Part shown: positions 1 through 64,000 of the stretch, piece by piece | How positions within the stretch are numbered: position 1 is the stretch's first letter | Layout: each line of letters starts with the position of its first letter | IMG/VR virus record: IMGVR_UViG_3300022555_002641 | Coordinates: 57,683 to 121,682 of that record | Strand: one strand, 5' to 3' | DNA from: a virus | Length of the DNA: 64,000 nucleotides | The notes under the pieces: model-generated | Databases searched by the model: none | What the model was told of the DNA's origin: nothing | Seen by the model: only the letters and a program-made list of their open reading frames with translations | Program-made: the position numbers and the translations under genes

Positions 1-537
1 AAATTCATTAATATCGAAATCGCAATCATCTTTAGTTTTAAATAGCTTAATAATAACAGATGTCAATCTATTTGATGAATCATATACATGATCACTTAAA
101 CGATAATTCTGCTGGGATAATCCAAGGATATGTTTTATATCTAAACTAATTTCTTGTATACTTTCAGTTAATCCTGTAAGTACTGAATTAATAGGATCAA
201 TATTAGGGATATCGGTATTTTTGGAAAGAATTGTTGATCCATTATTTATGAACGGTGTAGTGTAATCATCCGAATATAAATTATCATTAAATGTTACTGT
301 AAGATTTTCTACTTTGACAAGCCAATTATTTATAAGAAAATAATAACTTGGAGCATTTTGATTAACTGTTGTTGGATCACCGCCAAATGCCCTGAAAGCT
401 GCCAGCCACTGTGAATTATTATCCTGTAATACCCAATTCTTCCATTCCAAATAAAGATCAACTCGAACATCAATATCTGTTACGCCAGTGTTGATTATAA
501 TCAATCTATTTTGTCCATCAAATTGAACTTTTGACAT
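1..537 (-). CDS. Putative virion structural protein (runs off the window edge)
   Basis: ATG at 537 reads MSKVQFDGQNRLIIINTGVTDIDVRVDLYLEWKNW..., co-oriented with the tail-fibre-like genes; I translated only the N-terminal part by hand. Confidence 0.6.
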   Translation of the reverse strand, partial: MSKVQFDGQNRLIIINTGVTDIDVRVDLYLEWKNWVLQDNNSQWLAAFRAFGGDPTTVNQNAPSYYFLINNWLVKVENLTVTFNDNLYSDDYTTPFINNGSTILSKNTDIPNIDPINSVLTGLTESIQEISLDIKHILGLSQQNYRLSDHVYDSSNRLTSVIIKLFKTKDDCDFDINEF

Positions 538-553
538 TGTTTTATTTTTATTT

Positions 554-763
554 TTATATAAACCCAAAATCAGTAATTAGCACATTTGGTATTTCATTTA
601 ATGTATTTTCATCAAACAAAATATCATTTGTTGATCCATTTGTGCCAATTACCTCACTTGTTAATGGATTGTCGAATAATATATCATTTGTAGCACCACT
701 AACTCCTATTATTTCCATCTCAAAATAATCAGATTCTGAGAATATTATATCTACTATTGCCAT
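554..763 (-). CDS. Small acidic protein with an internal repeat (EI/VIG..G.TNDILFD x2)
   Basis: ORF track; fits operon spacing. Confidence 0.6.
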   Translation of the reverse strand: MAIVDIIFSESDYFEMEIIGVSGATNDILFDNPLTSEVIGTNGSTNDILFDENTLNEIPNVLITDFGFI

Positions 764-785
764 TTTATTTTAATTGATATATTTT

Positions 786-3700
786 TTATAATAATGTTAA
801 TACCGCTTTTATTCTTATATTATTTGCTGTTGAGGCTGGAGTATATCTTAAATAAGTAGTTTCATTTCCTTTATCATTATTTACCCAGTTAGACCAATTA
901 GTACCATCATTAGTTGATATTTCAAAACTACCAAGAGCTGGATTTGTTAATGTGTTATCATCACACTGCATAACACCTGAAATAGCATCATACAATCTAA
1001 CTCTTAAATTAGGAATAGTACCACCAGAAAGATTAAATGGTGTAGCAAATCTCCACGCAAATCGTTTATCCACAATTGATGATTTGCCAACTGATGGCTG
1101 ATAATGACTATCAGATGTTATACCATCTTCCCATGTTAAACCAAGTGATGTAATTTCTGGTGAAACACAAGTCCAATTAAGTATATCAAAAACTATCTTA
1201 AACTGAATTGAAGTGGCGGCTGTTACATCATATAATGTAGCTTCATCGTTAATTTTAACCCATACTCCAGAATTGTCAGAAATACCATTTGTTCTATAAT
1301 AAACATCATATCTTTCTTTTGCATAACTTCCACTACCACCTCTCTTTTCGGATACATATACTCTATAAAAAGCAGTAGCATTCGTTGTAATTATTTCTTT
1401 TGTTATAACATATGCACCATGTGCACCAACTTCTATTAATAATAATTGTTGAGCGGCAGCGGCAGCGGCAGTCAACCCTTGCCTTGTAACTATTAAAGTT
1501 CTATCAGCATAACCGACCCTTGCAGTAAGCATAGTTGCAGCTACAATAGGTAAAGGACCTGCTGCAATTGGATTCGTTTCAAAATTTACTGTTCCCCAAA
1601 ATCTTTCCAATGGTTGACCTGGATTATAAATTGCTCTATAATCTCTAAATGATCCATTAGTCACAATTATGAAATAATCATTAATTGGATCATATGCAAG
1701 TCCACCCCAGTTATTTACAGCTTGCTGAATCGTTGCACCTAATGGTGGTATATCAGTTATATAATCATCTTCACCAATTAATGTAGCGATAACCCTTCCA
1801 TTTGTATCAGCAATATCTGACTCATTAGGCCCAATATTTACATATTGGATTGTTGTTGCATTGGCATATGTTATAACGACTTGAATACCTGGTTCTTTTC
1901 CAAACCCGCCATTATTATAAGTTACACCACTAATACCAGTAAATCCATAAATAATAACTCTTTGGTTAACGGTAAAACTATGTGAAGCAAATGTTATTGT
2001 TGCGGTATTATTAAGTCTTGATCTTCTTGTTGTTGGGGTAGCATTTGTAAATCTACTTATAACAACTCGTCCAACCCTTGCAGCAGCAGTACCACGAGTA
2101 AAGAATAATGCAGTTACTCCTGAGATACCAACAGGATGATTAGAACCTGGAGTCGCTATTGTAATCTGTGATACAGTGGCGGATGGTAAGTTTGTAGCAT
2201 ATTCTGATGTCATAATTGCTGAACTATATCTTGATGTATCTGGAATGGTTATAATTCCATTTTGTGAGAGTGGAAGGGTACTTAAATCTAATAAATTTAA
2301 GGCTGGTGCAGCAACGGTATTAGTGGTTTGTATTACATATATTTTAAGATTACCGTTATTTACCCCAGTATTAGTTGGATCAGCAACAGTAATATTAGAA
2401 ATAGTAGATAATACATTATTTGTTGAGCCAACTTTAGCTGGATACATATTAGGTGCGGGACTACATCCAACAGCCTGTCCTATTGTTTGGGGTAAGTTAG
2501 TTAAAACACCATTCCAAGTTATACAATCGTGTGAATACGCAGCGGTAAATGACCCAGCACCCTTAGTACCTACCGCTGTAAATAACGTACCATTAAAACA
2601 GATTCCATTACCACCAGAAATTGCTGGAAACATAGTAACACCAGCACCAGTCCAGTTAATACCATCAGTAGACCAAGCTATTGTATGTGATGCCCCAATA
2701 CCAACAGCACACCATCTTGGTGTTATTGTCGTACCTGGTGTAACTATATTACCCACTTGTGCACCCCAACATACAGCATTTCCTTGAGTAAATGGTGGTG
2801 ATGCACAGGCAGTCCAAGTTGTACCATTAGAAGAATAAGCCATTGTCATACCACCAATTCCCATAGCAACATATTGAGTACCATTATAGGCTATACCGTA
2901 ACCCGCTGTAGAAAATGGTGAGTGTAATGCTCCACCGTCAGCCGCTTGACCATAACCAGTCCAAGTTATACCATCAGGTGATGATGCTAATGTATTTGTA
3001 CCTTGACCAACTGCCCAGAAATTTGTACCATCCCAGCAAACCCCGTAAGCTCCAGTAGTGAACACCCCAGTGGCTGTAATACCTTGTGCGGGAATAACCC
3101 AGTTTGTTCCATCATTACTATAAATAATAGAATTTGTACCAACCCCAACAGCTACCCATCTACCACCAACTCCAGCAATTTCACCATAACAAATACCTCT
3201 ACATCTCGTACCAAAGTTACCAACACCTGACGCAATACCAGTCCAAGCCATACCATCCCAAGACCAAGCCAGTGAGTTTGTCCCTTCACCACCAGCCACC
3301 CATAAGCCGCCACCATAAGCCACAGCCCAACCAGATGTTGCAAAAATAGTTGTTAATGCGGTATAAGTTGCAGCACCAGCCTGTGTTGCTAAAGTAGCAC
3401 CCGCTTGTGTTGAATATGAAATAAAGTTAGTACCAGCACCAACAACCACAGTTCTATCAACAACTCCTGATCTAATTAAATAACACATTCTTGGTGCAAT
3501 TGTATTAATACCAGAGGGTAAAGTCACACCAGCCCAATCATTTGCCGTAAGTCCATAAACCCAAGCAAGCCCACCCTGTAAAGGTGTTGCTGCTGTAAAA
3601 GCTATAATTACTTCTGTAGAACCCGAATTAACCCAAACATCTCTACACGTATTTACTTCTGATGTTTTAGATAAAGTCATAACAATATAACCCGCCCAAG

Positions 3701-3971
3701 CCAATGTTTTTTTATTCCATCTGTTTACTCTAACTGACGTACCAGACCCCATAGTAGAAACAGTATAAATATAATTTGAATCGGCATACACAGAGTTTGC
3801 TAATAATGCACCATTACCTTGCTCAAGATATGGTATTGCTCTTGGTAAAGGCACTCTAATTACACCATTAACAACTTCTAAACCACCAAAAATGCTATTT
3901 TTAGTCGAATCATATGTATTTCCTGTTGTGTATGTTTCAGTAAATTCTATTGTACTCCATTGTTTTGCCAT
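786..3971 (-). CDS. Large tail-fibre/receptor-binding-like virion protein with BNR/Asp-box-like S-x-D-G-x-x-W repeats
   Basis: 1061 aa, G/T/A-rich; repeats SWDGMAW, SNDGTNW, SPDGITW, SSNGTTW, STDGINW suggest a beta-propeller. Confidence 0.65.
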   Translation of the reverse strand: MAKQWSTIEFTETYTTGNTYDSTKNSIFGGLEVVNGVIRVPLPRAIPYLEQGNGALLANSVYADSNYIYTVSTMGSGTSVRVNRWNKKTLAWAGYIVMTLSKTSEVNTCRDVWVNSGSTEVIIAFTAATPLQGGLAWVYGLTANDWAGVTLPSGINTIAPRMCYLIRSGVVDRTVVVGAGTNFISYSTQAGATLATQAGAATYTALTTIFATSGWAVAYGGGLWVAGGEGTNSLAWSWDGMAWTGIASGVGNFGTRCRGICYGEIAGVGGRWVAVGVGTNSIIYSNDGTNWVIPAQGITATGVFTTGAYGVCWDGTNFWAVGQGTNTLASSPDGITWTGYGQAADGGALHSPFSTAGYGIAYNGTQYVAMGIGGMTMAYSSNGTTWTACASPPFTQGNAVCWGAQVGNIVTPGTTITPRWCAVGIGASHTIAWSTDGINWTGAGVTMFPAISGGNGICFNGTLFTAVGTKGAGSFTAAYSHDCITWNGVLTNLPQTIGQAVGCSPAPNMYPAKVGSTNNVLSTISNITVADPTNTGVNNGNLKIYVIQTTNTVAAPALNLLDLSTLPLSQNGIITIPDTSRYSSAIMTSEYATNLPSATVSQITIATPGSNHPVGISGVTALFFTRGTAAARVGRVVISRFTNATPTTRRSRLNNTATITFASHSFTVNQRVIIYGFTGISGVTYNNGGFGKEPGIQVVITYANATTIQYVNIGPNESDIADTNGRVIATLIGEDDYITDIPPLGATIQQAVNNWGGLAYDPINDYFIIVTNGSFRDYRAIYNPGQPLERFWGTVNFETNPIAAGPLPIVAATMLTARVGYADRTLIVTRQGLTAAAAAAQQLLLIEVGAHGAYVITKEIITTNATAFYRVYVSEKRGGSGSYAKERYDVYYRTNGISDNSGVWVKINDEATLYDVTAATSIQFKIVFDILNWTCVSPEITSLGLTWEDGITSDSHYQPSVGKSSIVDKRFAWRFATPFNLSGGTIPNLRVRLYDAISGVMQCDDNTLTNPALGSFEISTNDGTNWSNWVNNDKGNETTYLRYTPASTANNIRIKAVLTLL

Positions 3972-3989
3972 AATATTATTATTTATTTT

Positions 3990-5936
3990 TTAAATTTGTA
4001 TTTTTAATTGAACTGATATATCTCCGCCAGCCATCGTATTTCCAACTTGATCTACATCTATTGATAAAATATCCCCTTCTACAAGTGAAGTTGTATCAAA
4101 ATTTGATTGAGTTCCATAAGTTTGCCCACTTAAAATTTTTAATCTATTGGATTGTGTAATATTCCATATACTCACACCATTTATATTTATATCAAAAATA
4201 TCGTCCGTTCCTTGTGGGCCAGTTCCAGAACTAACATATGCTTTCAATATTGTTCCTATATACGGAACTATTACTCTTGTTTTATTAGTTCCAGTTGTTA
4301 GTGCTGTACCTACTGCTAATAAAAACGTAATATTAGATATACCTAAACCTGAACTACCTGAAGTTCCTGATGATCCAGAATTACCATCTATCCCAGATGT
4401 TCCTGAAGACCCTGATGACCCAGAATTACCATCTATCCCAGATGTTCCTGAAGACCCAGATGTTCCTGAAGACCCAGATGTACCATCGATTCCTGATGTT
4501 CCTGAAGACCCTGATGACCCAGAATTACCATCTATCCCAGATGTTCCTGAAGACCCAGATGTTCCTGAAGACCCAGATGTACCATCGATTCCTGATGTTC
4601 CTGAACTTCCAGATGATCCTGATATACCGTCAATTCCTGAACTTCCCGAACTTCCTGATCCTCCATCAGTCCCAGAACTTCCAGAACTTCCTGAACTTCC
4701 TGTTCCTCCATCAGTTCCAGAACTTCCTGAGCTCCCTGAACTTCCTGACCCATCAGTCCCAGAACTACCTGAACTTCCTGAGCTTCCTGTTCCACCATCA
4801 ACCCCAGAACTACCTGATGTGCCATCAGTTCCTGAACTGCCTGATGAACCTGAACTACCGTCAACACCTGATGAACCTGAACTACCAGAACTTCCTGAAC
4901 TACCAGAACTTCCTGATGTGCCATCAGTTCCTGAACTGCCTGATGATCCTGAACTACCTGAAATTCCAGCACTTCCTGATGTGCCATCAGTTCCTGAACT
5001 GCCTGATGAACCTGAACTACCTGAAATTCCAGAACTACCTGATGTGCCATCAGTTCCTGAACTGCCTGATGATCCTGAACTACCTGAAATTCCAGAACTA
5101 CCTGATGTGCCATCAGTTCCTGAACTGCCTGATGAACCTGAACTACCAGAACTTCCTGATCCATCTGTCCCTGAGCTTCCTGAACTACCTGATGACCCAT
5201 CGGTTCCAGAACTACCTGATGATCCTGAAGAACCAGCTCCACCATCAGCACCAGAAGAACCAGAAGAACCAGAACTACCTGAAGACCCAGTTCCGCCATC
5301 GGTACCCGAAGAACCAGAACTACCTGATGAACCAGTTCTACCATCAGTGCCTGATGACCCAGATGACCCTGAAGAACCATCTGTACCTGATATTCCAGAA
5401 GAACCTGATGTACCATCACTACCCGATACTCCTGAAGACCCAGATGTACCATCACTCCCTGATATTCCTGATGACCCAGATGTACCATCACTACCTGAGC
5501 TTCCATCAACACCAGATGTTCCTGAAGTTCCAAAATTTGCGCCATCAACCCCTGAAGAACCTGACGTACCAGAAGTTCCAGAAGTGCTTGTCTTTCCACT
5601 ATAATTCCAATCTTTATCGGGGGAAAACAGAATTGTTGTTGCCCCACTTGTTATAATACCTGTAGTAATTGTATATTTACCAATACCCAAACCAATAGCA
5701 ACGGCAGTATAATCAGCATCAGTATTTGGAGTTCGACCACCTTGAGTGTTTCCAGTATAATCAAAAGTAAAATAAATTGAAGTCCTTCCAGACACATATC
5801 CAGTAATTGGATTCCCATCAGAATCTTGAATTAAGATAGCATTATTGGTTCCAAAAGAATTTGTAAAATAAATCCAATATTTAGATTGCTGATCATTAGC
5901 AAGATAATTGTTAAATAATATATTACCAGTAGACAT
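3990..5936 (-). CDS. Gly-Ser/Thr collagen-like (G-X-Y) repeat virion fibre protein
   Basis: About 410 aa of GSS/GTS/GTD triplets between globular N- and C-terminal domains; ATG at 5936. Confidence 0.75.
   Translation of the reverse strand: MSTGNILFNNYLANDQQSKYWIYFTNSFGTNNAILIQDSDGNPITGYVSGRTSIYFTFDYTGNTQGGRTPNTDADYTAVAIGLGIGKYTITTGIITSGATTILFSPDKDWNYSGKTSTSGTSGTSGSSGVDGANFGTSGTSGVDGSSGSDGTSGSSGISGSDGTSGSSGVSGSDGTSGSSGISGTDGSSGSSGSSGTDGRTGSSGSSGSSGTDGGTGSSGSSGSSGSSGADGGAGSSGSSGSSGTDGSSGSSGSSGTDGSGSSGSSGSSGSSGTDGTSGSSGISGSSGSSGSSGTDGTSGSSGISGSSGSSGSSGTDGTSGSAGISGSSGSSGSSGTDGTSGSSGSSGSSGSSGSSGVDGSSGSSGSSGTDGTSGSSGVDGGTGSSGSSGSSGTDGSGSSGSSGSSGTDGGTGSSGSSGSSGTDGGSGSSGSSGIDGISGSSGSSGTSGIDGTSGSSGTSGSSGTSGIDGNSGSSGSSGTSGIDGTSGSSGTSGSSGTSGIDGNSGSSGSSGTSGIDGNSGSSGTSGSSGLGISNITFLLAVGTALTTGTNKTRVIVPYIGTILKAYVSSGTGPQGTDDIFDININGVSIWNITQSNRLKILSGQTYGTQSNFDTTSLVEGDILSIDVDQVGNTMAGGDISVQLKIQI
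4345..5590 (-). repeat. Coding tandem 9-bp-unit repeat (G-X-Y triplets)
   Basis: Repeated cctgaacta/ccagatgtt/cctgatgat-type units on the + strand. Confidence 0.9.
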
Positions 5937-6054
5937 CAAAAAAGTCGTTTTTTCAATGACTATATATAATTTACTAACAGTCAGAATTTAATTGGTTGGT
6001 AAAAAAAATTTTTGATGGAAAATATTAATATATACTAAAAAATAATATCATCGT

Positions 6055-6549
6055 ATGGAATTCTTCAATAATAAAGAAAACGAAAATCTGAAATTTAAAA
6101 TAAATAGCGAAGGTATCGACACAGAAAAAGTTGAGCCAAGACTTATATTAACAACAAAAGAAAATAAGAATTACTTATTCTTCGGGGAAATTCACAATGG
6201 TGTTTGTAAATTTAATATTCCAGAATTGGGACTATATGAAAAAGGAGAGCAGGGAAAGATTAGATTTGAAATTATATCCGAAGATTTGTATTTCCCAGTA
6301 TGGCAAGATACTTTTGAAATTAAATCAAAAGCTTCAATTAAGATAGAAGAAATGATTTCTGAAATTAACAAAGAAACAATTAAAACAAAGGCTAAAATAT
6401 CTTCTGAAATTATCAGGGATATTAAACCAGAACCAAAAAAAGAAGCACCAGTATTTGAAAAATTAAAAGATACAAAACCAGAAATAAAAACTGTAGCAAA
6501 ACAAGATTTAAAATCCGATAATAAAATAAAAGGATTTGAAGATTTCTAA
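6055..6549 (+). CDS. Hypothetical protein, C-terminal KIKGFEDF motif
   Basis: ORF preceded by AATATATA (6027-6034) and followed by a hairpin plus T-run at about 6580-6603. Confidence 0.7.
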   Translation: MEFFNNKENENLKFKINSEGIDTEKVEPRLILTTKENKNYLFFGEIHNGVCKFNIPELGLYEKGEQGKIRFEIISEDLYFPVWQDTFEIKSKASIKIEEMISEINKETIKTKAKISSEIIRDIKPEPKKEAPVFEKLKDTKPEIKTVAKQDLKSDNKIKGFEDF

Positions 6550-6652
6550 ATATAATCGTAAAAACATCATTATTAAATTAGGGCAATAAAATGCCCTTTT
6601 TTATTTCTGAAAAAAGAGACTTCAATTTATTTATATATACATATAAAACAAT

Positions 6653-6823
6653 ATGAAACTGCAAAAAACATTTACGATTGATGAAAAAATTTCCAAACTC
6701 TTTGACGAATTAGCAAAGAAGAATTCAATAAACAAATCATTATTTGTTGAAAATTCCATGTTGGAATATATTCAATATGAAAAATTGAATATTGATAAAA
6801 AAATATCATATGATAATGAATGA
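6653..6823 (+). CDS. Small ribbon-helix-helix-like DNA-binding protein (56 aa, not in ORF track)
   Basis: MKLQKTFTIDEKISKLFDELAKKNSINKSLFVENSMLEYI...: alternating beta strand then two helices, typical RHH pattern. Confidence 0.6.
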   Translation: MKLQKTFTIDEKISKLFDELAKKNSINKSLFVENSMLEYIQYEKLNIDKKISYDNE

Positions 6824-7610
6824 ATATTATGTTTATATTTATTTAGACCCTCGAAAAAAAGGAAAATTTATATATGGTGATTTAGAATTTGAATATGAAC
6901 CTTTTTATGTTGGGAAGGGAAAAGGTGATAGAATTTATAGGCATTTGCATTTATATAAAAGTGATTATACAAATGAATATAAATATAATAAAATAAGAAA
7001 AATAAAATTAGAAAATTTAGAACCAGTAGTTATAAAAATTTTCGATAATTTAGATGAAAAAAACGCATTTAAAAAAGAAAACGAAACAATTTTAAAAATT
7101 GGAAGATTGAAAAACGGACCATTAATAAATTTTAGTGATGGTGGGGAAGGTCAAAGTGGTTATAAACATCGTGAAGAAGATAAAAAGAAAATCGGAGAAC
7201 GTGTAAAAAATTCAGAAAAATGGCAAATCGCAATAAAAAGTGATGAACATAAAAAGAATTTAAGCAAATCTTTAATGGGGCACGAGGGACATGTATTTAT
7301 CCATAGTGATAAAGCTAAAGAAAAAATAAGAATTGCTCAATCTGGAAATAATAATTCATTTTATAAAAAAACTCACACAAAAACTCTTAAAAATAAATGG
7401 AGTAGTGAGCGAAAAGGAAATAATAACCAGAATTCAGTATTATATGAAATTAAATCCCCAATTGGCGATATACTGAAATTTAAAGGTATGAACGAAATAA
7501 AAGATTATACCAGTAAAACTAAATTGTTTAGTCCTACCAGTATAATCAAATATGGAATTTCTAAAGGATATCAAATAATATCCAAAATCAAATTAAACAA
7601 GATTTTTTAA
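6816..7610 (+). CDS. GIY-YIG homing endonuclease with NUMOD3-like repeats
   Basis: YYVYIYLDPR...PFYVGKG...R, N-x-x-DGGEG, and repeated H-x-E-E/D-x-K-x-K-I motifs. Confidence 0.85.
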   Translation: MNEYYVYIYLDPRKKGKFIYGDLEFEYEPFYVGKGKGDRIYRHLHLYKSDYTNEYKYNKIRKIKLENLEPVVIKIFDNLDEKNAFKKENETILKIGRLKNGPLINFSDGGEGQSGYKHREEDKKKIGERVKNSEKWQIAIKSDEHKKNLSKSLMGHEGHVFIHSDKAKEKIRIAQSGNNNSFYKKTHTKTLKNKWSSERKGNNNQNSVLYEIKSPIGDILKFKGMNEIKDYTSKTKLFSPTSIIKYGISKGYQIISKIKLNKIF

Positions 7611-8471
7611 TTTCAATGCTCTTAATAATCTCGTTAAACCGCAACCACATCCATACCTATTAATCATAGTTAAATTCAAGAACTCTTCTAATTCTTTTTC
7701 AACCCTATCTTTACCAAATTCATTATAAAGTAATTTAGCATACATTCCATCTGATATTGTATGAAAACTATTTCTCATTTGAACTACATCCACAGACCTT
7801 TCAGCCGATCCAAATGTTTCTTGACCGCAAATTATAAAATCACATTTATTGAATATTTTTTCATTGGTTAAATTACTATATCCATTGTTTTTCATATTAA
7901 AAAACGGGGAAGTTCTCTCAGGAAAATTTATAATTCCAACAACATCCCCATACTCTTTCCATAATCTGGTTTCTTGATCAGATTCTAAATAGTTAACTCC
8001 ATATTTAATACATAATTCATCATATGTAAATATAGGAATATTATCAACAGAATCAATAAATCCCATATATACTGCTAATTCACTAAGAGTATTTATGAGG
8101 TCTGAAAATATTCCTTTGTGCTCAAATTCCCACATGGGGAACGTTAAATCGTGTCTGCCTGGTATAGGGGCTGGCTCATCACGATATGATGCGGTTAGAC
8201 AAAAAAGTCCATCCAATTTATCAGCATACATCATTAATTCTTTTTCCAAATGCATTTGTGAAGTTTGGGGAAGGGGCCAAATATCACCATCAAAATTAAA
8301 ACTCCTAACTGTTTTTGGGTCTTCACACGCAGCTAAGATACTTAGCCGTGATTGTGGAAATGTTTCTAAATAACCTTTTTCAATAAAAAACCCTCTCAAC
8401 TTTGATATCATTTTGTTAAAGTCTTGAGGGTCAATGATTTTCTGTTCGTAAACTCGTTTGTTCATGGGCAT
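7593..8471 (-). CDS. Class II aaRS catalytic-domain-only protein (AsnRS-like / archaeal-type asparagine synthetase A-like)
   Basis: LPQTSQMHLE, SYRDE...GRH...F.M.EFE (motif 2), QETFGSAER, GCGCGLTRL (motif 3); no anticodon-binding OB domain. Confidence 0.8.
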   Translation of the reverse strand: MPMNKRVYEQKIIDPQDFNKMISKLRGFFIEKGYLETFPQSRLSILAACEDPKTVRSFNFDGDIWPLPQTSQMHLEKELMMYADKLDGLFCLTASYRDEPAPIPGRHDLTFPMWEFEHKGIFSDLINTLSELAVYMGFIDSVDNIPIFTYDELCIKYGVNYLESDQETRLWKEYGDVVGIINFPERTSPFFNMKNNGYSNLTNEKIFNKCDFIICGQETFGSAERSVDVVQMRNSFHTISDGMYAKLLYNEFGKDRVEKELEEFLNLTMINRYGCGCGLTRLLRALKLKNLV

Positions 8472-8538
8472 TTTTTTTTTAGAAGGCAATACCTTCCAAA
8501 AAATGCACTTAAAAATTAAACTTCACTATATATTAAAA

Positions 8539-9291
8539 TTATAAATCAAATCTTTGTTGAATCTTTACTTTTTTAAATTCTTTTACAATTTCTGGAAATA
8601 ATCTTTGAAATTTTATAAAAAACATAAATCTACTATCGGTTGCATATTCTACAAAATCCCAAACGTTCATACCATTCATATCTTTGTAATATGGATCACC
8701 ACCAGCATTATAAATTATCTTAAATGCTTCTAAAGCATTATCTTCGTTACTTTGCCTTATATCCTGAAATACTAATATTAATGGAGTTGCCCCGCCTTTA
8801 GTTTTAGAATTTGGATTTGCTCCAGCGTCAATAAGTAATTTTGCTATAATAGGATTTTTATTCACTGCCGATTGATGTAATGGGGTACAATTAAATTGAT
8901 CGCCCTTATTTACATCCGCCCCGTTATTTATTAAAAATTTAGCTAAACTATCTAATTCAGATTTACACGCTTTAAGTAGTGCTGATTCGGATGGGGAATC
9001 CAAATCACAAACATCATCTATTAATTGAGGGTTTTTTTTTAATAATCTTTTCATTTGACTGAACACATAAGATTCCCCTCCAATACCTGATACTTCCCCA
9101 GCTCGTCCACTTATAATTAAGTTAACCAATCTTGACCATAATTGCTCAGGGGTTTCACCTTCTCGGTTAAAAGATTCGAATATATTAAAATTATAAATCA
9201 AATCTTTGTTGTATTTTCTTTTTTTTGTATTCTTTATCAAACTCACGATATAATGCACGTTCTTCCTTTGTCGCCAAATGATAACAACCAT
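8539..9291 (-). CDS. Ankyrin-repeat protein (true start uncertain)
   Basis: LINNGADVN..D....TPLH.SA, LLIDAGANPN, GATPL repeats; ends KIQQRFDL. Confidence 0.75.
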   Translation of the reverse strand: MVVIIWRQRKNVHYIVSLIKNTKKRKYNKDLIYNFNIFESFNREGETPEQLWSRLVNLIISGRAGEVSGIGGESYVFSQMKRLLKKNPQLIDDVCDLDSPSESALLKACKSELDSLAKFLINNGADVNKGDQFNCTPLHQSAVNKNPIIAKLLIDAGANPNSKTKGGATPLILVFQDIRQSNEDNALEAFKIIYNAGGDPYYKDMNGMNVWDFVEYATDSRFMFFIKFQRLFPEIVKEFKKVKIQQRFDL

Positions 9292-9532
9292 TTGTTAAAA
9301 CTGTGGATGTCGAATCACAAAATTTTTTAAAATCGCCATACCATCCACCATCATCAATAACATATCCCTCAAAATCGCACATCCCTGTTGGTGTACTTGC
9401 GGTTTCTCGTCTTTTACGAACTAATTTAGAAAGAGTTATAAATCGATCTGGATACTCAACTCTAAAAATATCCCCACTCCGTATATTACGAACTGAATTT
9501 ATAATTCTTTCAAATGTTTTAATATATTTCAT
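9191..9532 (-). CDS. Hypothetical protein, N-terminal MKYIKTFE and C-terminal KIQQRFDL motifs
   Basis: ORF with AATATATA 7 nt upstream (9539-9546). Confidence 0.75.
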   Translation of the reverse strand: MKYIKTFERIINSVRNIRSGDIFRVEYPDRFITLSKLVRKRRETASTPTGMCDFEGYVIDDGGWYGDFKKFCDSTSTVLTNGCYHLATKEERALYREFDKEYKKKKIQQRFDL

Positions 9533-9600
9533 ATAAGGTATATATTTTATAAACTTATTGATTTTTTTTATCTAAAAATGAAAAACTAAAATTATTTATT

Positions 9601-10803
9601 ATGGTAGATGTTGTTATAGATTTACAGTTCGGGGATTGTGGTAAAGGTCGTATAGTCGATTGGTTATCACCAGATTATGAGATTATTGCAAGATTTAATG
9701 GCGGTCCTAACTCTGGGCATGTTGTAAAATTCAATGGTAAGGAATATTCCTTACATCTTATCCCATCTGGAATATTTGAAGGTAAGCGATGTGCTTTGGG
9801 TAATGGTGTAGTTATTGATCCAATATCTTTTAAAAAAGAAGTTGAAATGCTGGAAGCTGATGGTATTGAAGCTAAGGTTAATTTGTGTATATCAAAATAT
9901 GCTCATATTATTACTCCACAGCATATTGTTGAAGATGCTGAAATTGAAAAACGACTTAATATTGGAACAACCCTTAAAGGTATCGGTCCTGCTTACACCT
10001 CTAAGTTTCGCAGGGATGGAATTCGTATTTGCGACATCACTGATGACCTAATTCAAAGTTTCGCTGGATACCCAGAATTTCAGGATGGGTTAAGATATAT
10101 TGTAGATAATATTGCTATAGCCAGTTTAGAAAGATTACTTAATTCACCATACACGCCAATTTTGGCAGAAGGTGCTCAAGGCACATTACTTGATGTAGAC
10201 TTCGGAACATATCCATATGTTAGTAGTTCAAATAGTACAATTGGTGGGGTATGCACTGGACTTGGAGTTTCTCCAAAGAATATTGATAAGGTTTATGGGG
10301 TATTCAAAGCATATATGACTCGTGTAGGCGGAGGACCATTTATAACCGAAATAGACGATGAAGATGGTGAAAAGATCAGAAGCATCGGTAATGAGTTTGG
10401 ATCAACCACAGGTCGTGCAAGGCGTTGCGGGTGGCTGGATTTACCAGCATTAGAATATGCTTGTATCATCAATGGTGTAACAGATTTGATAATGACAAAG
10501 GTTGATGTACTTAATGGGTTTGAAAAAGTAAAAATTTGCGTTGGGTATGCATTGGAAAATGATGCAGATTTTGATCCTGATTATGATGATGAGAATAATG
10601 TGTATACATACGATCCAACTATTCATAAAGAAAATCCAACCCCAATATATAGCGAATTTCTTGGCTGGGAAGAGTCTACATCTGAAAATGAAAATCTTGA
10701 AACATTCATATCATTCATTGAAAGAAAAATCGGTGTGAAAATTAAGTTTGTATCTTATGGGAAAGATAGAAATGATATGTTCGAAAGGATATTTGAAAAA
10801 TAA
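9601..10803 (+). CDS. purA: Adenylosuccinate synthetase
   Basis: QFGDCGKG, GGPNSGH, GTTLKGIGPAY, EGAQG, TYPYVSSS, TRVGGGPF, EFGSTTGRARRCGWLD. Confidence 0.97.
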   Translation: MVDVVIDLQFGDCGKGRIVDWLSPDYEIIARFNGGPNSGHVVKFNGKEYSLHLIPSGIFEGKRCALGNGVVIDPISFKKEVEMLEADGIEAKVNLCISKYAHIITPQHIVEDAEIEKRLNIGTTLKGIGPAYTSKFRRDGIRICDITDDLIQSFAGYPEFQDGLRYIVDNIAIASLERLLNSPYTPILAEGAQGTLLDVDFGTYPYVSSSNSTIGGVCTGLGVSPKNIDKVYGVFKAYMTRVGGGPFITEIDDEDGEKIRSIGNEFGSTTGRARRCGWLDLPALEYACIINGVTDLIMTKVDVLNGFEKVKICVGYALENDADFDPDYDDENNVYTYDPTIHKENPTPIYSEFLGWEESTSENENLETFISFIERKIGVKIKFVSYGKDRNDMFERIFEK

Positions 10804-10812
10804 TTAAATGGT

Positions 10813-11700
10813 TTGATATTAGAAGCAAAAGATTTTGAAAATCCTTTCTTTCAAGTGCTTACAACTTCAAATGATATTATTGAAGTTGCCTATATGGACT
10901 TGGAAGAAAGGAATAATTTTAGTCCAATGACTTATCCACAAGAACTTGCTATTACTACAAAAAATAAATATTTTGAATTAAAAGAAATAACAGTATCTAA
11001 ATCAACGGATTTAAAAAATCAATTAAAAAGATTTCTTTTAGAAGAAGCTATAAGTAAAGCTTCGATGCTTGGATTGAAGCCGTATAGTGTTAATTCTTAT
11101 AAGTTAGATATTTTAATGGATGAAATGCCAACTAAATCGAATAATCAATTTGGCAAAGAATCAAAAATGCATTTACATTATGAACATATGATGGGTAAAA
11201 TCAACGGAGCATCTAATGTTATTGCTATGAATTCTCGTATTGGACCTGCACAATATATGATAATAAACAGTAACACTTATAAATTTTTATATCCATATTT
11301 TAGTACGTGCCCTGAATCATTTTCAAGAAAGGGGGATAGAGAGTATGTTTTTAGAACTGGTAACCACCCATTTGGTGATTTACCAGTTTATATACACGAT
11401 AGTATGAAGGATGATCTTATTTTGCTTGGACGAAAAGGTCAACCACAAGATGGTGGAATTAAAATCGCATTCCAAGATAATGGTCAAACTTTTACACCAG
11501 AAATTAGTTTATCGACAATATGGCGAGATCAACAAGTGGATAAGAGAATAAATTGTGTCGATAACAACTCATATGTTAAATTAAAATATTCTATAGTTGA
11601 GGTTGGAAGCAATTTGCATAATTTCTATTATACTATTTATCTTGATCGTGGGTTAGTTGCAAAAAGAAAGGCTAAATTAAATAGATTATCTACATTATAA
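10813..11700 (+). CDS. Divergent T4 gp23/gp24-like (major capsid) paralog or fragment
   Basis: KINGASNVIAMNSRIGPAQYMIINS and PVYIHDSMKDDLILLGRKG..DGGI resemble the C-terminal region of T4-type major capsid proteins (by eye). Confidence 0.5.
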   Translation: MILEAKDFENPFFQVLTTSNDIIEVAYMDLEERNNFSPMTYPQELAITTKNKYFELKEITVSKSTDLKNQLKRFLLEEAISKASMLGLKPYSVNSYKLDILMDEMPTKSNNQFGKESKMHLHYEHMMGKINGASNVIAMNSRIGPAQYMIINSNTYKFLYPYFSTCPESFSRKGDREYVFRTGNHPFGDLPVYIHDSMKDDLILLGRKGQPQDGGIKIAFQDNGQTFTPEISLSTIWRDQQVDKRINCVDNNSYVKLKYSIVEVGSNLHNFYYTIYLDRGLVAKRKAKLNRLSTL

Positions 11701-11781
11701 TTTTTTTTATCAATTTTTTGTGTTACATTTGTGCTTTGATTGTAAATATCGTTTATTTGTCGAACTTAATTTAAATTAACC

Positions 11782-11811
11782 ATGAAACACTGCCACGATC
11801 CCCCCAGTTAA
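11782..11811 (+). CDS. 9-aa micro-ORF MKHCHDPPS (possible leader/arrest peptide)
   Basis: Between a TACATTTG box (11724-11731) and a terminator; A-rich start context. Confidence 0.35.
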   Translation: MKHCHDPPS

Positions 11812-11887
11812 GATTATAAAAAATATAATAATGATATAAGAAGCCAAAAAAGCAAATCAGGTATTTAGATATATAAAATGAAGAATG

Positions 11888-11919
11888 AAAACCCCCGCCT
11901 ACGTGCGGGGGTTTTTTTT
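11888..11919 (+). terminator. Intrinsic terminator
   Basis: AAAACCCCCGC-ctacgt-GCGGGGGTTTTTTTT. Confidence 0.85.
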
Positions 11920-11954
11920 ATTAAAAATTTTGATTATATTTGCAAAAATATAAT

Positions 11955-12458
11955 ATGTCATTAACACCATTTCCATCCGTGTCACGACCAGAAAAACGAA
12001 TCCCAATTGTAATGAAGCACATTGATTGGGCAGATTTCATAAACGAATTAGGTTTTACTTTATCTGAAGAAGAAAAGGATAAAATAGTATTGAATTGCCA
12101 AATACGATATAATGATATTTTTACTAAATGGAAGGAATCACCAGATTTAAGATTGACTCAGGTGCTTGCCACATTGGAAATAGTCCCCAATTTTGCGGGT
12201 GGTTGGTTCTATATTGAAGAATCTGACTATATGGTCAGAAAAAACTTTATTAAGCCAGAAGAAATTTTATTCTGGGGATCATATGGAAAAAGTGGAAAAC
12301 TTGAAGATTTTCATTGGGTGCTTATTAATGATATGGAAACTAAACATATTGAAAATTGCCTTTCTACACAAAAAAATATGAAACCTGTTTACAGGCAAGC
12401 AATGACCAATGTTTTGCGAAAAAGAAAAATAGCACATCTTAATGACAGCGAGGACTAA
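11955..12458 (+). CDS. Hypothetical phage protein
   Basis: ORF after TATATTTG box (11935-11942); ends LRKRKIAHL tag. Confidence 0.75.
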   Translation: MSLTPFPSVSRPEKRIPIVMKHIDWADFINELGFTLSEEEKDKIVLNCQIRYNDIFTKWKESPDLRLTQVLATLEIVPNFAGGWFYIEESDYMVRKNFIKPEEILFWGSYGKSGKLEDFHWVLINDMETKHIENCLSTQKNMKPVYRQAMTNVLRKRKIAHLNDSED

Positions 12459-12497
12459 GTTAAAAATAATCCTTATGCTTATATTAGATTTTATTGC

Positions 12498-12902
12498 ATG
12501 AAAAGAAAAAAGCCAAATAAGATTAAAATTCCAACCACTATTTTTTATTTCGAAAATAAAAATTTATTGGTACCAATTCTTATCGGCAATAAATATACCC
12601 CAATTCGATTTTTACCATTATCTAATTTGGAAAAATTAAAATCACACAAGAGACTTCAAGTATTCTACCATAAAGGGTTTTTATGCGCAAGCGGTTGTGG
12701 TAAAATCGGTAAATATCTTATAGAAGCACAAGAAGCTAACGGTAGAAAACATATTGATTTATATACCGAAGATTTTGAATTAATGACTGTTGATCATATA
12801 AAACCGAAATCAAAAGGTGGAACAAACGAATTAGATAATTACCAGCCTATGTGTCTAACTTGTAACCAAAAGAAAAAGGATATTTATCACGGCTCAGAAT
12901 AA
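12498..12902 (+). CDS. HNH endonuclease
   Basis: CxxxCG...MTVDHIKPKSKGGTNELDNYQPMCLTCN. Confidence 0.9.
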   Translation: MKRKKPNKIKIPTTIFYFENKNLLVPILIGNKYTPIRFLPLSNLEKLKSHKRLQVFYHKGFLCASGCGKIGKYLIEAQEANGRKHIDLYTEDFELMTVDHIKPKSKGGTNELDNYQPMCLTCNQKKKDIYHGSE

Positions 12903-13097
12903 TGATGACTTCTTTTGAATCTCAAACTTGATATTATTATTTTTCAATATTTTTGCAAGTTGGTTTTGATCCTTCTCATTTATTTCAAGGTACATTCCAA
13001 ATCTTCCACCTTCCTTGGGGTGCAAATAAAATATGACATCATTAACGATCACATCGTCAAATACCACATCATTAAAATCTTCATTATTAAATTTCAT
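12894..13097 (-). CDS. Hypothetical protein
   Basis: ORF track. Confidence 0.55.
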   Translation of the reverse strand: MKFNNEDFNDVVFDDVIVNDVIFYLHPKEGGRFGMYLEINEKDQNQLAKILKNNNIKFEIQKKSSLF

Positions 13098-13127
13098 ATC
13101 TATTTTATATAGAAATGTCTGAAAAGT

Positions 13128-13436
13128 TTATGGTTTTAATTTGCAATATAGTAAGCATAACCCATAAGATGTTATTCCACCAAAAAGACCGTCAAAAAAT
13201 ATTGATAATATTCTGATATTTGTAAATATTAAAAATGATGGAGAATAAATAAAACTTAATAAAAATCCACTCCAAACAGCCACACAAAGGATGCAGTGAA
13301 TCCATTTACCAAACAATTTAGGAGATTTTTTATCCAGATATATTCGTAACCACTCGAATGCGTAGCTATTTGTGATAATATAGCTTGCTGCAAAATTTAT
13401 CAATATAAATAAAAACAAATTGTATAATATGATCAT
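13128..13436 (-). CDS. Small membrane protein with CxxC...W motif (DUF1360-like)
   Basis: Hydrophobic helices, IHCILCVAVW; AATATATA upstream. Confidence 0.6.
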   Translation of the reverse strand: MIILYNLFLFILINFAASYIITNSYAFEWLRIYLDKKSPKLFGKWIHCILCVAVWSGFLLSFIYSPSFLIFTNIRILSIFFDGLFGGITSYGLCLLYCKLKP

Positions 13437-13483
13437 ATTCTATATATATTTAAACAAATTGCTCATTTCTCACTAAAAGTGAT

Positions 13484-13858
13484 ATGGATTTAATCAAAAA
13501 AATAAATAGCCAAGAGGTTCGATCTAAGACTCAAATTGAACGAAGACGAATGCTAAAAGATAAAATTCTACAGCGGTCACAAAGTAGAATTGGACTGAGT
13601 GTAATTTGTTTTGAAAATGAAGGTATAGAATCAGACCAAACGTTTATGTATAAACGTGCGTTTATACCCTATAAGACAATTCCAAAAAAAGTCCCATTAA
13701 CAATTGGTAAATTTTATACAATTTTGGAAATTAAAAAAGATGAAATAAAAGTAAAAAATGACTTGGGTAAGAAAGTGTGGTATACGATTAAAAGATTTTT
13801 ATATACCATAAAATATGAACGTTGTGAAAAACTAAAAAATATAATTCAAAATGTCTGA
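13484..13858 (+). CDS. Hypothetical protein (LTIGK.Y motif)
   Basis: ORF; shares LTIGK(F/T)Y with 21666..21950; C-terminal tag. Confidence 0.7.
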   Translation: MDLIKKINSQEVRSKTQIERRRMLKDKILQRSQSRIGLSVICFENEGIESDQTFMYKRAFIPYKTIPKKVPLTIGKFYTILEIKKDEIKVKNDLGKKVWYTIKRFLYTIKYERCEKLKNIIQNV

Positions 13859-14051
13859 CGGTATAAGTGAATCAAGAAGGGGTACATATTTTTCAAGTTA
13901 TAAATATGATTTTGAAATAAAAAGTAAGTTATCAGAATTTGTAACTGATGATATTTTAAAAACTTGCCCAGAAGGTGTATCGAAAGATGCTTTCAAAGAA
14001 TCAATAATTAACGCATTGTTTAACATTAATAAAAACACTCGAATAATATGA
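13851..14051 (+). CDS. Hypothetical protein
   Basis: Overlap-coupled ORF. Confidence 0.6.
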   Translation: MSDGISESRRGTYFSSYKYDFEIKSKLSEFVTDDILKTCPEGVSKDAFKESIINALFNINKNTRII

Positions 14052-14227
14052 AAGGCTTTGATGACGACATATTTGACAGTTTAGATTTTGGTTCATTCGG
14101 AACTGGAAACGATTATGAAAAAATTGATTACGAGAAAATTTTGGAAGATATTCCAATATCCGAAATCGAAAAATTTTTAAGAAAGAAAAAATTAGAAACA
14201 ATTAAAAATGGTAAAAATAATAAATAA
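14048..14227 (+). CDS. 59-aa hypothetical protein (not in ORF track)
   Basis: ATGA overlap; MKGFDDDIFDSLDF...IEKFLRKKKLETIKNGKNNK with C-terminal tag. Confidence 0.65.
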   Translation: MKGFDDDIFDSLDFGSFGTGNDYEKIDYEKILEDIPISEIEKFLRKKKLETIKNGKNNK

Positions 14228-14477
14228 GATGGATGATTTAAGTGATTTCTTTGACTATTGGAAAGTGGAGCCAACTAAACCTAAAAACTATGAGGATTTG
14301 GATGATTTGAAAGTGAGACCTAAAAACCATGAGGATTTGGATGATATTTTTAATATGTCATATATGCCAATGTATGAAGAATATTTACAGCAAATAAAAA
14401 AGATTCCCATCCGTTTTTTGGAAAGATACATCAGAGAACAAAAAATACAAAATTTAAACAAACAAGATATAACATGA
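14208..14477 (+). CDS. Hypothetical protein with internal PKN.EDLDD duplication
   Basis: ORF track; C-terminal tag REQKIQNL. Confidence 0.65.
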   Translation: MVKIINKMDDLSDFFDYWKVEPTKPKNYEDLDDLKVRPKNHEDLDDIFNMSYMPMYEEYLQQIKKIPIRFLERYIREQKIQNLNKQDIT

Positions 14478-14911
14478 TATTGGACATAAAGAAATATGGA
14501 GCCGATAAATATGGGGCATTAAGAAAAAAATGTATTAATGTTAAACCAGAACACCCATCAATACAAAAATTGATCGATGATATGTTCGAAACTGTCAAAT
14601 TTTATGGCGGGGTCGGGTTGGCAGCACCTCAAGTAGATTGGGCATTAAATATGTTTATTATTAATACTTCAACATTCCAAGAAGTTATGATCAACCCAGA
14701 GGTGTCTGCATACGGTAATCACCTTCAAGTAAGAGAAGGGTGCATTAGTTTTCCTAATTTGGAGACTCCTACGAGTAGGCAATCCAAAGTGGCAGTACGA
14801 TACCTTGATCGAAATTGGATTCAACGTACACGAGATTTAGAGGGGCTATTAGCAATTATTGTTCAGCATGAATATGATCACTTACAAGGTAAACTAATTA
14901 TAGATTTTTAA
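14474..14911 (+). CDS. def: Peptide deformylase
   Basis: GVGLAAPQ, EGCIS, HEYDH motifs. Confidence 0.95.
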   Translation: MILDIKKYGADKYGALRKKCINVKPEHPSIQKLIDDMFETVKFYGGVGLAAPQVDWALNMFIINTSTFQEVMINPEVSAYGNHLQVREGCISFPNLETPTSRQSKVAVRYLDRNWIQRTRDLEGLLAIIVQHEYDHLQGKLIIDF

Positions 14912-14961
14912 TCTTAATTCATCAGAATGACAACATTTTAATTATTTATTAGTATAATACT

Positions 14962-15780
14962 ATGATGAAGAAAGATAAAACATTTTTTTATTATGTTTTT
15001 GATTGGGATAATAATATTCTAAATCTTAGTACCCCTATGTACTTTAAGAAAAGAATTAATAATTGTTGGAAGAACGTTACAATTTTTCCAAATGACTTTG
15101 CCAAGATTAGAAAAAAATATGGTGCTGAATATATGAACAACCCAGAGTGGAAGGCGACCCAAAAAACTGCATTCACCGAATTTGGGGATTACGGAAAGCG
15201 TGGAAATATGGCATTTATTGAAGATTGCATTGTTGCAATTAATAATAAAGATTTTGGACCTTCATGGGATTCATTTATTCAAACCATAATGGAAGGTAGA
15301 TTATTTTCCATTGCCACCACGAGAGGTCATGAGCCAGCCACCATAAAAAAAGTAGTAAGGTATATTATTGAAAATATTCTTACACCAAGTCAAAAACAAA
15401 TAATGGCTGATAACCTTAAAGAGTTTGCAAAATTCTTTAAAATTAAAAATAAAGATTTGCTAACTTACTATCTCAATAAGTGTTATTTTATAGGATTATT
15501 TTCAAAAAAATTCAAAAAACAATTTGGATATGTTCCATATGGTGAGTTAATAGAAAAAGGTAAGCAAGATGCAATTCAATATTTTATTGAATATGTAAGA
15601 AAATTTGCCCAAAGACACAATAAATCATTGAGTGTTGGATTTTCTGATGACGACATACATTTTTCTAATGCAGCTAAGCAGTTATTTATCAAGATGAAAA
15701 ATTTAAATGAGAATGAAAATTACTACGTTTTTGATACATCCAATAGAAAAATTAAAGGTGGTATCAGAATAAAAATCTAA
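14962..15780 (+). CDS. HAD-superfamily-like protein
   Basis: N-terminal FDWDNN, TTRGH, GFSDDD motifs. Confidence 0.55.
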   Translation: MMKKDKTFFYYVFDWDNNILNLSTPMYFKKRINNCWKNVTIFPNDFAKIRKKYGAEYMNNPEWKATQKTAFTEFGDYGKRGNMAFIEDCIVAINNKDFGPSWDSFIQTIMEGRLFSIATTRGHEPATIKKVVRYIIENILTPSQKQIMADNLKEFAKFFKIKNKDLLTYYLNKCYFIGLFSKKFKKQFGYVPYGELIEKGKQDAIQYFIEYVRKFAQRHNKSLSVGFSDDDIHFSNAAKQLFIKMKNLNENENYYVFDTSNRKIKGGIRIKI

Positions 15781-15842
15781 TTCAATTTTTTTTTTCTCAA
15801 TAATTATTTATATCTTTGTGCTCTTAATTAAAAATAATCATA

Positions 15843-16610
15843 ATGAAAACAAATTTCAACGATTTCCAGTTAGACTCATATTTGATAGAAGACCTTTATC
15901 AGAATAAAAACAGGACTTTGAGTGAAATTGGAAAACGTTTCAATTGCTCTACCGACAAAGTAATTGAATCTATAACTGAAAAGGGTCGAATAAACTACGA
16001 ACAACAAATAAAAAATCCAACAGTTTATAGTCAATTAAAAAATTTCATTGAGACTGAAATTGACCCATATTGCAATAGTACTTTGATGCCAGTACTGGAT
16101 ACTTTCAAACTTTTTCGTTGGAAAGAATATACAGTTGCAAAAAATATTAGAACTACGGAATATGAGTTTAACTTTACACCATCACGATATGGGATGAGTG
16201 GATTTGGTGCATCTATAAGCTTTTTTGTTGTCGAAGAAAAGGATACAAAAGTGATTATAGATTGTTATTTTGAACTTAACATTTTTGGTTACAATTATAA
16301 AAAAATAGCTGGAAAGGATCATGCAAAACTCATAACCGATATTACAGATCATAACTTAAAGCAAATGTTCAATTTGAGTAGGTTATCTGAAGATAAGAAA
16401 ATTGAAATGTATATTGACCAAATTAATATTGATATAATCAGAAAAATCGCAAAGAAAAATATACAAGGTATGGTAGGTGATATTGATTCAGCATCAGATG
16501 AAGATGTAAGAGAAGCGTTGAAAGAATTTATCTATGAGGACGAAACCTATTCTACACCAATAAAAAAATCTGTTTTAGCACAAGCAAAAAAATTAGGAAT
16601 AACCGTATGA
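15843..16610 (+). CDS. Hypothetical protein (possible N-terminal HTH)
   Basis: RTLSEIGKRFNCS; TATCTTTG box at 15811. Confidence 0.65.
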   Translation: MKTNFNDFQLDSYLIEDLYQNKNRTLSEIGKRFNCSTDKVIESITEKGRINYEQQIKNPTVYSQLKNFIETEIDPYCNSTLMPVLDTFKLFRWKEYTVAKNIRTTEYEFNFTPSRYGMSGFGASISFFVVEEKDTKVIIDCYFELNIFGYNYKKIAGKDHAKLITDITDHNLKQMFNLSRLSEDKKIEMYIDQINIDIIRKIAKKNIQGMVGDIDSASDEDVREALKEFIYEDETYSTPIKKSVLAQAKKLGITV

Positions 16611-16996
16611 AAGTAACTAAAGAAATATTATTCATGAGTGGATATGATATGCGAGAGATTGCAACTAAAATAGTTACTAATAAAGCAACAGATTTCACAA
16701 AAAAATTAAAGGGTAGGTATAAAAAATTCATGTCTGATGAATTTATTATCGCTTACATTACTTATAAATTTGTAGATTTGTATGTGGAGTATTGGGGTAA
16801 AGGTGTTAGAACTCCCAATGCCATAAATATTGCCTATGATTCAACAATAGAACTTTTTGAAAATATTCTTGAGCATCGTTGTCATGCAACTGGTAATGGG
16901 CATCATGTTGCTCAAATGTTTTCTGGTTATTTTGAAGATGCATTAATAACTGACAAAGAACTTAGAAAATTAAAATTACAAAAAATCGAATTATGA
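16607..16996 (+). CDS. Hypothetical protein
   Basis: ATGA-coupled; C-terminal tag LRKLKLQKI. Confidence 0.7.
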   Translation: MKVTKEILFMSGYDMREIATKIVTNKATDFTKKLKGRYKKFMSDEFIIAYITYKFVDLYVEYWGKGVRTPNAINIAYDSTIELFENILEHRCHATGNGHHVAQMFSGYFEDALITDKELRKLKLQKIEL

Positions 16997-18987
16997 AATA
17001 CTTAACATTATCAGAAATTTATGATCTCCTTTTTGAAGGAAATTATTCAGCAGCCGTAGAGCAGCTCCGTCTTTTAAATGACGCTTACAGGAAAGGTGAC
17101 CCAAAAATAAGCGACCCAGAATGGGATAAAATTTATGAAGATGTCAGGTCTTTCGTTCCTGATGATGATTTTTTCAAATCTGCCGTCATTGAGGAAGTTA
17201 TTGTCAATCCTGAGAGGATGGAAAAACTTATTTACCCTATGTATTCATTGAACAAATTGACAACTATCGAAGAAATTCAGAAAAAAATTGCCAGCAAAGG
17301 GCTTCCACCGAATATTCTTGTAGTCGTATTATCAAAGTATGATGGTTGTTCGGCACTCAATTATGAGCAGGGCCCATCGTGCTGGTCGAGGGGAGATGGT
17401 GTTGAAGGTCAACGATTAATGGAACATTATAAGAAAGTTGGACAAAACGGTCAAAAATTAAAAGCCAATTTGTATACCATTGGCGAACTTATCATTGCTA
17501 AAAAAACATTTGCCGACAACCAACATTTAATGATCAAGAAGGATGGAACCCCATACAAAAATCCTCGCAACATGGTGGCTGGACTTATAAATGATGATAA
17601 TGCTTCTGATTACTGGAAGTACGTCACTCATATTCGTTACGGTATTGCTGATGCCGATGCCAATTTTACAATGGATAAGCTTGAGCAGTTAAAGCTTATT
17701 CCTGAAATTCCTTATCTTGCAATTCCAGCCAATGAATTAACCGAAGAATTACTTGACGGTTTGTATTACAAATGGGGTGAAGACTGGGAAATTGATGGTC
17801 TTGTCATTGACATAAACGATAAAAATATTCGTAAATCCCTTGGGCGTGAGACCAATGATAACCCTGCATATGCTTGGGCATACAAAAAAGGCTGGACAAA
17901 GCCGACAACAACACCATTGATAAGCGAAGAATGGAATCTTGGTAAAAAAGGTTTTATGGCTCCAGTTATCAATATTCAGCCAGTTGAAGTTGAAGGTGTT
18001 ACCGTATCACGTGCGACTGCATACAATGCAAGGTTCGTTCTTGAAAACGGTATTGGGACTGGCGCAATTGTTGACATTATCCGATCTGGTTCCGTTATTC
18101 CTAAGATTGTAAATGTAAGAAAGCGTGGAGCCGTTAGCCTTCCTACACACTGCCCATCATGTAATCATGAGCTTGTTTGGAGCACCAATACCAAAGGTGA
18201 GCATGTGAATCTCATGTGCATCAATCCAGATTGTGAAGAAATCAAGTTTAAGATGGCAGCATTTTTCTTCACCAGCTTTAAATTAAAAGATTTTGGTGAA
18301 GGTACAGCAAAGATTCTGTTTAACAACGGATTCGACAGTGTCAATAAAATTCTGAATATGACCATTGATGATCTTAAAAAAATTAATGGGCTTGGTAATG
18401 TTTCTGGTACAAAATTTCTGAAAGAAATCAGCACAAAGATACGGAAATGTACATTCGAAAGAATTGGGCATGCGTCTGGGTGTTTTGAGAACCTTGGCTC
18501 AAGAAAACTGAAGATGATCCTTGATGGTATTGGGCTTTCGTATATTGAGCTCGCTTCAAAAATTTCAACATCAAATGGTGTTGAATTGTTGAATTTTCAG
18601 AACAACCTACTGAGTATTAAAGGCGTTTCAGATAGAACTGCCGCTGCATTTATGGATGGGCTGGCTGAATTCAAGGAATTCATCAAAGATATTGACGTAG
18701 AAATTGTTGATGTTGTTGAAGATGCCGAATCTGATGCTCCTGATGCAGTTGTTCTTAAGCCACAGGATATGACAGGTAGGGCATTCCTATTCTCAGGCTT
18801 TCGTGATGCCAATCTTGAAAAATATATCGTAAAGAATGGCGGTGAGATAAAGTCATCATATTCAACTAAAGTTACCGATCTCCTTCTGGCTGACATTAAT
18901 TCGTCTTCAAAAAAGACAAATGATGCAAAGGCTAATGGGTGCACGATCACACAAATTGATGATTTCAGGAAAAGCTTATCAGTATAA
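16993..18987 (+). CDS. ligA: NAD-dependent DNA ligase
   Basis: KYDG adenylation motif, SRGDG, NPRN, EIDGLV, C4 Zn finger, HhH repeats, C-terminal BRCT. Confidence 0.95.
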   Translation: MKYLTLSEIYDLLFEGNYSAAVEQLRLLNDAYRKGDPKISDPEWDKIYEDVRSFVPDDDFFKSAVIEEVIVNPERMEKLIYPMYSLNKLTTIEEIQKKIASKGLPPNILVVVLSKYDGCSALNYEQGPSCWSRGDGVEGQRLMEHYKKVGQNGQKLKANLYTIGELIIAKKTFADNQHLMIKKDGTPYKNPRNMVAGLINDDNASDYWKYVTHIRYGIADADANFTMDKLEQLKLIPEIPYLAIPANELTEELLDGLYYKWGEDWEIDGLVIDINDKNIRKSLGRETNDNPAYAWAYKKGWTKPTTTPLISEEWNLGKKGFMAPVINIQPVEVEGVTVSRATAYNARFVLENGIGTGAIVDIIRSGSVIPKIVNVRKRGAVSLPTHCPSCNHELVWSTNTKGEHVNLMCINPDCEEIKFKMAAFFFTSFKLKDFGEGTAKILFNNGFDSVNKILNMTIDDLKKINGLGNVSGTKFLKEISTKIRKCTFERIGHASGCFENLGSRKLKMILDGIGLSYIELASKISTSNGVELLNFQNNLLSIKGVSDRTAAAFMDGLAEFKEFIKDIDVEIVDVVEDAESDAPDAVVLKPQDMTGRAFLFSGFRDANLEKYIVKNGGEIKSSYSTKVTDLLLADINSSSKKTNDAKANGCTITQIDDFRKSLSV

Positions 18988-19038
18988 TTTTTTTATTCAG
19001 AAAATTGTTTTATATTTGCACAACTAAAAATCAATAAT

Positions 19039-19371
19039 ATGCAACGTACAAGCAGTAATCGTTTTATGCGGTCAAGTAACTGGATTGAATTGATGACATC
19101 ATTTGCCGCACCAGTTTTATTTCTGGTAATCTTTTTTATTCTTGTTGCAGTAAAGGGTTGTACTGACCCTGAAAAAGCAACTATGGTTCTGAAAGCAGAT
19201 GGTTACACCGAAATCACAATTGTTGGGTGGGCAGGACCATTCGCTGGTGGAAAAGGTGATTGGTACAACACTGAATTTCGGGCAGCAAAAAGCAACCAGA
19301 TTATTAATGGTGTTGTTAGTGAAGGTCTTATCTTCAAAGGTTCAACTATCAGGATAAATAGCGCACGATGA
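19039..19371 (+). CDS. Membrane/lipoprotein-like hypothetical protein
   Basis: TM segment followed by KGC. Confidence 0.65.
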   Translation: MQRTSSNRFMRSSNWIELMTSFAAPVLFLVIFFILVAVKGCTDPEKATMVLKADGYTEITIVGWAGPFAGGKGDWYNTEFRAAKSNQIINGVVSEGLIFKGSTIRINSAR

Positions 19372-19772
19372 TACAACTTGAAACCATATTAGCATTTACA
19401 TTAGTAGGGATTATAATTTTTTGTCTACTAAGTATTATCTGCTACACTTTATTTTCATTGGTATACTTTCCAATTATAATATTCAAAGGAGAAACAAAAT
19501 TCACAAAGCGAATTGAAAATTTCATGCTTTACAATAAATTTTCGTTGATCCTAATAAATTTTGTTATCACTGGGATTTTGACATTTGTAATTGGAAGCAT
19601 TCTATTATATGTATCTTTTCAATGCCACCCTGAAGATCACTATATTTTAGGCGGCATTGTAAGTTCATTTATGATTTTAATTGGTGGAACCCGAACATTA
19701 ATATTTTTCAAAAAGTATTTTATAAAAAAAGACTTTAATAAAAAAAATGCATATGAAAATAAAAATATCTGA
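19368..19772 (+). CDS. Membrane protein
   Basis: Three hydrophobic helices. Confidence 0.65.
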   Translation: MIQLETILAFTLVGIIIFCLLSIICYTLFSLVYFPIIIFKGETKFTKRIENFMLYNKFSLILINFVITGILTFVIGSILLYVSFQCHPEDHYILGGIVSSFMILIGGTRTLIFFKKYFIKKDFNKKNAYENKNI

Positions 19773-19986
19773 AATAGATGTCCTCAAGGGCAAGTTTTCA
19801 AACACAATATCAGCTATCGAAGGCGTTCTAAAAGAAAGTCATGGTGATATTGAAGTAGGTCAATCATACAGCGCAGAAGCGGTTTACAGCCGCACTAAAC
19901 GGATTAAAGAAGTCTTTGAAGACGAAATAAAAAAGCTTTCTATGGATATTACATTAACAATTGATGAATCAACCCAACCTGAGTAA
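19753..19986 (+). CDS. Hypothetical protein
   Basis: ORF track. Confidence 0.55.
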   Translation: MKIKISEIDVLKGKFSNTISAIEGVLKESHGDIEVGQSYSAEAVYSRTKRIKEVFEDEIKKLSMDITLTIDESTQPE

Positions 19987-19996
19987 AAATAAACAT

Positions 19997-20559
19997 ATGA
20001 GAAAAATCCTATTAAGCCTTATGCTGTTACTGACAACAACAGTATCATTTTCGCAAAAATTACCCGACTATGATCCATCTCACCGTTGGGTTACAGATTT
20101 GGGTGGATTGTTTACCCCAGAGCAGAACAATCAAATCTATCAGATGCTTGATCAATATGAAAAACAAACATCAATTGAAATTGCTGTTCTGACAGTATGT
20201 GATTTCGAAAGCAGCCCAGAAGATTTTTCTCAAAAAACTGCTGAAAAATGGGGTGTTGGAAAAAAAGGTGTCAACAATGGAATTTTTATTATGATTTCTA
20301 AATGCAAGGTTCCACATGTGTTTCGTGTTGATATTGGATACGGATTGGAGGGGTACCTTCCAGATGGATGGGTAAAATTACAGCAAGACTCTATAAAGAT
20401 TAAATATCTTCAAAAATCTCAATATTTTGAAGGTACCGTTGCGCTTATCAATAAATTCACAACAAAGATCGGAATCGCTAACATATGTGGGTTTAAAGAT
20501 AAAAACCATATTTTCAGGCACAGGCTGGTGCAGATAAAGCTCCGACAGTCAATTTTTAA
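19997..20559 (+). pseudogene. TPM-domain gene truncated and fused to a LemA C-terminal remnant
   Basis: TPM motifs (VTDLGGLF, EKWGVGKKG.NNG, RVDIGYGLEG.LPD), then IANICGFKDK and, after an A-run frameshift, PYFQAQAGADKAPTVNF* (LemA-like tail); the unshifted frame runs through the terminator. Confidence 0.65.
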
Positions 20560-20580
20560 TTTCATCATTTCGAATAAAAA

Positions 20581-20614
20581 ATGGGGAAAGCTTAGTCTTT
20601 CCCCATTTTTTTTT
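20581..20614 (+). terminator. Intrinsic terminator
   Basis: ATGGGGAAAG-cttagt-CTTTCCCCAT followed by a T-run. Confidence 0.85.
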
Positions 20615-20655
20615 ATTATAATAAAAACTGTATATTTGTCAAAAACTATAACCTT

Positions 20656-20853
20656 ATGAAAAATATATGGTTGATCATTTTTGATGAAGTTTACAATTTA
20701 ACAAATATTGCTATATTTTTTATAGTTTTTTTTGTTACTTGGATATTTTCAACATTTACTGGAGCTTGCAGTGCAACATTTGCAGTGCTAATTTTGGTTA
20801 TAATTGGAGCTTATGTGAAAGTTGTATTTAAAGAATATGAAGAAAATGAATAA
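20656..20853 (+). CDS. Small membrane protein
   Basis: Two TM helices; TATATTTG at 20631. Confidence 0.65.
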   Translation: MKNIWLIIFDEVYNLTNIAIFFIVFFVTWIFSTFTGACSATFAVLILVIIGAYVKVVFKEYEENE

Positions 20854-21175
20854 AGATGACATCTATAGGGTTGCCATATTTATGATTGTAAAGCCCCCAA
20901 AGGATGCGTGGACGACCGCACATGGGTATTCAGTTGGTGATGACATTAGACTACCATTTGATCATGCAGTGGAAAGCTTCAAAAATGGTAAACAAGTCAC
21001 AATGCAACTTGGGCAAGGAGATGGGTGTTGTTTTGAAGCTGATGAATTAGAACTTGTAGAAATTAGTTACTCAAGGAAGTGGGTTGCTAAACCATCTGAG
21101 GAAGAATTAGAAGAAATGCTTATTGCCCAAGGTAATATCCAACGCCTTAGAAAATTAAAGTTGAAAAAATTATGA
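20846..21175 (+). CDS. Hypothetical protein
   Basis: C-terminal tag RLRKLKLKKL. Confidence 0.7.
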   Translation: MNKDDIYRVAIFMIVKPPKDAWTTAHGYSVGDDIRLPFDHAVESFKNGKQVTMQLGQGDGCCFEADELELVEISYSRKWVAKPSEEELEEMLIAQGNIQRLRKLKLKKL

Positions 21176-21669
21176 CGGAAATCTTCCCGACACTTAGTAA
21201 ATTGCTTAAAGGATTAAGAAATCCAAAGAAGAAACATGAATTTGTCAATTATATTGCTGAAATGGATTATGACAATTTCAAACGTATATGGGTTACTTAT
21301 TCTGATATTCTTTTTAAGAAGCGAATAAAATATGCTAAAAGTAGAGTTCTAAGTAGAAATTGGTTTAAATACCATACGATTAAATATTATTATGCTGAAT
21401 TATTTTTATTATTCGATAAGGCTAATAAGCCTTATGTCACTCGTATTATGAATGAGCTTGACAAATTTACTACAAAGTTATTAAGTTTGATGAGTATCAT
21501 TTCTGAACGACAAGCAGCGTTGGAATATATTGGCAAAATTGATTTCACACTGAAAGAGAATTCCAGCAATAAAATTTTGATAATTTTGGTTCTAATGGAA
21601 AGTGTTTATTCCAGAGATGAACTTATTAAAGCAATGAATGATCTAAGAAAATATAGAAAATTTATATGA
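21172..21669 (+). CDS. Hypothetical protein
   Basis: ATGA-coupled ORF. Confidence 0.65.
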   Translation: MTEIFPTLSKLLKGLRNPKKKHEFVNYIAEMDYDNFKRIWVTYSDILFKKRIKYAKSRVLSRNWFKYHTIKYYYAELFLLFDKANKPYVTRIMNELDKFTTKLLSLMSIISERQAALEYIGKIDFTLKENSSNKILIILVLMESVYSRDELIKAMNDLRKYRKFI

Positions 21670-21950
21670 AACGTATTGAGTCAAATGAATTAAAATATTC
21701 AGATTTTTTAATTGGTCAAAAAATAGTTTGCACCAATCTGGAAGATGAGATTATTGATTATTGGGATCAGCATTTAACCATAGGCAAAACGTATATTGTT
21801 GATGATGTGGATTTTCACTTTCCAGAAAGTGTGGCAGTTAAAACTGATCACGCTGTGGTAATGTTCGTTAGGTGTAAATTCTTTAAAGAAAATCTAAAAG
21901 AAATCAGAAAAAGAAAACTTGCAAAAATTGCCAAAAAAAGTGAAAGGTGA
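21666..21950 (+). CDS. Hypothetical protein (LTIGKTY motif)
   Basis: C-terminal tag IRKRKLAKI. Confidence 0.7.
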   Translation: MKRIESNELKYSDFLIGQKIVCTNLEDEIIDYWDQHLTIGKTYIVDDVDFHFPESVAVKTDHAVVMFVRCKFFKENLKEIRKRKLAKIAKKSER

Positions 21951-22322
21951 AATAAAATATGAATACTGGGCAGTTGAATATTCATTGATTTATGAATTTA
22001 GTGAATTTTTAAAAAATGAATATACAGTGAATTACAACATGGTAGTGATCCATATGCATTTAGTATTGTAAGTGCTGTATCGCCTTATACAAAAATTCCA
22101 ATTGATTATTTTTATGTTATTTTAACATTCCAAGATAATGAAGATGGGACACAAATCTTGTCTGATGGGCATAATTTATTTAGTAAAGGAACATGCGGTA
22201 AGGTAAATACAAGAGTATCGTTTGATATTCAATTGAATCCATATTTTAAAAATAGAAATTGGAAAAAATATGACACCAAATTTTCAAGAAAATATAAACT
22301 AATAAGATTAAATAATATATAA
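21940..22322 (+). pseudogene. Frameshifted ORF (or sequencing indel) ending in the shared C-terminal tag
   Basis: GTG start 21940; the -1 frame from about 22020 is open to TAA 22320-22322 and ends SRKYKLIRLNNI. Confidence 0.5.
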
Positions 22323-22342
22323 AAGAAAAAAAACATATTACC

Positions 22343-23026
22343 ATGGAAACTATAATTATTGAAATTAGAGCATCCGAAGGTGGAAATGACTCTAAATTAT
22401 TAGTTAAGGATTTAGCAAGTATTTATACAAAATCTTGCCGCAACAATAACTTCAGCTATAAAGTTGAAGAAAGAGAAGGCTTTGCCTCCATATGAATAAC
22501 AGGAAATGAAGTAAAATCTTACTTCAAAAATGAAAGCGGCTCTCACTGCTTCGTCCGAATTCCCCCAACAGAAAAATATAATAGAACACAAACAAGCTTT
22601 ATAACGGTAGCTATTATGCGACCTGATATAAAGAAGGACATCATTTTGAATAGAAATGATGTCATAAAAAGTTATATAAAAAGTAGTAAAAAAGCGGGAG
22701 GACAGCATTTGAATAAGACTTCGTCATGTTGCCAATTAACTCATATTCCAACTGGAATCATGCTTAAAGTACAGGATACAAGGGATCAGCACAAAAATGA
22801 AACTATTGCGTGGGATAGGCTTACCGACAAACTTCAAGAAATTAATGATAAATTTCATGACTCTAATATAAATTCACATAGAAACGGTCAGATTGGAAAT
22901 GGTAGCCGTGGCGGAAATAAAAGACGAACTTATCGAATCAAAGATGATATCGTAGTTGATCATATAACTGGGAAAGAATGTAGATGGAAAGATATATTAA
23001 AAGGTAGATTAGAACTTCTTTTCTAA
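22343..23026 (+). CDS. RF1-like class I peptide chain release factor lacking domain 1, with in-frame UGA at codon 51
   Basis: METIIIEIRASEGG...FASI*ITG...ESGSHCFVRIPPTE...TSFITVA...AGGQHLNKT...RRTY; TGA at 22493-22495. Confidence 0.85.
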
Positions 23027-23049
23027 TATTTTTTGCTTATCTTTGAAGA

Positions 23050-23607
23050 ATGAAAGTAGTAGATGATATATTATTGAATTTAAAGTTTCCACCACAAATG
23101 GTGTTGGTAATATCTAATAATTCTAATGCTTTATTGAACACTCTTTGTGATTCTATTTATAAAAGTTATTCTGGACCAAAATGTATTATCGAGAATCAAA
23201 AAGGATTGCTTAGAAAAATTCATAAGATTCAAAATAAATTAGTTTATGTTAATGTTGATTTATCAAAAATTCAATTGAGTAGTTCACAGAACACAAATTC
23301 ATTATTGAGAGATTTTGATAACTTGAAAACATTTATTTGTGAATCGCATAATATTTTGGTATTAAAGTTAAGCCTTAGAAAATTTAACCCACCACCCAGA
23401 GACACAGTACCTCAGCGTGGTTGGAACTGGGATCGTGAATATGATAGATTTGTAAGAGCTATTATTCCATTTGAAAATAGTATTGATAGAATATATTATA
23501 TCGAAAAAGATGGAATTTATCTTAGTAGATATGGTGATACTCCAAAATATTCAATTGATCAGCTTGTTCGGTATAGTAAATTGAAAAAAATAAAGCGGAG
23601 TTTATAA
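23050..23607 (+). CDS. Hypothetical protein
   Basis: TATCTTTG box at 23038; C-terminal tag VRYSKLKKI. Confidence 0.7.
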   Translation: MKVVDDILLNLKFPPQMVLVISNNSNALLNTLCDSIYKSYSGPKCIIENQKGLLRKIHKIQNKLVYVNVDLSKIQLSSSQNTNSLLRDFDNLKTFICESHNILVLKLSLRKFNPPPRDTVPQRGWNWDREYDRFVRAIIPFENSIDRIYYIEKDGIYLSRYGDTPKYSIDQLVRYSKLKKIKRSL

Positions 23608-23668
23608 ATCAAATCGATTGCCGTTCATCGAGCCCATGTTTCTTTATATATAAAAACAAAAATATAAA

Positions 23669-23860
23669 ATGAAATATTTAATTCACATTTGCCTTATAAC
23701 TGGAGATATTATTAATATGGACGTTGAATACGATAAGGAATATGATTTACGTAAGGATGTAACAATAATGGGAAACAACGGGGTAACTAAAAAAGAAGAT
23801 AATAAATATGTGTTTTATCCAGCACATCAAATTATGAAAATTGTAGTTGATGAAGTTTAA
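23669..23860 (+). CDS. Hypothetical protein
   Basis: ORF with TATATATA upstream. Confidence 0.6.
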   Translation: MKYLIHICLITGDIINMDVEYDKEYDLRKDVTIMGNNGVTKKEDNKYVFYPAHQIMKIVVDEV

Positions 23861-23871
23861 ACCGTTAAAAA

Positions 23872-25233
23872 AAATCTACACAAATCTACACCTGTGTAAT
23901 TTTCTCTTCTTGTTTCAACCAATCGATATTGTGATTGTCCACAAGCGTAAATTCGGTAGAACGGCTACCTATTATTATTTTTAATCCTTCTTTCTTGATA
24001 TTAATGGCTGCATTTAAGTCCCTGTTATGATTTGTTTTACAATCAGGACAAATCCATTCTCTATCTGATAATGTTAATTCCGTGTTTTTATAACCACACA
24101 CATTACATAATTTACTCGAAGGAAACCATTTATCTACTTCAACAACATACCTACCATACCAATTAGCTTTGTAAATCAACATTGATTTAAAATGATTCAA
24201 TGATAATTCTTGAATTGACCTCGCTAATTTATGGTTTGACATCATATTCTTTACACTAAGGTTTTCCATCGATATAATTTGGTTTTCATTAATCAATTGG
24301 TTACTAACTTGATGTAAATAATTTTCTTTGATGTTGTTTAAATGTTCGTGATATTTAGCTAATTTTTTTCTACATTTATTTTTGTTTTTACTACCATTTG
24401 TTTTCTTTGATAACTGACGATTTAATTTTACTAATTTCTTTTCATTATTTCTTTTTATCTTTATGTTTTCAAATGTTTTACCGTCTGAACAGATAATGAA
24501 ATCTTTTATTCCAAGGTCAATACCAATCACTTCGTTGATAGGTTTTAATACTTGTTTTTCTAATTCACCATCAATCAAAACTGATAAAAAGTAATTACCC
24601 GATTTTGTCTTGGTTAAAGTTGCTGACTTAATACCAGATTTATATTTATTTAAATAAATTTTATATTCATCTGAACATCTGAATTTGACATTTTTTAGTG
24701 ATTTTGTCAAGGTCAGTTTACCAGTGGAATAATCATTGTTTGATGATATGGCTTCCTCTGGAAATCTACAGGATTGTTTGTTATCGTGTTTAGATTTAAA
24801 CTTAGGAAATCCACTACCATTAACAAAAAAGTTTTTGTATGATTCTAACATATTTAGAATTGATTGTTTGAGTACCTTTGTGTTATGTTCAGTTAAAAAA
24901 TGATAATCAGCATCCTTAGTTAATTCATTATGAAAGTAATGTCCTAAATGAGTTAATGTAAGATTCGATTTATCATTCAGGTAAGCTGTTTTCTTTTTAT
25001 CCAGACATTTATTGTAGACAAGTCTATAACAACCAAGTAATTGATTAATATAATCCTGTTGGATTGTTGTTGGATATAAACGAATTTTAACTGCTCTTAA
25101 CATATGTTTTTATAGTTTAGGGATAAAATATCCCTTTTCTATAAATACTATATATTAAAGTAAAAAACTCATTTTTTGATAATTTATTTTAACTTGTAGA
25201 TTTGTGTAGAATTGTGTAATTTTGTGTAGATTT
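23872..25233 (-). mobile_element. Non-autonomous TnpB-only insertion element with IS607-like subterminal repeats (exact ends uncertain)
   Basis: Four 10-bp GTGTAGATTT-like repeats at 25194-25233 and two inverted copies AAATCTACAC at 23872-23891 flank tnpB. Confidence 0.65.
23886..25103 (-). CDS. tnpB: TnpB RNA-guided endonuclease (IS200/IS605/IS607 OrfB)
   Basis: [13 protein letters not shown]-terminus; RuvC residues in GIDLG, MENL, RDLNAA; CxxC...CxxC Zn finger. Confidence 0.95.
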
Positions 25234-25243
25234 TTGGTAGCAG

Positions 25244-25453
25244 TTACTTAACCCTAACTTCTAACTCATTCTTAATTTTTCTTATATTTAATTCATAATG
25301 GAACAGATGTTCGTTAACATAGAACTCCGTACTTTCTGGGTCCTTCGTTATTATATCTTCAATATCTTCTTTTAAGAATATGTATGATGATAATAAGTCC
25401 AATAGTTCATTTAATGTTTTTGATCGTAGTTCTTTATAGCAATACGTTTTCAT
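25244..25453 (-). CDS. Hypothetical protein
   Basis: ORF track. Confidence 0.6.
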   Translation of the reverse strand: MKTYCYKELRSKTLNELLDLLSSYIFLKEDIEDIITKDPESTEFYVNEHLFHYELNIRKIKNELEVRVK

Positions 25454-25455
25454 TT

Positions 25456-25887
25456 TTAGGTGATCTTTTCAAAATCTTTATTATCGCTGGTATAAAAAAT
25501 ATCATCGCATAAAAATTTTACAGTTATAGATTTTCCGTTAGCTGGGTAAGTAGCAATCGATGTATCAAAATCTATTAAGTTACTAATTTCAATGAATTTT
25601 AATGTCCTGAATATAACAAAGCCTAATATTTTATGATCCTTATCGTGAATTTTAACTCTAACTTCACCCGTTGTTTTATTGTTCTTTAATTTTAATAATA
25701 TTTCTAATGGTTCTATTTTCTTTTCAAATGCTAACAAATCAAATTCCATCACATCCTCATTGATTCGCACTAATGTTTCTCTACAGATGTCCTTCTCAGT
25801 TTTTGTCAATTCTTCAAAGTCAAATTCACATTCGAATAAATTTTTATTTATTGGCTGTGTTTTATCGTAGATGTTTTCCTTTTTCAT
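25456..25887 (-). CDS. Hypothetical protein
   Basis: AATATATA upstream at 25914-25921. Confidence 0.65.
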   Translation of the reverse strand: MKKENIYDKTQPINKNLFECEFDFEELTKTEKDICRETLVRINEDVMEFDLLAFEKKIEPLEILLKLKNNKTTGEVRVKIHDKDHKILGFVIFRTLKFIEISNLIDFDTSIATYPANGKSITVKFLCDDIFYTSDNKDFEKIT

Positions 25888-25986
25888 AATTAATTAATTG
25901 TTTTTAATTGAAATATATATTAAATGTGGTAGGTCAAAAAAAAAGCAGCCCCAATTGAGACTGCTTTCTTTTTGAAAAATAACTAT

Positions 25987-26214
25987 TTACATTTCATCGT
26001 CATCATCCGAAATCATTCTATCATCGTCAAAGGTATTATCTTCAACGTTATGAACTGTAACTTCGCTGATACTTATATCTTCACGAATTTGAAGATCATC
26101 ATTCTTTCTGATATCTTCTGCCAATTGATCTGCATATTCTGCAACTTCGTCAACTGTAACAGAGCGATCCGCCTTTACTGTAAATGTCATTGTAATTTCG
26201 AATTCTTTTTTCAT
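25987..26214 (-). CDS. Small acidic protein
   Basis: ORF followed by a hairpin at about 25937-25972. Confidence 0.65.
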   Translation of the reverse strand: MKKEFEITMTFTVKADRSVTVDEVAEYADQLAEDIRKNDDLQIREDISISEVTVHNVEDNTFDDDRMISDDDDEM

Positions 26215-26316
26215 AGGGATTTGGAGTTAATTTTTGGAGTTTTTTGATTATAAACAGAAAAAAGTATAAAGTTTAGTTTTTTATTGAATATTTTTTTATT
26301 ATCTTTGAATTAAATA

Positions 26317-26916
26317 TTGAAACCTATGACAAAGGATAAAAGAAAATTGTTAGTTGATATGTTCCTTGCGGAAAATGAAAAGGAAAAATTATTCAGGAAT
26401 ATGACTGATGGTGAGTATTTTATAAAGTACACAAATGAAAATTTCGACATTAGAAGAAACCTTTTTTATAATACGTTACACGCTGTAAAATATAAACCAA
26501 ACCATCATCGATATCCATCCAGTAATTTGGATATTGATCAGCAACGTCTTATTAAAAGGTTTTATTTTAAACCTATTGTACCTATAGCACTTATATTAAT
26601 CGTTGGACTTCTATATATAATATCTCAGCCAACTTCTGTTTTTGGCAAATTGCTTGGAGATTACATATTTATTTTGAAATCCTTCGTAGTACCTATGCTT
26701 ACTACATACTTTTTAATTTTTATATATGATCGAATTATCAATCGTAAAATATTTAAAAAGTTTAAAGATATAAAGAACGCTATGCTTGATAACGCACAAC
26801 ACATTGAAAATAGTAAAGACAATGAATTTGTTGACGAGTTAATCAATAATAATATAGCTTATTATCGGAAGCTTAAACTTGACAGATTAAATAAGAATGC
26901 TGGTTCCAGATGTTGA
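26317..26916 (+). CDS. Membrane protein
   Basis: Two TM helices; tag YYRKLKLDRL. Confidence 0.7.
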   Translation: MKPMTKDKRKLLVDMFLAENEKEKLFRNMTDGEYFIKYTNENFDIRRNLFYNTLHAVKYKPNHHRYPSSNLDIDQQRLIKRFYFKPIVPIALILIVGLLYIISQPTSVFGKLLGDYIFILKSFVVPMLTTYFLIFIYDRIINRKIFKKFKDIKNAMLDNAQHIENSKDNEFVDELINNNIAYYRKLKLDRLNKNAGSRC

Positions 26917-27184
26917 TAATTTACCTAAGAAGGTTATATGTGTAAAAGATGTAAAGAATTCTAAAGGTGAAGTTTTGGTTAAAAAAGGTAGTACTTTTAT
27001 ATGTGAATATGATGATGGTGGTGGCTATTGGAAACGTAACGGAGCAACAACCCCGACAATATTTGTAACACTTATAGGAATTCCTGAATTGAAGTTTGCC
27101 CATCATTGGCAATCAAATTGGACGGAGTTTGAAGATTTGGATGAAAATAGAAAACAAAAATTGGCACAATTACAAAAAAAATAA
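26897..27184 (+). CDS. Hypothetical protein
   Basis: Tag NRKQKLAQL. Confidence 0.7.
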   Translation: MLVPDVDNLPKKVICVKDVKNSKGEVLVKKGSTFICEYDDGGGYWKRNGATTPTIFVTLIGIPELKFAHHWQSNWTEFEDLDENRKQKLAQLQKK

Positions 27185-27238
27185 ACTTTTTAGTTAATAA
27201 TTAATATATTTATAAATCAAATCAAAACAATTAAGACA

Positions 27239-27577
27239 ATGAAAGACGCAAGTGAAATTTTAAATGCAAGTGATGTTAATACTTTTAAAAGTATTACCCA
27301 TGGTGACCAGACCGAACTTTTTGGAAAATTGAAAGAGATGAAATTCTTTGAATTGGCAGTTCCAGAAAGGGAGAATTTGATTAGCTTCCTTGGGGTCGCT
27401 GAACAGGACCTCGCTAAGGATTATCTTTTTCATGTTTTAGATAATGAGCTTCCCTATCCTGTTGATGACGAAAAGGCAAAGGTTTTATTTGCTGATGACA
27501 GAATCAAGACCTTGAAGGAGCAAATGATGATGGAACTTCAAGAAGATGATGAAGCTACCGAAACAACTGAAGCTTAA
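27239..27577 (+). CDS. Acidic hypothetical protein
   Basis: ORF followed by a terminator. Confidence 0.7.
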   Translation: MKDASEILNASDVNTFKSITHGDQTELFGKLKEMKFFELAVPERENLISFLGVAEQDLAKDYLFHVLDNELPYPVDDEKAKVLFADDRIKTLKEQMMMELQEDDEATETTEA

Positions 27578-27595
27578 TCAAACAAAAACTGTCAC

Positions 27596-27622
27596 AAAAA
27601 AAGCGGCATTTGCCGCTTTTTT
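27596..27622. terminator. Bidirectional terminator
   Basis: A-run GCGGC-attt-GCCGC T-run between convergent genes. Confidence 0.8.
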
Positions 27623-28026
27623 TATTTGATATCATTAATTCTTTTTTGAATAGTTATGTAGTCATCTGGAACATAAGGAATATAGCCTTCGTCTTCGAAT
27701 GAATCTGGTTCAAAATAATATGATCTAACACCCTTTCTCTTTTTTTCAAGTTTATGATATAAAATCTTTTGAACGATAAGTGCAAATGGGAATCTTAAAG
27801 AGAACGTATCTATAATATTTTCAGTATTTTCAATCTGTTCTGAAAATTTACAGGTATTTATTATTTTTAGAATTTTTTCAAGTGCATCACCAGCATTTTC
27901 GAAATCGATTGAAGTTAATTCATATTTTCTTGAAGATAATTTATCTGATATTTTATAAAGATAAAATCTTTTTTTCAACAATCTTATTTGAACTTTTATA
28001 AACCAAGTTAACTGTGTTTGCGTCAT
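27622..28026 (-). CDS. Hypothetical protein
   Basis: TAACTTTG box on the minus strand at 28052-28059. Confidence 0.65.
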   Translation of the reverse strand: MTQTQLTWFIKVQIRLLKKRFYLYKISDKLSSRKYELTSIDFENAGDALEKILKIINTCKFSEQIENTENIIDTFSLRFPFALIVQKILYHKLEKKRKGVRSYYFEPDSFEDEGYIPYVPDDYITIQKRINDIK

Positions 28027-28084
28027 ATTAAAGTTTTTTATTATTGGATGGCAAAGTTAATAAAAATATCCAATAAAAAAAATA

Positions 28085-28414
28085 TTACTTCTTCAATTTC
28101 TTAACAACACTATAAAAACGCCTTAAATTATTTTTACCATATTTATTTTTCTTACCTTCGGTATGTTCAAATTCATTTTGTATTAAGTCAAGAAACTTTT
28201 TAGAATAATTAAGATCAGATAATGTTGCCGAATAAAATTCAACTCCATCATCTACCATTATCTGCATTTCGTAGCCAGTAATATTAATTTCAACAACCTT
28301 CAATATAATATCGCATTTTATTGAAAAATATATTCCATCCCTTTCAAACACGTAATGTTTTTTGTTTTCAATTATATAGTTGTAGATATTTTCGAGTGCA
28401 TCGTTATCGGTCAT
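28085..28414 (-). CDS. Hypothetical protein
   Basis: ORF track. Confidence 0.6.
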   Translation of the reverse strand: MTDNDALENIYNYIIENKKHYVFERDGIYFSIKCDIILKVVEINITGYEMQIMVDDGVEFYSATLSDLNYSKKFLDLIQNEFEHTEGKKNKYGKNNLRRFYSVVKKLKK

Positions 28415-28490
28415 TTAATTGGGGTTATTTTATCTATATATTTTTTTTTATAATTTTTTTTCCTACCTTTGCATTCTAAAATATATTTTT

Positions 28491-29099
28491 ATGAAAATAC
28501 TTAGCAAGAATCAAATTGTAAGAACAATTTGGGATAAACGTTATCTTAAAGTTTTTAGTTTTTCAGTAGAAGATAAAGGAAAATTTTTTAGCCGTGAATA
28601 TGTACAGACTCACGATTCAGTTGCTGCTATTGTTCATAACACAGATGAAAACACGTTTGTTTTTGTTGAGCAGTTCAGGGTTGGTCTGGCTGGTAGAAAT
28701 TTTGAAATCAATGAAGATTTTAACTTGATTGAGCTTGTAGCTGGGCATATTGATGTTGTTGATGGTGTACTCGAATCCCCAGAAATTGCAATTAAAAGAG
28801 AAATTTATCAGGAAACTGGCTACGATGTTGATTCATTGGAGTTATTAATTCAGCCATATTATACTTCCCCAGGATTTTCAACCGAAACAATTGCTATTTA
28901 CTATGCTCGTGTATCAAATAAAAGTGGTAAAGGTGGCGGATGTGAATCTGAAAATGAAAACATAAAAGTTATAGAAATGCCAGAAGATGATGCGTATTCT
29001 TATAACTTCAAAGATGGAAAAACTATAATGGCATTGGATCGACTCATTTTAAGAAGTGTCAACCCATTTGCTGGTATGAACATGCGAGGACTAATATAA
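28491..29099 (+). CDS. Nudix hydrolase (ADP-ribose/NDP-sugar pyrophosphatase-like)
   Basis: VEQFR, ELVAG...E.....KREIYQETGY, YTSPG, E.E.I, DGKT. Confidence 0.9.
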   Translation: MKILSKNQIVRTIWDKRYLKVFSFSVEDKGKFFSREYVQTHDSVAAIVHNTDENTFVFVEQFRVGLAGRNFEINEDFNLIELVAGHIDVVDGVLESPEIAIKREIYQETGYDVDSLELLIQPYYTSPGFSTETIAIYYARVSNKSGKGGGCESENENIKVIEMPEDDAYSYNFKDGKTIMALDRLILRSVNPFAGMNMRGLI

Positions 29100-29713
29100 T
29101 GATAACAGCACAACAAATAATTGAAGCAACCAAGTTGCATCCTTACAAAATAAAAAATATTTATATGTTTGGATCACAAGTGTACGGGACCCAGAATGAG
29201 GACTCCGATTATGATTTTATTGTGCTTGGGTCAAGTTTGTTATCAAAACAAGAAATTCATGATGGCGATTTAAATATTCATATTCATACCCCAGATGTTT
29301 TCTTAGAGGGATTGAAGAATTATGAAATGAATTATTTGGAATGTGTTTATGCTCCAGACTTTGCAAAACTTCAAGAAAAAATTATTCTTCCTGATAAAAA
29401 CTTTTCGTTAAAAACGGATATGCTAAAATATAAAGGAATGGCTCAATCTTTCAATGCATTTCATAAAGCCAAAGAAAGAATCAATGACGGTGATGATTTG
29501 TGGCGTGGGGTTAAGAGTCTTTGGCACAGCATAAGAATATTGCAGTTCTTTATTCAGATCATAGAGCACAAAAAGATTGTTGATTTTTCATCTGCAAATG
29601 ATCTTTGGAAACAAATATTGGATGATTATGATAACGACATTTGTGACTGGGCATACTATAAAGAAAAGTATTTGCCAATAAAAATTAAATATGAGAAGCA
29701 ATTAAATGACTGA
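29099..29713 (+). CDS. Nucleotidyltransferase (Pol-beta superfamily)
   Basis: FGSQVYGT....SDYD motif. Confidence 0.8.
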   Translation: MITAQQIIEATKLHPYKIKNIYMFGSQVYGTQNEDSDYDFIVLGSSLLSKQEIHDGDLNIHIHTPDVFLEGLKNYEMNYLECVYAPDFAKLQEKIILPDKNFSLKTDMLKYKGMAQSFNAFHKAKERINDGDDLWRGVKSLWHSIRILQFFIQIIEHKKIVDFSSANDLWKQILDDYDNDICDWAYYKEKYLPIKIKYEKQLND

Positions 29714-29963
29714 CAAGGAAAAAGCCCATAAAATAAAAAAGATAGATCGGCAAATGAAATTGATTGCGCTTGAAGGAAAACTTGACCCTGAATCAAAAAG
29801 AAAATTCATTAATCGAGTAGGCAACATTATCTTTTATAATGAAGATTCAGAAGAAAGTGATGCTGAAATTCATGCAAGAATAAAAAGAGAAAATACCGCA
29901 GCTATGGGTAGCCAAATAACACCAGATATGTTTGTAAAAAGACCGTGGCATGGACTCTTCTAA
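29706..29963 (+). CDS. Hypothetical protein
   Basis: Coupled ORF. Confidence 0.6.
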   Translation: MTDKEKAHKIKKIDRQMKLIALEGKLDPESKRKFINRVGNIIFYNEDSEESDAEIHARIKRENTAAMGSQITPDMFVKRPWHGLF

Positions 29964-30495
29964 ATTTATTATTGTCGAGGCCCCAAATGAGTCCAAACTT
30001 ACTGGGAAATGTATAAAGGTCTTTATTGCTGGAGGTATCAGCAACTGCCCTGATTGGCAAACTGATCTTATATCTCGTTTAAAAAAAGATAAACGACTAA
30101 AAAACTGCGGTACAGTAAAAATATTAATATTTAATCCACGAAGAAAAAATAAACCAAGGGTTGATGAAACTGAAGCTCAGGTTACTTGGGAATTTTTTAA
30201 TTTAAACAAATCGGATATTATAAGTTTTTGGTTCTCCGAAGGGTCTTTGAATCCAATTGTATTGTTTGAATATGGTCGGATTCTTGCGGCACCCAACCGC
30301 TGGAAAAAAAGTGTTATAGTTGGATGTCATGAAAAATATGGAAGACGCACAGATGTGATCATACAAACTAAATTGATTGAGCAATCCAGATTCAGGCACC
30401 CAGAAATTGAAGTTAAAAATACGTTTGAAGATTTTGCAAACGAATTAATAGAAAGTATAGTTAATCACATAATAAGGCATAATTTTATTACATGA
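29950..30495 (+). CDS. Nucleoside 2-deoxyribosyltransferase-like protein
   Basis: VFIAGGI...DWQ...FNPRR...QVTWE...PIVLFEYG. Confidence 0.8.
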   Translation: MDSSKFIIVEAPNESKLTGKCIKVFIAGGISNCPDWQTDLISRLKKDKRLKNCGTVKILIFNPRRKNKPRVDETEAQVTWEFFNLNKSDIISFWFSEGSLNPIVLFEYGRILAAPNRWKKSVIVGCHEKYGRRTDVIIQTKLIEQSRFRHPEIEVKNTFEDFANELIESIVNHIIRHNFIT

Positions 30496-31316
30496 AATCA
30501 ACGTGGCTCATAGAAAAAGATTTATTTGAAGATACTGAAATCGATTTAATTGGAACGGTTAAAAGACTTGGCTATCCAATTAAAGTTGTTAAGTATATTC
30601 CTATGGATGATGATTTGTCGTGGCTTGAGCGCATGTTTAAGCCTGAAGACTGCGTTATTTATTATGGGTCATTGAATCTTGGATTAAAGATAAAAAAATT
30701 CGGATGGATTCCAGGTTGTTACGGAACCATTGAAAAATATTCTTGTACAAATTATTATCCATATTTTGGTATCAATCACATCAACAGTGAATACCAAGTT
30801 ATGACATATGGCGAATTACTTTTGAAAAAAGTTGAACTTTTTAGCAAAAATAATGTTATCTTTGTTAGACCAAATAGCATTTTAAAAGAATTCACTGGAA
30901 TGGCGGTATCTGAATATAATTTTGACAGAGCCTATGCGCTTATGGGATTTTACAATGATGTTGTATCTTCCGATCTTCCAATTATTGTATCCACAGTAAA
31001 GGAAATAAAAAAAGAATGGAGATTCGTTGTTATCGGTAGTACTATAATTTCAGGAAGCTTATATCGGTCTGGTGATGATGATAAGACACTACATGAACCA
31101 TGCACTGACCATCAAGCATTAGAATTTGCAAAAGAAATGGCAAAATTATATCAGCCAGATAATGTTTGGGTTCTGGATATTTGTTTATCCAATCTTGGAT
31201 ATAAAGTTATGGAAATTGGCTGTTTTTCGTTTGCTGGTTTGTATGGTGGTGATCTCGATGTAATTGTTGAAAAAGTATCAAACACTGCGATTGATGAAAA
31301 AATGGGAAGAACTTAA
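30492..31316 (+). CDS. ATP-grasp protein (DUF4343/R2K-like)
   Basis: FVRP...KEFTG, EWRFVV, VLDI, KVMEIG. Confidence 0.75.
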   Translation: MKSTWLIEKDLFEDTEIDLIGTVKRLGYPIKVVKYIPMDDDLSWLERMFKPEDCVIYYGSLNLGLKIKKFGWIPGCYGTIEKYSCTNYYPYFGINHINSEYQVMTYGELLLKKVELFSKNNVIFVRPNSILKEFTGMAVSEYNFDRAYALMGFYNDVVSSDLPIIVSTVKEIKKEWRFVVIGSTIISGSLYRSGDDDKTLHEPCTDHQALEFAKEMAKLYQPDNVWVLDICLSNLGYKVMEIGCFSFAGLYGGDLDVIVEKVSNTAIDEKMGRT

Positions 31317-31617
31317 AGTTGGCGATATTATTTATTTTGTCAGTCTAAACAAAAATAATATTAAATTATTAAATGGAATGACGGTTCCACAAGATAATGT
31401 TGTCAGTATAACAAATACGGGGAAAGATTATCTCGTTATAACTGGTAAATTTCAAGTTATAATAAATTATGATGATTATTTTAATCGGGGTAGTGATGTA
31501 ACATATTCAGATGATACATTAGAAAATCCTGAAAATTGGGAGCTTTTAATTATGGCTACAACTCAAGATGGTATCATACATGAAATAAAAGAATTCTTTT
31601 TAACAAAAGAACAATAA
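31264..31617 (+). CDS. Hypothetical protein (start probably a few codons downstream)
   Basis: ORF track. Confidence 0.6.
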   Translation: MLKKYQTLRLMKKWEELKVGDIIYFVSLNKNNIKLLNGMTVPQDNVVSITNTGKDYLVITGKFQVIINYDDYFNRGSDVTYSDDTLENPENWELLIMATTQDGIIHEIKEFFLTKEQ

Positions 31618-31643
31618 TTATTAACCTTAAACTTAACTATACT

Positions 31644-32333
31644 ATGAATGAATTTCAAAAATTTGCTATTGGGCACAGTTTCTGCGGACCTGTCGCTATT
31701 GCCAAATATACTCAGGCTGTCAATTCAATTGCGGCTGGTTATATTTCACCGACCATTATTGAGGAACGTCAGTTAAATGTTGCTCAGATGGACGTTTTCT
31801 CCAGATTGATGATGGATCGTATCATATTTTTGGGGACTGCCATCGATGATACAGTCTCAAATATTATTCAGGCACAACTTCTTTTTCTTGAGTCAACAGA
31901 CCCAACAAAAGATATCATGCTTTATTTGAACACACCAGGTGGCGGAGTTCACGCTGGACTTGGCATCTACGACACCATGCAGTATATCACGCCTGAGGTC
32001 GCAACTATCTGCACTGGAATGGCTGCTTCAATGGGAGCCGTTCTTATGTGTGCTGGTGCCAAAGGAAAACGCAAAGCACTCCCTCATGCACGTGTGATGA
32101 TTCACCAGCCAATGGGATATGCTGAGGGTCAAGCAACTGACATGCAAATTAGCGTCAATCAGGTCAACATTCTGAAGAAGGAATTGTATAATATAATTTC
32201 TATTCATTCTGGTAAAACGTATGATGAAGTATACGCTGATTCAGAGCGTGATTACTGGATGACCGCTGAGGAAGCTAAAGCTTACGGAATGGTGGATGAA
32301 GTTCTCATCAAAAGTAAGCGTGAAGAAAAGTAA
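31644..32333 (+). CDS. clpP: ATP-dependent Clp protease proteolytic subunit
   Basis: DVFSRLMMDRIIFLG, NTPGG, GMAASMG, MIHQP, ERDYWM. Confidence 0.96.
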   Translation: MNEFQKFAIGHSFCGPVAIAKYTQAVNSIAAGYISPTIIEERQLNVAQMDVFSRLMMDRIIFLGTAIDDTVSNIIQAQLLFLESTDPTKDIMLYLNTPGGGVHAGLGIYDTMQYITPEVATICTGMAASMGAVLMCAGAKGKRKALPHARVMIHQPMGYAEGQATDMQISVNQVNILKKELYNIISIHSGKTYDEVYADSERDYWMTAEEAKAYGMVDEVLIKSKREEK

Positions 32334-32339
32334 TTTGAA

Positions 32340-32375
32340 GTTGAAAGGAGTGGAACCCCACTCCTTTCAACTTTT
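32340..32375 (+). terminator. Intrinsic terminator
   Basis: GTTGAAAGGAGTGG-aacc-CCACTCCTTTCAAC-TTTT. Confidence 0.8.
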
Positions 32376-32397
32376 CTGTAAAATAATACTACATACC

Positions 32398-32643
32398 ATG
32401 AAAAATAATGATTTTGAAAAATGGGTTAATGAAAACTTCAGTAAAGCAAGAATTGAAGAGTTCATAAAAAAATACAAAAACAACTATATGAGTAGTTGTT
32501 GGAGTGAAATATTGGAAGATGGTGGGGAGGAGTTCGATCCACTTATATATATGGAAGAACTTGATCGTTGTCATTATGATTGCAAATTTAATGGAACTGA
32601 TCTTAGGCAACTTGAGAAATTTTTTAATTACCCGATAGCCTAA
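32398..32643 (+). CDS. Hypothetical protein
   Basis: ATG 32398 downstream of the terminator. Confidence 0.6.
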   Translation: MKNNDFEKWVNENFSKARIEEFIKKYKNNYMSSCWSEILEDGGEEFDPLIYMEELDRCHYDCKFNGTDLRQLEKFFNYPIA

Positions 32644-32661
32644 AAAAATTATGATTATGAC

Positions 32662-33735
32662 TTGGATAAAAACAATTTTATTTTTAGAAGAAGTGGGCAT
32701 TCGGTAAATTGCGAATATTGGAATAACCTCAGTGATGAAGCCAAAGAAGTATTTGCTCAACAGATTTTTGATGAATATCGCACCGATGATAATGGTATTC
32801 CATACAACCCAAAAAGTTTAGGGTACCCATATTATCCAACAGACCATGAATATCGTGTTAAAGAATTCGAAAAATTAAAATCCTTTGATTTCAGTACAGT
32901 ACTGACAACTGGTGATACAATTCGCCAAACTATGCATGGGCTTGGATTAGCATGGTCTTATTTCCCGCATGCATCTGAAGTCGAATGTGCAAATATGATG
33001 AGCCCATTAAATGCGTTCTGTAGTGATTTAATTTTCAAAAAAATTATTCATAAGAGATTAAAAATGGGAACTTATATATCAGATTCTGGAATCAGAAAAA
33101 TGATAAAAGTTTACACTGGAGTGCAAGGTGTTTCAAATTTCAGACCAACCGCAGCGGCAGCAATTTATAAAGAGTTTGCACCTAATGGTGTTGTTTGGGA
33201 CCCGTCTGGCGGATGGGGTGGTAGAATGCTTGGTGCAATAATAGCAGGGGTTGACACATATGTTACAACTGAGCCAGCAGCATTAACAGTTAAAGGTTTG
33301 AAAGAATTGGCTGAAGATTTTGCTGGTGATATGAAATACGAAATAATTCAATCTGGCTCTGAAGATTATGATCCAGAACCAGACAGATTTGATCTTTGTT
33401 TCACATCACCACCATATTTCAATTTAGAAAGATACTCCGATGAAGATAGCCAGAGTTACAAAAAATTTAGCAATAAACAATTGTGGATTGATGGATTTTT
33501 AGCGTCAACGCTTAAAAATTGTTACAAAGGAACAAAACAAGGTAAGCTAACTTTGATTAACATGGCTGATCCAAAGGGAAAGAACGGATTAAATCTGGAA
33601 GATGAAATCATTAGAGTGGCTAAATTAGTTGGGTTTAAATACGAAGGAATGCTTAAATTAGCTCTTTCAAATCCAACAATGAAAAATAAATTATCACCAT
33701 TTAAATTTGAACCTGTATTTATTTTCAGAAAATAA
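32662..33735 (+). CDS. Amino (N4C/N6A) DNA methyltransferase
   Basis: WDPSGGWGGR (SAM binding) and FTSPPY (catalytic). Confidence 0.85.
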   Translation: MDKNNFIFRRSGHSVNCEYWNNLSDEAKEVFAQQIFDEYRTDDNGIPYNPKSLGYPYYPTDHEYRVKEFEKLKSFDFSTVLTTGDTIRQTMHGLGLAWSYFPHASEVECANMMSPLNAFCSDLIFKKIIHKRLKMGTYISDSGIRKMIKVYTGVQGVSNFRPTAAAAIYKEFAPNGVVWDPSGGWGGRMLGAIIAGVDTYVTTEPAALTVKGLKELAEDFAGDMKYEIIQSGSEDYDPEPDRFDLCFTSPPYFNLERYSDEDSQSYKKFSNKQLWIDGFLASTLKNCYKGTKQGKLTLINMADPKGKNGLNLEDEIIRVAKLVGFKYEGMLKLALSNPTMKNKLSPFKFEPVFIFRK

Positions 33736-33778
33736 TTATTTTTTTGTTATATTTGCTTAAACATTTAAATTAATTAGC

Positions 33779-34369
33779 ATGAAAAAAATCCTACTATTAC
33801 TTTTTGTATTGGTGTCAATGCAAACATTTGCGATTTCACCTGAGCCAGTATCTAAATCTAAACCTGTAATGATTACAAAACCAATGGTTGAATATCATGA
33901 TACGATGTTCTTTTCAAAATATTTTTATTGGCATATACGTAAACAACATGATTTAGCTGATTGGCACGATGATAAAAATGATGAGTTGGGTATTGTTGGA
34001 TACTTCAAAGTCTGTTTCTGGTTTACTTTTATATTTTCTTTTATACTATGTATAGTGACATTCCTTGTTGGTGTCGGAAATACAACAACTGAATTTATAA
34101 TGGGAAATTACGGGTGGCTATATTTTATATTACACCTTTTTTACTTAGCAATAATTTTTACGTATGGGATATTTCTGGCTAATGTTGGACCTGTCTGGTT
34201 TGGGGTTGTTGGAGTTATAACATGCATCGTATTAGGAATAACATTAAGCAATTTTCACACAAATACATTTTTACCACTTCTTCAAACTTTTTATAAAAAT
34301 CACACTACAAAGAACAAATTTAAAGACAATTATAATAAAATAAAAAATCAAAAGCCATGGAATCAATAA
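33779..34369 (+). CDS. Membrane protein with signal peptide
   Basis: Signal-like N-terminus plus three TM helices. Confidence 0.7.
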   Translation: MKKILLLLFVLVSMQTFAISPEPVSKSKPVMITKPMVEYHDTMFFSKYFYWHIRKQHDLADWHDDKNDELGIVGYFKVCFWFTFIFSFILCIVTFLVGVGNTTTEFIMGNYGWLYFILHLFYLAIIFTYGIFLANVGPVWFGVVGVITCIVLGITLSNFHTNTFLPLLQTFYKNHTTKNKFKDNYNKIKNQKPWNQ

Positions 34370-35208
34370 CAAGTTTAAAAATTCATCAAGACCTTGAGAA
34401 AGCAAGAAAAGAATTCGATGTCGAAATTCAAAACGTCTCCAAGGCAATGGAAACCCTTTTAAATACAAAGGATGACTCCTTTGATTATTTCAGCCGTCTT
34501 GCCAATATCGGATTTAAATCTGTGATTGGTATACAAGAAACCAGAGTAAGGTCTGAGCAAATCGCCAAAAATAAAAACATCAAAAATGCTTTTGATACTA
34601 TTTTTGCGTATTACAAACAAAATTATCCGCAATATTCAATCATATCATTGAAAGACATGATCACTGTTTGCGAAAAATACGGATTGATTTTTGGTGCTGT
34701 AGCTAATTACAAAAATTTAATTCCAGAAAAAAATCTCAACGATGTTGAAGAATTTTTCAAAATGATGGATGATCGGGTTAAAAAGGCATCAGACACTTTG
34801 GGAAATTACAGAATGAAAAACATATACCAAAAAAATATGTCATCCCCATTAACAGTTGAAGCATCATTCAGTTTGTCGGATGTTGATAAATACAATCAAA
34901 TTAATCCTCGTAACGCATATTTACAGATTACCGCTCCTAAGGATCATTTTACATTAGGTCACAGAGACAAGATTATTGGTAGTTGCATTGTTAGTCACGG
35001 TGATTTTGATCTATCTGAAAGCTTTGGTAATAACAGGGAATCCCAAAGATTAGCAAGGGAGGAAAGACGGGCTCGTAGATTAAGAGTTACCGATCCGATT
35101 ATTTGGGTTCCTGTTCAGTTCCCGATGATTGGTGGAGCTTGTATGATCATCACAAAATGGGGTGAAGAAGCAAATTACCCAGAATTCGCTAACAGTATTG
35201 AAAATTAA
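34357..35208 (+). CDS. Hypothetical phage protein
   Basis: Long ORF followed by a terminator at about 35249-35283. Confidence 0.75.
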   Translation: MESITSLKIHQDLEKARKEFDVEIQNVSKAMETLLNTKDDSFDYFSRLANIGFKSVIGIQETRVRSEQIAKNKNIKNAFDTIFAYYKQNYPQYSIISLKDMITVCEKYGLIFGAVANYKNLIPEKNLNDVEEFFKMMDDRVKKASDTLGNYRMKNIYQKNMSSPLTVEASFSLSDVDKYNQINPRNAYLQITAPKDHFTLGHRDKIIGSCIVSHGDFDLSESFGNNRESQRLAREERRARRLRVTDPIIWVPVQFPMIGGACMIITKWGEEANYPEFANSIEN

Positions 35209-35394
35209 ATTGGAGCCTCGAACTTCATTTTTGAATCCCGTCCTTGCCAGAAAAAAGAAGAACTGTTGTTCTTCTTTTTTTTTATTAATTTTTTAAACTT
35301 TTAATTTAAACACACTATAATAACCATGTTAATTAATTTTTTAACATTTTTTAACATTTAAATATTAATATATAACCAAAAAAAAAACAAGAAA

Positions 35395-35646
35395 ATGAAA
35401 AAAGTTGCATTAAGTATCCTTGTAGTTTTAGCTCTTGCAGTTGTTTCTTGCGGTCCTTCACAGAGTGAGATCGCTGAGAAAGCCAAAGCTGATTCTATTA
35501 AATTAGCCGATTCAATCGCTTTAGTTAATACCAAAGCTAAGATTGTTGCTGATTCTATCGTAAAAGCAGATTCTATCAAGAAAGCTGATTCAATCGCTAA
35601 GATCAGTGTGAAGGAAGTAAAAAAGGCTAAAAAAGGTAAGAAGTAA
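35395..35646 (+). CDS. Small lipoprotein with ADSI repeats
   Basis: LAVVSC lipobox; five ADSI repeats; terminator at 35660-35699. Confidence 0.8.
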   Translation: MKKVALSILVVLALAVVSCGPSQSEIAEKAKADSIKLADSIALVNTKAKIVADSIVKADSIKKADSIAKISVKEVKKAKKGKK

Positions 35647-35731
35647 ATTTCCTTCAGCCAAAAAAAAAGGAACGGATTTAATTTCGTTCCTTTTTTTTTA
35701 TTTTTGCATAAAAAATGATTAACTTTACAAT

Positions 35732-36103
35732 ATGAAAGAATATAGACTTTTCCTTGATGATTATAGAGTCCCATTGGACTCTTTTGGTATTACACGAAAT
35801 CCTATCTACAAAGAAAAATGGATTATTGTAAGAACATATGAAGATTTTTTAAAAACAATTTCGCATTATGGCATTCCAACTATGGTTAGTTTTGATCACG
35901 ATCTTGTTGATGAGCACTATAAAGTTGTGAATGAAAGCCAGTGGGAAGAATATCATAAAAACCCAGCACATCAGCCAACTGGATACGATTGCGCACTTTG
36001 GTTAAAAAGATATTGTTCATTTAATAATTTACCATTACCAGAATATTATATTCATAGTCTTAGCCAAGTTGGGGGCAAAAAAATAAGAAAACTATTAGGA
36101 TAA
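35732..36103 (+). CDS. Cyclic-phosphate-processing receiver-like domain protein
   Basis: LFLDD.R, SFDHDL, TGYDCA.WL, IHS motifs. Confidence 0.75.
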   Translation: MKEYRLFLDDYRVPLDSFGITRNPIYKEKWIIVRTYEDFLKTISHYGIPTMVSFDHDLVDEHYKVVNESQWEEYHKNPAHQPTGYDCALWLKRYCSFNNLPLPEYYIHSLSQVGGKKIRKLLG

Positions 36104-36157
36104 TTTTTTTATTTGATTAATAATCAATATATTTGTATTTAACCAAAAAATACAACT

Positions 36158-37060
36158 ATGAAAATAGGTATTCTAAAAGGTATTAAAAGTTGGCTTTTCG
36201 ATAAACTTCACGACATTAATTCATATCCTGAAGATCAAGAGTTAAGACGGGATATAGAAATTTATGATCATCTTTTACCGCATCTTATTGCTCTACAAAA
36301 AAGAATCCTTCCAGCTAAAATAAAATACTTTTTTAAGCATGAACCAACATTTTTTATAAAGTTTATTCTTAGAATATTATTAAGAGTTTTGATATGGTTA
36401 TCTGGAATAGCCGCCCTTGGCGTTGTAGTTGTGGCTGTTGGGGTGTTATTTTTTCACCTTAAAATAAATCTTAAGACTGAGCCAATTAAAGTTGATAATC
36501 GTGAGCTTTTAATTTATGTTCCAAATGTTGGCGTGAAAGAAACTGATTCACTTAACATGGTTTTCTATAAATCAAAAATCAAATCCAAAGCAAAGTTTGT
36601 GTGGCTATATGTTAGTACACCAACAAAAACATACGATAAATGGGCAAACGATCTTTGCGGTCTTGAGTCTAAGGATTGGTCAAACCCTTATATTGCCAGA
36701 AGGGATGGAAGCCAGTATTGGGGAAAATATCAAATGGGCGAATCCGCACGTAAAGCGGTTAAGATGGAAAGATATACTTGGAGCGAGTGGCAAAAGAATC
36801 CAGCACTTCAAGAAGCCGCATTAAGATTGTGGGTTGACGTATTATATAATGAATTGTCTGATGATATTAAAAAATATGATGGTCAGTTTCTGAATGGTTG
36901 GCATATTACAACCTCTGGAATAATCGCTATGGCTCATAACGTGGGTCCTGCTCCAGTAAAAACTTTTCTTCATAGTGGAGGGTCAATCGTACCAAAAGAC
37001 GGTTCTGGACGAGATGCGACAAGATATTTGATATTGGGTGGGTATGATCTTAATTTTTAA
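36158..37060 (+). CDS. Membrane-anchored lysozyme-like/lytic transglycosylase protein
   Basis: TM helix; GLES...GKYQMG...AMAHNVG. Confidence 0.65.
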   Translation: MKIGILKGIKSWLFDKLHDINSYPEDQELRRDIEIYDHLLPHLIALQKRILPAKIKYFFKHEPTFFIKFILRILLRVLIWLSGIAALGVVVVAVGVLFFHLKINLKTEPIKVDNRELLIYVPNVGVKETDSLNMVFYKSKIKSKAKFVWLYVSTPTKTYDKWANDLCGLESKDWSNPYIARRDGSQYWGKYQMGESARKAVKMERYTWSEWQKNPALQEAALRLWVDVLYNELSDDIKKYDGQFLNGWHITTSGIIAMAHNVGPAPVKTFLHSGGSIVPKDGSGRDATRYLILGGYDLNF

Positions 37061-37103
37061 TAAATATTTTTGAAAGTTTATGAAAGAATAGTATTTTTGC
37101 GAT

Positions 37104-37652
37104 ATGCAAGAAGAAGAAATCACATTCGATGATGTTTTAAATCTTATTAAATCACCAGAGAAATCAGATAGAATAATTATTTTAAATGCTGAGGTTATCA
37201 GTTCATCATTTATGTGCTTTCTTAATAGTATTATAAATAGATTTGAGGATAGTAAATTTGTTCATGAATTAAATGATTATTTCATGCCCATCAACAAATT
37301 TACAGTAATTGAATTGGATGAAATTAAACTGAGTGGGTTCCCAAATACACTGCAATATAGTGAGCCTATTTATAAAGCAAAACGGTTATCTTCATTATTT
37401 AGAATTTGGAATAACTTATGTATAGAGAAAAATATTAAATTGATGGTGATAACAAATAAGATGTGGGGGTTTAATAATGTTTCACCAATGGCAATGACAT
37501 ATCAGCCATATGCTATACTTAATTACAGAACAGATAATAAAGTATATTTTCCAAAAGTTAATGATCCGAAATTTCAGCATGCCATGTTTGATGCAACTGT
37601 TTTTGCAAGACGGGCTAAAATGAATCAACTTAATGACAGAAACCAAATATAA
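37104..37652 (+). CDS. Hypothetical protein
   Basis: Tag ARRAKMNQL. Confidence 0.7.
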   Translation: MQEEEITFDDVLNLIKSPEKSDRIIILNAEVISSSFMCFLNSIINRFEDSKFVHELNDYFMPINKFTVIELDEIKLSGFPNTLQYSEPIYKAKRLSSLFRIWNNLCIEKNIKLMVITNKMWGFNNVSPMAMTYQPYAILNYRTDNKVYFPKVNDPKFQHAMFDATVFARRAKMNQLNDRNQI

Positions 37653-37657
37653 CCAAT

Positions 37658-38083
37658 ATGAAACGAATTTTTTTATTATTGCTACTTATTCCATATTTTG
37701 GAATGTCGCAAACAAAAGACCAGATCAAAGAATTGGTAATTAATAATTTTATTGGATTATCCAAGGACTCAATATTACATAAATTTCCTGATGGATTGAA
37801 CAATGATACGTTAGGCGGTGTAAAATATGACATCATCAGGGGTAGGATAAATAAAATATTAACGACAAGCGTTTTTGATTTATCTAAGAATAAACAACAT
37901 TGTTTTTATTATAAGATGCTCATTATGACGACATATATATCACCAAGTGATATCTCAGGCATTTTAAATTCAAATTTCAAGAAAGATAAATCCAAATGGA
38001 TACAATATAAAGAAAATGATACGATTACTTGGTCATACAAAGAAGCACAATACATAGTAACACTCGAAGCACAAAGAAAATGA
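37658..38083 (+). CDS. Secreted hypothetical protein
   Basis: Signal peptide ending ..SQ. Confidence 0.65.
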   Translation: MKRIFLLLLLIPYFGMSQTKDQIKELVINNFIGLSKDSILHKFPDGLNNDTLGGVKYDIIRGRINKILTTSVFDLSKNKQHCFYYKMLIMTTYISPSDISGILNSNFKKDKSKWIQYKENDTITWSYKEAQYIVTLEAQRK

Positions 38084-38538
38084 AGAAATTATTTATCATC
38101 CTATTACTTTCAATTTTGTCAATTGCTGGATATTCCCAGCAAATAGATTATAATATCTATACTGGATTGACAAAAAAAGCTATTATATTCAGATTTAAAG
38201 ATTTTGGATATAATTACACATCACAGCAAAAAATGTATGTTAAGATCGATAGCACTGGTAATTGGCAATTAGATAATAATTATTATACGTGGCTTATTTA
38301 TTATTCTTTTGATGATAAAAAAACAATGAATAGGGTTTTATTTATGTTTAATCCAAAAGGTATATGTGTGAAATACTTTATATTGATGCCATCATTGGCA
38401 TATTTCTGGGATTATTTTGATTATTATAATCGAAACTTTAAATATATGCAAAACTTAGATTGGGAGAATAATGATATTAGAATTCATCTAAAAGCAAAGT
38501 CAAATTTGAATACAACCATTTATATTGAAAAGAAATGA
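38080..38538 (+). CDS. Secreted hypothetical protein
   Basis: Signal peptide MKKLFIILLLSILSIAGYSQ. Confidence 0.65.
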   Translation: MKKLFIILLLSILSIAGYSQQIDYNIYTGLTKKAIIFRFKDFGYNYTSQQKMYVKIDSTGNWQLDNNYYTWLIYYSFDDKKTMNRVLFMFNPKGICVKYFILMPSLAYFWDYFDYYNRNFKYMQNLDWENNDIRIHLKAKSNLNTTIYIEKK

Positions 38539-38990
38539 CAGAAACAAAAAGGCTAAAGAAACGGCTCATTTCAATTTTAACCCTTGCTATTAAAGAGCGT
38601 AAATATGAATGGAATTGGGAATTGGAGAAAACAAATCTATATCGAAAATTCATCGATAAAGATAGGTATAAAGTCAAATATTATAAACAATTTTCCAATT
38701 ACACACTAATATTGATAAATGGTAGATTTAAGGTAAGAGATGACTCTGTGTCAAGATCAACTAAAGTTATTTGTAAATTCTTATTGTGGGGATTTATACC
38801 AACAAACAAAATATTCTTTTATTACTTATATTTGACATTTATTAGGCATACTAATAATTATCAAATTAAAAATAGAGAAAAATCCGCTGAAGAAAAACGA
38901 ACTGAATCTGAATATAAAAGTATTATAGGCTCTCTTGAGGATGACCTTAAACAGGAAATAAGAAAAGAAAAACTCGACAAATTAAAGTAA
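38535..38990 (+). CDS. Hypothetical protein
   Basis: Tag IRKEKLDKL. Confidence 0.7.
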
Positions 38991-38991
38991 T

Positions 38992-39351
38992 ATGACAATA
39001 GAAGTATTAAAATCAAAGATTCACAGGGTTGCTGTCACCCAAGCAAATTTAGATTATATGGGTAGTATAACCATTGATGAAGATTATATGGAAGAAGCTA
39101 ATCTGATTCCATTTGAAAAGGTCCAAGTTCTCAATATAAATAATGGTGCCCGTATAGAAACTTATGTTATAGCTGGTGCCAGAGGGTCTGGTATTATAGG
39201 TATAAATGGTGCGGCTGCAAGACAATTTCTTGTAAACGACCTTGTAATAATAGCATCTTATGCTCAAATGAATTTTGAAACAGCAAAAGATTTCTATCCA
39301 GATATCATTGTATTTAAAGGAGATACATACACTAAAGAGCCGAAAGGTTAA
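38992..39351 (+). CDS. panD: Aspartate 1-decarboxylase
   Basis: [29 protein letters not shown]. Confidence 0.95.
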
Positions 39352-39538
39352 AAATTTTCAAACTTTTTTCAATTAAAATTTTTTTTATACAAAAAATGAT
39401 TATACATTTGTTGCATGAAATTAATTAAGGCAAAAGATGAAAAGTAAAAAATATTCAAATTAAATTTTTTTTATCCAAAAACTTTTTTTATATTTGCCAA
39501 CTGAAATTTAAGAATTTTTAACATAAAAACTCTAAGCT

Positions 39539-40261
39539 ATGTTTGACAGCCTAAAGAAAAGACTTGCTGATGCCACTATGACAGATGAGTGGAAAAAAGC
39601 AAACATTGTTGAAGCACCTATTGCTAAACAAGAACCGAAGTTTACCCCGCAGCCCCAAAAGGTGAATGCTGGATTTATCTCTGCACAGCCAGAAGTGTCG
39701 GATGATGACTCTTCAAATACATTAACGTTTACTCCGTCATCCGCTGCCGCTGATAAAGAAATGCTTGATAGTATTTACAAGCTCTTGGAGCAGTTAAACA
39801 AAGATGGTATCGACATGTTTGAGGTCTGGGATGCCGCTGAACAAATGGGTGGTATCACCGATACAAATGTTAAGATGGCTTTCATTGCTTGTAAATCAGC
39901 ATCCGCTGGCAAACTAACAAAAGAGTATGTCGTGGAAACTGCACAGTACTACAGGCAAAAAATTCAGGAAACCCTTGATACAAATGCCGCTGCCAAAAAA
40001 ACTGAAAAGAAAAATATGATGGCTGAACTATCTTCAAAGAAAGAAAACCTTCAGGCTCAGGTAACTGATTTCGAAAATCAAATCGCCCAGTTGACAGCGA
40101 AAAAGGAGCAAGCTGAAAACTCACTTTCCAAAATCGATTCAGCATACAAACCTAAAATTGAAAAAATTGAACAGGTTATATCAAGTGGTACAAAAGCCGT
40201 TCAAGTTGTTGACACTGAAATTCAAAACTTTCTGGATATTTTCCTGAGGGTTATAAAATAA
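39539..40261 (+). CDS. Coiled-coil protein, first gene of the envelope operon
   Basis: C-terminal heptad helix; two TAnnTTTG boxes upstream (39403, 39489). Confidence 0.75.
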   Translation: MFDSLKKRLADATMTDEWKKANIVEAPIAKQEPKFTPQPQKVNAGFISAQPEVSDDDSSNTLTFTPSSAAADKEMLDSIYKLLEQLNKDGIDMFEVWDAAEQMGGITDTNVKMAFIACKSASAGKLTKEYVVETAQYYRQKIQETLDTNAAAKKTEKKNMMAELSSKKENLQAQVTDFENQIAQLTAKKEQAENSLSKIDSAYKPKIEKIEQVISSGTKAVQVVDTEIQNFLDIFLRVIK

Positions 40262-40311
40262 TCAAACGTAATCAATCAATCATTAAGTCAAACCTAAATT
40301 TTAAATTAACT

Positions 40312-41436
40312 ATGGAAAATCAAACAACTCAAATTCCTGAAGGATTAAAAGCACTGCCTATTTTTCAGGTCATCGGTGACTCACTTCCTAAAACCCCTGA
40401 GGGTAAGAAGACTGTTGCCAAAGTGGTAGCTGTGGTAATTGGGGTCGCTATTGCCGCACTCTTCATTAAAAATATCGACATGATCAACTCATGGTTGGGT
40501 AAATTTGTCGAATTCTCATCAATTCTGCTTTTGCTTGGTGTTCTTGCAGTTGTAGGAATCGTATTCATTGCCCGTTTTCCGCAGATCGTAAGCATGTTGG
40601 ATAATATGGTAAAGGTTAGACTGTTCGGTGCAGAAAAGGGATTTGTAAGGCGTAATTTTATGAATCAGCTCAGTGTTCTGCTTGCCGATGCTAAAGATGC
40701 TCTGAAAAAGGTACGAGATAAAATTACCGAAGTTGTTGGTTCAAAACTTATGCTGGATCAGAAAGCATCAGAAAAAGGAAAACTTAAGGAACAGAAGTGG
40801 GAAACTGTTAAGCGTATTAACACTGAAGTTCAGCAAATGTCCAAAGAACTTGAGGATTTGAAAAAGAAAGCTGAAACAAATGCCGCCCTCGGTGAAAAAG
40901 TATCTGCCAAGTCACGTGAAATCAAGGAAGCTTTGAATACTGCATCCTTACGCACCGCTGAAGCAAATGCTGCCTCTGATGGAGAAAAACTGTATATCCA
41001 GTGTTCAAACCAGATTGCCAAGGTTATCGAAATCCTTAAGGACAACGAAAGTGCTGCCAAGATTTATGTTGGTGCCATCACAAGTTCCGTCCAGATTATT
41101 CAGGACAAAGTTGCCATCACCACCGATATTAACAAGGCAACCCAGAACCTTGCCGAAGTGTTCAACATTTCTGAAGGATGGAAATTCCTTGAATGTATGG
41201 ATGCCGCCAATTTCACGATCAGCAATAATATTGCTAACATTCGTGAAAACTTACAGTTCGTTGAAGATAATCGTGGAGCCATTGCTGGTACTATGACTGC
41301 TGAAGAGCTCAACCAACTTACCGCAAAACTTGATGCTGGAAACGGAATGACAGCATTGAATGTATCACAGTTGACTGATGCAAGCTATGAGCTCCAGCCT
41401 GATCAGATTGCAGATAAAACATTGAAGATTTTTTAA
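40312..41436 (+). CDS. Two-TM membrane protein with long coiled coil
   Basis: Two TM helices then about 250 aa helical. Confidence 0.75.
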   Translation: MENQTTQIPEGLKALPIFQVIGDSLPKTPEGKKTVAKVVAVVIGVAIAALFIKNIDMINSWLGKFVEFSSILLLLGVLAVVGIVFIARFPQIVSMLDNMVKVRLFGAEKGFVRRNFMNQLSVLLADAKDALKKVRDKITEVVGSKLMLDQKASEKGKLKEQKWETVKRINTEVQQMSKELEDLKKKAETNAALGEKVSAKSREIKEALNTASLRTAEANAASDGEKLYIQCSNQIAKVIEILKDNESAAKIYVGAITSSVQIIQDKVAITTDINKATQNLAEVFNISEGWKFLECMDAANFTISNNIANIRENLQFVEDNRGAIAGTMTAEELNQLTAKLDAGNGMTALNVSQLTDASYELQPDQIADKTLKIF

Positions 41437-41532
41437 TTTTTTCGGAAGTGGGTGCTGATTTTTCAGCACCCACAACCAAACCAATCTTACCAATTAAACC
41501 AATCAATTAGTATTAACTTAAATTTAACAAAC

Positions 41533-43458
41533 ATGAACACAACTCCGAATGCAAATGCAAATCCTACCAAGGTAGGTCTGTGGGCTGGAATGCAGCCTAA
41601 GCTGAAATCAAGAATCAAGTACACCTTTTTGGCTATTCTGTTCCTCGGTGGACTCTATGTAGCCTACACTCAGGGGTGGATTCCAGGTCTGAAATCAGAC
41701 AAATCGAAGGAAGTTGCCAAATTTAGCTCTGACAACTCAGGGCTTAACACCAACACCGAAGCCACCAAACTGGCTGTGCCAAAAGTACAGGATGCAGAAT
41801 TTGCAACCATGGACAATATCAAGGAAACACGTTTGATCAACTATATCTGGGCTGGTAACCTCGGAATGGGTGCTGCTAATGACGGCCCGCAGACCATGAA
41901 AGGTTCACTTATGGAACAGTTCGGTGTTAAGCTGCACATGATCACCAATAACTCCAATCAGTTTATGAAAGACCAGTTGCTGGCATTTATTCAGGCATAT
42001 GCAAAGGGTGATAAAAATCCGTCAGTTGGTGCACCGCTTATTACTGTAATGGGTGATGGTAATCCAGCACTTTTCTCGGTCATGAATAAAAACATTGTCA
42101 AAACATTTGGCGAAGAATACAGACTGAAAGCTGTTGGGGTAATCGGATTTTCAATGGGTGAAGACTGCCTGATGGGTCCTGCCGCATGGCTTACCACACC
42201 ATCTCTTATGAGGGGTGCCATTATTTCAGGTGTCATCGGTGATGGTGACTGGGGGCTTGGTGTACGTTTTCTTGCAGATATTTCAGATGAAAAAGGTAAC
42301 CGTATTCCTGTAAATCCAGATCCTTCAACCTACGACCCGAATGCCCTTAACTTCGTACCAGCTCCTAATGACGATTTCATGGAAGCTGCCAATGATGTTA
42401 TTACTGGTAAACCAGCAAAAGACCTCAAAATAAAAGATTCCAAAGGTAAACTTACTGGCAAGACTATCACCCGCAAAATTGATGGATGCGTAACATGGTT
42501 TCCTGGTGACCGCAACGTGGTAAAAAATCTCAACCTTGTTAAGATTATCAGCACCAAGCAGTACCCGAACCAGATGGGAACAACTATCGTAGGCTGTGAT
42601 AAATGGATGAAAGAAAACTCCAAGACTATGGTCGGATTGCTTTCTGCTACATACGTTGCCTGTAACCAGATTAAAAATTATGATGAATGGTTCCGTTATG
42701 CATGCGAAGTTGCTCCTAAAATTTTCTATCCTGGATCGGTCTCCCCAGATATTTCTGCCGATGACTGGTATCGTTATGCCAAAGCTGGTGGTGCCGAAAT
42801 GAAAAATACTGATGGAACTTCTGTTCTGGTTGGCGGAACTCAGATGGCAAACCTTGCAGACGCAAAGAAGTATTATGGTCTTACTGGAGGAAACGACTAT
42901 TACAAAGCCGTATACGAATACTTTGCTCAGGTTATTAAAGACCTTAACCCATGCGACATTATGGGTCAGGCTAAGACACTTACTGCATATGAAGATGTTG
43001 TTGACCCGACATATCTGAAACAGGTTGCCATCGGTGGAGAATCTGGAAAAGTTGCTCCTATTGATTATTCTAAAAACACTGGTCACCAGTTTGCCAAGAA
43101 AATCTGGCACGTTGAATTCGAAGTGGGCTCAGCTAATCTTACTGGAGCATCCAAAGTTGAACTCAAAAAACTGTATGATGCCCTTAAAAACTGGAACGAA
43201 GGTGCTGTATGTAATATTGTTGGACACACTGACAATACTGGGAAACCTGATGGCCCAGGCGGTAATGTGGACTTATCAGTAGAAAGGGCACGTTCTGTTA
43301 AGAATTATCTTATCAACCTGTCAGGTGGTACATTTCCATCAGAACGGTTCCATGTTGACGGAAAAGGACAAACCAGTCCAATTGATCCAAATGCTAACCA
43401 GAACTCACAAGCCGCACGTAAAGCAAACCGTAGGGTTGAAATCAGTCTCTCCGAATAA
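41533..43458 (+). CDS. Membrane-anchored ABC substrate-binding-like domain fused to C-terminal OmpA-like peptidoglycan-binding domain
   Basis: TM near the N-terminus; C-terminal GHTDNTG...LSVERARSV...G.G...P...NRRVEI. Confidence 0.85.
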   Translation: MNTTPNANANPTKVGLWAGMQPKLKSRIKYTFLAILFLGGLYVAYTQGWIPGLKSDKSKEVAKFSSDNSGLNTNTEATKLAVPKVQDAEFATMDNIKETRLINYIWAGNLGMGAANDGPQTMKGSLMEQFGVKLHMITNNSNQFMKDQLLAFIQAYAKGDKNPSVGAPLITVMGDGNPALFSVMNKNIVKTFGEEYRLKAVGVIGFSMGEDCLMGPAAWLTTPSLMRGAIISGVIGDGDWGLGVRFLADISDEKGNRIPVNPDPSTYDPNALNFVPAPNDDFMEAANDVITGKPAKDLKIKDSKGKLTGKTITRKIDGCVTWFPGDRNVVKNLNLVKIISTKQYPNQMGTTIVGCDKWMKENSKTMVGLLSATYVACNQIKNYDEWFRYACEVAPKIFYPGSVSPDISADDWYRYAKAGGAEMKNTDGTSVLVGGTQMANLADAKKYYGLTGGNDYYKAVYEYFAQVIKDLNPCDIMGQAKTLTAYEDVVDPTYLKQVAIGGESGKVAPIDYSKNTGHQFAKKIWHVEFEVGSANLTGASKVELKKLYDALKNWNEGAVCNIVGHTDNTGKPDGPGGNVDLSVERARSVKNYLINLSGGTFPSERFHVDGKGQTSPIDPNANQNSQAARKANRRVEISLSE

Positions 43459-43469
43459 ACTTTCGAATT

Positions 43470-43505
43470 AGAAAGAGGGGGTAACCCACCCCCTCTTTCT
43501 TTTTT
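43470..43505 (+). terminator. Internal hairpin/terminator
   Basis: AGAAAGAGGGG...CCCCTCTTTCT-TTTTT. Confidence 0.7.
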
Positions 43506-43575
43506 ATCTTACCATCAATTATACACCAATCTAATTGCTGGAGCAATCAATTAATTCCACTTAAAAATAGCAAAC

Positions 43576-44385
43576 ATGAACACTATAACAAATTATATGT
43601 CCCCTGCGTGGATATTACTAAAGAGGCTTTTTACACCTTTCGAAGTAATTGATAAAAAGGTTCTGAACACCGTTGCATTTTTACAAGTTATGCTTTTACT
43701 GTATGCTTGGTTTGCGTGGGTTCCAGAAAAATCGTTTTTTCCCAGCCTCGGAGCAGTCCTTGAAGGTTGGTTTGAAATGTGGAACAAAGGTTTATTTTTT
43801 CACATTCTTCAAACATTAAAATTATGCGGTACCGCAACTGTTATCAGTATCTTCTTTTCCTGTTTAGTTGCATATTCATCCAAAATACCGTTTTTCGAAT
43901 TTATTGCCAACTTAGCCACGAAATTTCGTTACAATCCAATCCAAGGATTCACGTTATTTCTAACCACAATGACAGGCGGTGGTAGATCATTACAGATTAC
44001 AATACTTGTTATCTTTATGAGTTTTTATTTCATCACCGCTTTGATGTCAATTATTAATGACATTCCGCCAGATGACTACGACCGCAGAAAAGCTCAGGGT
44101 ATGAGTCGCTGGAAAATTTTGTGGAAAGTCGTTATTCTTGATCGTTTAGATTACTTGCTTGAAGTTATTAGGCAAAACCTTAGTATCACCTTTATGATGA
44201 TTGTTTCTGTCGAAGCTATGAACAAAGAAGGTGGTGGGCTTGGTGCCATGCTCGTTGATACGAACAGAGGTCTTAATTTTCCAAATATTTTTGCCCTTCA
44301 GTTAACAATCCTTTGTATTGGAATTCTTCTTGACACCATTTTAAAAATGTTCTTTCACCAGTTCCCTGCAAACGCTAAACGATAA
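43576..44385 (+). CDS. ABC transporter permease (SsuC/TauC-like)
   Basis: Multiple TMs, EAA-like loop AQGMSRW, GGLG. Confidence 0.8.
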   Translation: MNTITNYMSPAWILLKRLFTPFEVIDKKVLNTVAFLQVMLLLYAWFAWVPEKSFFPSLGAVLEGWFEMWNKGLFFHILQTLKLCGTATVISIFFSCLVAYSSKIPFFEFIANLATKFRYNPIQGFTLFLTTMTGGGRSLQITILVIFMSFYFITALMSIINDIPPDDYDRRKAQGMSRWKILWKVVILDRLDYLLEVIRQNLSITFMMIVSVEAMNKEGGGLGAMLVDTNRGLNFPNIFALQLTILCIGILLDTILKMFFHQFPANAKR

Positions 44386-44390
44386 TTCAT

Positions 44391-45269
44391 ATGATACACG
44401 CACATCCATATAATATTGTAAGACCCCTTATTCAAGCTAATAACGTGTCTTTCTCCGTAAATTCCAACGGATCAAAAAAAATCCTTCTACGGGATATTGG
44501 AACAGAAAAAATGCCATTTCTTATCAATGATATTACTCGCCCAGATGTTACAAATACTGGTCAAACTATTGCAGTTGTTGGTCGATCAGGTGGCGGGAAA
44601 TCAACATTGTTCAGAATGCTTGCTGGTTTAGCAAAACCGACAACAGGTCAAATATTAATCCCTAAACACACGAGGGACCATGATGAACTCGATAAATTAG
44701 TTGAAGTTCAGGAAGGATCGGTTGGATTTGTTCAGCAGAACTATCCACTATCCCGAAACCAGTCAGTTCAAGGGATGCTTTGGGATGCTGCTGTTCAGGG
44801 TAATATTCCTCGTCATGAACGAATGGGTGTTATCGAAAACTACCTTGAAGAGTGGGGATTAAAAGATCAGAGAACTCAGTCCAGAAATCAGCTTTCTGGT
44901 GGTCAGCGTCAACGTCTTGCTATTATGGAGCAATTACTTTGTTCACATCATTTCATTATCTTTGATGAGCCTTTCAGTGGGCTTGACCCAAAGAATGTTG
45001 ATGGATTGAAGAAAGTCTTTAACCAGATTGTAACAGTTGACGAAATCAACACAATCTTATTCAGTACACATGATCTGCACCTTGCTGTTGAATTAGCCGA
45101 CCAAATTTTTGTCATCGGATATGAAAAGGATGATCAAGGAAATTATTTGGCTGGTGGTACAGTAATCAAAGAATATGATCTCAAAACTATGGGGTTGGCT
45201 TGGAACCCTTACGGGGATCAACACCAAGAGCTCAAAGAAGAAATAAAACTTTTAATTGAAACAAATTAG
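44391..45269 (+). CDS. ABC transporter ATP-binding protein
   Basis: GRSGGGKST, LSGGQRQR, FDEPFSGLD, THD. Confidence 0.93.
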   Translation: MIHAHPYNIVRPLIQANNVSFSVNSNGSKKILLRDIGTEKMPFLINDITRPDVTNTGQTIAVVGRSGGGKSTLFRMLAGLAKPTTGQILIPKHTRDHDELDKLVEVQEGSVGFVQQNYPLSRNQSVQGMLWDAAVQGNIPRHERMGVIENYLEEWGLKDQRTQSRNQLSGGQRQRLAIMEQLLCSHHFIIFDEPFSGLDPKNVDGLKKVFNQIVTVDEINTILFSTHDLHLAVELADQIFVIGYEKDDQGNYLAGGTVIKEYDLKTMGLAWNPYGDQHQELKEEIKLLIETN

Positions 45270-45292
45270 TATAAACCTAAATTTATAAAAAT

Positions 45293-45493
45293 ATGAAAAC
45301 ACGATTTATTGTTTGGGCTATAGTACTCTTCGTACTGTTTGCCTTCGGATTTATCTGGCTTATAAACCATGCTTTTGTAGTGATGACATTCGCAACCATC
45401 TTTAAGATTGCTGGGGCATTCATTATCTCTACTGTTATATCTTATTGGATCGGATATATGAGGGGGCATCACAACGCATCCACGAAGGTTTAA
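45293..45493 (+). CDS. Small membrane protein
   Basis: Two TM helices. Confidence 0.65.
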   Translation: MKTRFIVWAIVLFVLFAFGFIWLINHAFVVMTFATIFKIAGAFIISTVISYWIGYMRGHHNASTKV

Positions 45494-45601
45494 AACACCA
45501 GTTTAATGATCATGTTTGCTTAATTGATTGGTTTAAGCAAGGTAGTTCTCCGCCCCGAAAGGGGCGGGGATTACCGAAATTAAGCCACAAAAATATAAAG
45601 A

Positions 45602-45838
45602 ATGAAAAAATTATTGGATAAAGTGTGGTTCAATATGATCGCACTTGGAATTTATGTTCTTGTTATCCCAATGCTCATGGCTTGGGGTATATTTTCATTA
45701 CTACGGCTGATAACAGGAACCCAATTAAATGATTATGGAACAACTGGGATTCTTTTTCAATTTGCAATTTTTGTATCATATGTTATCATCTTTGCGTTTT
45801 TCAAAAAAATTTTTAAAGAACGGAGTGACTTAGCATGA
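45602..45838 (+). CDS. Small membrane protein
   Basis: Two TM helices. Confidence 0.65.
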   Translation: MKKLLDKVWFNMIALGIYVLVIPMLMAWGIFSLLRLITGTQLNDYGTTGILFQFAIFVSYVIIFAFFKKIFKERSDLA

Positions 45839-45920
45839 TAATAGTTAATTCAATATTAGTGCTTATTATTTTTGTTTGCATTTGTGCTTTGCCAAGTGCA
45901 ATACGTAAAGACCTCAGGCG

Positions 45921-46220
45921 ATGACTTTAAAAGAATTTAAGACCGCATTTTCTATAAGATTCAAATTATTTTTCATGCTTTACGTATTGGGCATGCTTGG
46001 ACTTTTCGTATATACGTTAATAGTACCAATCGAAAGAAAAAATTACAAAATTCAATTATATCAAAAATACTATGGTGATCAAACTCTTGTCGGAACATAT
46101 TTCACCAATGATACAATAAACACTATTGCGAGACTTTCAACCGAATATCCAAAAACCACATATAACATTGTGGTGACCAAAAATATAAAAGTTAATTCAA
46201 ATCAATCAATTATTCACTAA
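45921..46220 (+). CDS. Membrane-anchored hypothetical protein
   Basis: One TM helix. Confidence 0.6.
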   Translation: MTLKEFKTAFSIRFKLFFMLYVLGMLGLFVYTLIVPIERKNYKIQLYQKYYGDQTLVGTYFTNDTINTIARLSTEYPKTTYNIVVTKNIKVNSNQSIIH

Positions 46221-46232
46221 ATTTTTAAAACT

Positions 46233-46727
46233 ATGGGAGCACTATTAGCATTAACACTTTTCGGCACCTTTTGGGGTGCATTGATCGGCATTGTCTTATT
46301 TCTGATTATCTGCTGGCTTGCGGATATTTATGAAAATGGATTTTTTGCCACGGCAGCCTTAATTGTAATATGTGTATTATTTTATTACAAAGGCGCAAAT
46401 TTCGCACCGTTTATGTTCATTATATCATGGACATTTGCTGGAACTTATCTCGGCATCGGGTTGGTTTATTCTGTTATCAGGGTATTCTTTGAAGGTCGTA
46501 AACTTGGTAAAAAAATTCAGGATTTACCAAAGGGAAATACATCCCAGAAAGATTACGTCATCGATAAGCTTAGCGGTAATGTATCACGTTGGTGGTTCAT
46601 GTGGCCCATCAGCCTTATCAACTGGGTCTTAACCGATCTTCTGCGTGACTTCTGGGATTATGTCTATTCCAAAATGGGCAATTTCTACAGGAAGGTTCTT
46701 GAACTTGGTATCAAATCCGTAAAATAA
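46233..46727 (+). CDS. Membrane protein
   Basis: Multiple TMs, WWFMWP motif. Confidence 0.7.
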   Translation: MGALLALTLFGTFWGALIGIVLFLIICWLADIYENGFFATAALIVICVLFYYKGANFAPFMFIISWTFAGTYLGIGLVYSVIRVFFEGRKLGKKIQDLPKGNTSQKDYVIDKLSGNVSRWWFMWPISLINWVLTDLLRDFWDYVYSKMGNFYRKVLELGIKSVK

Positions 46728-46734
46728 TCCAGAA

Positions 46735-47064
46735 ATGAAAAAACTATTTATTTTATTTATTATCGGCTTACTTACATCATTTCTTACCAGTTGTGGTAAT
46801 GATAATGAAGATAAAGTAAAATCCATTAACAAGGATGGCGCAATTTCAGTTCAATTATCAGTAAAACACCTTGCAGATAAAGATGTACTGATTTCTGAAT
46901 ATGAAATTTGGAACAAAAATAACCTTGTTAAAAAATATGCAATCTATGATACCGTGCCAAATTTGGGGATGGTTAAATCAGAAATTGATTCAACTGATGC
47001 CAATGAAAATGCAGTTTCAGTTATGGTTCCTAAAGATTATGAATTTTACGTAACACTAAAATAA
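46735..47064 (+). CDS. Lipoprotein
   Basis: FLTSC lipobox. Confidence 0.7.
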   Translation: MKKLFILFIIGLLTSFLTSCGNDNEDKVKSINKDGAISVQLSVKHLADKDVLISEYEIWNKNNLVKKYAIYDTVPNLGMVKSEIDSTDANENAVSVMVPKDYEFYVTLK

Positions 47065-47071
47065 TCATAAG

Positions 47072-47404
47072 ATGAAAAAACCTAACATGAAAACTAAAGT
47101 TATTACTTTGGTGTTGGTTTGTGCAGCCCTTGCTTGTTGCAATAAATCAAAACAACCATATGAAAAACAGCAAACTCTTCACTTAAGAAGTGATACGACT
47201 GCTGAATATTCATATGTACGCCCATATGGTATGTGGTGGTATGCATTCAGACCCTATGGGGTTTATTCTCATGGTCGTTATTCCAGAGGAGGTTTTTATT
47301 CTGCGTCAATTCATGAGTCATCTAATATTGGGCATAGTGCTGGAAAGAGCGCAGCCGTAAGAGGTGGGTTCGGTGGTCGTGGAAGTTTTGGTGTTTCATC
47401 TTAA
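47072..47404 (+). CDS. YgiB/DUF1190-like lipoprotein
   Basis: LACC lipobox, C-terminal VRGGFG; directly precedes a YgiC-like gene. Confidence 0.65.
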   Translation: MKKPNMKTKVITLVLVCAALACCNKSKQPYEKQQTLHLRSDTTAEYSYVRPYGMWWYAFRPYGVYSHGRYSRGGFYSASIHESSNIGHSAGKSAAVRGGFGGRGSFGVSS

Positions 47405-47415
47405 AAATAAAAATT

Positions 47416-48588
47416 ATGCAAAGAATCGTTATATCACCTCGTAAAGATTGGCAAAAAAAAGTTGAGGAAATAGGATTTGGATTTCATACAGCCGATACCC
47501 CATATTGGAATGAAGGTGCCATGTATAAATTTACAATGAACGAAGTCCTCGAAATTGAAAAAGCAACTGGAGAACTTTGGGATATGTGCCTTGGTGCTGT
47601 CCAATATGTCATGGACAATGATCTGTATGATAAGTTTTGTATCCCCAAATGGATAATCCCCCATATTGAAAAATCATGGGAAAATGATAGCCCAGCAATC
47701 TACGGAAGATTTGATTTTTTGCTTAAAGATGGCGTTCCAAAAATGCTTGAATTTAATGCTGATACACCAACATCACTTTTTGAAGGCGGTGTTGTACAAT
47801 GGTACTGGCTTCAGGATTTCGATAAGTCAAAAGATCAATTCAATTCAATTCATGAAAAATTGATTGCTTATTGGAAATATCTTAAACCATATCTGCAACA
47901 TTCTTTGGCAGTGAAACCACATCCGTTATACTTTACGTGTCTTAAGGAAACTCTTGAGGACCTTACAACTACAGAATACTTGCGGGATTGTGCTATTCAG
48001 GCTGGATTGGAAACCAAATTAATCTATATCGATGATATTGGTTGGAACGAAAAGAAAAAGGTTTTCGTTGATCTTGAAAATAATGAAATTTTCAATATTT
48101 TCAAACTCTATCCTTGGGAATTTCTGGTCACTGAAGATTTCGGTAAGCATATTATTGAAGATAAAAATGCAGCATTTTGGATTGAACCAAGTTGGAAAAT
48201 GATTTTATCCAACAAAGCAATTCTTCCAATTTTATGGGAACTTTATTCTGAATGCCCATATTTACTTCCATCTCATTTCGATGAATCTTATCATGTTGAT
48301 TACGTTAAAAAACCAATCCTTTCAAGGGAAGGTGCGAATATTTTAATTGTAAAAGATGGTAAGCAGATTCTTAAAACCGAAGGTCAGTATGCTGAAGGAA
48401 ATGCCGAATTTAACCAAGAGGCTTATATTTATCAGGAGTTTTGCGAAGTTCCAAGCTTTGATGGCAATACTCCAGTGATTGGTAGCTGGGTTATCGGGCA
48501 GCAAGCAGCGGGTATGGGAATACGTGAAACTGCAACTATAGTCACTGACAATTTTAGCAGATTTGTCCCACATATAATTGAAGATTAA
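47416..48588 (+). CDS. Glutathionylspermidine-synthase-like ATP-grasp ligase (YgiC/YjfC family)
   Basis: YW.E, YGRFD, EFNADTPTSL.E, FKLYPWE, EP.WK.ILSNKA, KP.LSREGAN, IGSW, SRFVPH. Confidence 0.93.
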   Translation: MQRIVISPRKDWQKKVEEIGFGFHTADTPYWNEGAMYKFTMNEVLEIEKATGELWDMCLGAVQYVMDNDLYDKFCIPKWIIPHIEKSWENDSPAIYGRFDFLLKDGVPKMLEFNADTPTSLFEGGVVQWYWLQDFDKSKDQFNSIHEKLIAYWKYLKPYLQHSLAVKPHPLYFTCLKETLEDLTTTEYLRDCAIQAGLETKLIYIDDIGWNEKKKVFVDLENNEIFNIFKLYPWEFLVTEDFGKHIIEDKNAAFWIEPSWKMILSNKAILPILWELYSECPYLLPSHFDESYHVDYVKKPILSREGANILIVKDGKQILKTEGQYAEGNAEFNQEAYIYQEFCEVPSFDGNTPVIGSWVIGQQAAGMGIRETATIVTDNFSRFVPHIIED

Positions 48589-48600
48589 CATCAACTTAAC

Positions 48601-48637
48601 AAAAAAAAAGACGACTTTCGGGTCGTCTTTTTTTTTT
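48601..48637. terminator. Bidirectional terminator
   Basis: A-run GACGAC-tttcgg-GTCGTC T-run. Confidence 0.85.
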
Positions 48638-48945
48638 TAATACTGTGGTTGCTCCACTATATCTACAATCACAGATTTTGTCCAATATGGCAAATCATCA
48701 TCGTCATTATATTTAATCGCAATAAAATATACTCCGTTATCATTAATATCTTTTCCAATATTGTAATAATTAATCCCCTGTGCAGCTTTAAACTCAACGG
48801 TTCTTATTTGAACACCAAGTGTATTATATACTTCAATATTAATACATTGTGATTTTTTCGAGTTGAATTGTACCGTTTCAGTCTTAGCACTTACACAAGA
48901 TGTAGTCAGAATTAGTAGTAATAAAAAGATAAATATTTTTCTCAT
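48637..48945 (-). CDS. Exported protein consisting of a T9SS C-terminal-sorting-domain-like module
   Basis: Signal/lipobox LTTSC; INIEVYNTLG...GVYFIAI pattern. Confidence 0.55.
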   Translation of the reverse strand: MRKIFIFLLLLILTTSCVSAKTETVQFNSKKSQCINIEVYNTLGVQIRTVEFKAAQGINYYNIGKDINDNGVYFIAIKYNDDDDLPYWTKSVIVDIVEQPQY

Positions 48946-49050
48946 TAGTATTTTTTTTTATTGTATATATTTAATATTTTAAGCACCTAATTTATTTGCA
49001 TATTTTTTGGATTTTTTATTTAATATATAGAATAAAATAACCCACATAAA

Positions 49051-49248
49051 ATGGAAAGAGAATTAAAAACGTTAAAAAGTTTCGAAAGTTTTGTCGAAGA
49101 GATAACTGAGAAGAAAGACGTTGATTGCAAAGAATGCGGAGACAGTCCATGTACTTGTAAAATTAAGAAAAATAAATCTGGAAAAGATAAATCTGAGAAA
49201 AATAAACCTTGGAAAAAAGGTGTTGATCCTGATGAAGATGATGAATAA
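49051..49248 (+). CDS. Small protein with KSFESF N-terminal motif and CxxC...CxC
   Basis: AATATATA at 49022. Confidence 0.65.
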   Translation: MERELKTLKSFESFVEEITEKKDVDCKECGDSPCTCKIKKNKSGKDKSEKNKPWKKGVDPDEDDE

Positions 49249-49381
49249 TATTAAACAAGCACGTGCACAGGCTTAATTAAGGGTAATAAATTAAATTTTT
49301 ATTACCCTTAATTTTTTTTATTTAAAAATGTTTCATACATTTGTGCTTCTATTAACCATTAGCCATTAATCCAACCTCAAA

Positions 49382-49528
49382 ATGAAAATAAGAGTCGGAA
49401 ATAAACAAAATTCAATTCTCAACGGAGAATGGGCTGGGCATGTTCGTGAGTGGGGGAAAAAACTCACAGCAAAAATTCGCAGGGGGGTTGGAAAAAAAAT
49501 CATAAGCAAAGAATTAAAAGAATTATAA
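49382..49528 (+). CDS. 48-aa basic protein (not in ORF track)
   Basis: MKIRVGNKQNSILNGEWAGHVREWGKKLTAKIRR...; TACATTTG box at 49336. Confidence 0.55.
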   Translation: MKIRVGNKQNSILNGEWAGHVREWGKKLTAKIRRGVGKKIISKELKEL

Positions 49529-49545
49529 TTTAAAACATTTGAATC

Positions 49546-49881
49546 ATGAAGAAAAGACTTTTTATGTATGTGTGCGTGTGTGTGTGCTTATTTTTATTTG
49601 GATGTAACACACAACAACCTCCACCAGCACAACCTATTTCAAATCCGAATGTTGGATCAACTAAATTTGTTGTAACACAAATCGATCCAGTTGATGATTA
49701 TTATTCACTATATTACGTCTCCCGCCCATCTAATGCGAGTGTGGCAAGCTTGACAAATTTAATGTTTACAGATACTATTGAAAAATTCCATGTTGGTGAT
49801 GTGCTGGTTATGGATAAATATCGTTATACCCCACCACGACCACAAGTTCAACAGTCGCAGCCTGACACTGTAAAAAAATGA
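49546..49881 (+). CDS. Lipoprotein
   Basis: LFGC lipobox. Confidence 0.7.
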   Translation: MKKRLFMYVCVCVCLFLFGCNTQQPPPAQPISNPNVGSTKFVVTQIDPVDDYYSLYYVSRPSNASVASLTNLMFTDTIEKFHVGDVLVMDKYRYTPPRPQVQQSQPDTVKK

Positions 49882-49905
49882 CAATTTCCCACTAAAATAT
49901 AATCA

Positions 49906-50502
49906 ATGAAACTCCTGAAAAAAATTGATGGTTTCTTTTTGAAAAACTCTGAAGGAAATTTCTTAACTTGTATGGCATTAAATACACAGATTATTGGTGA
50001 TGCCGAATATTATTTCAATTCACAATCTGATATTTCAATCGAAAATATTGAGATATTTTCCGAAAAGGATATTAATACTTTAAAAAAAGCTGACCAAAAA
50101 TTTTTTGATGAAAATAGTAATACTGAATATTCTATTCACGATTTGATTCCAGTTAAAGCATCAGTTACAATTGAAATTGATGATAAGACAACAAGGGTTG
50201 AAAATGATTTTAATACGATTATTGAAATGTTGGAAAAATCATTAACCCCAGATGAACAAGAAAAAATAGAATATACCCAAGAGCAACCGAAAAAAAATGC
50301 CGAATGGTATAAGAGCCAGTTGAACATTCCTGAAAATATAACATGGAAAAAAGGTTCATATATCTTAAATGAAAAAATAAACACCTATTATATTATTTCG
50401 GATGATGGAAATTATGTTGGGAAATGCCTACATCATAATTCTCAGTCAATGATGGTTTTTGTGCCAGAATCAATCCAAATTTTAAAATTTCATTTTAAAT
50501 AA
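49906..50502 (+). CDS. Hypothetical protein
   Basis: ORF track. Confidence 0.65.
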   Translation: MKLLKKIDGFFLKNSEGNFLTCMALNTQIIGDAEYYFNSQSDISIENIEIFSEKDINTLKKADQKFFDENSNTEYSIHDLIPVKASVTIEIDDKTTRVENDFNTIIEMLEKSLTPDEQEKIEYTQEQPKKNAEWYKSQLNIPENITWKKGSYILNEKINTYYIISDDGNYVGKCLHHNSQSMMVFVPESIQILKFHFK

Positions 50503-50543
50503 ACCTTTTCATGATTTTTTTCTATAATAATAAAAAATATTGT

Positions 50544-50894
50544 ATGAAAAAAGAACAAATAATTGAAGTGTGTCAGGGATATGATGACTTTTTGGAAAAA
50601 GAAGGATTTATCGTAAAACATCGTGAACCAGATACAATTGAGCAAGATTTGAATTATGTTCGTTGGATGCTGAATGAAATTCCAAAAATGCTTGAAAATC
50701 CTTGTAAGATTGAAAAAATTAACAGGTGGCTTGGATTTGCACAAGGTGTGATGTGGATCAAAGGTTTTTACAGTATTGATGAAATGAAGGGGCACAACAG
50801 AAGCGGTAACGAATGTAAGGACCAAACAATTCCAGAAAATCCAAATGATCAATTTTATTGGTATGAAGGCGGATTTATGATGTATGGTGACTAA
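50544..50894 (+). CDS. Hypothetical phage protein (KINRWLGF.QG motif)
   Basis: ORF track. Confidence 0.7.
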   Translation: MKKEQIIEVCQGYDDFLEKEGFIVKHREPDTIEQDLNYVRWMLNEIPKMLENPCKIEKINRWLGFAQGVMWIKGFYSIDEMKGHNRSGNECKDQTIPENPNDQFYWYEGGFMMYGD

Positions 50895-51064
50895 TTTTTA
50901 TAAATTTATTCCAAAATAAATTAAACAAATTAAAAAGAATTAACTATATTTGCAATATGAAAAATCGTCCATCTATAAGTTGCCCTACCGAAGAAGTCCC
51001 TTGGCTTGTTGAAAGCCTTGTTCAACATATTAATAAGTTAAACCAAAACCTAAACCCTGTTTAT

Positions 51065-52009
51065 ATGAAAAAGAATTCTCTTACCCCAAACGCTGGTCTT
51101 AGCCTTTCACAGGCTCAATCAATTTCAAATCTTTGCCATCAGAGGGCATTGGAAATTGAAAACAAATTGAGTGGTATTAACAACTACAGCAAATCTGTTG
51201 ATATTGCCAGTAAAAAAGAAACTACAACACATGTGATTGTTGTTGGTAAGCCTATTCCATCGGATGTTGTTGCACTGCTTACAGAAAAAGCGACACTTCA
51301 TGCATGTCAGGGATTCTTGATGGAGAATATCAAAGCAAAGGAAGCATCACTCAACGAAAACAAACGGGCAACCGCTGACATTTCATCAGTTGTTCTTCCT
51401 GAAAGAATTACCCCAAAGACTCCAGAACAGCTTCCACAGGTTAATGAGGATTTCGGCTGGTCACAGCTCAGTGTTGCTGACCTTAACGAATTCATCGAAG
51501 CAGATGCTTTCGCAGCCCACATTGGGCAATTTATTCACAAAGAAGGTACTCTCAATGCTTTGAGGAAAGAATTACCAACAGTGGCTCCAATCGAATGGAT
51601 GACAATTAAAGATGGTGAAAAATCACCAGTAAAGGTTGTGACCCATCACACTTCAGACCAGCTTCTTAAAGTTCATGAAGAATTGGCTGGATTACATCGT
51701 GAGCGTGAACAGCGTGTAAATTACTTCAAGGCAAAGGTGAAGAACCTTACCACAGAAGAAAATGCACGTATCGCTAAAGTTAACGCTGATGCACAGCATG
51801 ATGCTCAGAAGTTCAACAATGATCAACAGGCTGCTTATGAAACTGCATTTAAAGCATCCCAGGAACAGATCAGAACCATTCAGGCTGAGTTTGAAAAAGA
51901 ACGTCAGTCCAAAGTCAAAGATATTGCAGCAATGCGTATTAACGTAGATGCTCGTTTCAAGAAAGTTATTGACCAGTTTATGGGTCAGCTTTCAGATAAA
52001 CAAGAATAA
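51065..52009 (+). CDS. Long helical/coiled-coil protein upstream of a structured RNA
   Basis: MKKNSLTPNAGLSLSQAQSISNLCHQRA...; extended C-terminal heptads; start could be 50957. Confidence 0.8.
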   Translation: MKKNSLTPNAGLSLSQAQSISNLCHQRALEIENKLSGINNYSKSVDIASKKETTTHVIVVGKPIPSDVVALLTEKATLHACQGFLMENIKAKEASLNENKRATADISSVVLPERITPKTPEQLPQVNEDFGWSQLSVADLNEFIEADAFAAHIGQFIHKEGTLNALRKELPTVAPIEWMTIKDGEKSPVKVVTHHTSDQLLKVHEELAGLHREREQRVNYFKAKVKNLTTEENARIAKVNADAQHDAQKFNNDQQAAYETAFKASQEQIRTIQAEFEKERQSKVKDIAAMRINVDARFKKVIDQFMGQLSDKQE

Positions 52010-52022
52010 AATGAGGTGAATC

Positions 52023-52336
52023 GTAGGCAAAGCATGAGCTGAGCCTACTTTTCTTTGTGCTTGGTGATAAGTTCTTTGATATATTCAACTAAGTTTAGAC
52101 AACTTATCTAATGTGCCTTAGGGCGCATTTGTTAAAAAGGATTACACCGCCTTTTCTACAACTTAAAGTTTTTTGTGGGATTTTCTCAAAATGACCACAT
52201 GTAGAGTAAGTTACCCTTAAATGTGGATAATTACCTACGAAACAAAACTTTGATTTTGTCTTTGCCCTTGTAGTAGAAAAGGGTCTTTGACCTTGGCGTT
52301 GACTTAAACTTTAACTATACAGCTTATCACCAAGCG
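52023..52336 (+). ncRNA. Candidate structured non-coding RNA
   Basis: Nested helices 52059-71/52323-35 (13 bp perfect), 52091-103/52298-311, 52150-59/52273-82, 52165-79/52234-51, 52195-200/52221-26, plus hairpins 52023-48 and 52110-29. Confidence 0.7.
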
Positions 52337-52369
52337 ACTTATTTTTTAAAACAAAAAACAATTAAAACT

Positions 52370-52558
52370 ATGAAAAAATTACATTTATCAAAAAACAAAA
52401 TTGTAGGTGGCGTTTGTGGCGGAGTTGCCGAATCATTAAATGTTGATCAAAGTATCGTCAGAGTAGTTTGGGGATTAGCTGCACTCGCTTGGGGTGTTGG
52501 AATTCTCGCATACGTAGTTTGCTGGATTGTGTTTCCAGAAGATACCGAAGCGGAATGA
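52370..52558 (+). CDS. PspC-domain protein
   Basis: KIVGGVCGGVAE...VR...AY..WI.FP. Confidence 0.85.
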   Translation: MKKLHLSKNKIVGGVCGGVAESLNVDQSIVRVVWGLAALAWGVGILAYVVCWIVFPEDTEAE

Positions 52559-52821
52559 TAAGCAAAATCAGAAAATTTGCAGGGACTGCACTTATAATTA
52601 TTGCAGTATCATTATACATTTTTTTAGTTATTGATATACTGAAGAAATCTAATGAATATGAGTCCATGAAAAACAAAAAATCCTTTGCAATAAAAATTTA
52701 TGATCTGGATAATAAACAAGAATTCCTTGCTGCTGATTCCATTTTAATAAACTATAAAACAAATAAGATTGACTGCTGGTATAAAGGTCAACTATTATAT
52801 TCAAGCCCAATCCAAAAATGA
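52555..52821 (+). CDS. Membrane-anchored hypothetical protein
   Basis: ATGA-coupled, one TM. Confidence 0.6.
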   Translation: MISKIRKFAGTALIIIAVSLYIFLVIDILKKSNEYESMKNKKSFAIKIYDLDNKQEFLAADSILINYKTNKIDCWYKGQLLYSSPIQK

Positions 52822-53081
52822 AAAGTAAAGGTAAAAAACATCATATGGGTAGCCACAGCCGAAGAAGTAATCCTATTAAAATGGGAATTACCAAAGAGTT
52901 CGCCAAAAGTATACGAAGTGAACCAGTCTTTAGGAACGGCAAACTCGTAATTGAAGGTGGAAAAGTTAAAACTGTATCCAGCAAACGAAAAATTGGATTA
53001 AAGTTTTATAAGAAATTTGCCAATTCAAAAAGGCGTGGATTTATTAAAGATGATAACAGAAAACAAATCTCGGAGGAATAA
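52818..53081 (+). CDS. Small basic protein
   Basis: K/R-rich ORF. Confidence 0.65.
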   Translation: MKSKGKKHHMGSHSRRSNPIKMGITKEFAKSIRSEPVFRNGKLVIEGGKVKTVSSKRKIGLKFYKKFANSKRRGFIKDDNRKQISEE

Positions 53082-53083
53082 GC

Positions 53084-53647
53084 ATGGAAGATTTTAAAAA
53101 ATTCATGGCTATTATTTTTTTCCCATTTTTAGTATTTATACTTACCATTCTTTATGTATTTATACTTACCATTCTTTATGTTGATGCCAGATTTACAATT
53201 GGGCATTTAAATGATCGGATACAAGAATGCTATAGTATAGATTCATCTTCTATTCAGGATATGCTCCACAGTAGAGATACAATCAAAATGTATAAAGATA
53301 CTGCAAAATTTTGGGAAGAACAATATTTGGTTGGTAGACTCGAAAGTCCAACATTCAATGTTTATGCTGACGATTTTTATAAAGATACTACTGGGCAATA
53401 TTTTATCTTATTTCAATACGACACAACCCAGTGGGAAACTCCAATGACTTATCCAGCGGGATGTCGCCATTTTCCAGCAAACGTTTTTATATATAGACTT
53501 ACTGAAACTAAGCCTAAACTTTTAGCGTTTATGTCTGGTCATAATTACACTAAACATTTATGTTATGAGGATGATTTAAAGGGCTTGGTAACAGAAGCCA
53601 AAAAAAAATCTAAACCTCAAAATGAAAAAAAACATGAAAAACGCTAA
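53084..53647 (+). CDS. Membrane-anchored protein with a 24-bp tandem duplication (FILTILYV x2)
   Basis: Repeat at 53132-53179. Confidence 0.65.
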   Translation: MEDFKKFMAIIFFPFLVFILTILYVFILTILYVDARFTIGHLNDRIQECYSIDSSSIQDMLHSRDTIKMYKDTAKFWEEQYLVGRLESPTFNVYADDFYKDTTGQYFILFQYDTTQWETPMTYPAGCRHFPANVFIYRLTETKPKLLAFMSGHNYTKHLCYEDDLKGLVTEAKKKSKPQNEKKHEKR

Positions 53648-53978
53648 CAAGGAACGTGAAGACAGTTTAACAACTGGAGAAAAAGTTGCTAAGTTCATAA
53701 CCAATAAGGTTGGAACTATAGGATGTGCAATAATATTTGCAATCATAGCATTTATAAGTTTCCCATCTGTTATTGCATCTGGAAACGCTTTAATCATTGT
53801 TGGATGGCTTGCTCAGACATTTCTTCAATTAGTTTTGCTGCCAATCATTATCGTTGGTCAAAATGTTCAAAGTAAACATTCCGAATATTTAGCTGAAGCT
53901 ACTTATGCAAATGATGTTGAGATGCATGGAGAACTGGATGAAATGAAAGCGGATATCAAAAAAATATTAGAAAAATGA
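53622..53978 (+). CDS. DUF1003-like membrane protein
   Basis: GEKVA..IT..VG, LPIIIVGQN, AEATY. Confidence 0.7.
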   Translation: MKKNMKNANKEREDSLTTGEKVAKFITNKVGTIGCAIIFAIIAFISFPSVIASGNALIIVGWLAQTFLQLVLLPIIIVGQNVQSKHSEYLAEATYANDVEMHGELDEMKADIKKILEK

Positions 53979-54106
53979 AAAAAGTAATCTTATTATTAGT
54001 AATCATAGTATCTGGAATCGTGCTGTCTTGCACAACCCAAAATCAGTGCTCTGCCTACGGAGAAAAACAAAGATATCAGAAAAATCCAAGCTCTTGGGCT
54101 AAATAG
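53975..54106 (+). CDS. 43-aa lipoprotein (not in ORF track)
   Basis: MKKVILLLVIIVSGIVLSCTTQNQCSAY... Confidence 0.6.
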   Translation: MKKVILLLVIIVSGIVLSCTTQNQCSAYGEKQRYQKNPSSWAK

Positions 54107-54126
54107 AATTAGGACAATTACAAATG

Positions 54127-54153
54127 AAAAATGCCCCGTAAGGGGCATTTTTT
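54127..54153. terminator. Bidirectional terminator
   Basis: AAAAATGCCCC-gtaa-GGGGCATTTTTT. Confidence 0.85.
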
Positions 54154-54179
54154 GTTAAATGTAAAATATTTTGTGACTA

Positions 54180-54380
54180 TTATATCAACTCAACATTAAC
54201 TGCATTTAAACCTTTCTTTCCTTCAATTACTTCAAATTTTACTTCGTCATTCTCGGTTATCGTATCGATAAGCCCTGTGGCGTGTACAAAATATTCAGTG
54301 CCTGAATCCCCGTCTTTAATAAATCCAAATCCTTTCGCAGAATTATAGAATTTAACGGTACCTTTGATTGTGTTACTCAT
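54180..54380 (-). CDS. Cold-shock protein
   Basis: GTVKFYN..KGFGFI (RNP1), FVH (RNP2), G..AVNV. Confidence 0.95.
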   Translation of the reverse strand: MSNTIKGTVKFYNSAKGFGFIKDGDSGTEYFVHATGLIDTITENDEVKFEVIEGKKGLNAVNVELI

Positions 54381-54508
54381 TTAATTTATTATTTATTTTT
54401 ATTTATGTAACATTATTTATTGCAATAATGCTTCCAAGTATAGTTATATAGTAATCAAAAGTTTAAACTTTTTTCCATTTTTGTGATAAATAAAGAAAAA
54501 ACTTTATT

Positions 54509-54733
54509 ATGAATAGAAAAGAAAATAGAAAACAAGCTAAATTTGAAAAGGCTGTAAGAAAATTAGATATTATGAACATGAGAATGAATCTTGCTCAGAA
54601 TATGATGAACATCAAAGATGCTCAAGGTAGCCCATATATAAGTGCGAAATGGATTACAGAAAAAATTTTGAAGATTACAGACCCCAAAGCCATTGGTGGG
54701 TCGTGCGGATGTAATGGTAAAGGAAAACACTAA
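54509..54733 (+). CDS. Small protein resembling the C-terminal segment of T4-like portal proteins
   Basis: RKLDIMNMRMNL...PYISAKWITEKILKITD (by-eye similarity). Confidence 0.45.
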   Translation: MNRKENRKQAKFEKAVRKLDIMNMRMNLAQNMMNIKDAQGSPYISAKWITEKILKITDPKAIGGSCGCNGKGKH

Positions 54734-54803
54734 TTTAAAGATTATTTAATACCAAAACACACCTATTTTCGTTTTTAGTGGTATATATACGATAAAAGTT
54801 TCT

Positions 54804-55496
54804 ATGACTTTAACCGTAGTAATACCAACTAAAAACGAAGAGAATAATATCACAAACATACTTGATTGCTTAAACAATCAAACTTTTAAGAATTTCAGCA
54901 TCATAATATCTGATGCTGATTCTTTTGATAATACAATTTCCAAAATAAATAAACACGTTCTCAACTACAAAATAAAAGTTGTTAAAGGTGGAATGCCGTC
55001 TGTTGGTCGAAATAATGGAGCTAAAGAAAGTAAATCAACTTTCTTATTATTCATTGACGCAGATACTACCATAAAAGATAAAAAATTAATTGAAAAGTCA
55101 ATCAATTTAATGATTGATGATGAACTGGATTTAGTCACAACTAATATATCTTGTAGAAATAATTCAGTAGTAAAGTTCATATATTTTTTAAACAATACAT
55201 TTCAGTTTATTTCAAAATTAGATAAACCTTATGCTACAGGTATGTACTTTATGATTAGAAGAAACAAATTTGACGAATTGGGCGGATTCAATGAACAAGA
55301 TCAATATGCCGAAGATTATAACCTCAGTAGAAAAGTTGATAGGAAAAAATTTGATATTGTCAATTCATTCATCTATTCAGATGATAGAAGATTTAAGAAA
55401 ATTGGATATCTTGGAGTTGTTAAATTATTCTTAAAAACACTCAAAAATAAAAACAATGAAGAATATTACAAAGAAAAAATAAACTATTTCTCATGA
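54804..55496 (+). CDS. Glycosyltransferase family 2
   Basis: VVIPTKNEE, DADS.D.T, GRNNGA, LFIDAD, GGF...AED. Confidence 0.9.
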   Translation: MTLTVVIPTKNEENNITNILDCLNNQTFKNFSIIISDADSFDNTISKINKHVLNYKIKVVKGGMPSVGRNNGAKESKSTFLLFIDADTTIKDKKLIEKSINLMIDDELDLVTTNISCRNNSVVKFIYFLNNTFQFISKLDKPYATGMYFMIRRNKFDELGGFNEQDQYAEDYNLSRKVDRKKFDIVNSFIYSDDRRFKKIGYLGVVKLFLKTLKNKNNEEYYKEKINYFS

Positions 55497-56368
55497 TAAA
55501 AAGCATTAGATGTATTCTGATATTTATGTTCTTTACTATTTTTATTCATGCACAAAGTAATATCAAAATTCTTTCTTGGAATATTGGGATGCTGCCTTAT
55601 ATCGAACAAATCAAAAATAAAACAGATCGTATAGTTTCAATTTCTAATGCTCTGGATAAACAGAAATATGATATTTTAATATTTCAAGAAAGTTTTACTA
55701 ACAGATCAAGAGATATAATCAAAGAAAAATTGCATGATCGATATCCATATTCCTATGGGCCAATCAACTCAACGTTTAAATTTAATAGTGGTCTATGGAT
55801 TTTAAGTAGTATTCCATTGCAACTTCAAAAAGAAATAGTGTTTAAAAATTCGAATGGATTAGATTTTTTAGCAAGAAAAGGTGCTGCCTTATTCACTGGG
55901 GAATTTAACAATATTCAATTTCAACTTATAGTAACTCATTTAGAAGATGATAAGTATCCTCAAAGTGTAAGAAATAAGCAAATGAACCAAATTTACACAC
56001 AACTAATTATACCTTACTCCAACAAAAAAATTCCTCAAATAATTTGCGGTGATTTTAATACTGATCAAGATTCTGAGAATTATAATTGTATGATATCTGA
56101 ACTTGATGCTCAAAATGAAGTTTTGAAAAATTGCTATACTTTTGCTGATCAGTTTAATGATGTTTATAAAAATATTAATCCCCGAATCATTGACTATGTA
56201 CTAATTAGAAATTCAAATAATATTCAATGCATTGATAGACACGTTGTCATTTTGAAAAATAAATGGTCAAAAGGTTTCTATCTTTCAGATCATAATGCGC
56301 TTGAAGCAACAATATTATTCAATATTAATGATAATATCGTACAAAAAATAAATAAATATGAAAATTAA
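55493..56368 (+). CDS. Secreted sphingomyelinase-like EEP phosphodiesterase
   Basis: SWN, FQE, NSGL, THL, GDFN, IDY, SDH motifs; signal peptide. Confidence 0.85.
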   Translation: MIKSIRCILIFMFFTIFIHAQSNIKILSWNIGMLPYIEQIKNKTDRIVSISNALDKQKYDILIFQESFTNRSRDIIKEKLHDRYPYSYGPINSTFKFNSGLWILSSIPLQLQKEIVFKNSNGLDFLARKGAALFTGEFNNIQFQLIVTHLEDDKYPQSVRNKQMNQIYTQLIIPYSNKKIPQIICGDFNTDQDSENYNCMISELDAQNEVLKNCYTFADQFNDVYKNINPRIIDYVLIRNSNNIQCIDRHVVILKNKWSKGFYLSDHNALEATILFNINDNIVQKINKYEN

Positions 56369-57086
56369 ATCTTTGTTTATAAGCGATCTTCATCTTGGTA
56401 ATCCAAATTCTCAAGCTGATAAAGTCTTGAGTACACTTAAAGAATATGAATTTGAAAATTTATTCATAGTTGGGGATTTTATAGATATGACATACTTAAA
56501 ACGAAAATTCTATTGGCATAAAGATCATTCAACTATTATTCAAAAAATACTCAGGCTCTCCAGAAAAGGTGTAAACGTTTTTTATATCATCGGCAACCAT
56601 GACGCTTATATTAGAAGTATAATTGAAGATCAAAATCTAAATGTTGGCGATATTATTATATGTAATGAATATGTTTATCAATCAATAAAAGGTGAAAAAA
56701 TTTACATTACTCACGGTGATCAATTTGATGGCTTTATTATTATACATCCATTCCTATACTGGATTGGTGATAGTGCATATGAATTATCAATAAAAATAAA
56801 TAAACTATACAATTTTTTCAGAAGAATATTCAGATATGATTATTGGAGTCTTTCACAATATCTTAAAACTAAAGTAAAAAACGCAATCCAGTTTATTAAC
56901 GAATATGAGAAGTGGGCTGACATAAAAATTAAAGAAATGAAATGTGATTCCATTTTAATGGGGCATACCCATGTCGCCAAAATTATAGACGGCAAATATT
57001 ATAATACTGGTGATTTTGTGGAAAGCTGTAGTTATATCATAGAAACAATTGATGGAGAAATGATATTAAAATTCTGCGAAGTTTAA
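56358..57086 (+). CDS. Metallophosphoesterase (LpxH/UDP-2,3-diacylglucosamine hydrolase-like)
   Basis: SDLHLG, GDFID, GNHD, HGD, GHTH, NTGD. Confidence 0.88.
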   Translation: MKIKSLFISDLHLGNPNSQADKVLSTLKEYEFENLFIVGDFIDMTYLKRKFYWHKDHSTIIQKILRLSRKGVNVFYIIGNHDAYIRSIIEDQNLNVGDIIICNEYVYQSIKGEKIYITHGDQFDGFIIIHPFLYWIGDSAYELSIKINKLYNFFRRIFRYDYWSLSQYLKTKVKNAIQFINEYEKWADIKIKEMKCDSILMGHTHVAKIIDGKYYNTGDFVESCSYIIETIDGEMILKFCEV

Positions 57087-57088
57087 TG

Positions 57089-58624
57089 TTATTTCATTTC
57101 CGAACATGTGATCGGTGCTATAGGTTCTATGGCACCGATTATTGCTTTATAGCCATCCTTCCAAATTTCAGGATCAGTAGTTCTTGAAATTGCATTAAAA
57201 GTTTCCATAGCCGCAGCTACAATTGTATTAAACTTATAAGTCCTTTCGTAAACATCAATAGTCTTCTTCCTGATCATGTCAATTCTATTTCTTGCCCAAT
57301 CTTCATCCTTCTGATTAGGAACATGAACTATATCACCGATTTTCTGATAGCCAGCTTTGAATTTATTTATAAATCTACTGCAACCAGATATATTTGAATC
57401 GATCCATTCGAAATCCTGTTCAGGTGGGCCAGCAAACATGATGTACATTCTCACAACATCTGCACCATATTTTTCAACCATCTCATCAGGTGACACCCCA
57501 TTACCAAAATTCTTGGACATTTTTCTACCATCCTTCTTCACCATGCCCTGACAAATTACACGTTTAAACGGCTCGACTGGAGCATCCTCAGGAATATATC
57601 CCATTTTTTTGAACATTCTCCAGAAAAATCTTGCGTAAATCATGTGCCCTGTTGCATGCTCAGCACCGCCAATGTAATAATCAATCGGGAACCAATGTTT
57701 TATTTTATCCCAATCAAATCTGGTACCATCGAAATCTGAAATGTAACGAATGAAATACCAACTGGATTGTACAAAAGTATCCATGGTATCGGTTTCCTTT
57801 TCAGCATTTCCACCACAAACTGGGCACTTAATAAACTTCCATGTTGGATGATTCGCCATTGGATTTCCGCATCCATCGAATTTAACGTTTTCAGGGGCTA
57901 TAACGGGGGTTTGCTCGTTGGGTATGCAACCGCACCTTGGACAGTTGATCATCGGTATAGGAGTCCCCCAATAGCGTTGACGTGAAATACACCAGTCTGA
58001 GAATGGACGCACTTCATCTTTTTCACGAATTCCATTTTTTATGAACTGTTTTTGCTGCTTTGTGATTACTTCAGCCCAGTCACCTTCAATATCTTTTATG
58101 GAGTCATACATATCATCAGCAAACATTGTAGTTTTGAAATAATATTGCACCATTTCTTTCTGCTCAATCTTTGCACCAGATCGCCATCCTTTACCATCAA
58201 TTACTTGATTGGCTGCCATCACGGTCTGATCTACGGGGTCCCAATTCACCATCCCGATCTTCTTCTCAATAAATCCAGCTTTCCAAGCATCAATAAAAAA
58301 TCTTTGCTCATGCTGCCAGTAACTTACATCACAAGTCGAAATTTCACGATCCCAATCAAAATCCATAGCCATAGCTTTCATTTGTGTTCGCATATGGGCG
58401 ATGTTGGCATTTGTCCAATCCCTTGGATGAACATTGTTCTTGATCGCTGCGTTTTCCCCAGGCATGCCGTATGAATCCCAGCCTATTGGGTGGCATACAT
58501 CAAATCCTTTATTTCGCCAGTATCTGGAAATTGAGTCCGATATGGTGTAATTCCGCATGTGCCCCATGTGAATACTTCCAGATGGGTAAGGAGCCATTGG
58601 TGTCACCATTACATTGTTTTTCAT
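57089..58624 (-). CDS. leuS: Minimal leucyl-tRNA synthetase (no CP1 editing domain, no C-terminal domain, zero Leu residues)
   Basis: MAPYPSG, HMGH, GWDSYGMPGENAA, DWCISRQRYWG, ETDTMDTFVQSSWY, GGAEHA..H..YARF, KMSK. Confidence 0.92.
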   Translation of the reverse strand: MKNNVMVTPMAPYPSGSIHMGHMRNYTISDSISRYWRNKGFDVCHPIGWDSYGMPGENAAIKNNVHPRDWTNANIAHMRTQMKAMAMDFDWDREISTCDVSYWQHEQRFFIDAWKAGFIEKKIGMVNWDPVDQTVMAANQVIDGKGWRSGAKIEQKEMVQYYFKTTMFADDMYDSIKDIEGDWAEVITKQQKQFIKNGIREKDEVRPFSDWCISRQRYWGTPIPMINCPRCGCIPNEQTPVIAPENVKFDGCGNPMANHPTWKFIKCPVCGGNAEKETDTMDTFVQSSWYFIRYISDFDGTRFDWDKIKHWFPIDYYIGGAEHATGHMIYARFFWRMFKKMGYIPEDAPVEPFKRVICQGMVKKDGRKMSKNFGNGVSPDEMVEKYGADVVRMYIMFAGPPEQDFEWIDSNISGCSRFINKFKAGYQKIGDIVHVPNQKDEDWARNRIDMIRKKTIDVYERTYKFNTIVAAAMETFNAISRTTDPEIWKDGYKAIIGAIEPIAPITCSEMK

Positions 58625-58646
58625 AACTATCTATTTTTTAAGTTAG

Positions 58647-58719
58647 TAGCCTCGGTGGGATTCGAACCCACGAAATTATGGTCCTAAGCCATACGGATAT
58701 ACCACTCTCCTACGAAGCC
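58647..58719 (-). tRNA. tRNA-Leu(UAG), short variable loop (type I)
   Basis: GGCTTCG/CGAGGCT-A73; anticodon arm TATGG CTTAGGA CCATA; variable ATTTC; T arm GTGGG TTCGAAT CCCAC. Confidence 0.88.
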
Positions 58720-58732
58720 ATTTTTCATATCG

Positions 58733-58817
58733 TGCCCAAGACAGAACTCGAATCTGCATGCTCTTTCAAGCACAACGGTCTGAACGTTGCGGGTCTAACC
58801 AATTTCCCCACTTGGGC
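58733..58817 (-). tRNA. tRNA-Leu(CAG), long variable arm
   Basis: GCCCAAG/CTTGGGC-A; CAACG TTCAGAC CGTTG; variable stem TGCTT GAAA GAGCA. Confidence 0.9.
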
Positions 58818-59559
58818 GTTGTTTTTTTGGCGGAATACCGCCATAACTTTTGATCCATTTTTTTATTGCGTTATCACTAACACCATATTTCTTGCCAGTT
58901 GATAAGTAACTTGTATCATTTACTTCTTTTAAAAGTATTTCCAATGATGGTCTATCTTTAATTTTTCTTTGATTTATTTTATCACATTCATAACATCTAT
59001 TTGATTTTTTTTGAATTTCTTTGCCGCATTCACAAAAGTTATTTTTTGATTTAATATATTTAGTATATTTTTTCTTTCGTAACTCAGATATGCTACTTTT
59101 TATTTTAGAATTGCAATACGTTACAGTTTGACTATGGCAATTTGGACATAAAATTTTCAAATTGGTTATTCTATTGTCTAAATTATCACCATTAATATGA
59201 TCTAAATGTAAAGTTAATGGTTTTCCATTCCATTCATGTATTCCACAATTTTCGCATATATTTTTTTTTAAATTTTTTTCTATTAATTTTCTTCTTAAGC
59301 CTGAGGTGTTTGAATATGTAGAATTCTTTACTAAAATTTCATCAAGATTACATTTTCTCCCAAAATTTTTAAATCTCTTTCCACAATTCCAACCTTGACC
59401 TGTAAAATGTGAAATATCTATTTCATATAATTTAATATATTTCTTTACAGTTTTATAATTTCCACCAATTGGTCTTACATTTAATTTTCTACAAACGTCA
59501 GCTATTGACAACGATGTTTTAGTTATTTCTTCTAAATTGCTTTTCTCATAATTTTTCAT
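58795..59559 (-). CDS. HNH homing endonuclease inserted in the tRNA cluster
   Basis: CENCG...LHLDHINGD..DNRITNL.ILCPNCHSQT; C-terminal HTH-like; stop lies inside tRNA-Leu(CAG). Confidence 0.9.
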   Translation of the reverse strand: MKNYEKSNLEEITKTSLSIADVCRKLNVRPIGGNYKTVKKYIKLYEIDISHFTGQGWNCGKRFKNFGRKCNLDEILVKNSTYSNTSGLRRKLIEKNLKKNICENCGIHEWNGKPLTLHLDHINGDNLDNRITNLKILCPNCHSQTVTYCNSKIKSSISELRKKKYTKYIKSKNNFCECGKEIQKKSNRCYECDKINQRKIKDRPSLEILLKEVNDTSYLSTGKKYGVSDNAIKKWIKSYGGIPPKKQRPSGEIG

Positions 59560-59633
59560 ATTAAACTTTTTTTTGTATATATAAAAGTTTAATAGTCGAA
59601 AAAATAAATTTCAAGCAACTCTTAAAATTTTTG

Positions 59634-59718
59634 TGGTCGAGGAGGGAGTCGAACCCTCATGGCTCTTAACCAACAGGCTCTCAACCTGTTGCGTTCTTAC
59701 CAATTTCGCCACTCGACC
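59634..59718 (-). tRNA. tRNA-Leu(GAG), long variable arm
   Basis: GGTCGAG/CTCGACC-A; ACAGG TTGAGAG CCTGT; T arm GAGGG TTCGACT CCCTC. Confidence 0.9.
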
Positions 59719-59728
59719 TTTTTATTTG

Positions 59729-59802
59729 TACTCCCACACGGACTCGAACCGAGATATAATCTGTTTAAGAGATTAATGACTAACCAATTGCATCATGGGA
59801 GC
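59729..59802 (-). tRNA. tRNA-Leu(UAA), short variable loop (type I)
   Basis: GCTCCCA/TGGGAGT-A; AATCT CTTAAAC AGATT; variable ATAT; T arm CTCGG TTCGAGT CCGTG (one mismatch). Confidence 0.82.
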
Positions 59803-59810
59803 AATTTTTG

Positions 59811-59892
59811 TGCCGCTGAACGGACTCGAACCGATACATCTTCCGATATGAGTTTCTTAGGCTCACGTGGCTACCAATTACACCACAGCGGC
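59811..59892 (-). tRNA. tRNA-Leu(AAG), long variable arm
   Basis: GCCGCTG/CAGCGGC-A; TGAGC CTAAGAA ACTCA (C31.A39 mismatch); variable TATC GGAA GATG. Confidence 0.82.
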
Positions 59893-59898
59893 AATTTG

Positions 59899-59970
59899 TA
59901 CTCTCACTCAGACTCGAACTGAGACACCATCCTTTTGAGGGATGTACGACTACCATTACGTCATGAGAGC
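59899..59970 (-). tRNA. tRNA-Leu(CAA), short variable loop (type I)
   Basis: GCTCTCA/TGAGAGT-A; CATCC CTCAAAA GGATG; variable GTGT; T arm CTCAG TTCGAGT CTGAG. Confidence 0.88.
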
Positions 59971-59978
59971 AAAAAATG

Positions 59979-60064
59979 TAGCGAGTGTGGGGGTCGAACC
60001 CACAAGAGCACAGAGGCTCACGGACTTTTAAGGACCGCATGTTTGCCAGTTTCATCAACTCGCC
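59979..60064 (-). tRNA. tRNA-Leu(UAA), long variable arm
   Basis: GGCGAGT/ACTCGCT-A; CGGTC CTTAAAA GTCCG; variable GAGC...GCTC; T arm GTGGG TTCGACC CCCAC. Confidence 0.88.
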
Positions 60065-60092
60065 ATTTTTAAATATTTCAAAGAACACAAAC

Positions 60093-60125
60093 AAAAAACC
60101 CCCAGTCTTTCGACTGGGGGTTTTT
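60093..60125 (-). terminator. Attenuator terminator of the Leu operon
   Basis: Minus strand AAAAACCCCCAGTC-GAAA-GACTGGGGGTTTTTT, 28 nt upstream of the first tRNA. Confidence 0.9.
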
Positions 60126-60150
60126 CATGATAGGGTTAAAGGTAACCACT

Positions 60151-60240
60151 TTAACACATCTGTATAACTCTCCCAGTCCTGTTGCTTTGTAACAATAGGT
60201 TGTTGAGGAGAAGTACCAGTGTATTAATGTTGTTTTTCAT
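60151..60240 (-). CDS. Leu-sensing leader peptide MKNNINTLVLLLNNLLLQSNRTGRVIQMC
   Basis: Leu codons CTG,CTT,CTC,CTC,CTA,TTG,TTA (all six) in codons 8-17; GACTGGG (60178-60172) is complementary to the terminator 5-prime arm. Confidence 0.88.
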   Translation of the reverse strand: MKNNINTLVLLLNNLLLQSNRTGRVIQMC

Positions 60241-60245
60241 AATGC

Positions 60246-60273
60246 TATATATTAATATTTTTTATCAAAGTTT
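60246..60273 (-). promoter_or_regulatory. Putative phage promoter of the Leu operon (AAACTTT...AATATATA)
   Basis: Same motifs recur upstream of other genes in the window; ends 5 nt before the leader ATG. Confidence 0.55.
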
Positions 60274-60297
60274 GCTATTTTTGAAAATTTATTTTAA

Positions 60298-60438
60298 TTA
60301 TTTAAAAAAAGTTACATAAGCAGTGAATAAAGTTCCAGCTACCAGTACGGTTGCTAATATTATTACAGCCCACATACTTAACAAAGTATCTCTATCACCT
60401 TTCCAAAAATAATCATACTTTGCAATAAATTTATTCAT
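60298..60438 (-). CDS. 46-aa single-TM protein (not in ORF track)
   Basis: MNKFIAKYDYFWKGDRDTLLSMWAVIILATVLVAGTLFTAYVTFFK. Confidence 0.55.
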   Translation of the reverse strand: MNKFIAKYDYFWKGDRDTLLSMWAVIILATVLVAGTLFTAYVTFFK

Positions 60439-60457
60439 ATTTTTATTTTTAAAAAAT

Positions 60458-60559
60458 CCCCGTTGTGCTTAGCCCTCAACTGCGATTAACCCATACAGCA
60501 TGGTTTCGGTATAAGGCGAATCTATTTCAAGATTCCTGTGAGCTTTTAGCACTTCGGGT
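60458..60559 (-). ncRNA. Candidate structured RNA / 5-prime leader
   Basis: Closing helices CCCG/CGGG and GTGCT/AGCAC, inner hairpins GAATCT/AGATTC and TTATAC/GTATGG; TATATTTG box at 60581-60588. Confidence 0.45.
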
Positions 60560-60611
60560 AACTTTCATTCATTTGAACTGCAAATATACAACTATTTTTT
60601 AAATAAAAAAA

Positions 60612-61136
60612 TTATTTACCAAAATTTTTCTTATTGGTTAAATTCTTCAAATTTAATTTTTCATTGGCTGGCGGTGGTGGAGGTGGTGGTGGGACTTCTG
60701 TTGAAGCCGCTGCGGGGGCTGCTGGTGCTGGAGCTGCTGGTGCTGGAGTTGCTGGTGCCTGAGTTGCGCCTGATTGTGGTGCGGGAGATGCTGGTGCCAT
60801 AGGAGTTCCATCAGCATTGACTTTTGGTAATGGGGCCTGAATAGTATTTGGGTTGGGGGTTGCCAATGATGCAATATCTTGAGGTAAAAATGAGGTTGTG
60901 GACGGTACAGCCTTACAATAATTAATTAATTCGTTTTTAAATTCCTCATTTTTCAATAAATCACCAATTGTTATCATTGGACATTTATCAGCACTTGCGA
61001 TAAAACTTTCACTACCAATTTTATCAATTGTTTCAAAAAACTGTCCACCAAGTGCGATATCATCATTTGTAACCACTCCATTGTATCGCTCACTATGATA
61101 GTTAATATAAATTCTTGCTTTATCAAGATTTGTCAT
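60612..61136 (-). CDS. Hypothetical protein with Pro/Ala-rich C-terminus
   Basis: ATGA-coupled start at 61136. Confidence 0.65.
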   Translation of the reverse strand: MTNLDKARIYINYHSERYNGVVTNDDIALGGQFFETIDKIGSESFIASADKCPMITIGDLLKNEEFKNELINYCKAVPSTTSFLPQDIASLATPNPNTIQAPLPKVNADGTPMAPASPAPQSGATQAPATPAPAAPAPAAPAAASTEVPPPPPPPPANEKLNLKNLTNKKNFGK

Positions 61137-61390
61137 ACATCTCTGGTCTTTGGTGATACGAAACAAATATTAACACCTTTTGATTTTTTCAATTTATTAA
61201 GTGCTTTCTTTTCCTCATTCAGAAATTTTATAACAGGCGATGATATATTATTTACTGGAACTAAAGAATCTATGGAACCTTCGTCCATGCCGATTTGGTT
61301 GAAGAATATTAAATCATCTTCACTAACCGCCAGACTTTCCAATAGAAAGTCAAGTTTCTGTTGAAATTCCTTGATTGTTATAGGTTTCAT
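61133..61390 (-). CDS. Hypothetical protein
   Basis: Coupled ORF. Confidence 0.6.
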   Translation of the reverse strand: MKPITIKEFQQKLDFLLESLAVSEDDLIFFNQIGMDEGSIDSLVPVNNISSPVIKFLNEEKKALNKLKKSKGVNICFVSPKTRDV

Positions 61391-61593
61391 AATTCTTCAA
61401 CTCCGCTGCATCCTGTAGGAAAATTTCGATGTTCATCCAATCTCGAATGGTCAATATCGATGTACGGTATGACCTTATCACCCTCTTTAAATAATCTTAT
61501 TTTTGCTGGGTATGCATCGTCACCAATTCTGATGAAAACTTCTTGCTTGGCTGGAATGCCATGCACCTGATCTTTTAACTCATCTATTCTCAT
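61387..61593 (-). CDS. Hypothetical protein
   Basis: Coupled ORF, start MRIDELK. Confidence 0.6.
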   Translation of the reverse strand: MRIDELKDQVHGIPAKQEVFIRIGDDAYPAKIRLFKEGDKVIPYIDIDHSRLDEHRNFPTGCSGVEEL

Positions 61594-61804
61594 ATATTTT
61601 AAATTTAGTTTGTTTAATAAATAATTGAATATAAGGAAATGATAGGCATATGCACATTCCAACAAGCCCACCACCTAACATAGAAAAAAAATATGTAGAA
61701 AGTGACCAAAATGTTACTGGTAAAATATCGGCTGATAGCAATGAACATAATAACCCGAACAATGTAAAAAACACTATAATTACTCCGTAGATAAAATTTT
61801 TCAT
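61580..61804 (-). CDS. Small membrane protein
   Basis: Two TM helices. Confidence 0.6.
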   Translation of the reverse strand: MKNFIYGVIIVFFTLFGLLCSLLSADILPVTFWSLSTYFFSMLGGGLVGMCICLSFPYIQLFIKQTKFKIYENR

Positions 61805-61898
61805 AGTGTCAATTTTTTAATAAGTTCTTCAAAAGTTCCTTCCCAAACTGGGGTGCTATTTTTTGGATTGCAAAATGAATAAATCCTCCAGAACCGTT

Positions 61899-62102
61899 TC
61901 ATGATTTAAATATTTTGTTTAATTTATTTTTTCGTTCTTCTTTTAATTTTTCACACCACGGTGGGGCGGGGGATTTTTTGGTTCGTAATGCATAAGTTCC
62001 AACAAATTTTTCTCTACAATATAATTCAAATGTCCAGTCGCCATTTGGAGTAATCCGTTCACTCGGTACCCAACTATGCAATTTACATTTTTCGCAATCC
62101 AT
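61899..62102 (-). CDS. Small Cys-rich protein
   Basis: CxxC...C...PPWC; tag ERKNKLNKI. Confidence 0.65.
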   Translation of the reverse strand: MDCEKCKLHSWVPSERITPNGDWTFELYCREKFVGTYALRTKKSPAPPWCEKLKEERKNKLNKIFKS

Positions 62103-63654
62103 TGATTCTTGTATATTGTTGTAATCGTGAAACAAATTCATCCCTACCAATAATTTCTGCGATATCAGTTACGTGCGGCCCTCGATTGGCTCCAACTACA
62201 AGTAATCTCAATGGTGCCAATAACCTACCAGACTGCATATTAGCAGTGGCAAGAAAATTATCGATAAAAGATTGTAGTGATTCTTTATTGAATTCTTTCA
62301 ATGTTGTAAGTTGACTCAAAAACAAACTGATTACAAACCCACTATCCATCTTCCAAATTTTATCGATCATTTCTTGTTCATATGTTTGTGGAGAAAAGAA
62401 GAAGAAATCAGATTCTTTCCATAAGTCTGGTAGCAGTACAACTCTTTCACGAATAAGATGAACTATTTTCAAAAGGAATTCATTTTCATCAGTTGGTGAA
62501 TTGAAAGGTGTAAGAGTATTAATAGCCATCCCATGTTCGCCAATACATCCATGATCGCCTAATTGCCCAGATAAATAATAAGCTAATTCCTCATCGGTTT
62601 TATTAAGAAGATGTTTTTGATTAAACCATAACGCTTTCTTTGGATCGAATCGGCAATCAGCCTTAACAATACGATCTAATGAGAAAATATCGATAAGTTC
62701 TTGCATGGTGTATAATTCCTGAGTTGTTCCAGAATTCCATCCAAGCAGCGCAAGTGTATTAACTACAGCTTCTGGAAGATATCCTCGTTCTGAGCAACCC
62801 AAATATTTTTCACCAGTTTGCGGATCAATCCATGGGAGCATGTACGCTGGGAATCCAAATTTTTCACCATCCCTTTTATTGAATTTCCCCTGACCTTCGG
62901 GTTTAAGAATCAATGGAAGATGTGCGAAAACAGGATGTTCCCACCCCATAAGTTTATAAAGTAAAATATGAATTGGGGTTGATGGTAACCATTCATTTCC
63001 ACGTATTACATGAGAAATTTGCATCAAATGATCATCAACAATATTTGCAAAATGATATGTTGGAAACCCGTCAGATTTATATAGGATTTTATCGTCCAAC
63101 GTTGAAGAATTCCATGATACTTCCCCTGCGATTTCATCAGTGAATGTAATTATTTCATTTTCTGGAACTTTAAGACGAAATACACAATCGGCACCACTTT
63201 CAATAAGTTTATCAACTTCTTTTTGAGATAATGTCAAACTGTTTTTGAATTGCATTCGGTTGGCTGCCGAATATTTGAAATGCTCATTTTCTTCACGAAG
63301 CTTAGCTAATTCTTTTGGGGTATCGAATGCAATATAAGCACCACCCTTCTTATAGAGTTCCAAGATATTACTTGTGTACCAAACGCCTCGTTCCGATTGC
63401 CTGTACGGCCCGTATGCACCCTTACCGATAGCAGGGCTTTCATCAAATTTTATTCCAACCCAATTCAAAGAATCGATTATATATTTTTCGGCATTAGGCA
63501 CCAATCTTTCCTGATCAGTATCTTCAATTCTCAAAATGATATCACCACCATTCTTTTTAGCAAAAAGGTAGTTGAACAGGGCTGTTCTAACTCCACCAAT
63601 GTGAAGCGGTCCTGTTGGGCTTGGGGCGAATCTTACTCGTACTTTATTAATCAT
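62083..63654 (-). CDS. gltX: Glutamyl-tRNA synthetase
   Basis: VRVRFAPSPTGPLHIGG, RIEDTD, GPYRQSER, PTYHFANIVDDH, HVIRG.EW, KFNKR (KMSKS-like). Confidence 0.96.
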   Translation of the reverse strand: MINKVRVRFAPSPTGPLHIGGVRTALFNYLFAKKNGGDIILRIEDTDQERLVPNAEKYIIDSLNWVGIKFDESPAIGKGAYGPYRQSERGVWYTSNILELYKKGGAYIAFDTPKELAKLREENEHFKYSAANRMQFKNSLTLSQKEVDKLIESGADCVFRLKVPENEIITFTDEIAGEVSWNSSTLDDKILYKSDGFPTYHFANIVDDHLMQISHVIRGNEWLPSTPIHILLYKLMGWEHPVFAHLPLILKPEGQGKFNKRDGEKFGFPAYMLPWIDPQTGEKYLGCSERGYLPEAVVNTLALLGWNSGTTQELYTMQELIDIFSLDRIVKADCRFDPKKALWFNQKHLLNKTDEELAYYLSGQLGDHGCIGEHGMAINTLTPFNSPTDENEFLLKIVHLIRERVVLLPDLWKESDFFFFSPQTYEQEMIDKIWKMDSGFVISLFLSQLTTLKEFNKESLQSFIDNFLATANMQSGRLLAPLRLLVVGANRGPHVTDIAEIIGRDEFVSRLQQYTRINGLRKM

Positions 63655-63693
63655 CTTCTCCAACACTTGAAAAAATTACTATTCCACCCATAA

Positions 63694-63831
63694 TTAAGGC
63701 TGCTCCAGCGGCATCGTGGGCTGCGGATGTCCAATTTCGTACATGATAGTGCCTTGAATAAAAAATCCGATAATGAGTGTAATAACACAGAGAACGGCAA
63801 AATATGCCAATTTGATAAAAAGTTTGTTCAT
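63694..63831 (-). CDS. Small membrane protein (possible T-run frameshift; the alternative frame ends at the gltX start)
   Basis: MNKLFIKLAYFAVLCVITLIIGFF... Confidence 0.45.
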   Translation of the reverse strand: MNKLFIKLAYFAVLCVITLIIGFFIQGTIMYEIGHPQPTMPLEQP

Positions 63832-64000
63832 AGTTTTTTATTTTACGTGACCTTTTCGTTTAAGATATTCTTTGTTTTTGATTTTAGATTAAACATTTGA
63901 TTAATTGAAAACAAAATTACATACTATTTTTGGAATAAAAAAATTAAAATGAGAAAAAAATGACTTTTTTCTTATAATATATACTTATACTAAAAAATGA

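Follow-up and report, generated by a model that had tools for sequence, protein, structure and literature searches.

The 64-kb stretch of phage DNA analyzed here in full (the window) carries, on the minus strand at positions 57089-60240, seven tRNA-Leu genes followed by a gene for leucyl-tRNA synthetase (LeuRS), a locus that we propose to be a self-contained operon for leucine decoding, able to sense leucine and to start itself, with an enzyme that probably charges both of the tRNA shapes encoded alongside. Co-transcription, attenuation, charging of both shapes, and the triggers of the switch are all inferred from the sequence. In the proposed mechanism, transcription would begin upstream of a 29-codon leader containing all six Leu codons. 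Fast reading of these codons would allow an intrinsic terminator to fold and transcription would halt, while a ribosome stalled on them would leave a leader segment free to pair with the 5′ arm of the terminator, and RNA polymerase would proceed. The read-through transcript would contain the seven tRNA-Leu (three short and four long) and then the LeuRS, which has no Leu and could be made even when charged tRNA-Leu is absent. This enzyme, which retains the catalytic core and the peptide that binds the acceptor end and A73, would most likely leucylate short and long tRNA-Leu equally, without proofreading.

The locus belongs to an uncultured freshwater huge phage from lake water, kin of the 735-kb LR756501 phage; the nearest database record is the 735-kb genome of Al-Shayeb et al. 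2020 (PMC7162821). Across the whole 64-kb window, ARAGORN found seven tRNA genes, every one with a Leu anticodon and on the minus strand, spanning 58646-60064. The features of the locus are as follows.

60151..60240, minus strand: 29-codon leader ORF, MKNNINTLVLLLNNLLLQSNRTGRVIQMC, including seven Leu codons; homologues in related loci L001 and L005
60166..60178, minus strand: antiterminator segment (region 2), a copy of the terminator 3′ arm, predicted to pair with the terminator 5′ arm
60091..60128, minus strand: intrinsic terminator, 17-pair stem, GAAA loop, and T-run; the first tRNA gene lies 26 nt on
59979..60064, minus strand: tRNA-Leu(UAA), long class II, Rfam 45.5 bits, G1.U72, A73
59899..59970, minus strand: tRNA-Leu(CAA), short, 72 nt, 54.8 bits, 4-nt variable loop, A15-U48, G1.U72, A73
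59811..59892, minus strand: tRNA-Leu(AAG), long, Rfam 44.9 bits
59729..59802, minus strand: tRNA-Leu(UAA), short, 74 nt, 44.7 bits, 4-nt variable loop, A15-U48, G1.U72, A73
59634..59718, minus strand: tRNA-Leu(GAG), long, Rfam 56.4 bits
58795..59559, minus strand: HNH homing-endonuclease gene, 254 aa (phrog_10822, E 2.7e-56), inserted within the tRNA array
58733..58817, minus strand: tRNA-Leu(CAG), long, Rfam 46.9 bits
58647..58719, minus strand: tRNA-Leu(UAG), short, 73 nt, 62.4 bits, 5-nt variable loop, G15-C48, G37, G1.U72, A73
57089..58624, minus strand: minimal LeuRS, 511 aa, 0 Leu, with HMGH, KMSKN, and a CxxC...CxxC knuckle

The LeuRS start codon lies 22 nt beyond the end of the short tRNA-Leu(UAG), and the attenuator is the sole terminator-like site on the minus strand from 62200 to 56800. 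The final 23 nt at the 3′ end of the HNH gene are shared with the 5′ end of tRNA-Leu(CAG); this gene is of normal Leu content and sits within the presumed transcript, which counts against the operon model. A sigma-70 promoter scan gave 25 sites, no excess over the 22.2 in shuffles. No RtcB was found in the 121-kb record, in which the phage genome is roughly 17% complete, and in a search for T4 Rnl1 the control matched nowhere.

The leader and its predicted attenuator

The seven Leu codons of the leader use all six kinds (CTG, CTT, CTC twice, CTA, TTG, and TTA), and the leader-terminator region folds with a z-score of -6.5. When the Leu codons were masked, 11 of 12 nt of the terminator 5′ arm paired with positions 60166..60178 (dG -24.1), a result equaled by none of 200 spacer shuffles. 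In silico, the region thus holds the parts of a leader-peptide attenuator: a Leu-rich short ORF, an intrinsic terminator, and a mutually exclusive antiterminator. The Rfam Leu_leader model (RF00512) had no match in 60060-60640 at E up to 1.

A Leu-rich leader was present in all five related loci, L006 and L007 included besides the two with homologous leaders. The scan for Leu-rich small ORFs gave much out-of-frame noise, and only intergenic, conserved ORFs were retained. With a ribosome modeled on the third Leu codon and the terminator arms made explicit in the folding, the terminator 5′ arm paired upstream in six of six leader-terminator units from five loci; spacer shuffles did as well in 0, 0, 0, 4, 1, and 0 of 200 cases each. 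The arm sequences vary among loci, and the pairing partner varies along with the arm.

A reduced, leucine-free synthetase

In alignment with the Neisseria gonorrhoeae LeuRS (7nua, 877 aa), the 511-aa phage LeuRS covers residues 40-225, 428-586, and 629-788, the gaps falling at 226-427 (the CP1 editing domain), 587-628 (the leucine-specific domain, LSD), and 789-877 (the C-terminal domain, CTD). It therefore lacks the ~200-aa CP1, the ~40-aa LSD, and the C-terminal ~90 residues. An earlier reading of the sequence alone had noted the missing C-terminal tRNA-binding domain, and the alignment with 7nua bears this out while adding CP1 and LSD to the losses. The tetrapeptide KKDG stands where the LSD would be, immediately before KMSKN. 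No match to PF13603 (CP1) was found in the LeuRS itself, nor was a free-standing CP1 (PF13603) found in any of five records, the complete 735-kb genome included, in a search whose control was positive in 14 of 14 genomes. A search for a separate, trans-acting CTD, in which the query was a 78-residue piece from a cellular LeuRS and there was no positive control, gave no match in the five records.

What remains, a Rossmann core with HMGH and KMSKN as its HIGH and KMSKS motifs, is identified as a class Ia LeuRS of bacterial type by PF00133 (E 7e-44), by PDB LeuRS (E 5.5e-136), and by best sequence and fold matches that are LeuRS. Its 19 aligned relatives, at 57-77% identity, all end at the same C-terminal point, and H19, G21, H22, K368-M369-S370-K371, the four knuckle Cys, and the D-W-C-x-S-R-Q-x-Y-W-G peptide are invariant in the 19 aligned family members. 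The AF2 model (pLDDT 87.6) was matched by Foldseek to bacterial LeuRS (TMq 0.87-0.89) and to Mycoplasma mobile LeuRS 3ZIU (TMq 0.86, TMt 0.71). This conservation suggests that the enzyme would be active without the three modules.

The CTD and LSD of LeuRS are described as contacting the elbow and variable arm of tRNA-Leu (PMC6614811, PMC3643597), and E. coli LeuRS is reported to be inactive once its LSD is deleted (PMC3643597). It is very unlikely that the phage protein is something other than a charging enzyme (a degenerate relic, a sensor of leucine, or a protein with another role), leaving the tRNAs wholly dependent on the host enzyme. Such a protein would fit the absence of three domains, two of which (LSD and CTD) are said to be required by E. 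coli LeuRS (PMC6614811, PMC3643597), but not the invariance of HxGH, KMSK, the zinc-knuckle Cys, and the acceptor-binding peptide, the uniform length of about 47 phage relatives, or the confidently modeled LeuRS fold; moreover, M. mobile LeuRS is reported to function without CP1 and LSD (PMC3643597). We favor a charging enzyme, and since its editing, leucine-specific, and elbow-binding domains are lost, it most likely accepts both shapes, with no proofreading. A natural 511-aa LeuRS lacking three modules that are considered important for the E. coli enzyme would also be useful for defining a minimal tRNA-Leu recognition set.

None of the 511 residues of this protein is Leu, whereas 43 other window ORFs average 8.0% Leu (P about 3e-19), and it is alone in having no Leu among the 75 window ORFs of at least 100 aa. 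Among the matches listed, 49 relatives are shorter than 700 aa, with 0 Leu in 42, one in five, and 2 in one; the remaining outlier is a 336-aa piece with 8 Leu. For comparison, no fewer than 6.3% of residues are Leu in any of 71 cellular-size LeuRS, whose median is 8.0%. Against four cellular LeuRS, 38-47 aligned Leu positions are occupied chiefly by Met, Ile, and Phe in the phage enzyme. Having no leucine, the LeuRS is translatable even without any charged tRNA-Leu.

Leu content is ordinary (4.4-12.4%) in another family of phage mini-LeuRS, about 420 aa long, so zero Leu is not required of every phage LeuRS. We rejected a cognate-free composition as a general rule, as a GluRS-like gene has 7.4% Glu. 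The gene for a CCA-adding enzyme beyond the window is Leu-rich. The concept of "low cognate bias" comes from work on biosynthetic enzymes, and the family-wide purge of a synthetase's own amino acid would be an extreme form of it. Combined with the six-codon leader, the Leu-free enzyme suggests how a virus can render one branch of translation self-starting.

Short and long tRNA-Leu

All seven tRNA genes match the Rfam tRNA model RF00005 (44.7-62.4 bits; gathering score 29), and together they cover all six Leu codons. The long arm of bacterial tRNA-Leu is present in four of the seven (CAG, GAG, AAG, and UAA; 82-86 nt, class II) and absent from three (UAG, UAA, and CAA), whose variable regions of 5, 4, and 4 nt have no extra stem (type I). 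ARAGORN and Rfam placed the short genes exactly where the sequence-only reading had put them, with the 4-5-nt loops, A73, and G1.U72 it had described. It was equally correct that UAA occurs in both shapes, the long gene at 59979-60064, which also has G1.U72, standing beside the short one at 59729-59802. As a hallmark of the short shape, G1.U72 was rejected: 20 of 30 tRNA-Leu of that shape carry it, but so do 16 of the 36 long ones. In the window, Leu codon use is led by TTA (36%), CTT (30%), and TTG (17.5%), and the tRNA set fits it, UAA being present twice and CTT/CTC decoding being served by a GAG as well as an AAG tRNA.

The cloverleaf of the short tRNA-Leu is real and under selection. In an alignment of 27 short tRNA-Leu from the window and 12 LeuRS-linked phage loci (27 of 30, the 76-77-nt L013 UAA, L017 GAG, and L036 UAA being omitted to limit gaps), 96.9% of 540 cells were paired, whereas slid controls were 32-47% paired. 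Compensatory changes occurred in 20 of 20 cloverleaf pairs, which 0 of 500 shuffles equaled. Leu identity in E. coli is reported to lie in A73, A14, A15-U48, and G18G19, with armless variants still active (PMC9976931). These elements and the Leu anticodon are all present in the three short genes of the window, except that UAG has G15-C48; among the phage short tRNAs, A14 is found in 27 of 27, the hinge pair A15-U48 in 22 of 27, and the discriminator A73 in 27 of 30. The closest relative of the short UAA gene is the short CAA gene, 74.6% alike outside the anticodon. One related phage locus, L007, carries a tRNA-Arg(UCU) whose body resembles that of short tRNA-Leu.

The missing class II arm and that similar tRNA-Arg body might suggest that the short tRNAs accept another amino acid or serve as decoys, recoding leucine codons. 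This is extremely unlikely: the Leu elements are retained, the anticodon switches of the lineage remain within Leu (as the likeness of the window UAA and CAA genes illustrates), the setting is a predicted Leu-sensing operon with a LeuRS, and ordinary ORFs, at 8% Leu codons, give no sign of recoding. Judged by sequence, the short genes encode genuine tRNA-Leu, whose shape is widespread among phages, and not private substrates of the phage LeuRS.

Short tRNA-Leu and a C-terminally truncated LeuRS co-occur in the window and in L001, L005, and L007, all from related huge phages, and their adjacency is kept in four of the five loci of the Leu-free clade. Every LeuRS-linked locus with a short tRNA-Leu also has a long one (14 of 14), and five more loci have long forms only. 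Shape and anticodon are exchanged among relatives, CAA being short in the window and L005 and long in L001. A structure-aware DNA pattern scan of IMG/VR found at least 77 loci with an ARAGORN-supported short tRNA-Leu(UAA) (77 of 80 among the matches listed). From these listed matches, a LeuRS homologue occurred in just one of 50 whole records and in one of nine that are at least 90% complete; the records without it include phages of 159-416 kb. In 45 of the 50 listed loci the G+C content is below 50%, so the carriers are not just actinophages. When two short tRNAs were used as BLASTN queries on the phage collection, nothing matched, the queries being too short.

These distributions bear on an earlier proposal of a coevolved, possibly orthogonal pair, in which the host LeuRS would ignore the short tRNAs, the phage LeuRS would be independent of the host's, and the short shape would evade nucleases or toxins directed at class II. 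The adjacency behind that proposal stood and recurs in relatives, and the proposal would also accord with the loss of the CTD and LSD, with their reported elbow and variable-arm contacts, with the reported failure of E. coli LeuRS on one type I tRNA-Leu (PMC6614811), and with a Leu-free composition suggesting that host leucylation can be entirely off. Its exclusivity did not stand, as the two partners do not occur only together: long tRNA-Leu share the operon in all 14 short-bearing loci, five LeuRS loci have long forms only, shapes are exchanged among relatives, 49 of 50 whole and eight of nine near-complete records from the matches listed have no LeuRS, and short-tRNA loci are mostly low in G+C. 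We thus consider an orthogonal pair quite unlikely. Likewise, the view that a short tRNA-Leu is unusual holds for bacteria, as far as PMC9976931 and PMC6614811 describe them, but not for phages, given the at least 77 loci among the matches listed.

As E. coli LeuRS is reported unable to charge the Streptomyces coelicolor type I tRNA, host LeuRS may refuse the short forms, giving the phage enzyme a special role. On this basis, the phage LeuRS might charge all seven tRNAs and be needed mainly where host LeuRS is poor on short forms, the Leu-free composition and leader tuning supply. The reported role of the LSD in deciding acceptance (PMC6614811) and the tetrapeptide that replaces it, as in the M. 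mobile enzyme, speak for this version, but short tRNA-Leu occur in many phages that have no LeuRS and differ in G+C, and zero Leu in the enzyme would be left unexplained; we regard it as unlikely.

In a further reading, which we consider rather unlikely, the leucine-sensing operon would serve to reboot a cell whose leucine decoding was purposely disabled, by host abortive infection or by the phage's own shut-off, through a hit on host LeuRS or class II tRNA-Leu. The all-six-codon leader would detect the collapse, the Leu-free LeuRS would be the only protein still makeable, and the armless tRNAs would outlive the attack and be favored by the elbow-blind enzyme. If so, the pair would be semi-private in vivo by function, though armless tRNA-Leu exist elsewhere.

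As armless tRNA-Leu are common in synthetase-less phages, orthogonality is not to be assumed, and for genetic-code engineering the locus offers caution rather than a ready-made orthogonal pair.

Comparison with known systems

The E. coli pheST leader places a synthetase operon under ribosome-mediated attenuation. The leu operon leader (RF00512) likewise consists of a codon-rich short ORF, alternative 1:2, 2:3, and 3:4 hairpins, and an intrinsic terminator. Unlike either, the phage leader would govern tRNA genes together with a synthetase, and every one of the six synonymous codons is represented in it.

Huge-phage genomes are reported to carry up to 67 tRNAs and 15 aminoacyl-tRNA synthetases each (Al-Shayeb et al. 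2020, PMC7162821), and the phages of that study belong to the same group as the window phage. The available portion of PMC7162821 makes no mention of LeuRS, short tRNA-Leu, Leu-free composition, or leaders, though its supplementary tables may list them. A literature search turned up no description of armless tRNA-Leu in phages, nor of a phage LeuRS devoid of leucine or its leader, although supplementary files may list the genes.

Animal mitochondrial tRNA-Leu are also armless and are described as recognized mainly via A73 and A14, a UAA and UAG set sufficing for the six codons (PMC9976931, PMC6614811). However, mitochondrial LeuRS is reported to share the domain set of its E. coli counterpart, and long and short forms are not mixed in one compartment (PMC6614811, PMC9976931). 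In S. coelicolor, which has a type I tRNA-Leu(CAA), short and long forms are reported to share one compartment and a single LeuRS charges both (Fan et al. 2019, PMC6614811). That LeuRS is full-size and is described as accepting the short form by means of its LSD, whereas the phage LeuRS has no LSD; A73 is reported to be no identity element in S. coelicolor (PMC6614811), while it is kept in 27 of 30 phage short tRNAs.

By fold, the closest architectural match to the phage enzyme is M. mobile LeuRS (3ZIU, TMt 0.71), a natural minimal LeuRS of bacterial type (Yan et al. 2013, PMC3643597). It is also without CP1, and its LSD is replaced by the tetrapeptide GKDG, where the phage has KKDG. The M. 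mobile enzyme is cellular and serves class II tRNA-Leu, and the consulted portion of PMC3643597 reports no lack of Leu in it. Its 637-aa chain retains the C-terminal tRNA-binding domain that the phage enzyme does not have, so the phage LeuRS is reduced further than the M. mobile type.

A tRNA-Leu array beside a leucine-free LeuRS

By ARAGORN the window has seven tRNA genes; each carries a leucine anticodon and lies on the minus strand within 58646–60064. The Rfam tRNA model finds all seven at 44.7–62.4 bits (gathering score 29), and a search of the whole 121-kb record gives six tRNA matches, none outside the cluster. Three of the genes are short, or type I, forms without a long variable arm, and a LeuRS ORF starts 22 nt past the last tRNA gene.

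57089–58624 (−): LeuRS ORF, 511 residues; HMGH and KMSKN motifs present
58647–58719 (−): short tRNA-Leu(UAG), 73 nt, 5-nt variable loop
59729–59802 (−): short tRNA-Leu(UAA), 74 nt, 4-nt variable loop
59899–59970 (−): short tRNA-Leu(CAA), 72 nt, 4-nt variable loop

The coordinates and 4–5-nt variable loops that the sequence-only reading had given for these three tRNAs agree exactly with ARAGORN and Rfam, and the A73 and G1.U72 it described are present in all three. The other four genes (UAA, AAG, GAG and CAG) are ordinary long-arm forms, and UAA was correctly noted to occur in both shapes. None of the seven encodes CCA, and a C directly follows each. A CCA-adding enzyme of the phage (PF01743, 430 aa, not Leu-poor) lies ~4.7 kb before the window (G000:C1:51728–53020; L205 729–2021).

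The array is interrupted by a low-G+C HNH homing-endonuclease gene (58795–59559, −), whose last 23 nt overlap the 5′ end of tRNA-Leu(CAG); L001, a related phage locus with a Leu-free LeuRS, has a different GIY-YIG/HNH-like ORF between array and LeuRS. The long CUN-reading tRNAs CAG (58733–58817), GAG (59634–59718) and AAG (59811–59892), all on the minus strand, carry A37, whereas the short UAG tRNA carries G37. A tRNA-Leu(AAG) with A34 is uncommon in bacteria.

The LeuRS contains no leucine in its 511 residues and is the sole Leu-free ORF among the 75 of at least 100 aa in the window; leucine makes up 8.0% of the other window ORFs (P about 3e-19). The 49 listed database relatives below 700 aa are similar, with no leucine in 42, one in five, two in one and eight in one 336-aa piece. 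In 71 cellular-size LeuRSs the median is 8.0% and the minimum 6.3%. At the leucine positions of four cellular enzymes (38–47 aligned in each), the phage enzyme mostly has Met, Ile or Phe. A second, distant phage mini-LeuRS family (IMG/VR loci L008–L065; ~405–440 aa, ~35% identical), found on contigs of up to 607 kb and often adjoining mixed short and long tRNA-Leu, has a normal 4.4–12.4% Leu; zero leucine is therefore a trait of the LeuRS clade in the window and not of phage LeuRSs generally.

The enzyme matches Pfam tRNA-synt_1 and solved LeuRS structures (E 5.5e-136). Since it aligns only to residues 40–225, 428–586 and 629–788 of the 877-residue N. gonorrhoeae LeuRS, three modules are absent: the editing domain CP1, the leucine-specific domain and the final ~90 residues with the C-terminal tRNA-binding domain, whose loss had been recognized from the sequence. 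The enzyme would thus do no proofreading. KKDG stands at the leucine-specific domain position, resembling the GKDG tetrapeptide described for M. mobile LeuRS (PMC3643597). The AlphaFold prediction, for which 19 relatives were used, has high confidence (pLDDT 87.6) and superposes on bacterial LeuRS with TMq 0.87–0.89 and on the M. mobile enzyme with TMq 0.86 and TMt 0.71. Three relatives (P0037, P0039 and P0041) are ~646-aa variants, still with no leucine, in which a remnant of ~100 residues persists where CP1 would lie (a precomputed PF13603 match). A separate CP1 domain was found in none of five records (that of the window, a complete 735-kb genome and three other relatives; control 14 of 14), nor was a separate C-terminal domain found in a search that had no positive control.

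Across 19 aligned family members (57–77% identity), the residues of HxGH and KMSK do not vary, nor do four knuckle cysteines or a D-W-C-x-S-R-Q-x-Y-W-G peptide, and all 19 share a common C-terminal end point. In E. coli LeuRS it is this peptide that holds A73, according to Fan et al. (PMC6614811). We give little weight to the possibility that the LeuRS-like protein is inactive as an enzyme.

Short tRNA-Leu and the question of a private pair

We aligned 27 short tRNA-Leu, drawn from the window and from 12 phage loci linked to a LeuRS; three others, of 76–77 nt, were excluded. In this alignment 96.9% of 540 cells are paired, with compensatory changes at 20 of 20 pairs; none of 500 shuffles equalled the result, and slid controls were 32–47% paired. 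On this comparative evidence, the short cloverleaf is under selection. A14 is present in 27/27, A15-U48 in 22/27 and A73 in 27/30, and for E. coli leucine identity a review (PMC9976931) describes the long arm as dispensable, with A73, A14, A15-U48 and G18G19 mattering. G1.U72 was rejected as a mark of short forms, being found in 20/30 short and 16/36 long tRNA-Leu.

The short tRNAs and LeuRS had been proposed to form a co-evolved, possibly orthogonal pair. Among 63 LeuRS-like loci (the window, L001 and L005–L065, including some near-duplicate contigs and two full-size enzymes), 19 have tRNA-Leu inside the fetched flanks; 14 hold the short form, always together with long ones, and five hold long forms only. 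Shape also swaps between relatives: tRNA-Leu(CAA) is short in the window and L005 and long in L001, and UAG is both short and long within L001. The closest relative of the window's short UAA gene is the short CAA gene, and vice versa (74.6% outside the anticodon). Judging from these genes, there is no fixed link between anticodon and tRNA shape. The acceptor stem and D arm of a tRNA-Arg(UCU) (L007 7187–7260; the same tRNA at L004 5187–5260) resemble the short tRNA-Leu(UAG) of L001 and L005, a likeness that may reflect anticodon remoulding between isoacceptor families.

An armless tRNA-Leu(UAA) pattern matched at least 120 stretches of IMG/VR, and among the matches listed it fell inside an ARAGORN-called short tRNA-Leu(UAA) in 77 of 80 loci. 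A phage LeuRS profile was searched in the whole records behind 50 of these 77 listed loci; one of the 50, a 607-kb phage, has a homologue. Nine of the records are at least 90% complete, and in eight of them none was found, among them phages of 159, 166, 353 and 416 kb. The gene content thus argues against a private pair. In 45 of the 50 listed loci G+C is below 50%, and short tRNA-Leu is therefore not solely an actinophage trait. Among the matches listed, Ser tRNAs of these loci stay long (1/41 short) and Tyr tRNAs are mostly long (3/20 short), which agrees with the dispensability of the long arm for E. coli leucine identity (PMC9976931). We give little weight to a non-leucine identity of the short tRNAs.

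Because the modules touching the elbow or variable arm are all lost, the LeuRS would most likely accept both tRNA shapes, via the acceptor end. A complementary or semi-private role of the phage enzyme deserves some weight, since type I tRNA-Leu of S. coelicolor is reported not to be chargeable by E. coli LeuRS (PMC6614811) and a zero-leucine enzyme hints at situations in which leucylation by the host has failed altogether.

Leader ORF and predicted attenuator

Two elements precede the array.

60151–60240 (−): leader ORF of 29 codons, MKNNINTLVLLLNNLLLQSNRTGRVIQMC, upstream of the tRNA array
60128–60091 (−): 17-pair terminator, 22 nt past the leader ORF and 26 nt before the first tRNA gene

The seven leucine codons of the leader (CTG, CTT, CTC, CTC, CTA, TTG and TTA) comprise all six kinds. 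Folding of the leader-terminator RNA is much more stable than that of shuffles (z = −6.5), and in the predicted structure a downstream segment pairs with the first four of the Leu codons. With a ribosome modelled on the Leu codons, that same segment (60166–60178) instead pairs with 11 of the 12 nt of the terminator 5′ arm, which none of 200 spacer shuffles did as well.

At each of the five Leu-free-LeuRS loci (window, L001, L005, L006 and L007) a Leu-rich leader precedes a terminator; the unit lies before the tRNA-Leu array or directly before LeuRS, and in L007 at both positions. Homology is plain to see among the window, L001 and L005 leaders, and that of L001 also holds all six codons. Antiterminator pairing is predicted in six of six units (matched by 0, 0, 0, 4, 1 and 0 of 200 spacer shuffles), and, as terminator arm sequences vary by locus, the upstream partner changes along with the arm. 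L001 has a tRNA-like element (12897–12981, −; Rfam tRNA 38.5 bits) between attenuator and first tRNA-Leu, uncalled by ARAGORN, with a poor acceptor stem and 24 nt in place of the 11 of the anticodon loop region; a similar sequence lies in L005 (about 7470–7560), and the window has none.

We read the locus as a putative leucine-sensing, self-starting leucine-decoding operon. Slow reading of any Leu codon would open the attenuator; the tRNAs require no translation, and the LeuRS requires no leucine for its own synthesis.

The source phage and known counterparts

The window makes up the 3′ half of an IMG/VR virus record of 121,682 bases. Its estimated completeness of 17% points to a genome several hundred kb in size; as the record is a fragment, absences inside it mean little. 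The nearest named relative is the uncultured phage LR756501 (735 kb), whose LeuRS gene has 75% DNA and 81.5% protein identity. For genomes >634 kb, the huge-phage paper predicts Bacteroidetes hosts (PMC7162821). The tRNA-Leu set fits the codon use of the phage (TTA 36%, CTT 30%, TTG 17.5%).

A 527-aa full-size GluRS/GlnRS-type synthetase (PF00749 and Anticodon_2; 62083–63666, −) has an ordinary 7.4% Glu, so avoidance of the cognate amino acid is not general to the synthetases of this phage. A 298-aa class II core (PF00152, D/K/N type; 7593–8489, −), in which no anticodon-binding domain was detected, may be a synthetase paralogue. Other cargo of the fragment is as follows.

3990–5939 (−): collagen-repeat protein, almost without Glu
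9601–10803 (+): adenylosuccinate synthetase
16993–18987 (+): NAD-dependent DNA ligase
23886–25103 (−): TnpB/IS605 OrfB element
47416–48588 (+): glutathionylspermidine synthase

Full-text searches covering the main text of papers turned up no account of a LeuRS free of leucine, of a leader with all six Leu codons or of armless phage tRNA-Leu. Leader-peptide attenuation is a known mechanism. Minimal LeuRS is described in M. mobile (PMC3643597), type I tRNA-Leu in animal mitochondria and S. coelicolor (PMC6614811, PMC9976931), and aminoacyl-tRNA synthetase and tRNA genes in huge phages (PMC7162821).

Follow-up and report, generated by a model that had tools for sequence, protein, structure and literature searches.

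Attenuation by a leader peptide is textbook knowledge for amino-acid biosynthesis genes and for a single synthetase operon. In the leader of the enterobacterial leu operon (leuL), a short open reading frame (ORF) with clustered leucine codons, four in all and of two kinds (CUA three times and CUC), is combined with 1:2, 2:3 and 3:4 pairings and an intrinsic terminator that is read through when Leu-tRNA is scarce. The synthetase operon is pheST of E. coli, where the pheM leader peptide, rich in cognate codons, forms the attenuator. Multivalent attenuators such as the ilvGMEDA and thr leaders sample several codon kinds, and shortage at any one of them opens the operon. Many synthetases are controlled by T-boxes, in which tRNA charging is sensed through a codon-like specifier and a terminator or antiterminator is chosen before the synthetase genes, or by the binding of the synthetase to its own mRNA.

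We analysed a 64,000-nucleotide stretch of viral DNA (hereafter the window), part of a 121.7-kb IMG/VR record that represents ~17% of a phage genome, and found a locus that is likely to be a ribosome-mediated (leader-peptide) Leu-tRNA transcription attenuator gating the phage's leucine-decoding module, judging from sequence and modelled folds. The lake-water giant phage that carries it probably withholds tRNA-Leu and leucyl-tRNA synthetase (LeuRS) unless leucine codons are being decoded slowly. The locus resembles leuL in its short ORF with clustered Leu codons, its three alternative pairings and its terminator. However, leuL is bacterial and serves leucine biosynthesis genes, whereas the phage leader stands before tRNA-Leu and LeuRS genes and carries seven Leu codons of six kinds. 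It resembles pheST in that an aminoacyl-tRNA synthetase is controlled via a leader peptide rich in cognate codons, but pheST is chromosomal and concerns phenylalanine, and the unit it controls has neither tRNA genes nor an enzyme free of the cognate amino acid. The multivalent leaders sample several amino acids, whereas the phage leader samples the synonymous codons of one, and T-box RNAs bind tRNA directly and without translation, whereas the phage sensor is an ORF. The mechanism is a textbook one, but none of the literature searched describes it for tRNA genes of a phage or other virus, and the terms "attenuat", "leader" and "leucyl" do not occur in the main text of PMC7162821, as distinct from its supplements, which list tRNAs and synthetases.

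The leader ORF (60151..60240, minus strand, as for all features below) consists of 29 codons followed by TAA (MKNNINTLVLLLNNLLLQSNRTGRVIQMC). The initial annotation had described an ORF with all six Leu codons without naming its strand; we located it at 60240..60151 on the minus strand. Its Leu codons are, in order, CTG, CTT, CTC, CTC, CTA, TTG and TTA, and all seven fall within the putative sensing codons 8-17 (CTG GTA CTT CTC CTC AAC AAC CTA TTG TTA; 60190..60219). Leucine accounts for 24% of the leader compared to 8.6% of long ORFs, and two of the codons used are rare in the phage genome (CTA and CTC, 7% and 4% of Leu codons, respectively). Only two of the 1,056 ATG-initiated ORFs of 12-45 codons in the record contain all six Leu codons, the other being an out-of-frame shadow within the GluRS gene. 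The similar starts of the leader and LeuRS (MKNNI and MKNNV), to which the initial annotation also drew attention, are real but are not kept in relatives (MNNIL and MKKKM in L001, MNNIL and MKMKK in L005). MKN-type starts are common among ORFs of the window, and the likeness carries no weight.

A promoter-like TATATA box is located 5 nt upstream of the leader ATG (60246..60251), and a TATATA, TATATT or TATAAA box ends 5-8 nt upstream of the ATG in nine of ten leaders. Of 160 long ORFs examined in the record, 36 have the same box upstream, mostly 16-27 nt from the ATG. As the box in the window is only 5 nt from the leader ATG, a leaderless or near-leaderless message is implied, and no Shine-Dalgarno sequence was found at the window leader. 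The nearest named relative of the phage has a predicted host in the phylum Bacteroidetes according to the available text of PMC7162821. The available text of PMC9723704 describes Bacteroidetes as making no use of Shine-Dalgarno sequences and as giving clues of leader-peptide attenuation, which favours an attenuator here, but leaderless mRNAs make up only 5.5% in Flavobacterium psychrophilum, which weighs against it. A scan for sigma-70 sites returned 19 compared to 14.3 expected, and the one at the leader (60268..60239) was set aside as its start would fall within the ORF. A 46-aa ORF that looks membrane-like to the eye is located just upstream of the leader (60438..60298).

Downstream of the ORF lies a strong intrinsic terminator (60128..60091) with the form CCCCCAGTC-GAAA-GACTGGGGG followed by T6, which with its A/T extension has 17 pairs, seven of them G-C, and is the only terminator-like site on the minus strand within 56900-60600. 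Following the usual numbering, region 1 (60204..60227) is the 5' strand of a long leader hairpin in both MFE and centroid folds and holds the first four Leu codons. Region 2 (GACUGGGAGAG..., 60151..60178) can partner with region 1 or with region 3, which is the terminator 5' arm (CCCCCAGTC, 60112..60120), while region 4 is the terminator 3' arm (GACTGGGGG, 60099..60107), with T6 next at 60098..60093. A small hairpin, GGUUA-CCUU-UAACC, is predicted between the stop codon and the terminator (60134..60147). The core of region 2, GACTGGG (60178..60172), is an exact 7-nt copy of part of the terminator 3' arm, as the initial annotation had noticed. Folded without the terminator, the leader reaches -28.6 kcal/mol through the 1:2 hairpin (z = -3.2; equalled by 0 of 200 shuffles). 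The core antiterminator duplex 2:3 has only 7 bp and -12.8 kcal/mol, compared to -18.7 kcal/mol for the core terminator duplex 3:4.

The initial annotation interpreted these elements as a terminator/antiterminator switch read by a translating ribosome, and suggested folding with the ribosome footprint masked and a search for antiterminator co-variation in relatives as checks. For the first of these, we masked 28 nt as the ribosome footprint and folded the RNA up to the terminator loop, ending before the 3' arm. Region 2 paired with region 3 whichever of the seven Leu codons the modelled ribosome stalled at. With no ribosome, regions 1 and 2 paired and the terminator 5' arm was left unpaired, and with a ribosome at the stop codon GACUGGG was sequestered and the 5' arm made only weak stray pairing (6 nt, -15.3 kcal/mol in all), so that the 2:3 duplex formed in neither state. 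Region 2 of the window is not covered by a ribosome at the stop codon, which means that termination would depend on 1:2 pairing. The same logic holds in masked folds of L001, L005, L006, L009, L010, L031 and L050, and for the stalls only in the L012a leader, where the 2:3 antiterminator is modelled even with the ribosome at the stop. In equilibrium folds of the full leader and terminator with masks, the terminator wins in every state, and the attenuator model therefore needs kinetic control.

The genes behind the terminator provide the strongest context for reading the locus as a switch, namely a tRNA-Leu array and a Leu-free LeuRS directly behind it, which the initial annotation did not mention. 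The first tRNA gene begins only 28 nt past the T-run, with no TATATA box in between. The array comprises seven tRNA-Leu genes identified by ARAGORN and Rfam: TAA (59978..60064, with a long variable arm; 45.5 bits to Rfam tRNA), CAA (59898..59970, a short form of 73 nt), AAG (59810..59892), a second TAA (59728..59802, a short form of 75 nt), GAG (59633..59718), CAG (58732..58817) and TAG (58646..58719, a short form of 74 nt), the short genes being type-I-like. Together they have six anticodons, which are the exact complements of the six codon kinds in the leader. A 254-aa HNH-type homing-endonuclease-like ORF (58795..59559) is located within the array. It has nucleotide similarity to annotated phage HNH genes, although no Pfam match was found at E <= 0.001. 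A separate TATATA box lies 16 nt upstream of the ATG of this ORF, and the last two tRNAs and LeuRS may for this reason also be transcribed apart from the switch.

LeuRS itself (57089..58624; Pfam tRNA-synt_1, 7e-44) starts 21 nt past the last tRNA gene and contains no leucine among its 511 amino acids. This is a property of a clade, with 0-3 leucines in 11 loci. Among the best 47 database matches to the protein, 41 have no leucine and six have one or two; cellular-length matches have 52-78. Close LeuRS sequences were found by tblastn in only two GenBank phages (LR756501.1 and LR756503.1), and a PF00133 search of the records of three relatives recovered LeuRS only, with no Ile, Val or Met counterpart. 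Low cognate bias, the scarcity of an amino acid in the very proteins that are needed when it runs short, is described in the available text of PMC4209129. In the phage, avoidance is complete (0 of 511) and concerns a synthetase tied to a probable leucine attenuator.

A Leu-rich short ORF with a terminator was found in all ten relative loci that have LeuRS at 63-81% identity (L001, L005-L012 and L031), placed either before a tRNA-Leu array or directly before LeuRS. In a further locus, L050, the leader precedes a tRNA-Leu array and the locus has no LeuRS. An automatic finder that relied on perfect stems and at least four Leu in ten codons recovered the true leaders in five of the ten close loci (L001, L005, L007, L008 and L012) and picked an unrelated ORF in L031; the leaders of L006, L009, L010, L011 and L031 had to be identified by reading due to a stem mismatch or fewer Leu codons (for L011, MNTKTMNDNKFSLLLGSR and its terminator). 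Of 29 distant LeuRS loci, the finder matched one (L032, 1.5 kb upstream). A search with the pattern AGATTGCTTACAGCAAA yielded 23 stretches, including two relatives (L049 and L050) and one stretch near other tRNAs (L068); the other 20 are unrelated DNA with higher GC content and without tRNAs and were discarded. Contigs from four DNA runs that cover 59950-60450 were either identical to the window or unrelated short terminator matches, and contained no variants.

The sequences of the pairing strands differ between lineages. Regions 2, 3 and 4 are GACUGGG, CCCAGUC and GACUGGG in the window, UGAUUGGGU, ACCCAAUCA and UGAUUGGGU in L001, and a UCGGG core, CCCGA and UCGGG in L012a, while GUGCUGAG pairs with CUCGGUAC in L009 and L010 and with CUCAGUGC in L031. 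All three strands thus change in step from one lineage to another (L001, L005, L012a and L031), which is the co-variation that the initial annotation had suggested looking for. Pairing of the leader with the 5' arm was significant in eight of nine leaders (equalled by 35, 0, 2, 30, 3, 0, 3 and 4 per 1,000 shuffles). The exception is L012b, in which no significant antiterminator was detected (964 of 1,000 shuffles were as good). The attenuator interpretation draws on three lines of evidence: the geometry of the masked folds, the conservation of a leader and terminator at every LeuRS-relative locus, and this co-variation. Together they back the proposed switch in silico.

The initial annotation went further and suggested that the leader samples individual isoacceptors. 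We consider it plausible, with about even chances, that a shortage of any single tRNA-Leu species opens the switch. Of the five array-type lineages, in which the leader precedes a tRNA-Leu array, the window, L001/L008 and L050 keep all six Leu codon kinds, at differing positions, whereas L005 has five kinds (without CTT), L012a only three, and leaders directly before LeuRS, without tRNA genes, only three or four. The idea that each isoacceptor is sampled is thus partly supported. The main competing explanation, which we consider possible but unlikely, is that the locus is a Leu attenuator in which the spread over six codons has no sensing role and results from drift or from a preference of attenuators for rare codons (CTA and CTC), so that the leader would report overall Leu-tRNA or leucine supply. 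The incomplete sets of L005 and L012a agree with this explanation, as does the enrichment of CTA and CTC in every leader, even those without tRNA genes behind. The probability of drawing six kinds in seven codons is 0.014 under the Leu codon usage of the genome but 0.054 under uniform usage, and the latter value also speaks for this explanation. However, the positions of CTT and CTA shift between L001, L050 and L005 and the set is nevertheless complete in three of the five array-type lineages, the LeuRS-only leaders have fewer kinds, and the L001 sensing window has exactly one of each Leu codon (P = 0.004-0.015). In addition, the six anticodons of the array, with both AAG and GAG, go beyond wobble needs. 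If lineages were independent, the probability of at least three of five being complete would be 1e-4 by genome usage and 5e-3 by uniform usage, an assumption that is too generous given the homology of the L001, L005 and L050 leaders, whose common ancestry favours the explanation without a sensing role.

It is very unlikely that the choice of hairpin is made without translation, by uncharged tRNA, LeuRS or another factor, in a T-box-like or autoregulatory RNA switch. Alternative hairpins are present, as such a switch would require, and T-boxes or own-mRNA binding do control many synthetases. However, no T-box match was found in Rfam at E <= 1 and no cis-regulatory Rfam family matched at its gathering score. 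The conserved ATG, the in-frame Leu codons and the stop codon near region 2 are features that only a ribosome would read. Between 57000 and 61000, Leu_leader (RF00512) had no match at E <= 1, and the only weak matches to leader-type families were PyrR (E = 0.91) and, on the wrong strand, Thr_leader (E = 0.38).

A plain intrinsic terminator of the upstream unit (the 46-aa ORF at 60438..60298), accompanied by a short ORF and a 7-nt copy through chance, is disfavoured as highly improbable. The hairpin is a normal strong one with A- and T-runs that scores on the plus strand as well, short ORFs are plentiful in AT-rich DNA (the 1,056 of 12-45 codons mentioned above), and 35 of 1,000 dinucleotide shuffles equal the strongest pairing of the window leader with the 5' arm (-12.8 kcal/mol). 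Against this, a copy of the 3' arm of at least 7 nt within 140 nt upstream occurs at one of the 29 strand-specific perfect-stem terminators of the record, the leader's own. Among 18 perfect-stem terminators from seven relative loci, a copy of at least 7 nt was found only at the Leu leaders of L001, L005 and L008, and under the same filter (perfect stem, copy of at least 7 nt) the Ile, Cys, Asp, Asn and Tyr arrays of L001 and L005 showed no such device. Furthermore, the combination of Leu-rich ORF, complementary strand and terminator is found, divergent in sequence and with arms that co-vary, in all ten LeuRS-relative loci and in L050, and the promoter-like box precedes nine of ten leader ATGs. 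Least probable of all is that the product of the ORF is a functional small hydrophobic peptide (e.g., a membrane peptide) and the terminator next to it a coincidence: the leader is Leu-rich and hydrophobic and has a membrane-like ORF nearby, but the leader peptides (13 to 32 aa) share little past the Leu run, and what is kept is the RNA pairing and a stop codon at, just before or just after region 2.

Under the attenuator model, transcription would start at the TATATA-type box, a few bases upstream of the leader AUG, and a ribosome would translate the 29-codon leader while RNA polymerase advances. Should any Leu-tRNA(Leu) species be scarce, the ribosome would stall within codons 8-17, covering region 1 and leaving GACUGGG in region 2 free. 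According to the modelled geometry, free region 2 would pair with the emerging CCCAGUC of the 5' arm and block the terminator, and the polymerase would presumably continue into the seven tRNA-Leu genes and then past the endonuclease ORF to LeuRS. If Leu codons were decoded fast, the ribosome would reach the stop, the 1:2 hairpin would form behind it, and transcription would end at the terminator, 28 nt before the first tRNA; an untranslated leader is also expected to lead to termination. As LeuRS is itself without leucine, it could be made under a lack of Leu-tRNA, and the module could thus set leucine decoding going again and afterwards switch itself off.

A more tentative extension, to which we give rather less than even odds, is a self-starting rescue module for leucine decoding, in which each isoacceptor is checked and any shortage opens a six-anticodon tRNA-Leu set together with a leucine-independent LeuRS. 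By this means the phage would withstand, or turn to its advantage, a loss of host Leu-tRNA in the course of infection, which would arise for example from host anticodon nucleases or from phage-driven destruction of host tRNA. It might also possess a private tRNA-Leu/LeuRS pair beside that of the host.

The proposed attenuator would be a textbook device at work in a virus, ahead of tRNA genes whose anticodons match the leader's codons kind for kind. If the attenuator model is true, it would provide a compact natural sensor of tRNA charging at the level of isoacceptors. The match of six codons to six anticodons, the Leu-free enzyme and the natural variants with and without arrays make for an unusually clean test system. 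It would further suggest that large phages gauge how fast particular codons are decoded and produce tRNAs as needed, which could be tested as an explanation for the purpose and timing of tRNA-array and synthetase expression in phages.

The leader ORF occupies 60240..60151 on the minus strand and, read from the sequence, has 29 codons (peptide MKNNINTLVLLLNNLLLQSNRTGRVIQMC). Its seven Leu codons (CTG, CTT, CTC, CTC, CTA, TTG, TTA) all fall inside codons 8-17, and codons 21-23 (60178..60172, minus strand) contain GACTGGG, an exact copy of the terminator 3' arm. The terminator itself, AAAAA-CCCCCAGTC-GAAA-GACTGGGGG-TTTTTT (60091-60128, minus strand, 17 pairs), lies 30 bases past the leader stop and is the sole minus-strand terminator-like site in 56900-60600. 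The initial annotation had claimed a leader with all six Leu codons, a terminator and a GACTGGG copy, and reading the sequence confirmed all three, on the minus strand. The terminator also scores as a plus-strand terminator because an A-run flanks one side and a T-run the other; no plus-strand gene running into 60091-60128 was found.

The 121.7-kb record contains 1056 ATG-ORFs with lengths of 12-45 codons; all six Leu codons occur together in 2 of these, this leader and an out-of-frame shadow within the GluRS gene. The chance that seven draws cover the six codons is P = 0.014 under genome Leu codon usage (TTA 34%, CTT 23%, CTG 17%, TTG 15%, CTA 7%, CTC 4%) and P = 0.054 under uniform usage. 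The record has 29 strand-specific perfect-stem terminators, and the leader's own is the single one with a 3'-arm copy of at least 7 nt within 140 nt upstream. The leader-to-arm duplex (-12.8 kcal/mol) is equalled in 35 of 1000 dinucleotide shuffles, by itself modest support.

The first tRNA gene begins 28 bases past the T-run. Seven tRNA genes, all tRNA-Leu (ARAGORN; Rfam tRNA 45-62 bits), follow on the minus strand with the anticodons TAA, CAA, AAG, TAA, GAG, then an HNH-like homing-endonuclease ORF (58795-59559, minus strand), then CAG and TAG. The six distinct anticodons complement the leader's six Leu codon kinds exactly, and the whole record contains no tRNA genes beyond these seven. A long variable arm is normal for tRNA-Leu; three of the genes (TAG 58646-58719, TAA 59728-59802 and CAA 59898-59970, minus strand) are 73-75 nt long and therefore lack one. 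The TAA tRNA is present twice, once in long and once in short form, and long and short forms are also mixed in three related loci (L001, L005 and L050). The end of the endonuclease ORF overlaps the CAG tRNA gene by 23 nt. At the same place in the L001 array is a different ORF of 256 aa (5201-5971) which by eye looked like a GIY-YIG endonuclease, a putative label. The LeuRS gene (57089-58624, minus strand; 511 aa; Pfam tRNA-synt_1, 7e-44) starts 21 bases past the last tRNA. A separate TATATA box stands 16 nt upstream of the endonuclease ATG; transcription of LeuRS and of the CAG and TAG tRNAs may therefore also bypass the switch.

Without its terminator, the leader RNA folds into a long hairpin (-28.6 kcal/mol, z = -3.2, none of 200 shuffles as stable) in which GGGAGAG...UGUGUUAA (region 2, the GACUGGG strand) is the partner of the segment with the Leu codons (region 1). 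We then modelled the folding of an RNA that starts at the AUG and ends in the terminator loop, a stage at which the 3' arm (region 4) is not yet made, with 28 nt masked as ribosome. Whichever of the seven Leu codons occupied the A site, the terminator 5' arm (region 3) paired with GACUGGGAGAG, so that the ribosome-masked folding check proposed for this leader gave antiterminator pairing at every stall in the model. A ribosome stalled on the last Leu codon has its modelled leading edge at nt 61, and region 2 begins at nt 63. When the ribosome is absent, region 1 pairs with region 2, leaving the 5' arm unpaired; when it sits at the stop codon, region 1 and a small inner hairpin hold GACUGGG, and the arm is weakly stray-paired with part of region 1 (6 arm nt; -15.3 kcal/mol in all). 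As modelled, this is the 1:2 / 2:3 / 3:4 logic of classic attenuators. The equilibrium fold of the full leader and terminator always favours the terminator, and the switch therefore needs kinetic control.

As relatives we took every reachable locus with a LeuRS 63-81% identical (L001, L005-L012 and L031; n = 10), and in all ten a Leu-rich short ORF is followed by a terminator. Leaders standing before a tRNA-Leu array form five lineages, including that of the window: L001 and L008 (common peptide MNNILHINLLNSLCLLGIKLIG), L005 (MNNILHNNLLNLLLLLGIIGLGVLC), the first leader of L007 and L012 (MNTTTLNTNLSLRSLLLREGSGFVLFERCDSK, before a mixed Leu/Arg array), and L050 (MNNILHTNLLNLLDLLGYNWIG), a locus without LeuRS that was located by DNA pattern. 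Six leaders stand directly before LeuRS, those of L006, L009, L010, L031 and L011, loci in which ARAGORN finds no tRNA gene, and the second leader of L007/L012 (MKTKNTLLLLLKE). A strict automatic leader finder recovered five of the ten true leaders, with one match in 29 distant cellular-type LeuRS loci; the true leaders that it missed were found by reading the sequence. In L001, L005 and L050 the terminator is separated from the first ARAGORN tRNA by a tRNA-like element (4498-4582, ~5450-5570 and ~610-710, respectively), itself preceded by a conserved AGATTGCTTACAGCAAA. The L001 element scores 38.5 bits against Rfam tRNA and was missed by ARAGORN; the acceptor stem of the element appears not to be intact.

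Masked folds gave stall-dependent antitermination in L001, L005, the first L012 leader, L006, L009, L010, L031 and L050 (L011 was outside this set). In L001, L005, L006, L009, L010 and L031, only 0-4 of 1000 shuffles equal the leader-to-arm duplex; in the first L012 leader, 30 of 1000 do. The stop codon is in or adjoining region 2 in L001, L005, L050 and the LeuRS-only leaders, so that a terminating ribosome covers region 2; the first L012 leader is an exception, its modelled 2:3 pairing persisting once the ribosome has reached the stop. L007 and L012 carry serial attenuators (4850-5000 and 5789-5900; 3843-4000 and 4789-4897). Their first leader has seven Leu and two AGA codons before an array of tRNA-Leu and tRNA-Arg(TCT, CCT), and the second, with a run of five Leu codons (TTA, CTA, CTA, CTA, CTC), is a predicted second attenuator for LeuRS itself. 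The antiterminator of this second leader in L012 is not significant (equalled in 964 of 1000 shuffles).

Co-variation of the antiterminator pairing in relatives had been proposed as a check, and regions 2, 3 and 4 do change jointly between lineages. They read GACUGGG, CCCAGUC and GACUGGG in the window, UGAUUGGGU, ACCCAAUCA and UGAUUGGGU in L001, GAUUGGGU, ACCCAAUC and GAUUGGGU in L005 and L050, and a UCGGG core, CCCGA and UCGGG in the first L012 leader. One C-G pair of the window is U-A in L001, in antiterminator and terminator alike. The LeuRS-only leaders share an unchanging GUGCUGAG, whose partner is CUCGGUAC (L009, L010) or CUCAGUGC (L031); the differences are swaps between G-U and Watson-Crick pairs. 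The masked folds, the recurrence in relatives and the co-variation support the terminator/antiterminator reading in silico, and on these models the locus is probably a ribosome-mediated leader-peptide transcription attenuator.

It is an even call whether the leader senses Leu-tRNA at the level of isoacceptors, as had been suggested from its sampling of each codon. All six Leu codons are present in three of the five array-type lineages (window, L001/L008 and L050), with probabilities for at least three of five of 1e-4 (genome usage) and 5e-3 (uniform) that are too small because L001, L005 and L050 are related. The L001 sensing window has exactly one of each codon (P = 0.004-0.015). CTT stands second among the Leu codons of L001 and fourth among those of L050, and CTA, which comes first in both L001 and L050, is fourth in L005; the codon set is therefore kept while its members turn over. 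Against isoacceptor sensing, L005 lacks CTT (its GAG tRNA would read CTC and CTT), the first L012 leader has only three Leu codon kinds, and attenuators are known to favour rare codons. In favour of it, LeuRS-only leaders have 3-4 kinds overall, chiefly TTA with rare CTA and CTC, and 2-3 kinds if only codons whose stall releases region 2 are counted.

A TATATA, TATATT or TATAAA box ends 5-8 nt upstream of the ATG in nine of ten leaders, the one without it being a leader that follows a tRNA. The TATATA box is likely a phage promoter element, since it is rarer in the record than composition predicts (115 vs ~188) and 36 of 160 long ORFs have one in the 60 nt upstream, in most cases 16-27 nt from the ATG. 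We infer that the leader message is leaderless or almost so; caution is due here, since a flavobacterial study puts leaderless mRNAs at just 5.5% (PMC9723704). The same study describes clues to leader-peptide attenuation upstream of amino-acid operons. All genes read at the locus lack a Shine-Dalgarno sequence, which would fit a Bacteroidota-type host (cf. PMC9723704). The window covers the right-hand 64 kb of the record (32% GC; completeness estimate 17%). Its LeuRS gene has a counterpart (75% DNA and 81.5% protein identity) in LR756501.1, described in PMC7162821 as a 735-kb 'huge phage', of a genome size for which Bacteroidetes hosts are predicted there.

At gathering score, Rfam gave no Leu_leader, T-box or other cis-regulatory match, and by sequence the leader does not appear to be a member of any described family, although the modelled mode of action is that of leu, his and trp leaders. 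A full-text literature search, with supplements outside its coverage, found no such switch either in a virus or ahead of tRNA genes. What sets the locus apart is its array for a single amino acid, the correspondence of six codon kinds to six anticodons, and a synthetase free of its cognate amino acid. None of the 511 LeuRS residues is Leu, and across 11 loci (window, L001, L005-L012 and L031) the count is 0-3. Among the best 47 database matches (57-98% identity, 351-647 aa), 41 have no Leu and six have 1-2; three longer ones (645-647 aa) include an editing domain and are likewise Leu-poor (0-3). Matches of cellular length have 52-78 Leu, and the Leu-free state is a trait of the short-LeuRS clade. 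The GluRS gene (62083-63666, minus strand) has no comparable leader by the ORF list, its only upstream short ORF (63831..63694, 45 aa) not being Glu-rich. The phage LeuRS could be made without Leu-tRNA, and placed behind a switch that would open on Leu-tRNA shortage, it would provide a logic of both restart and shut-off.
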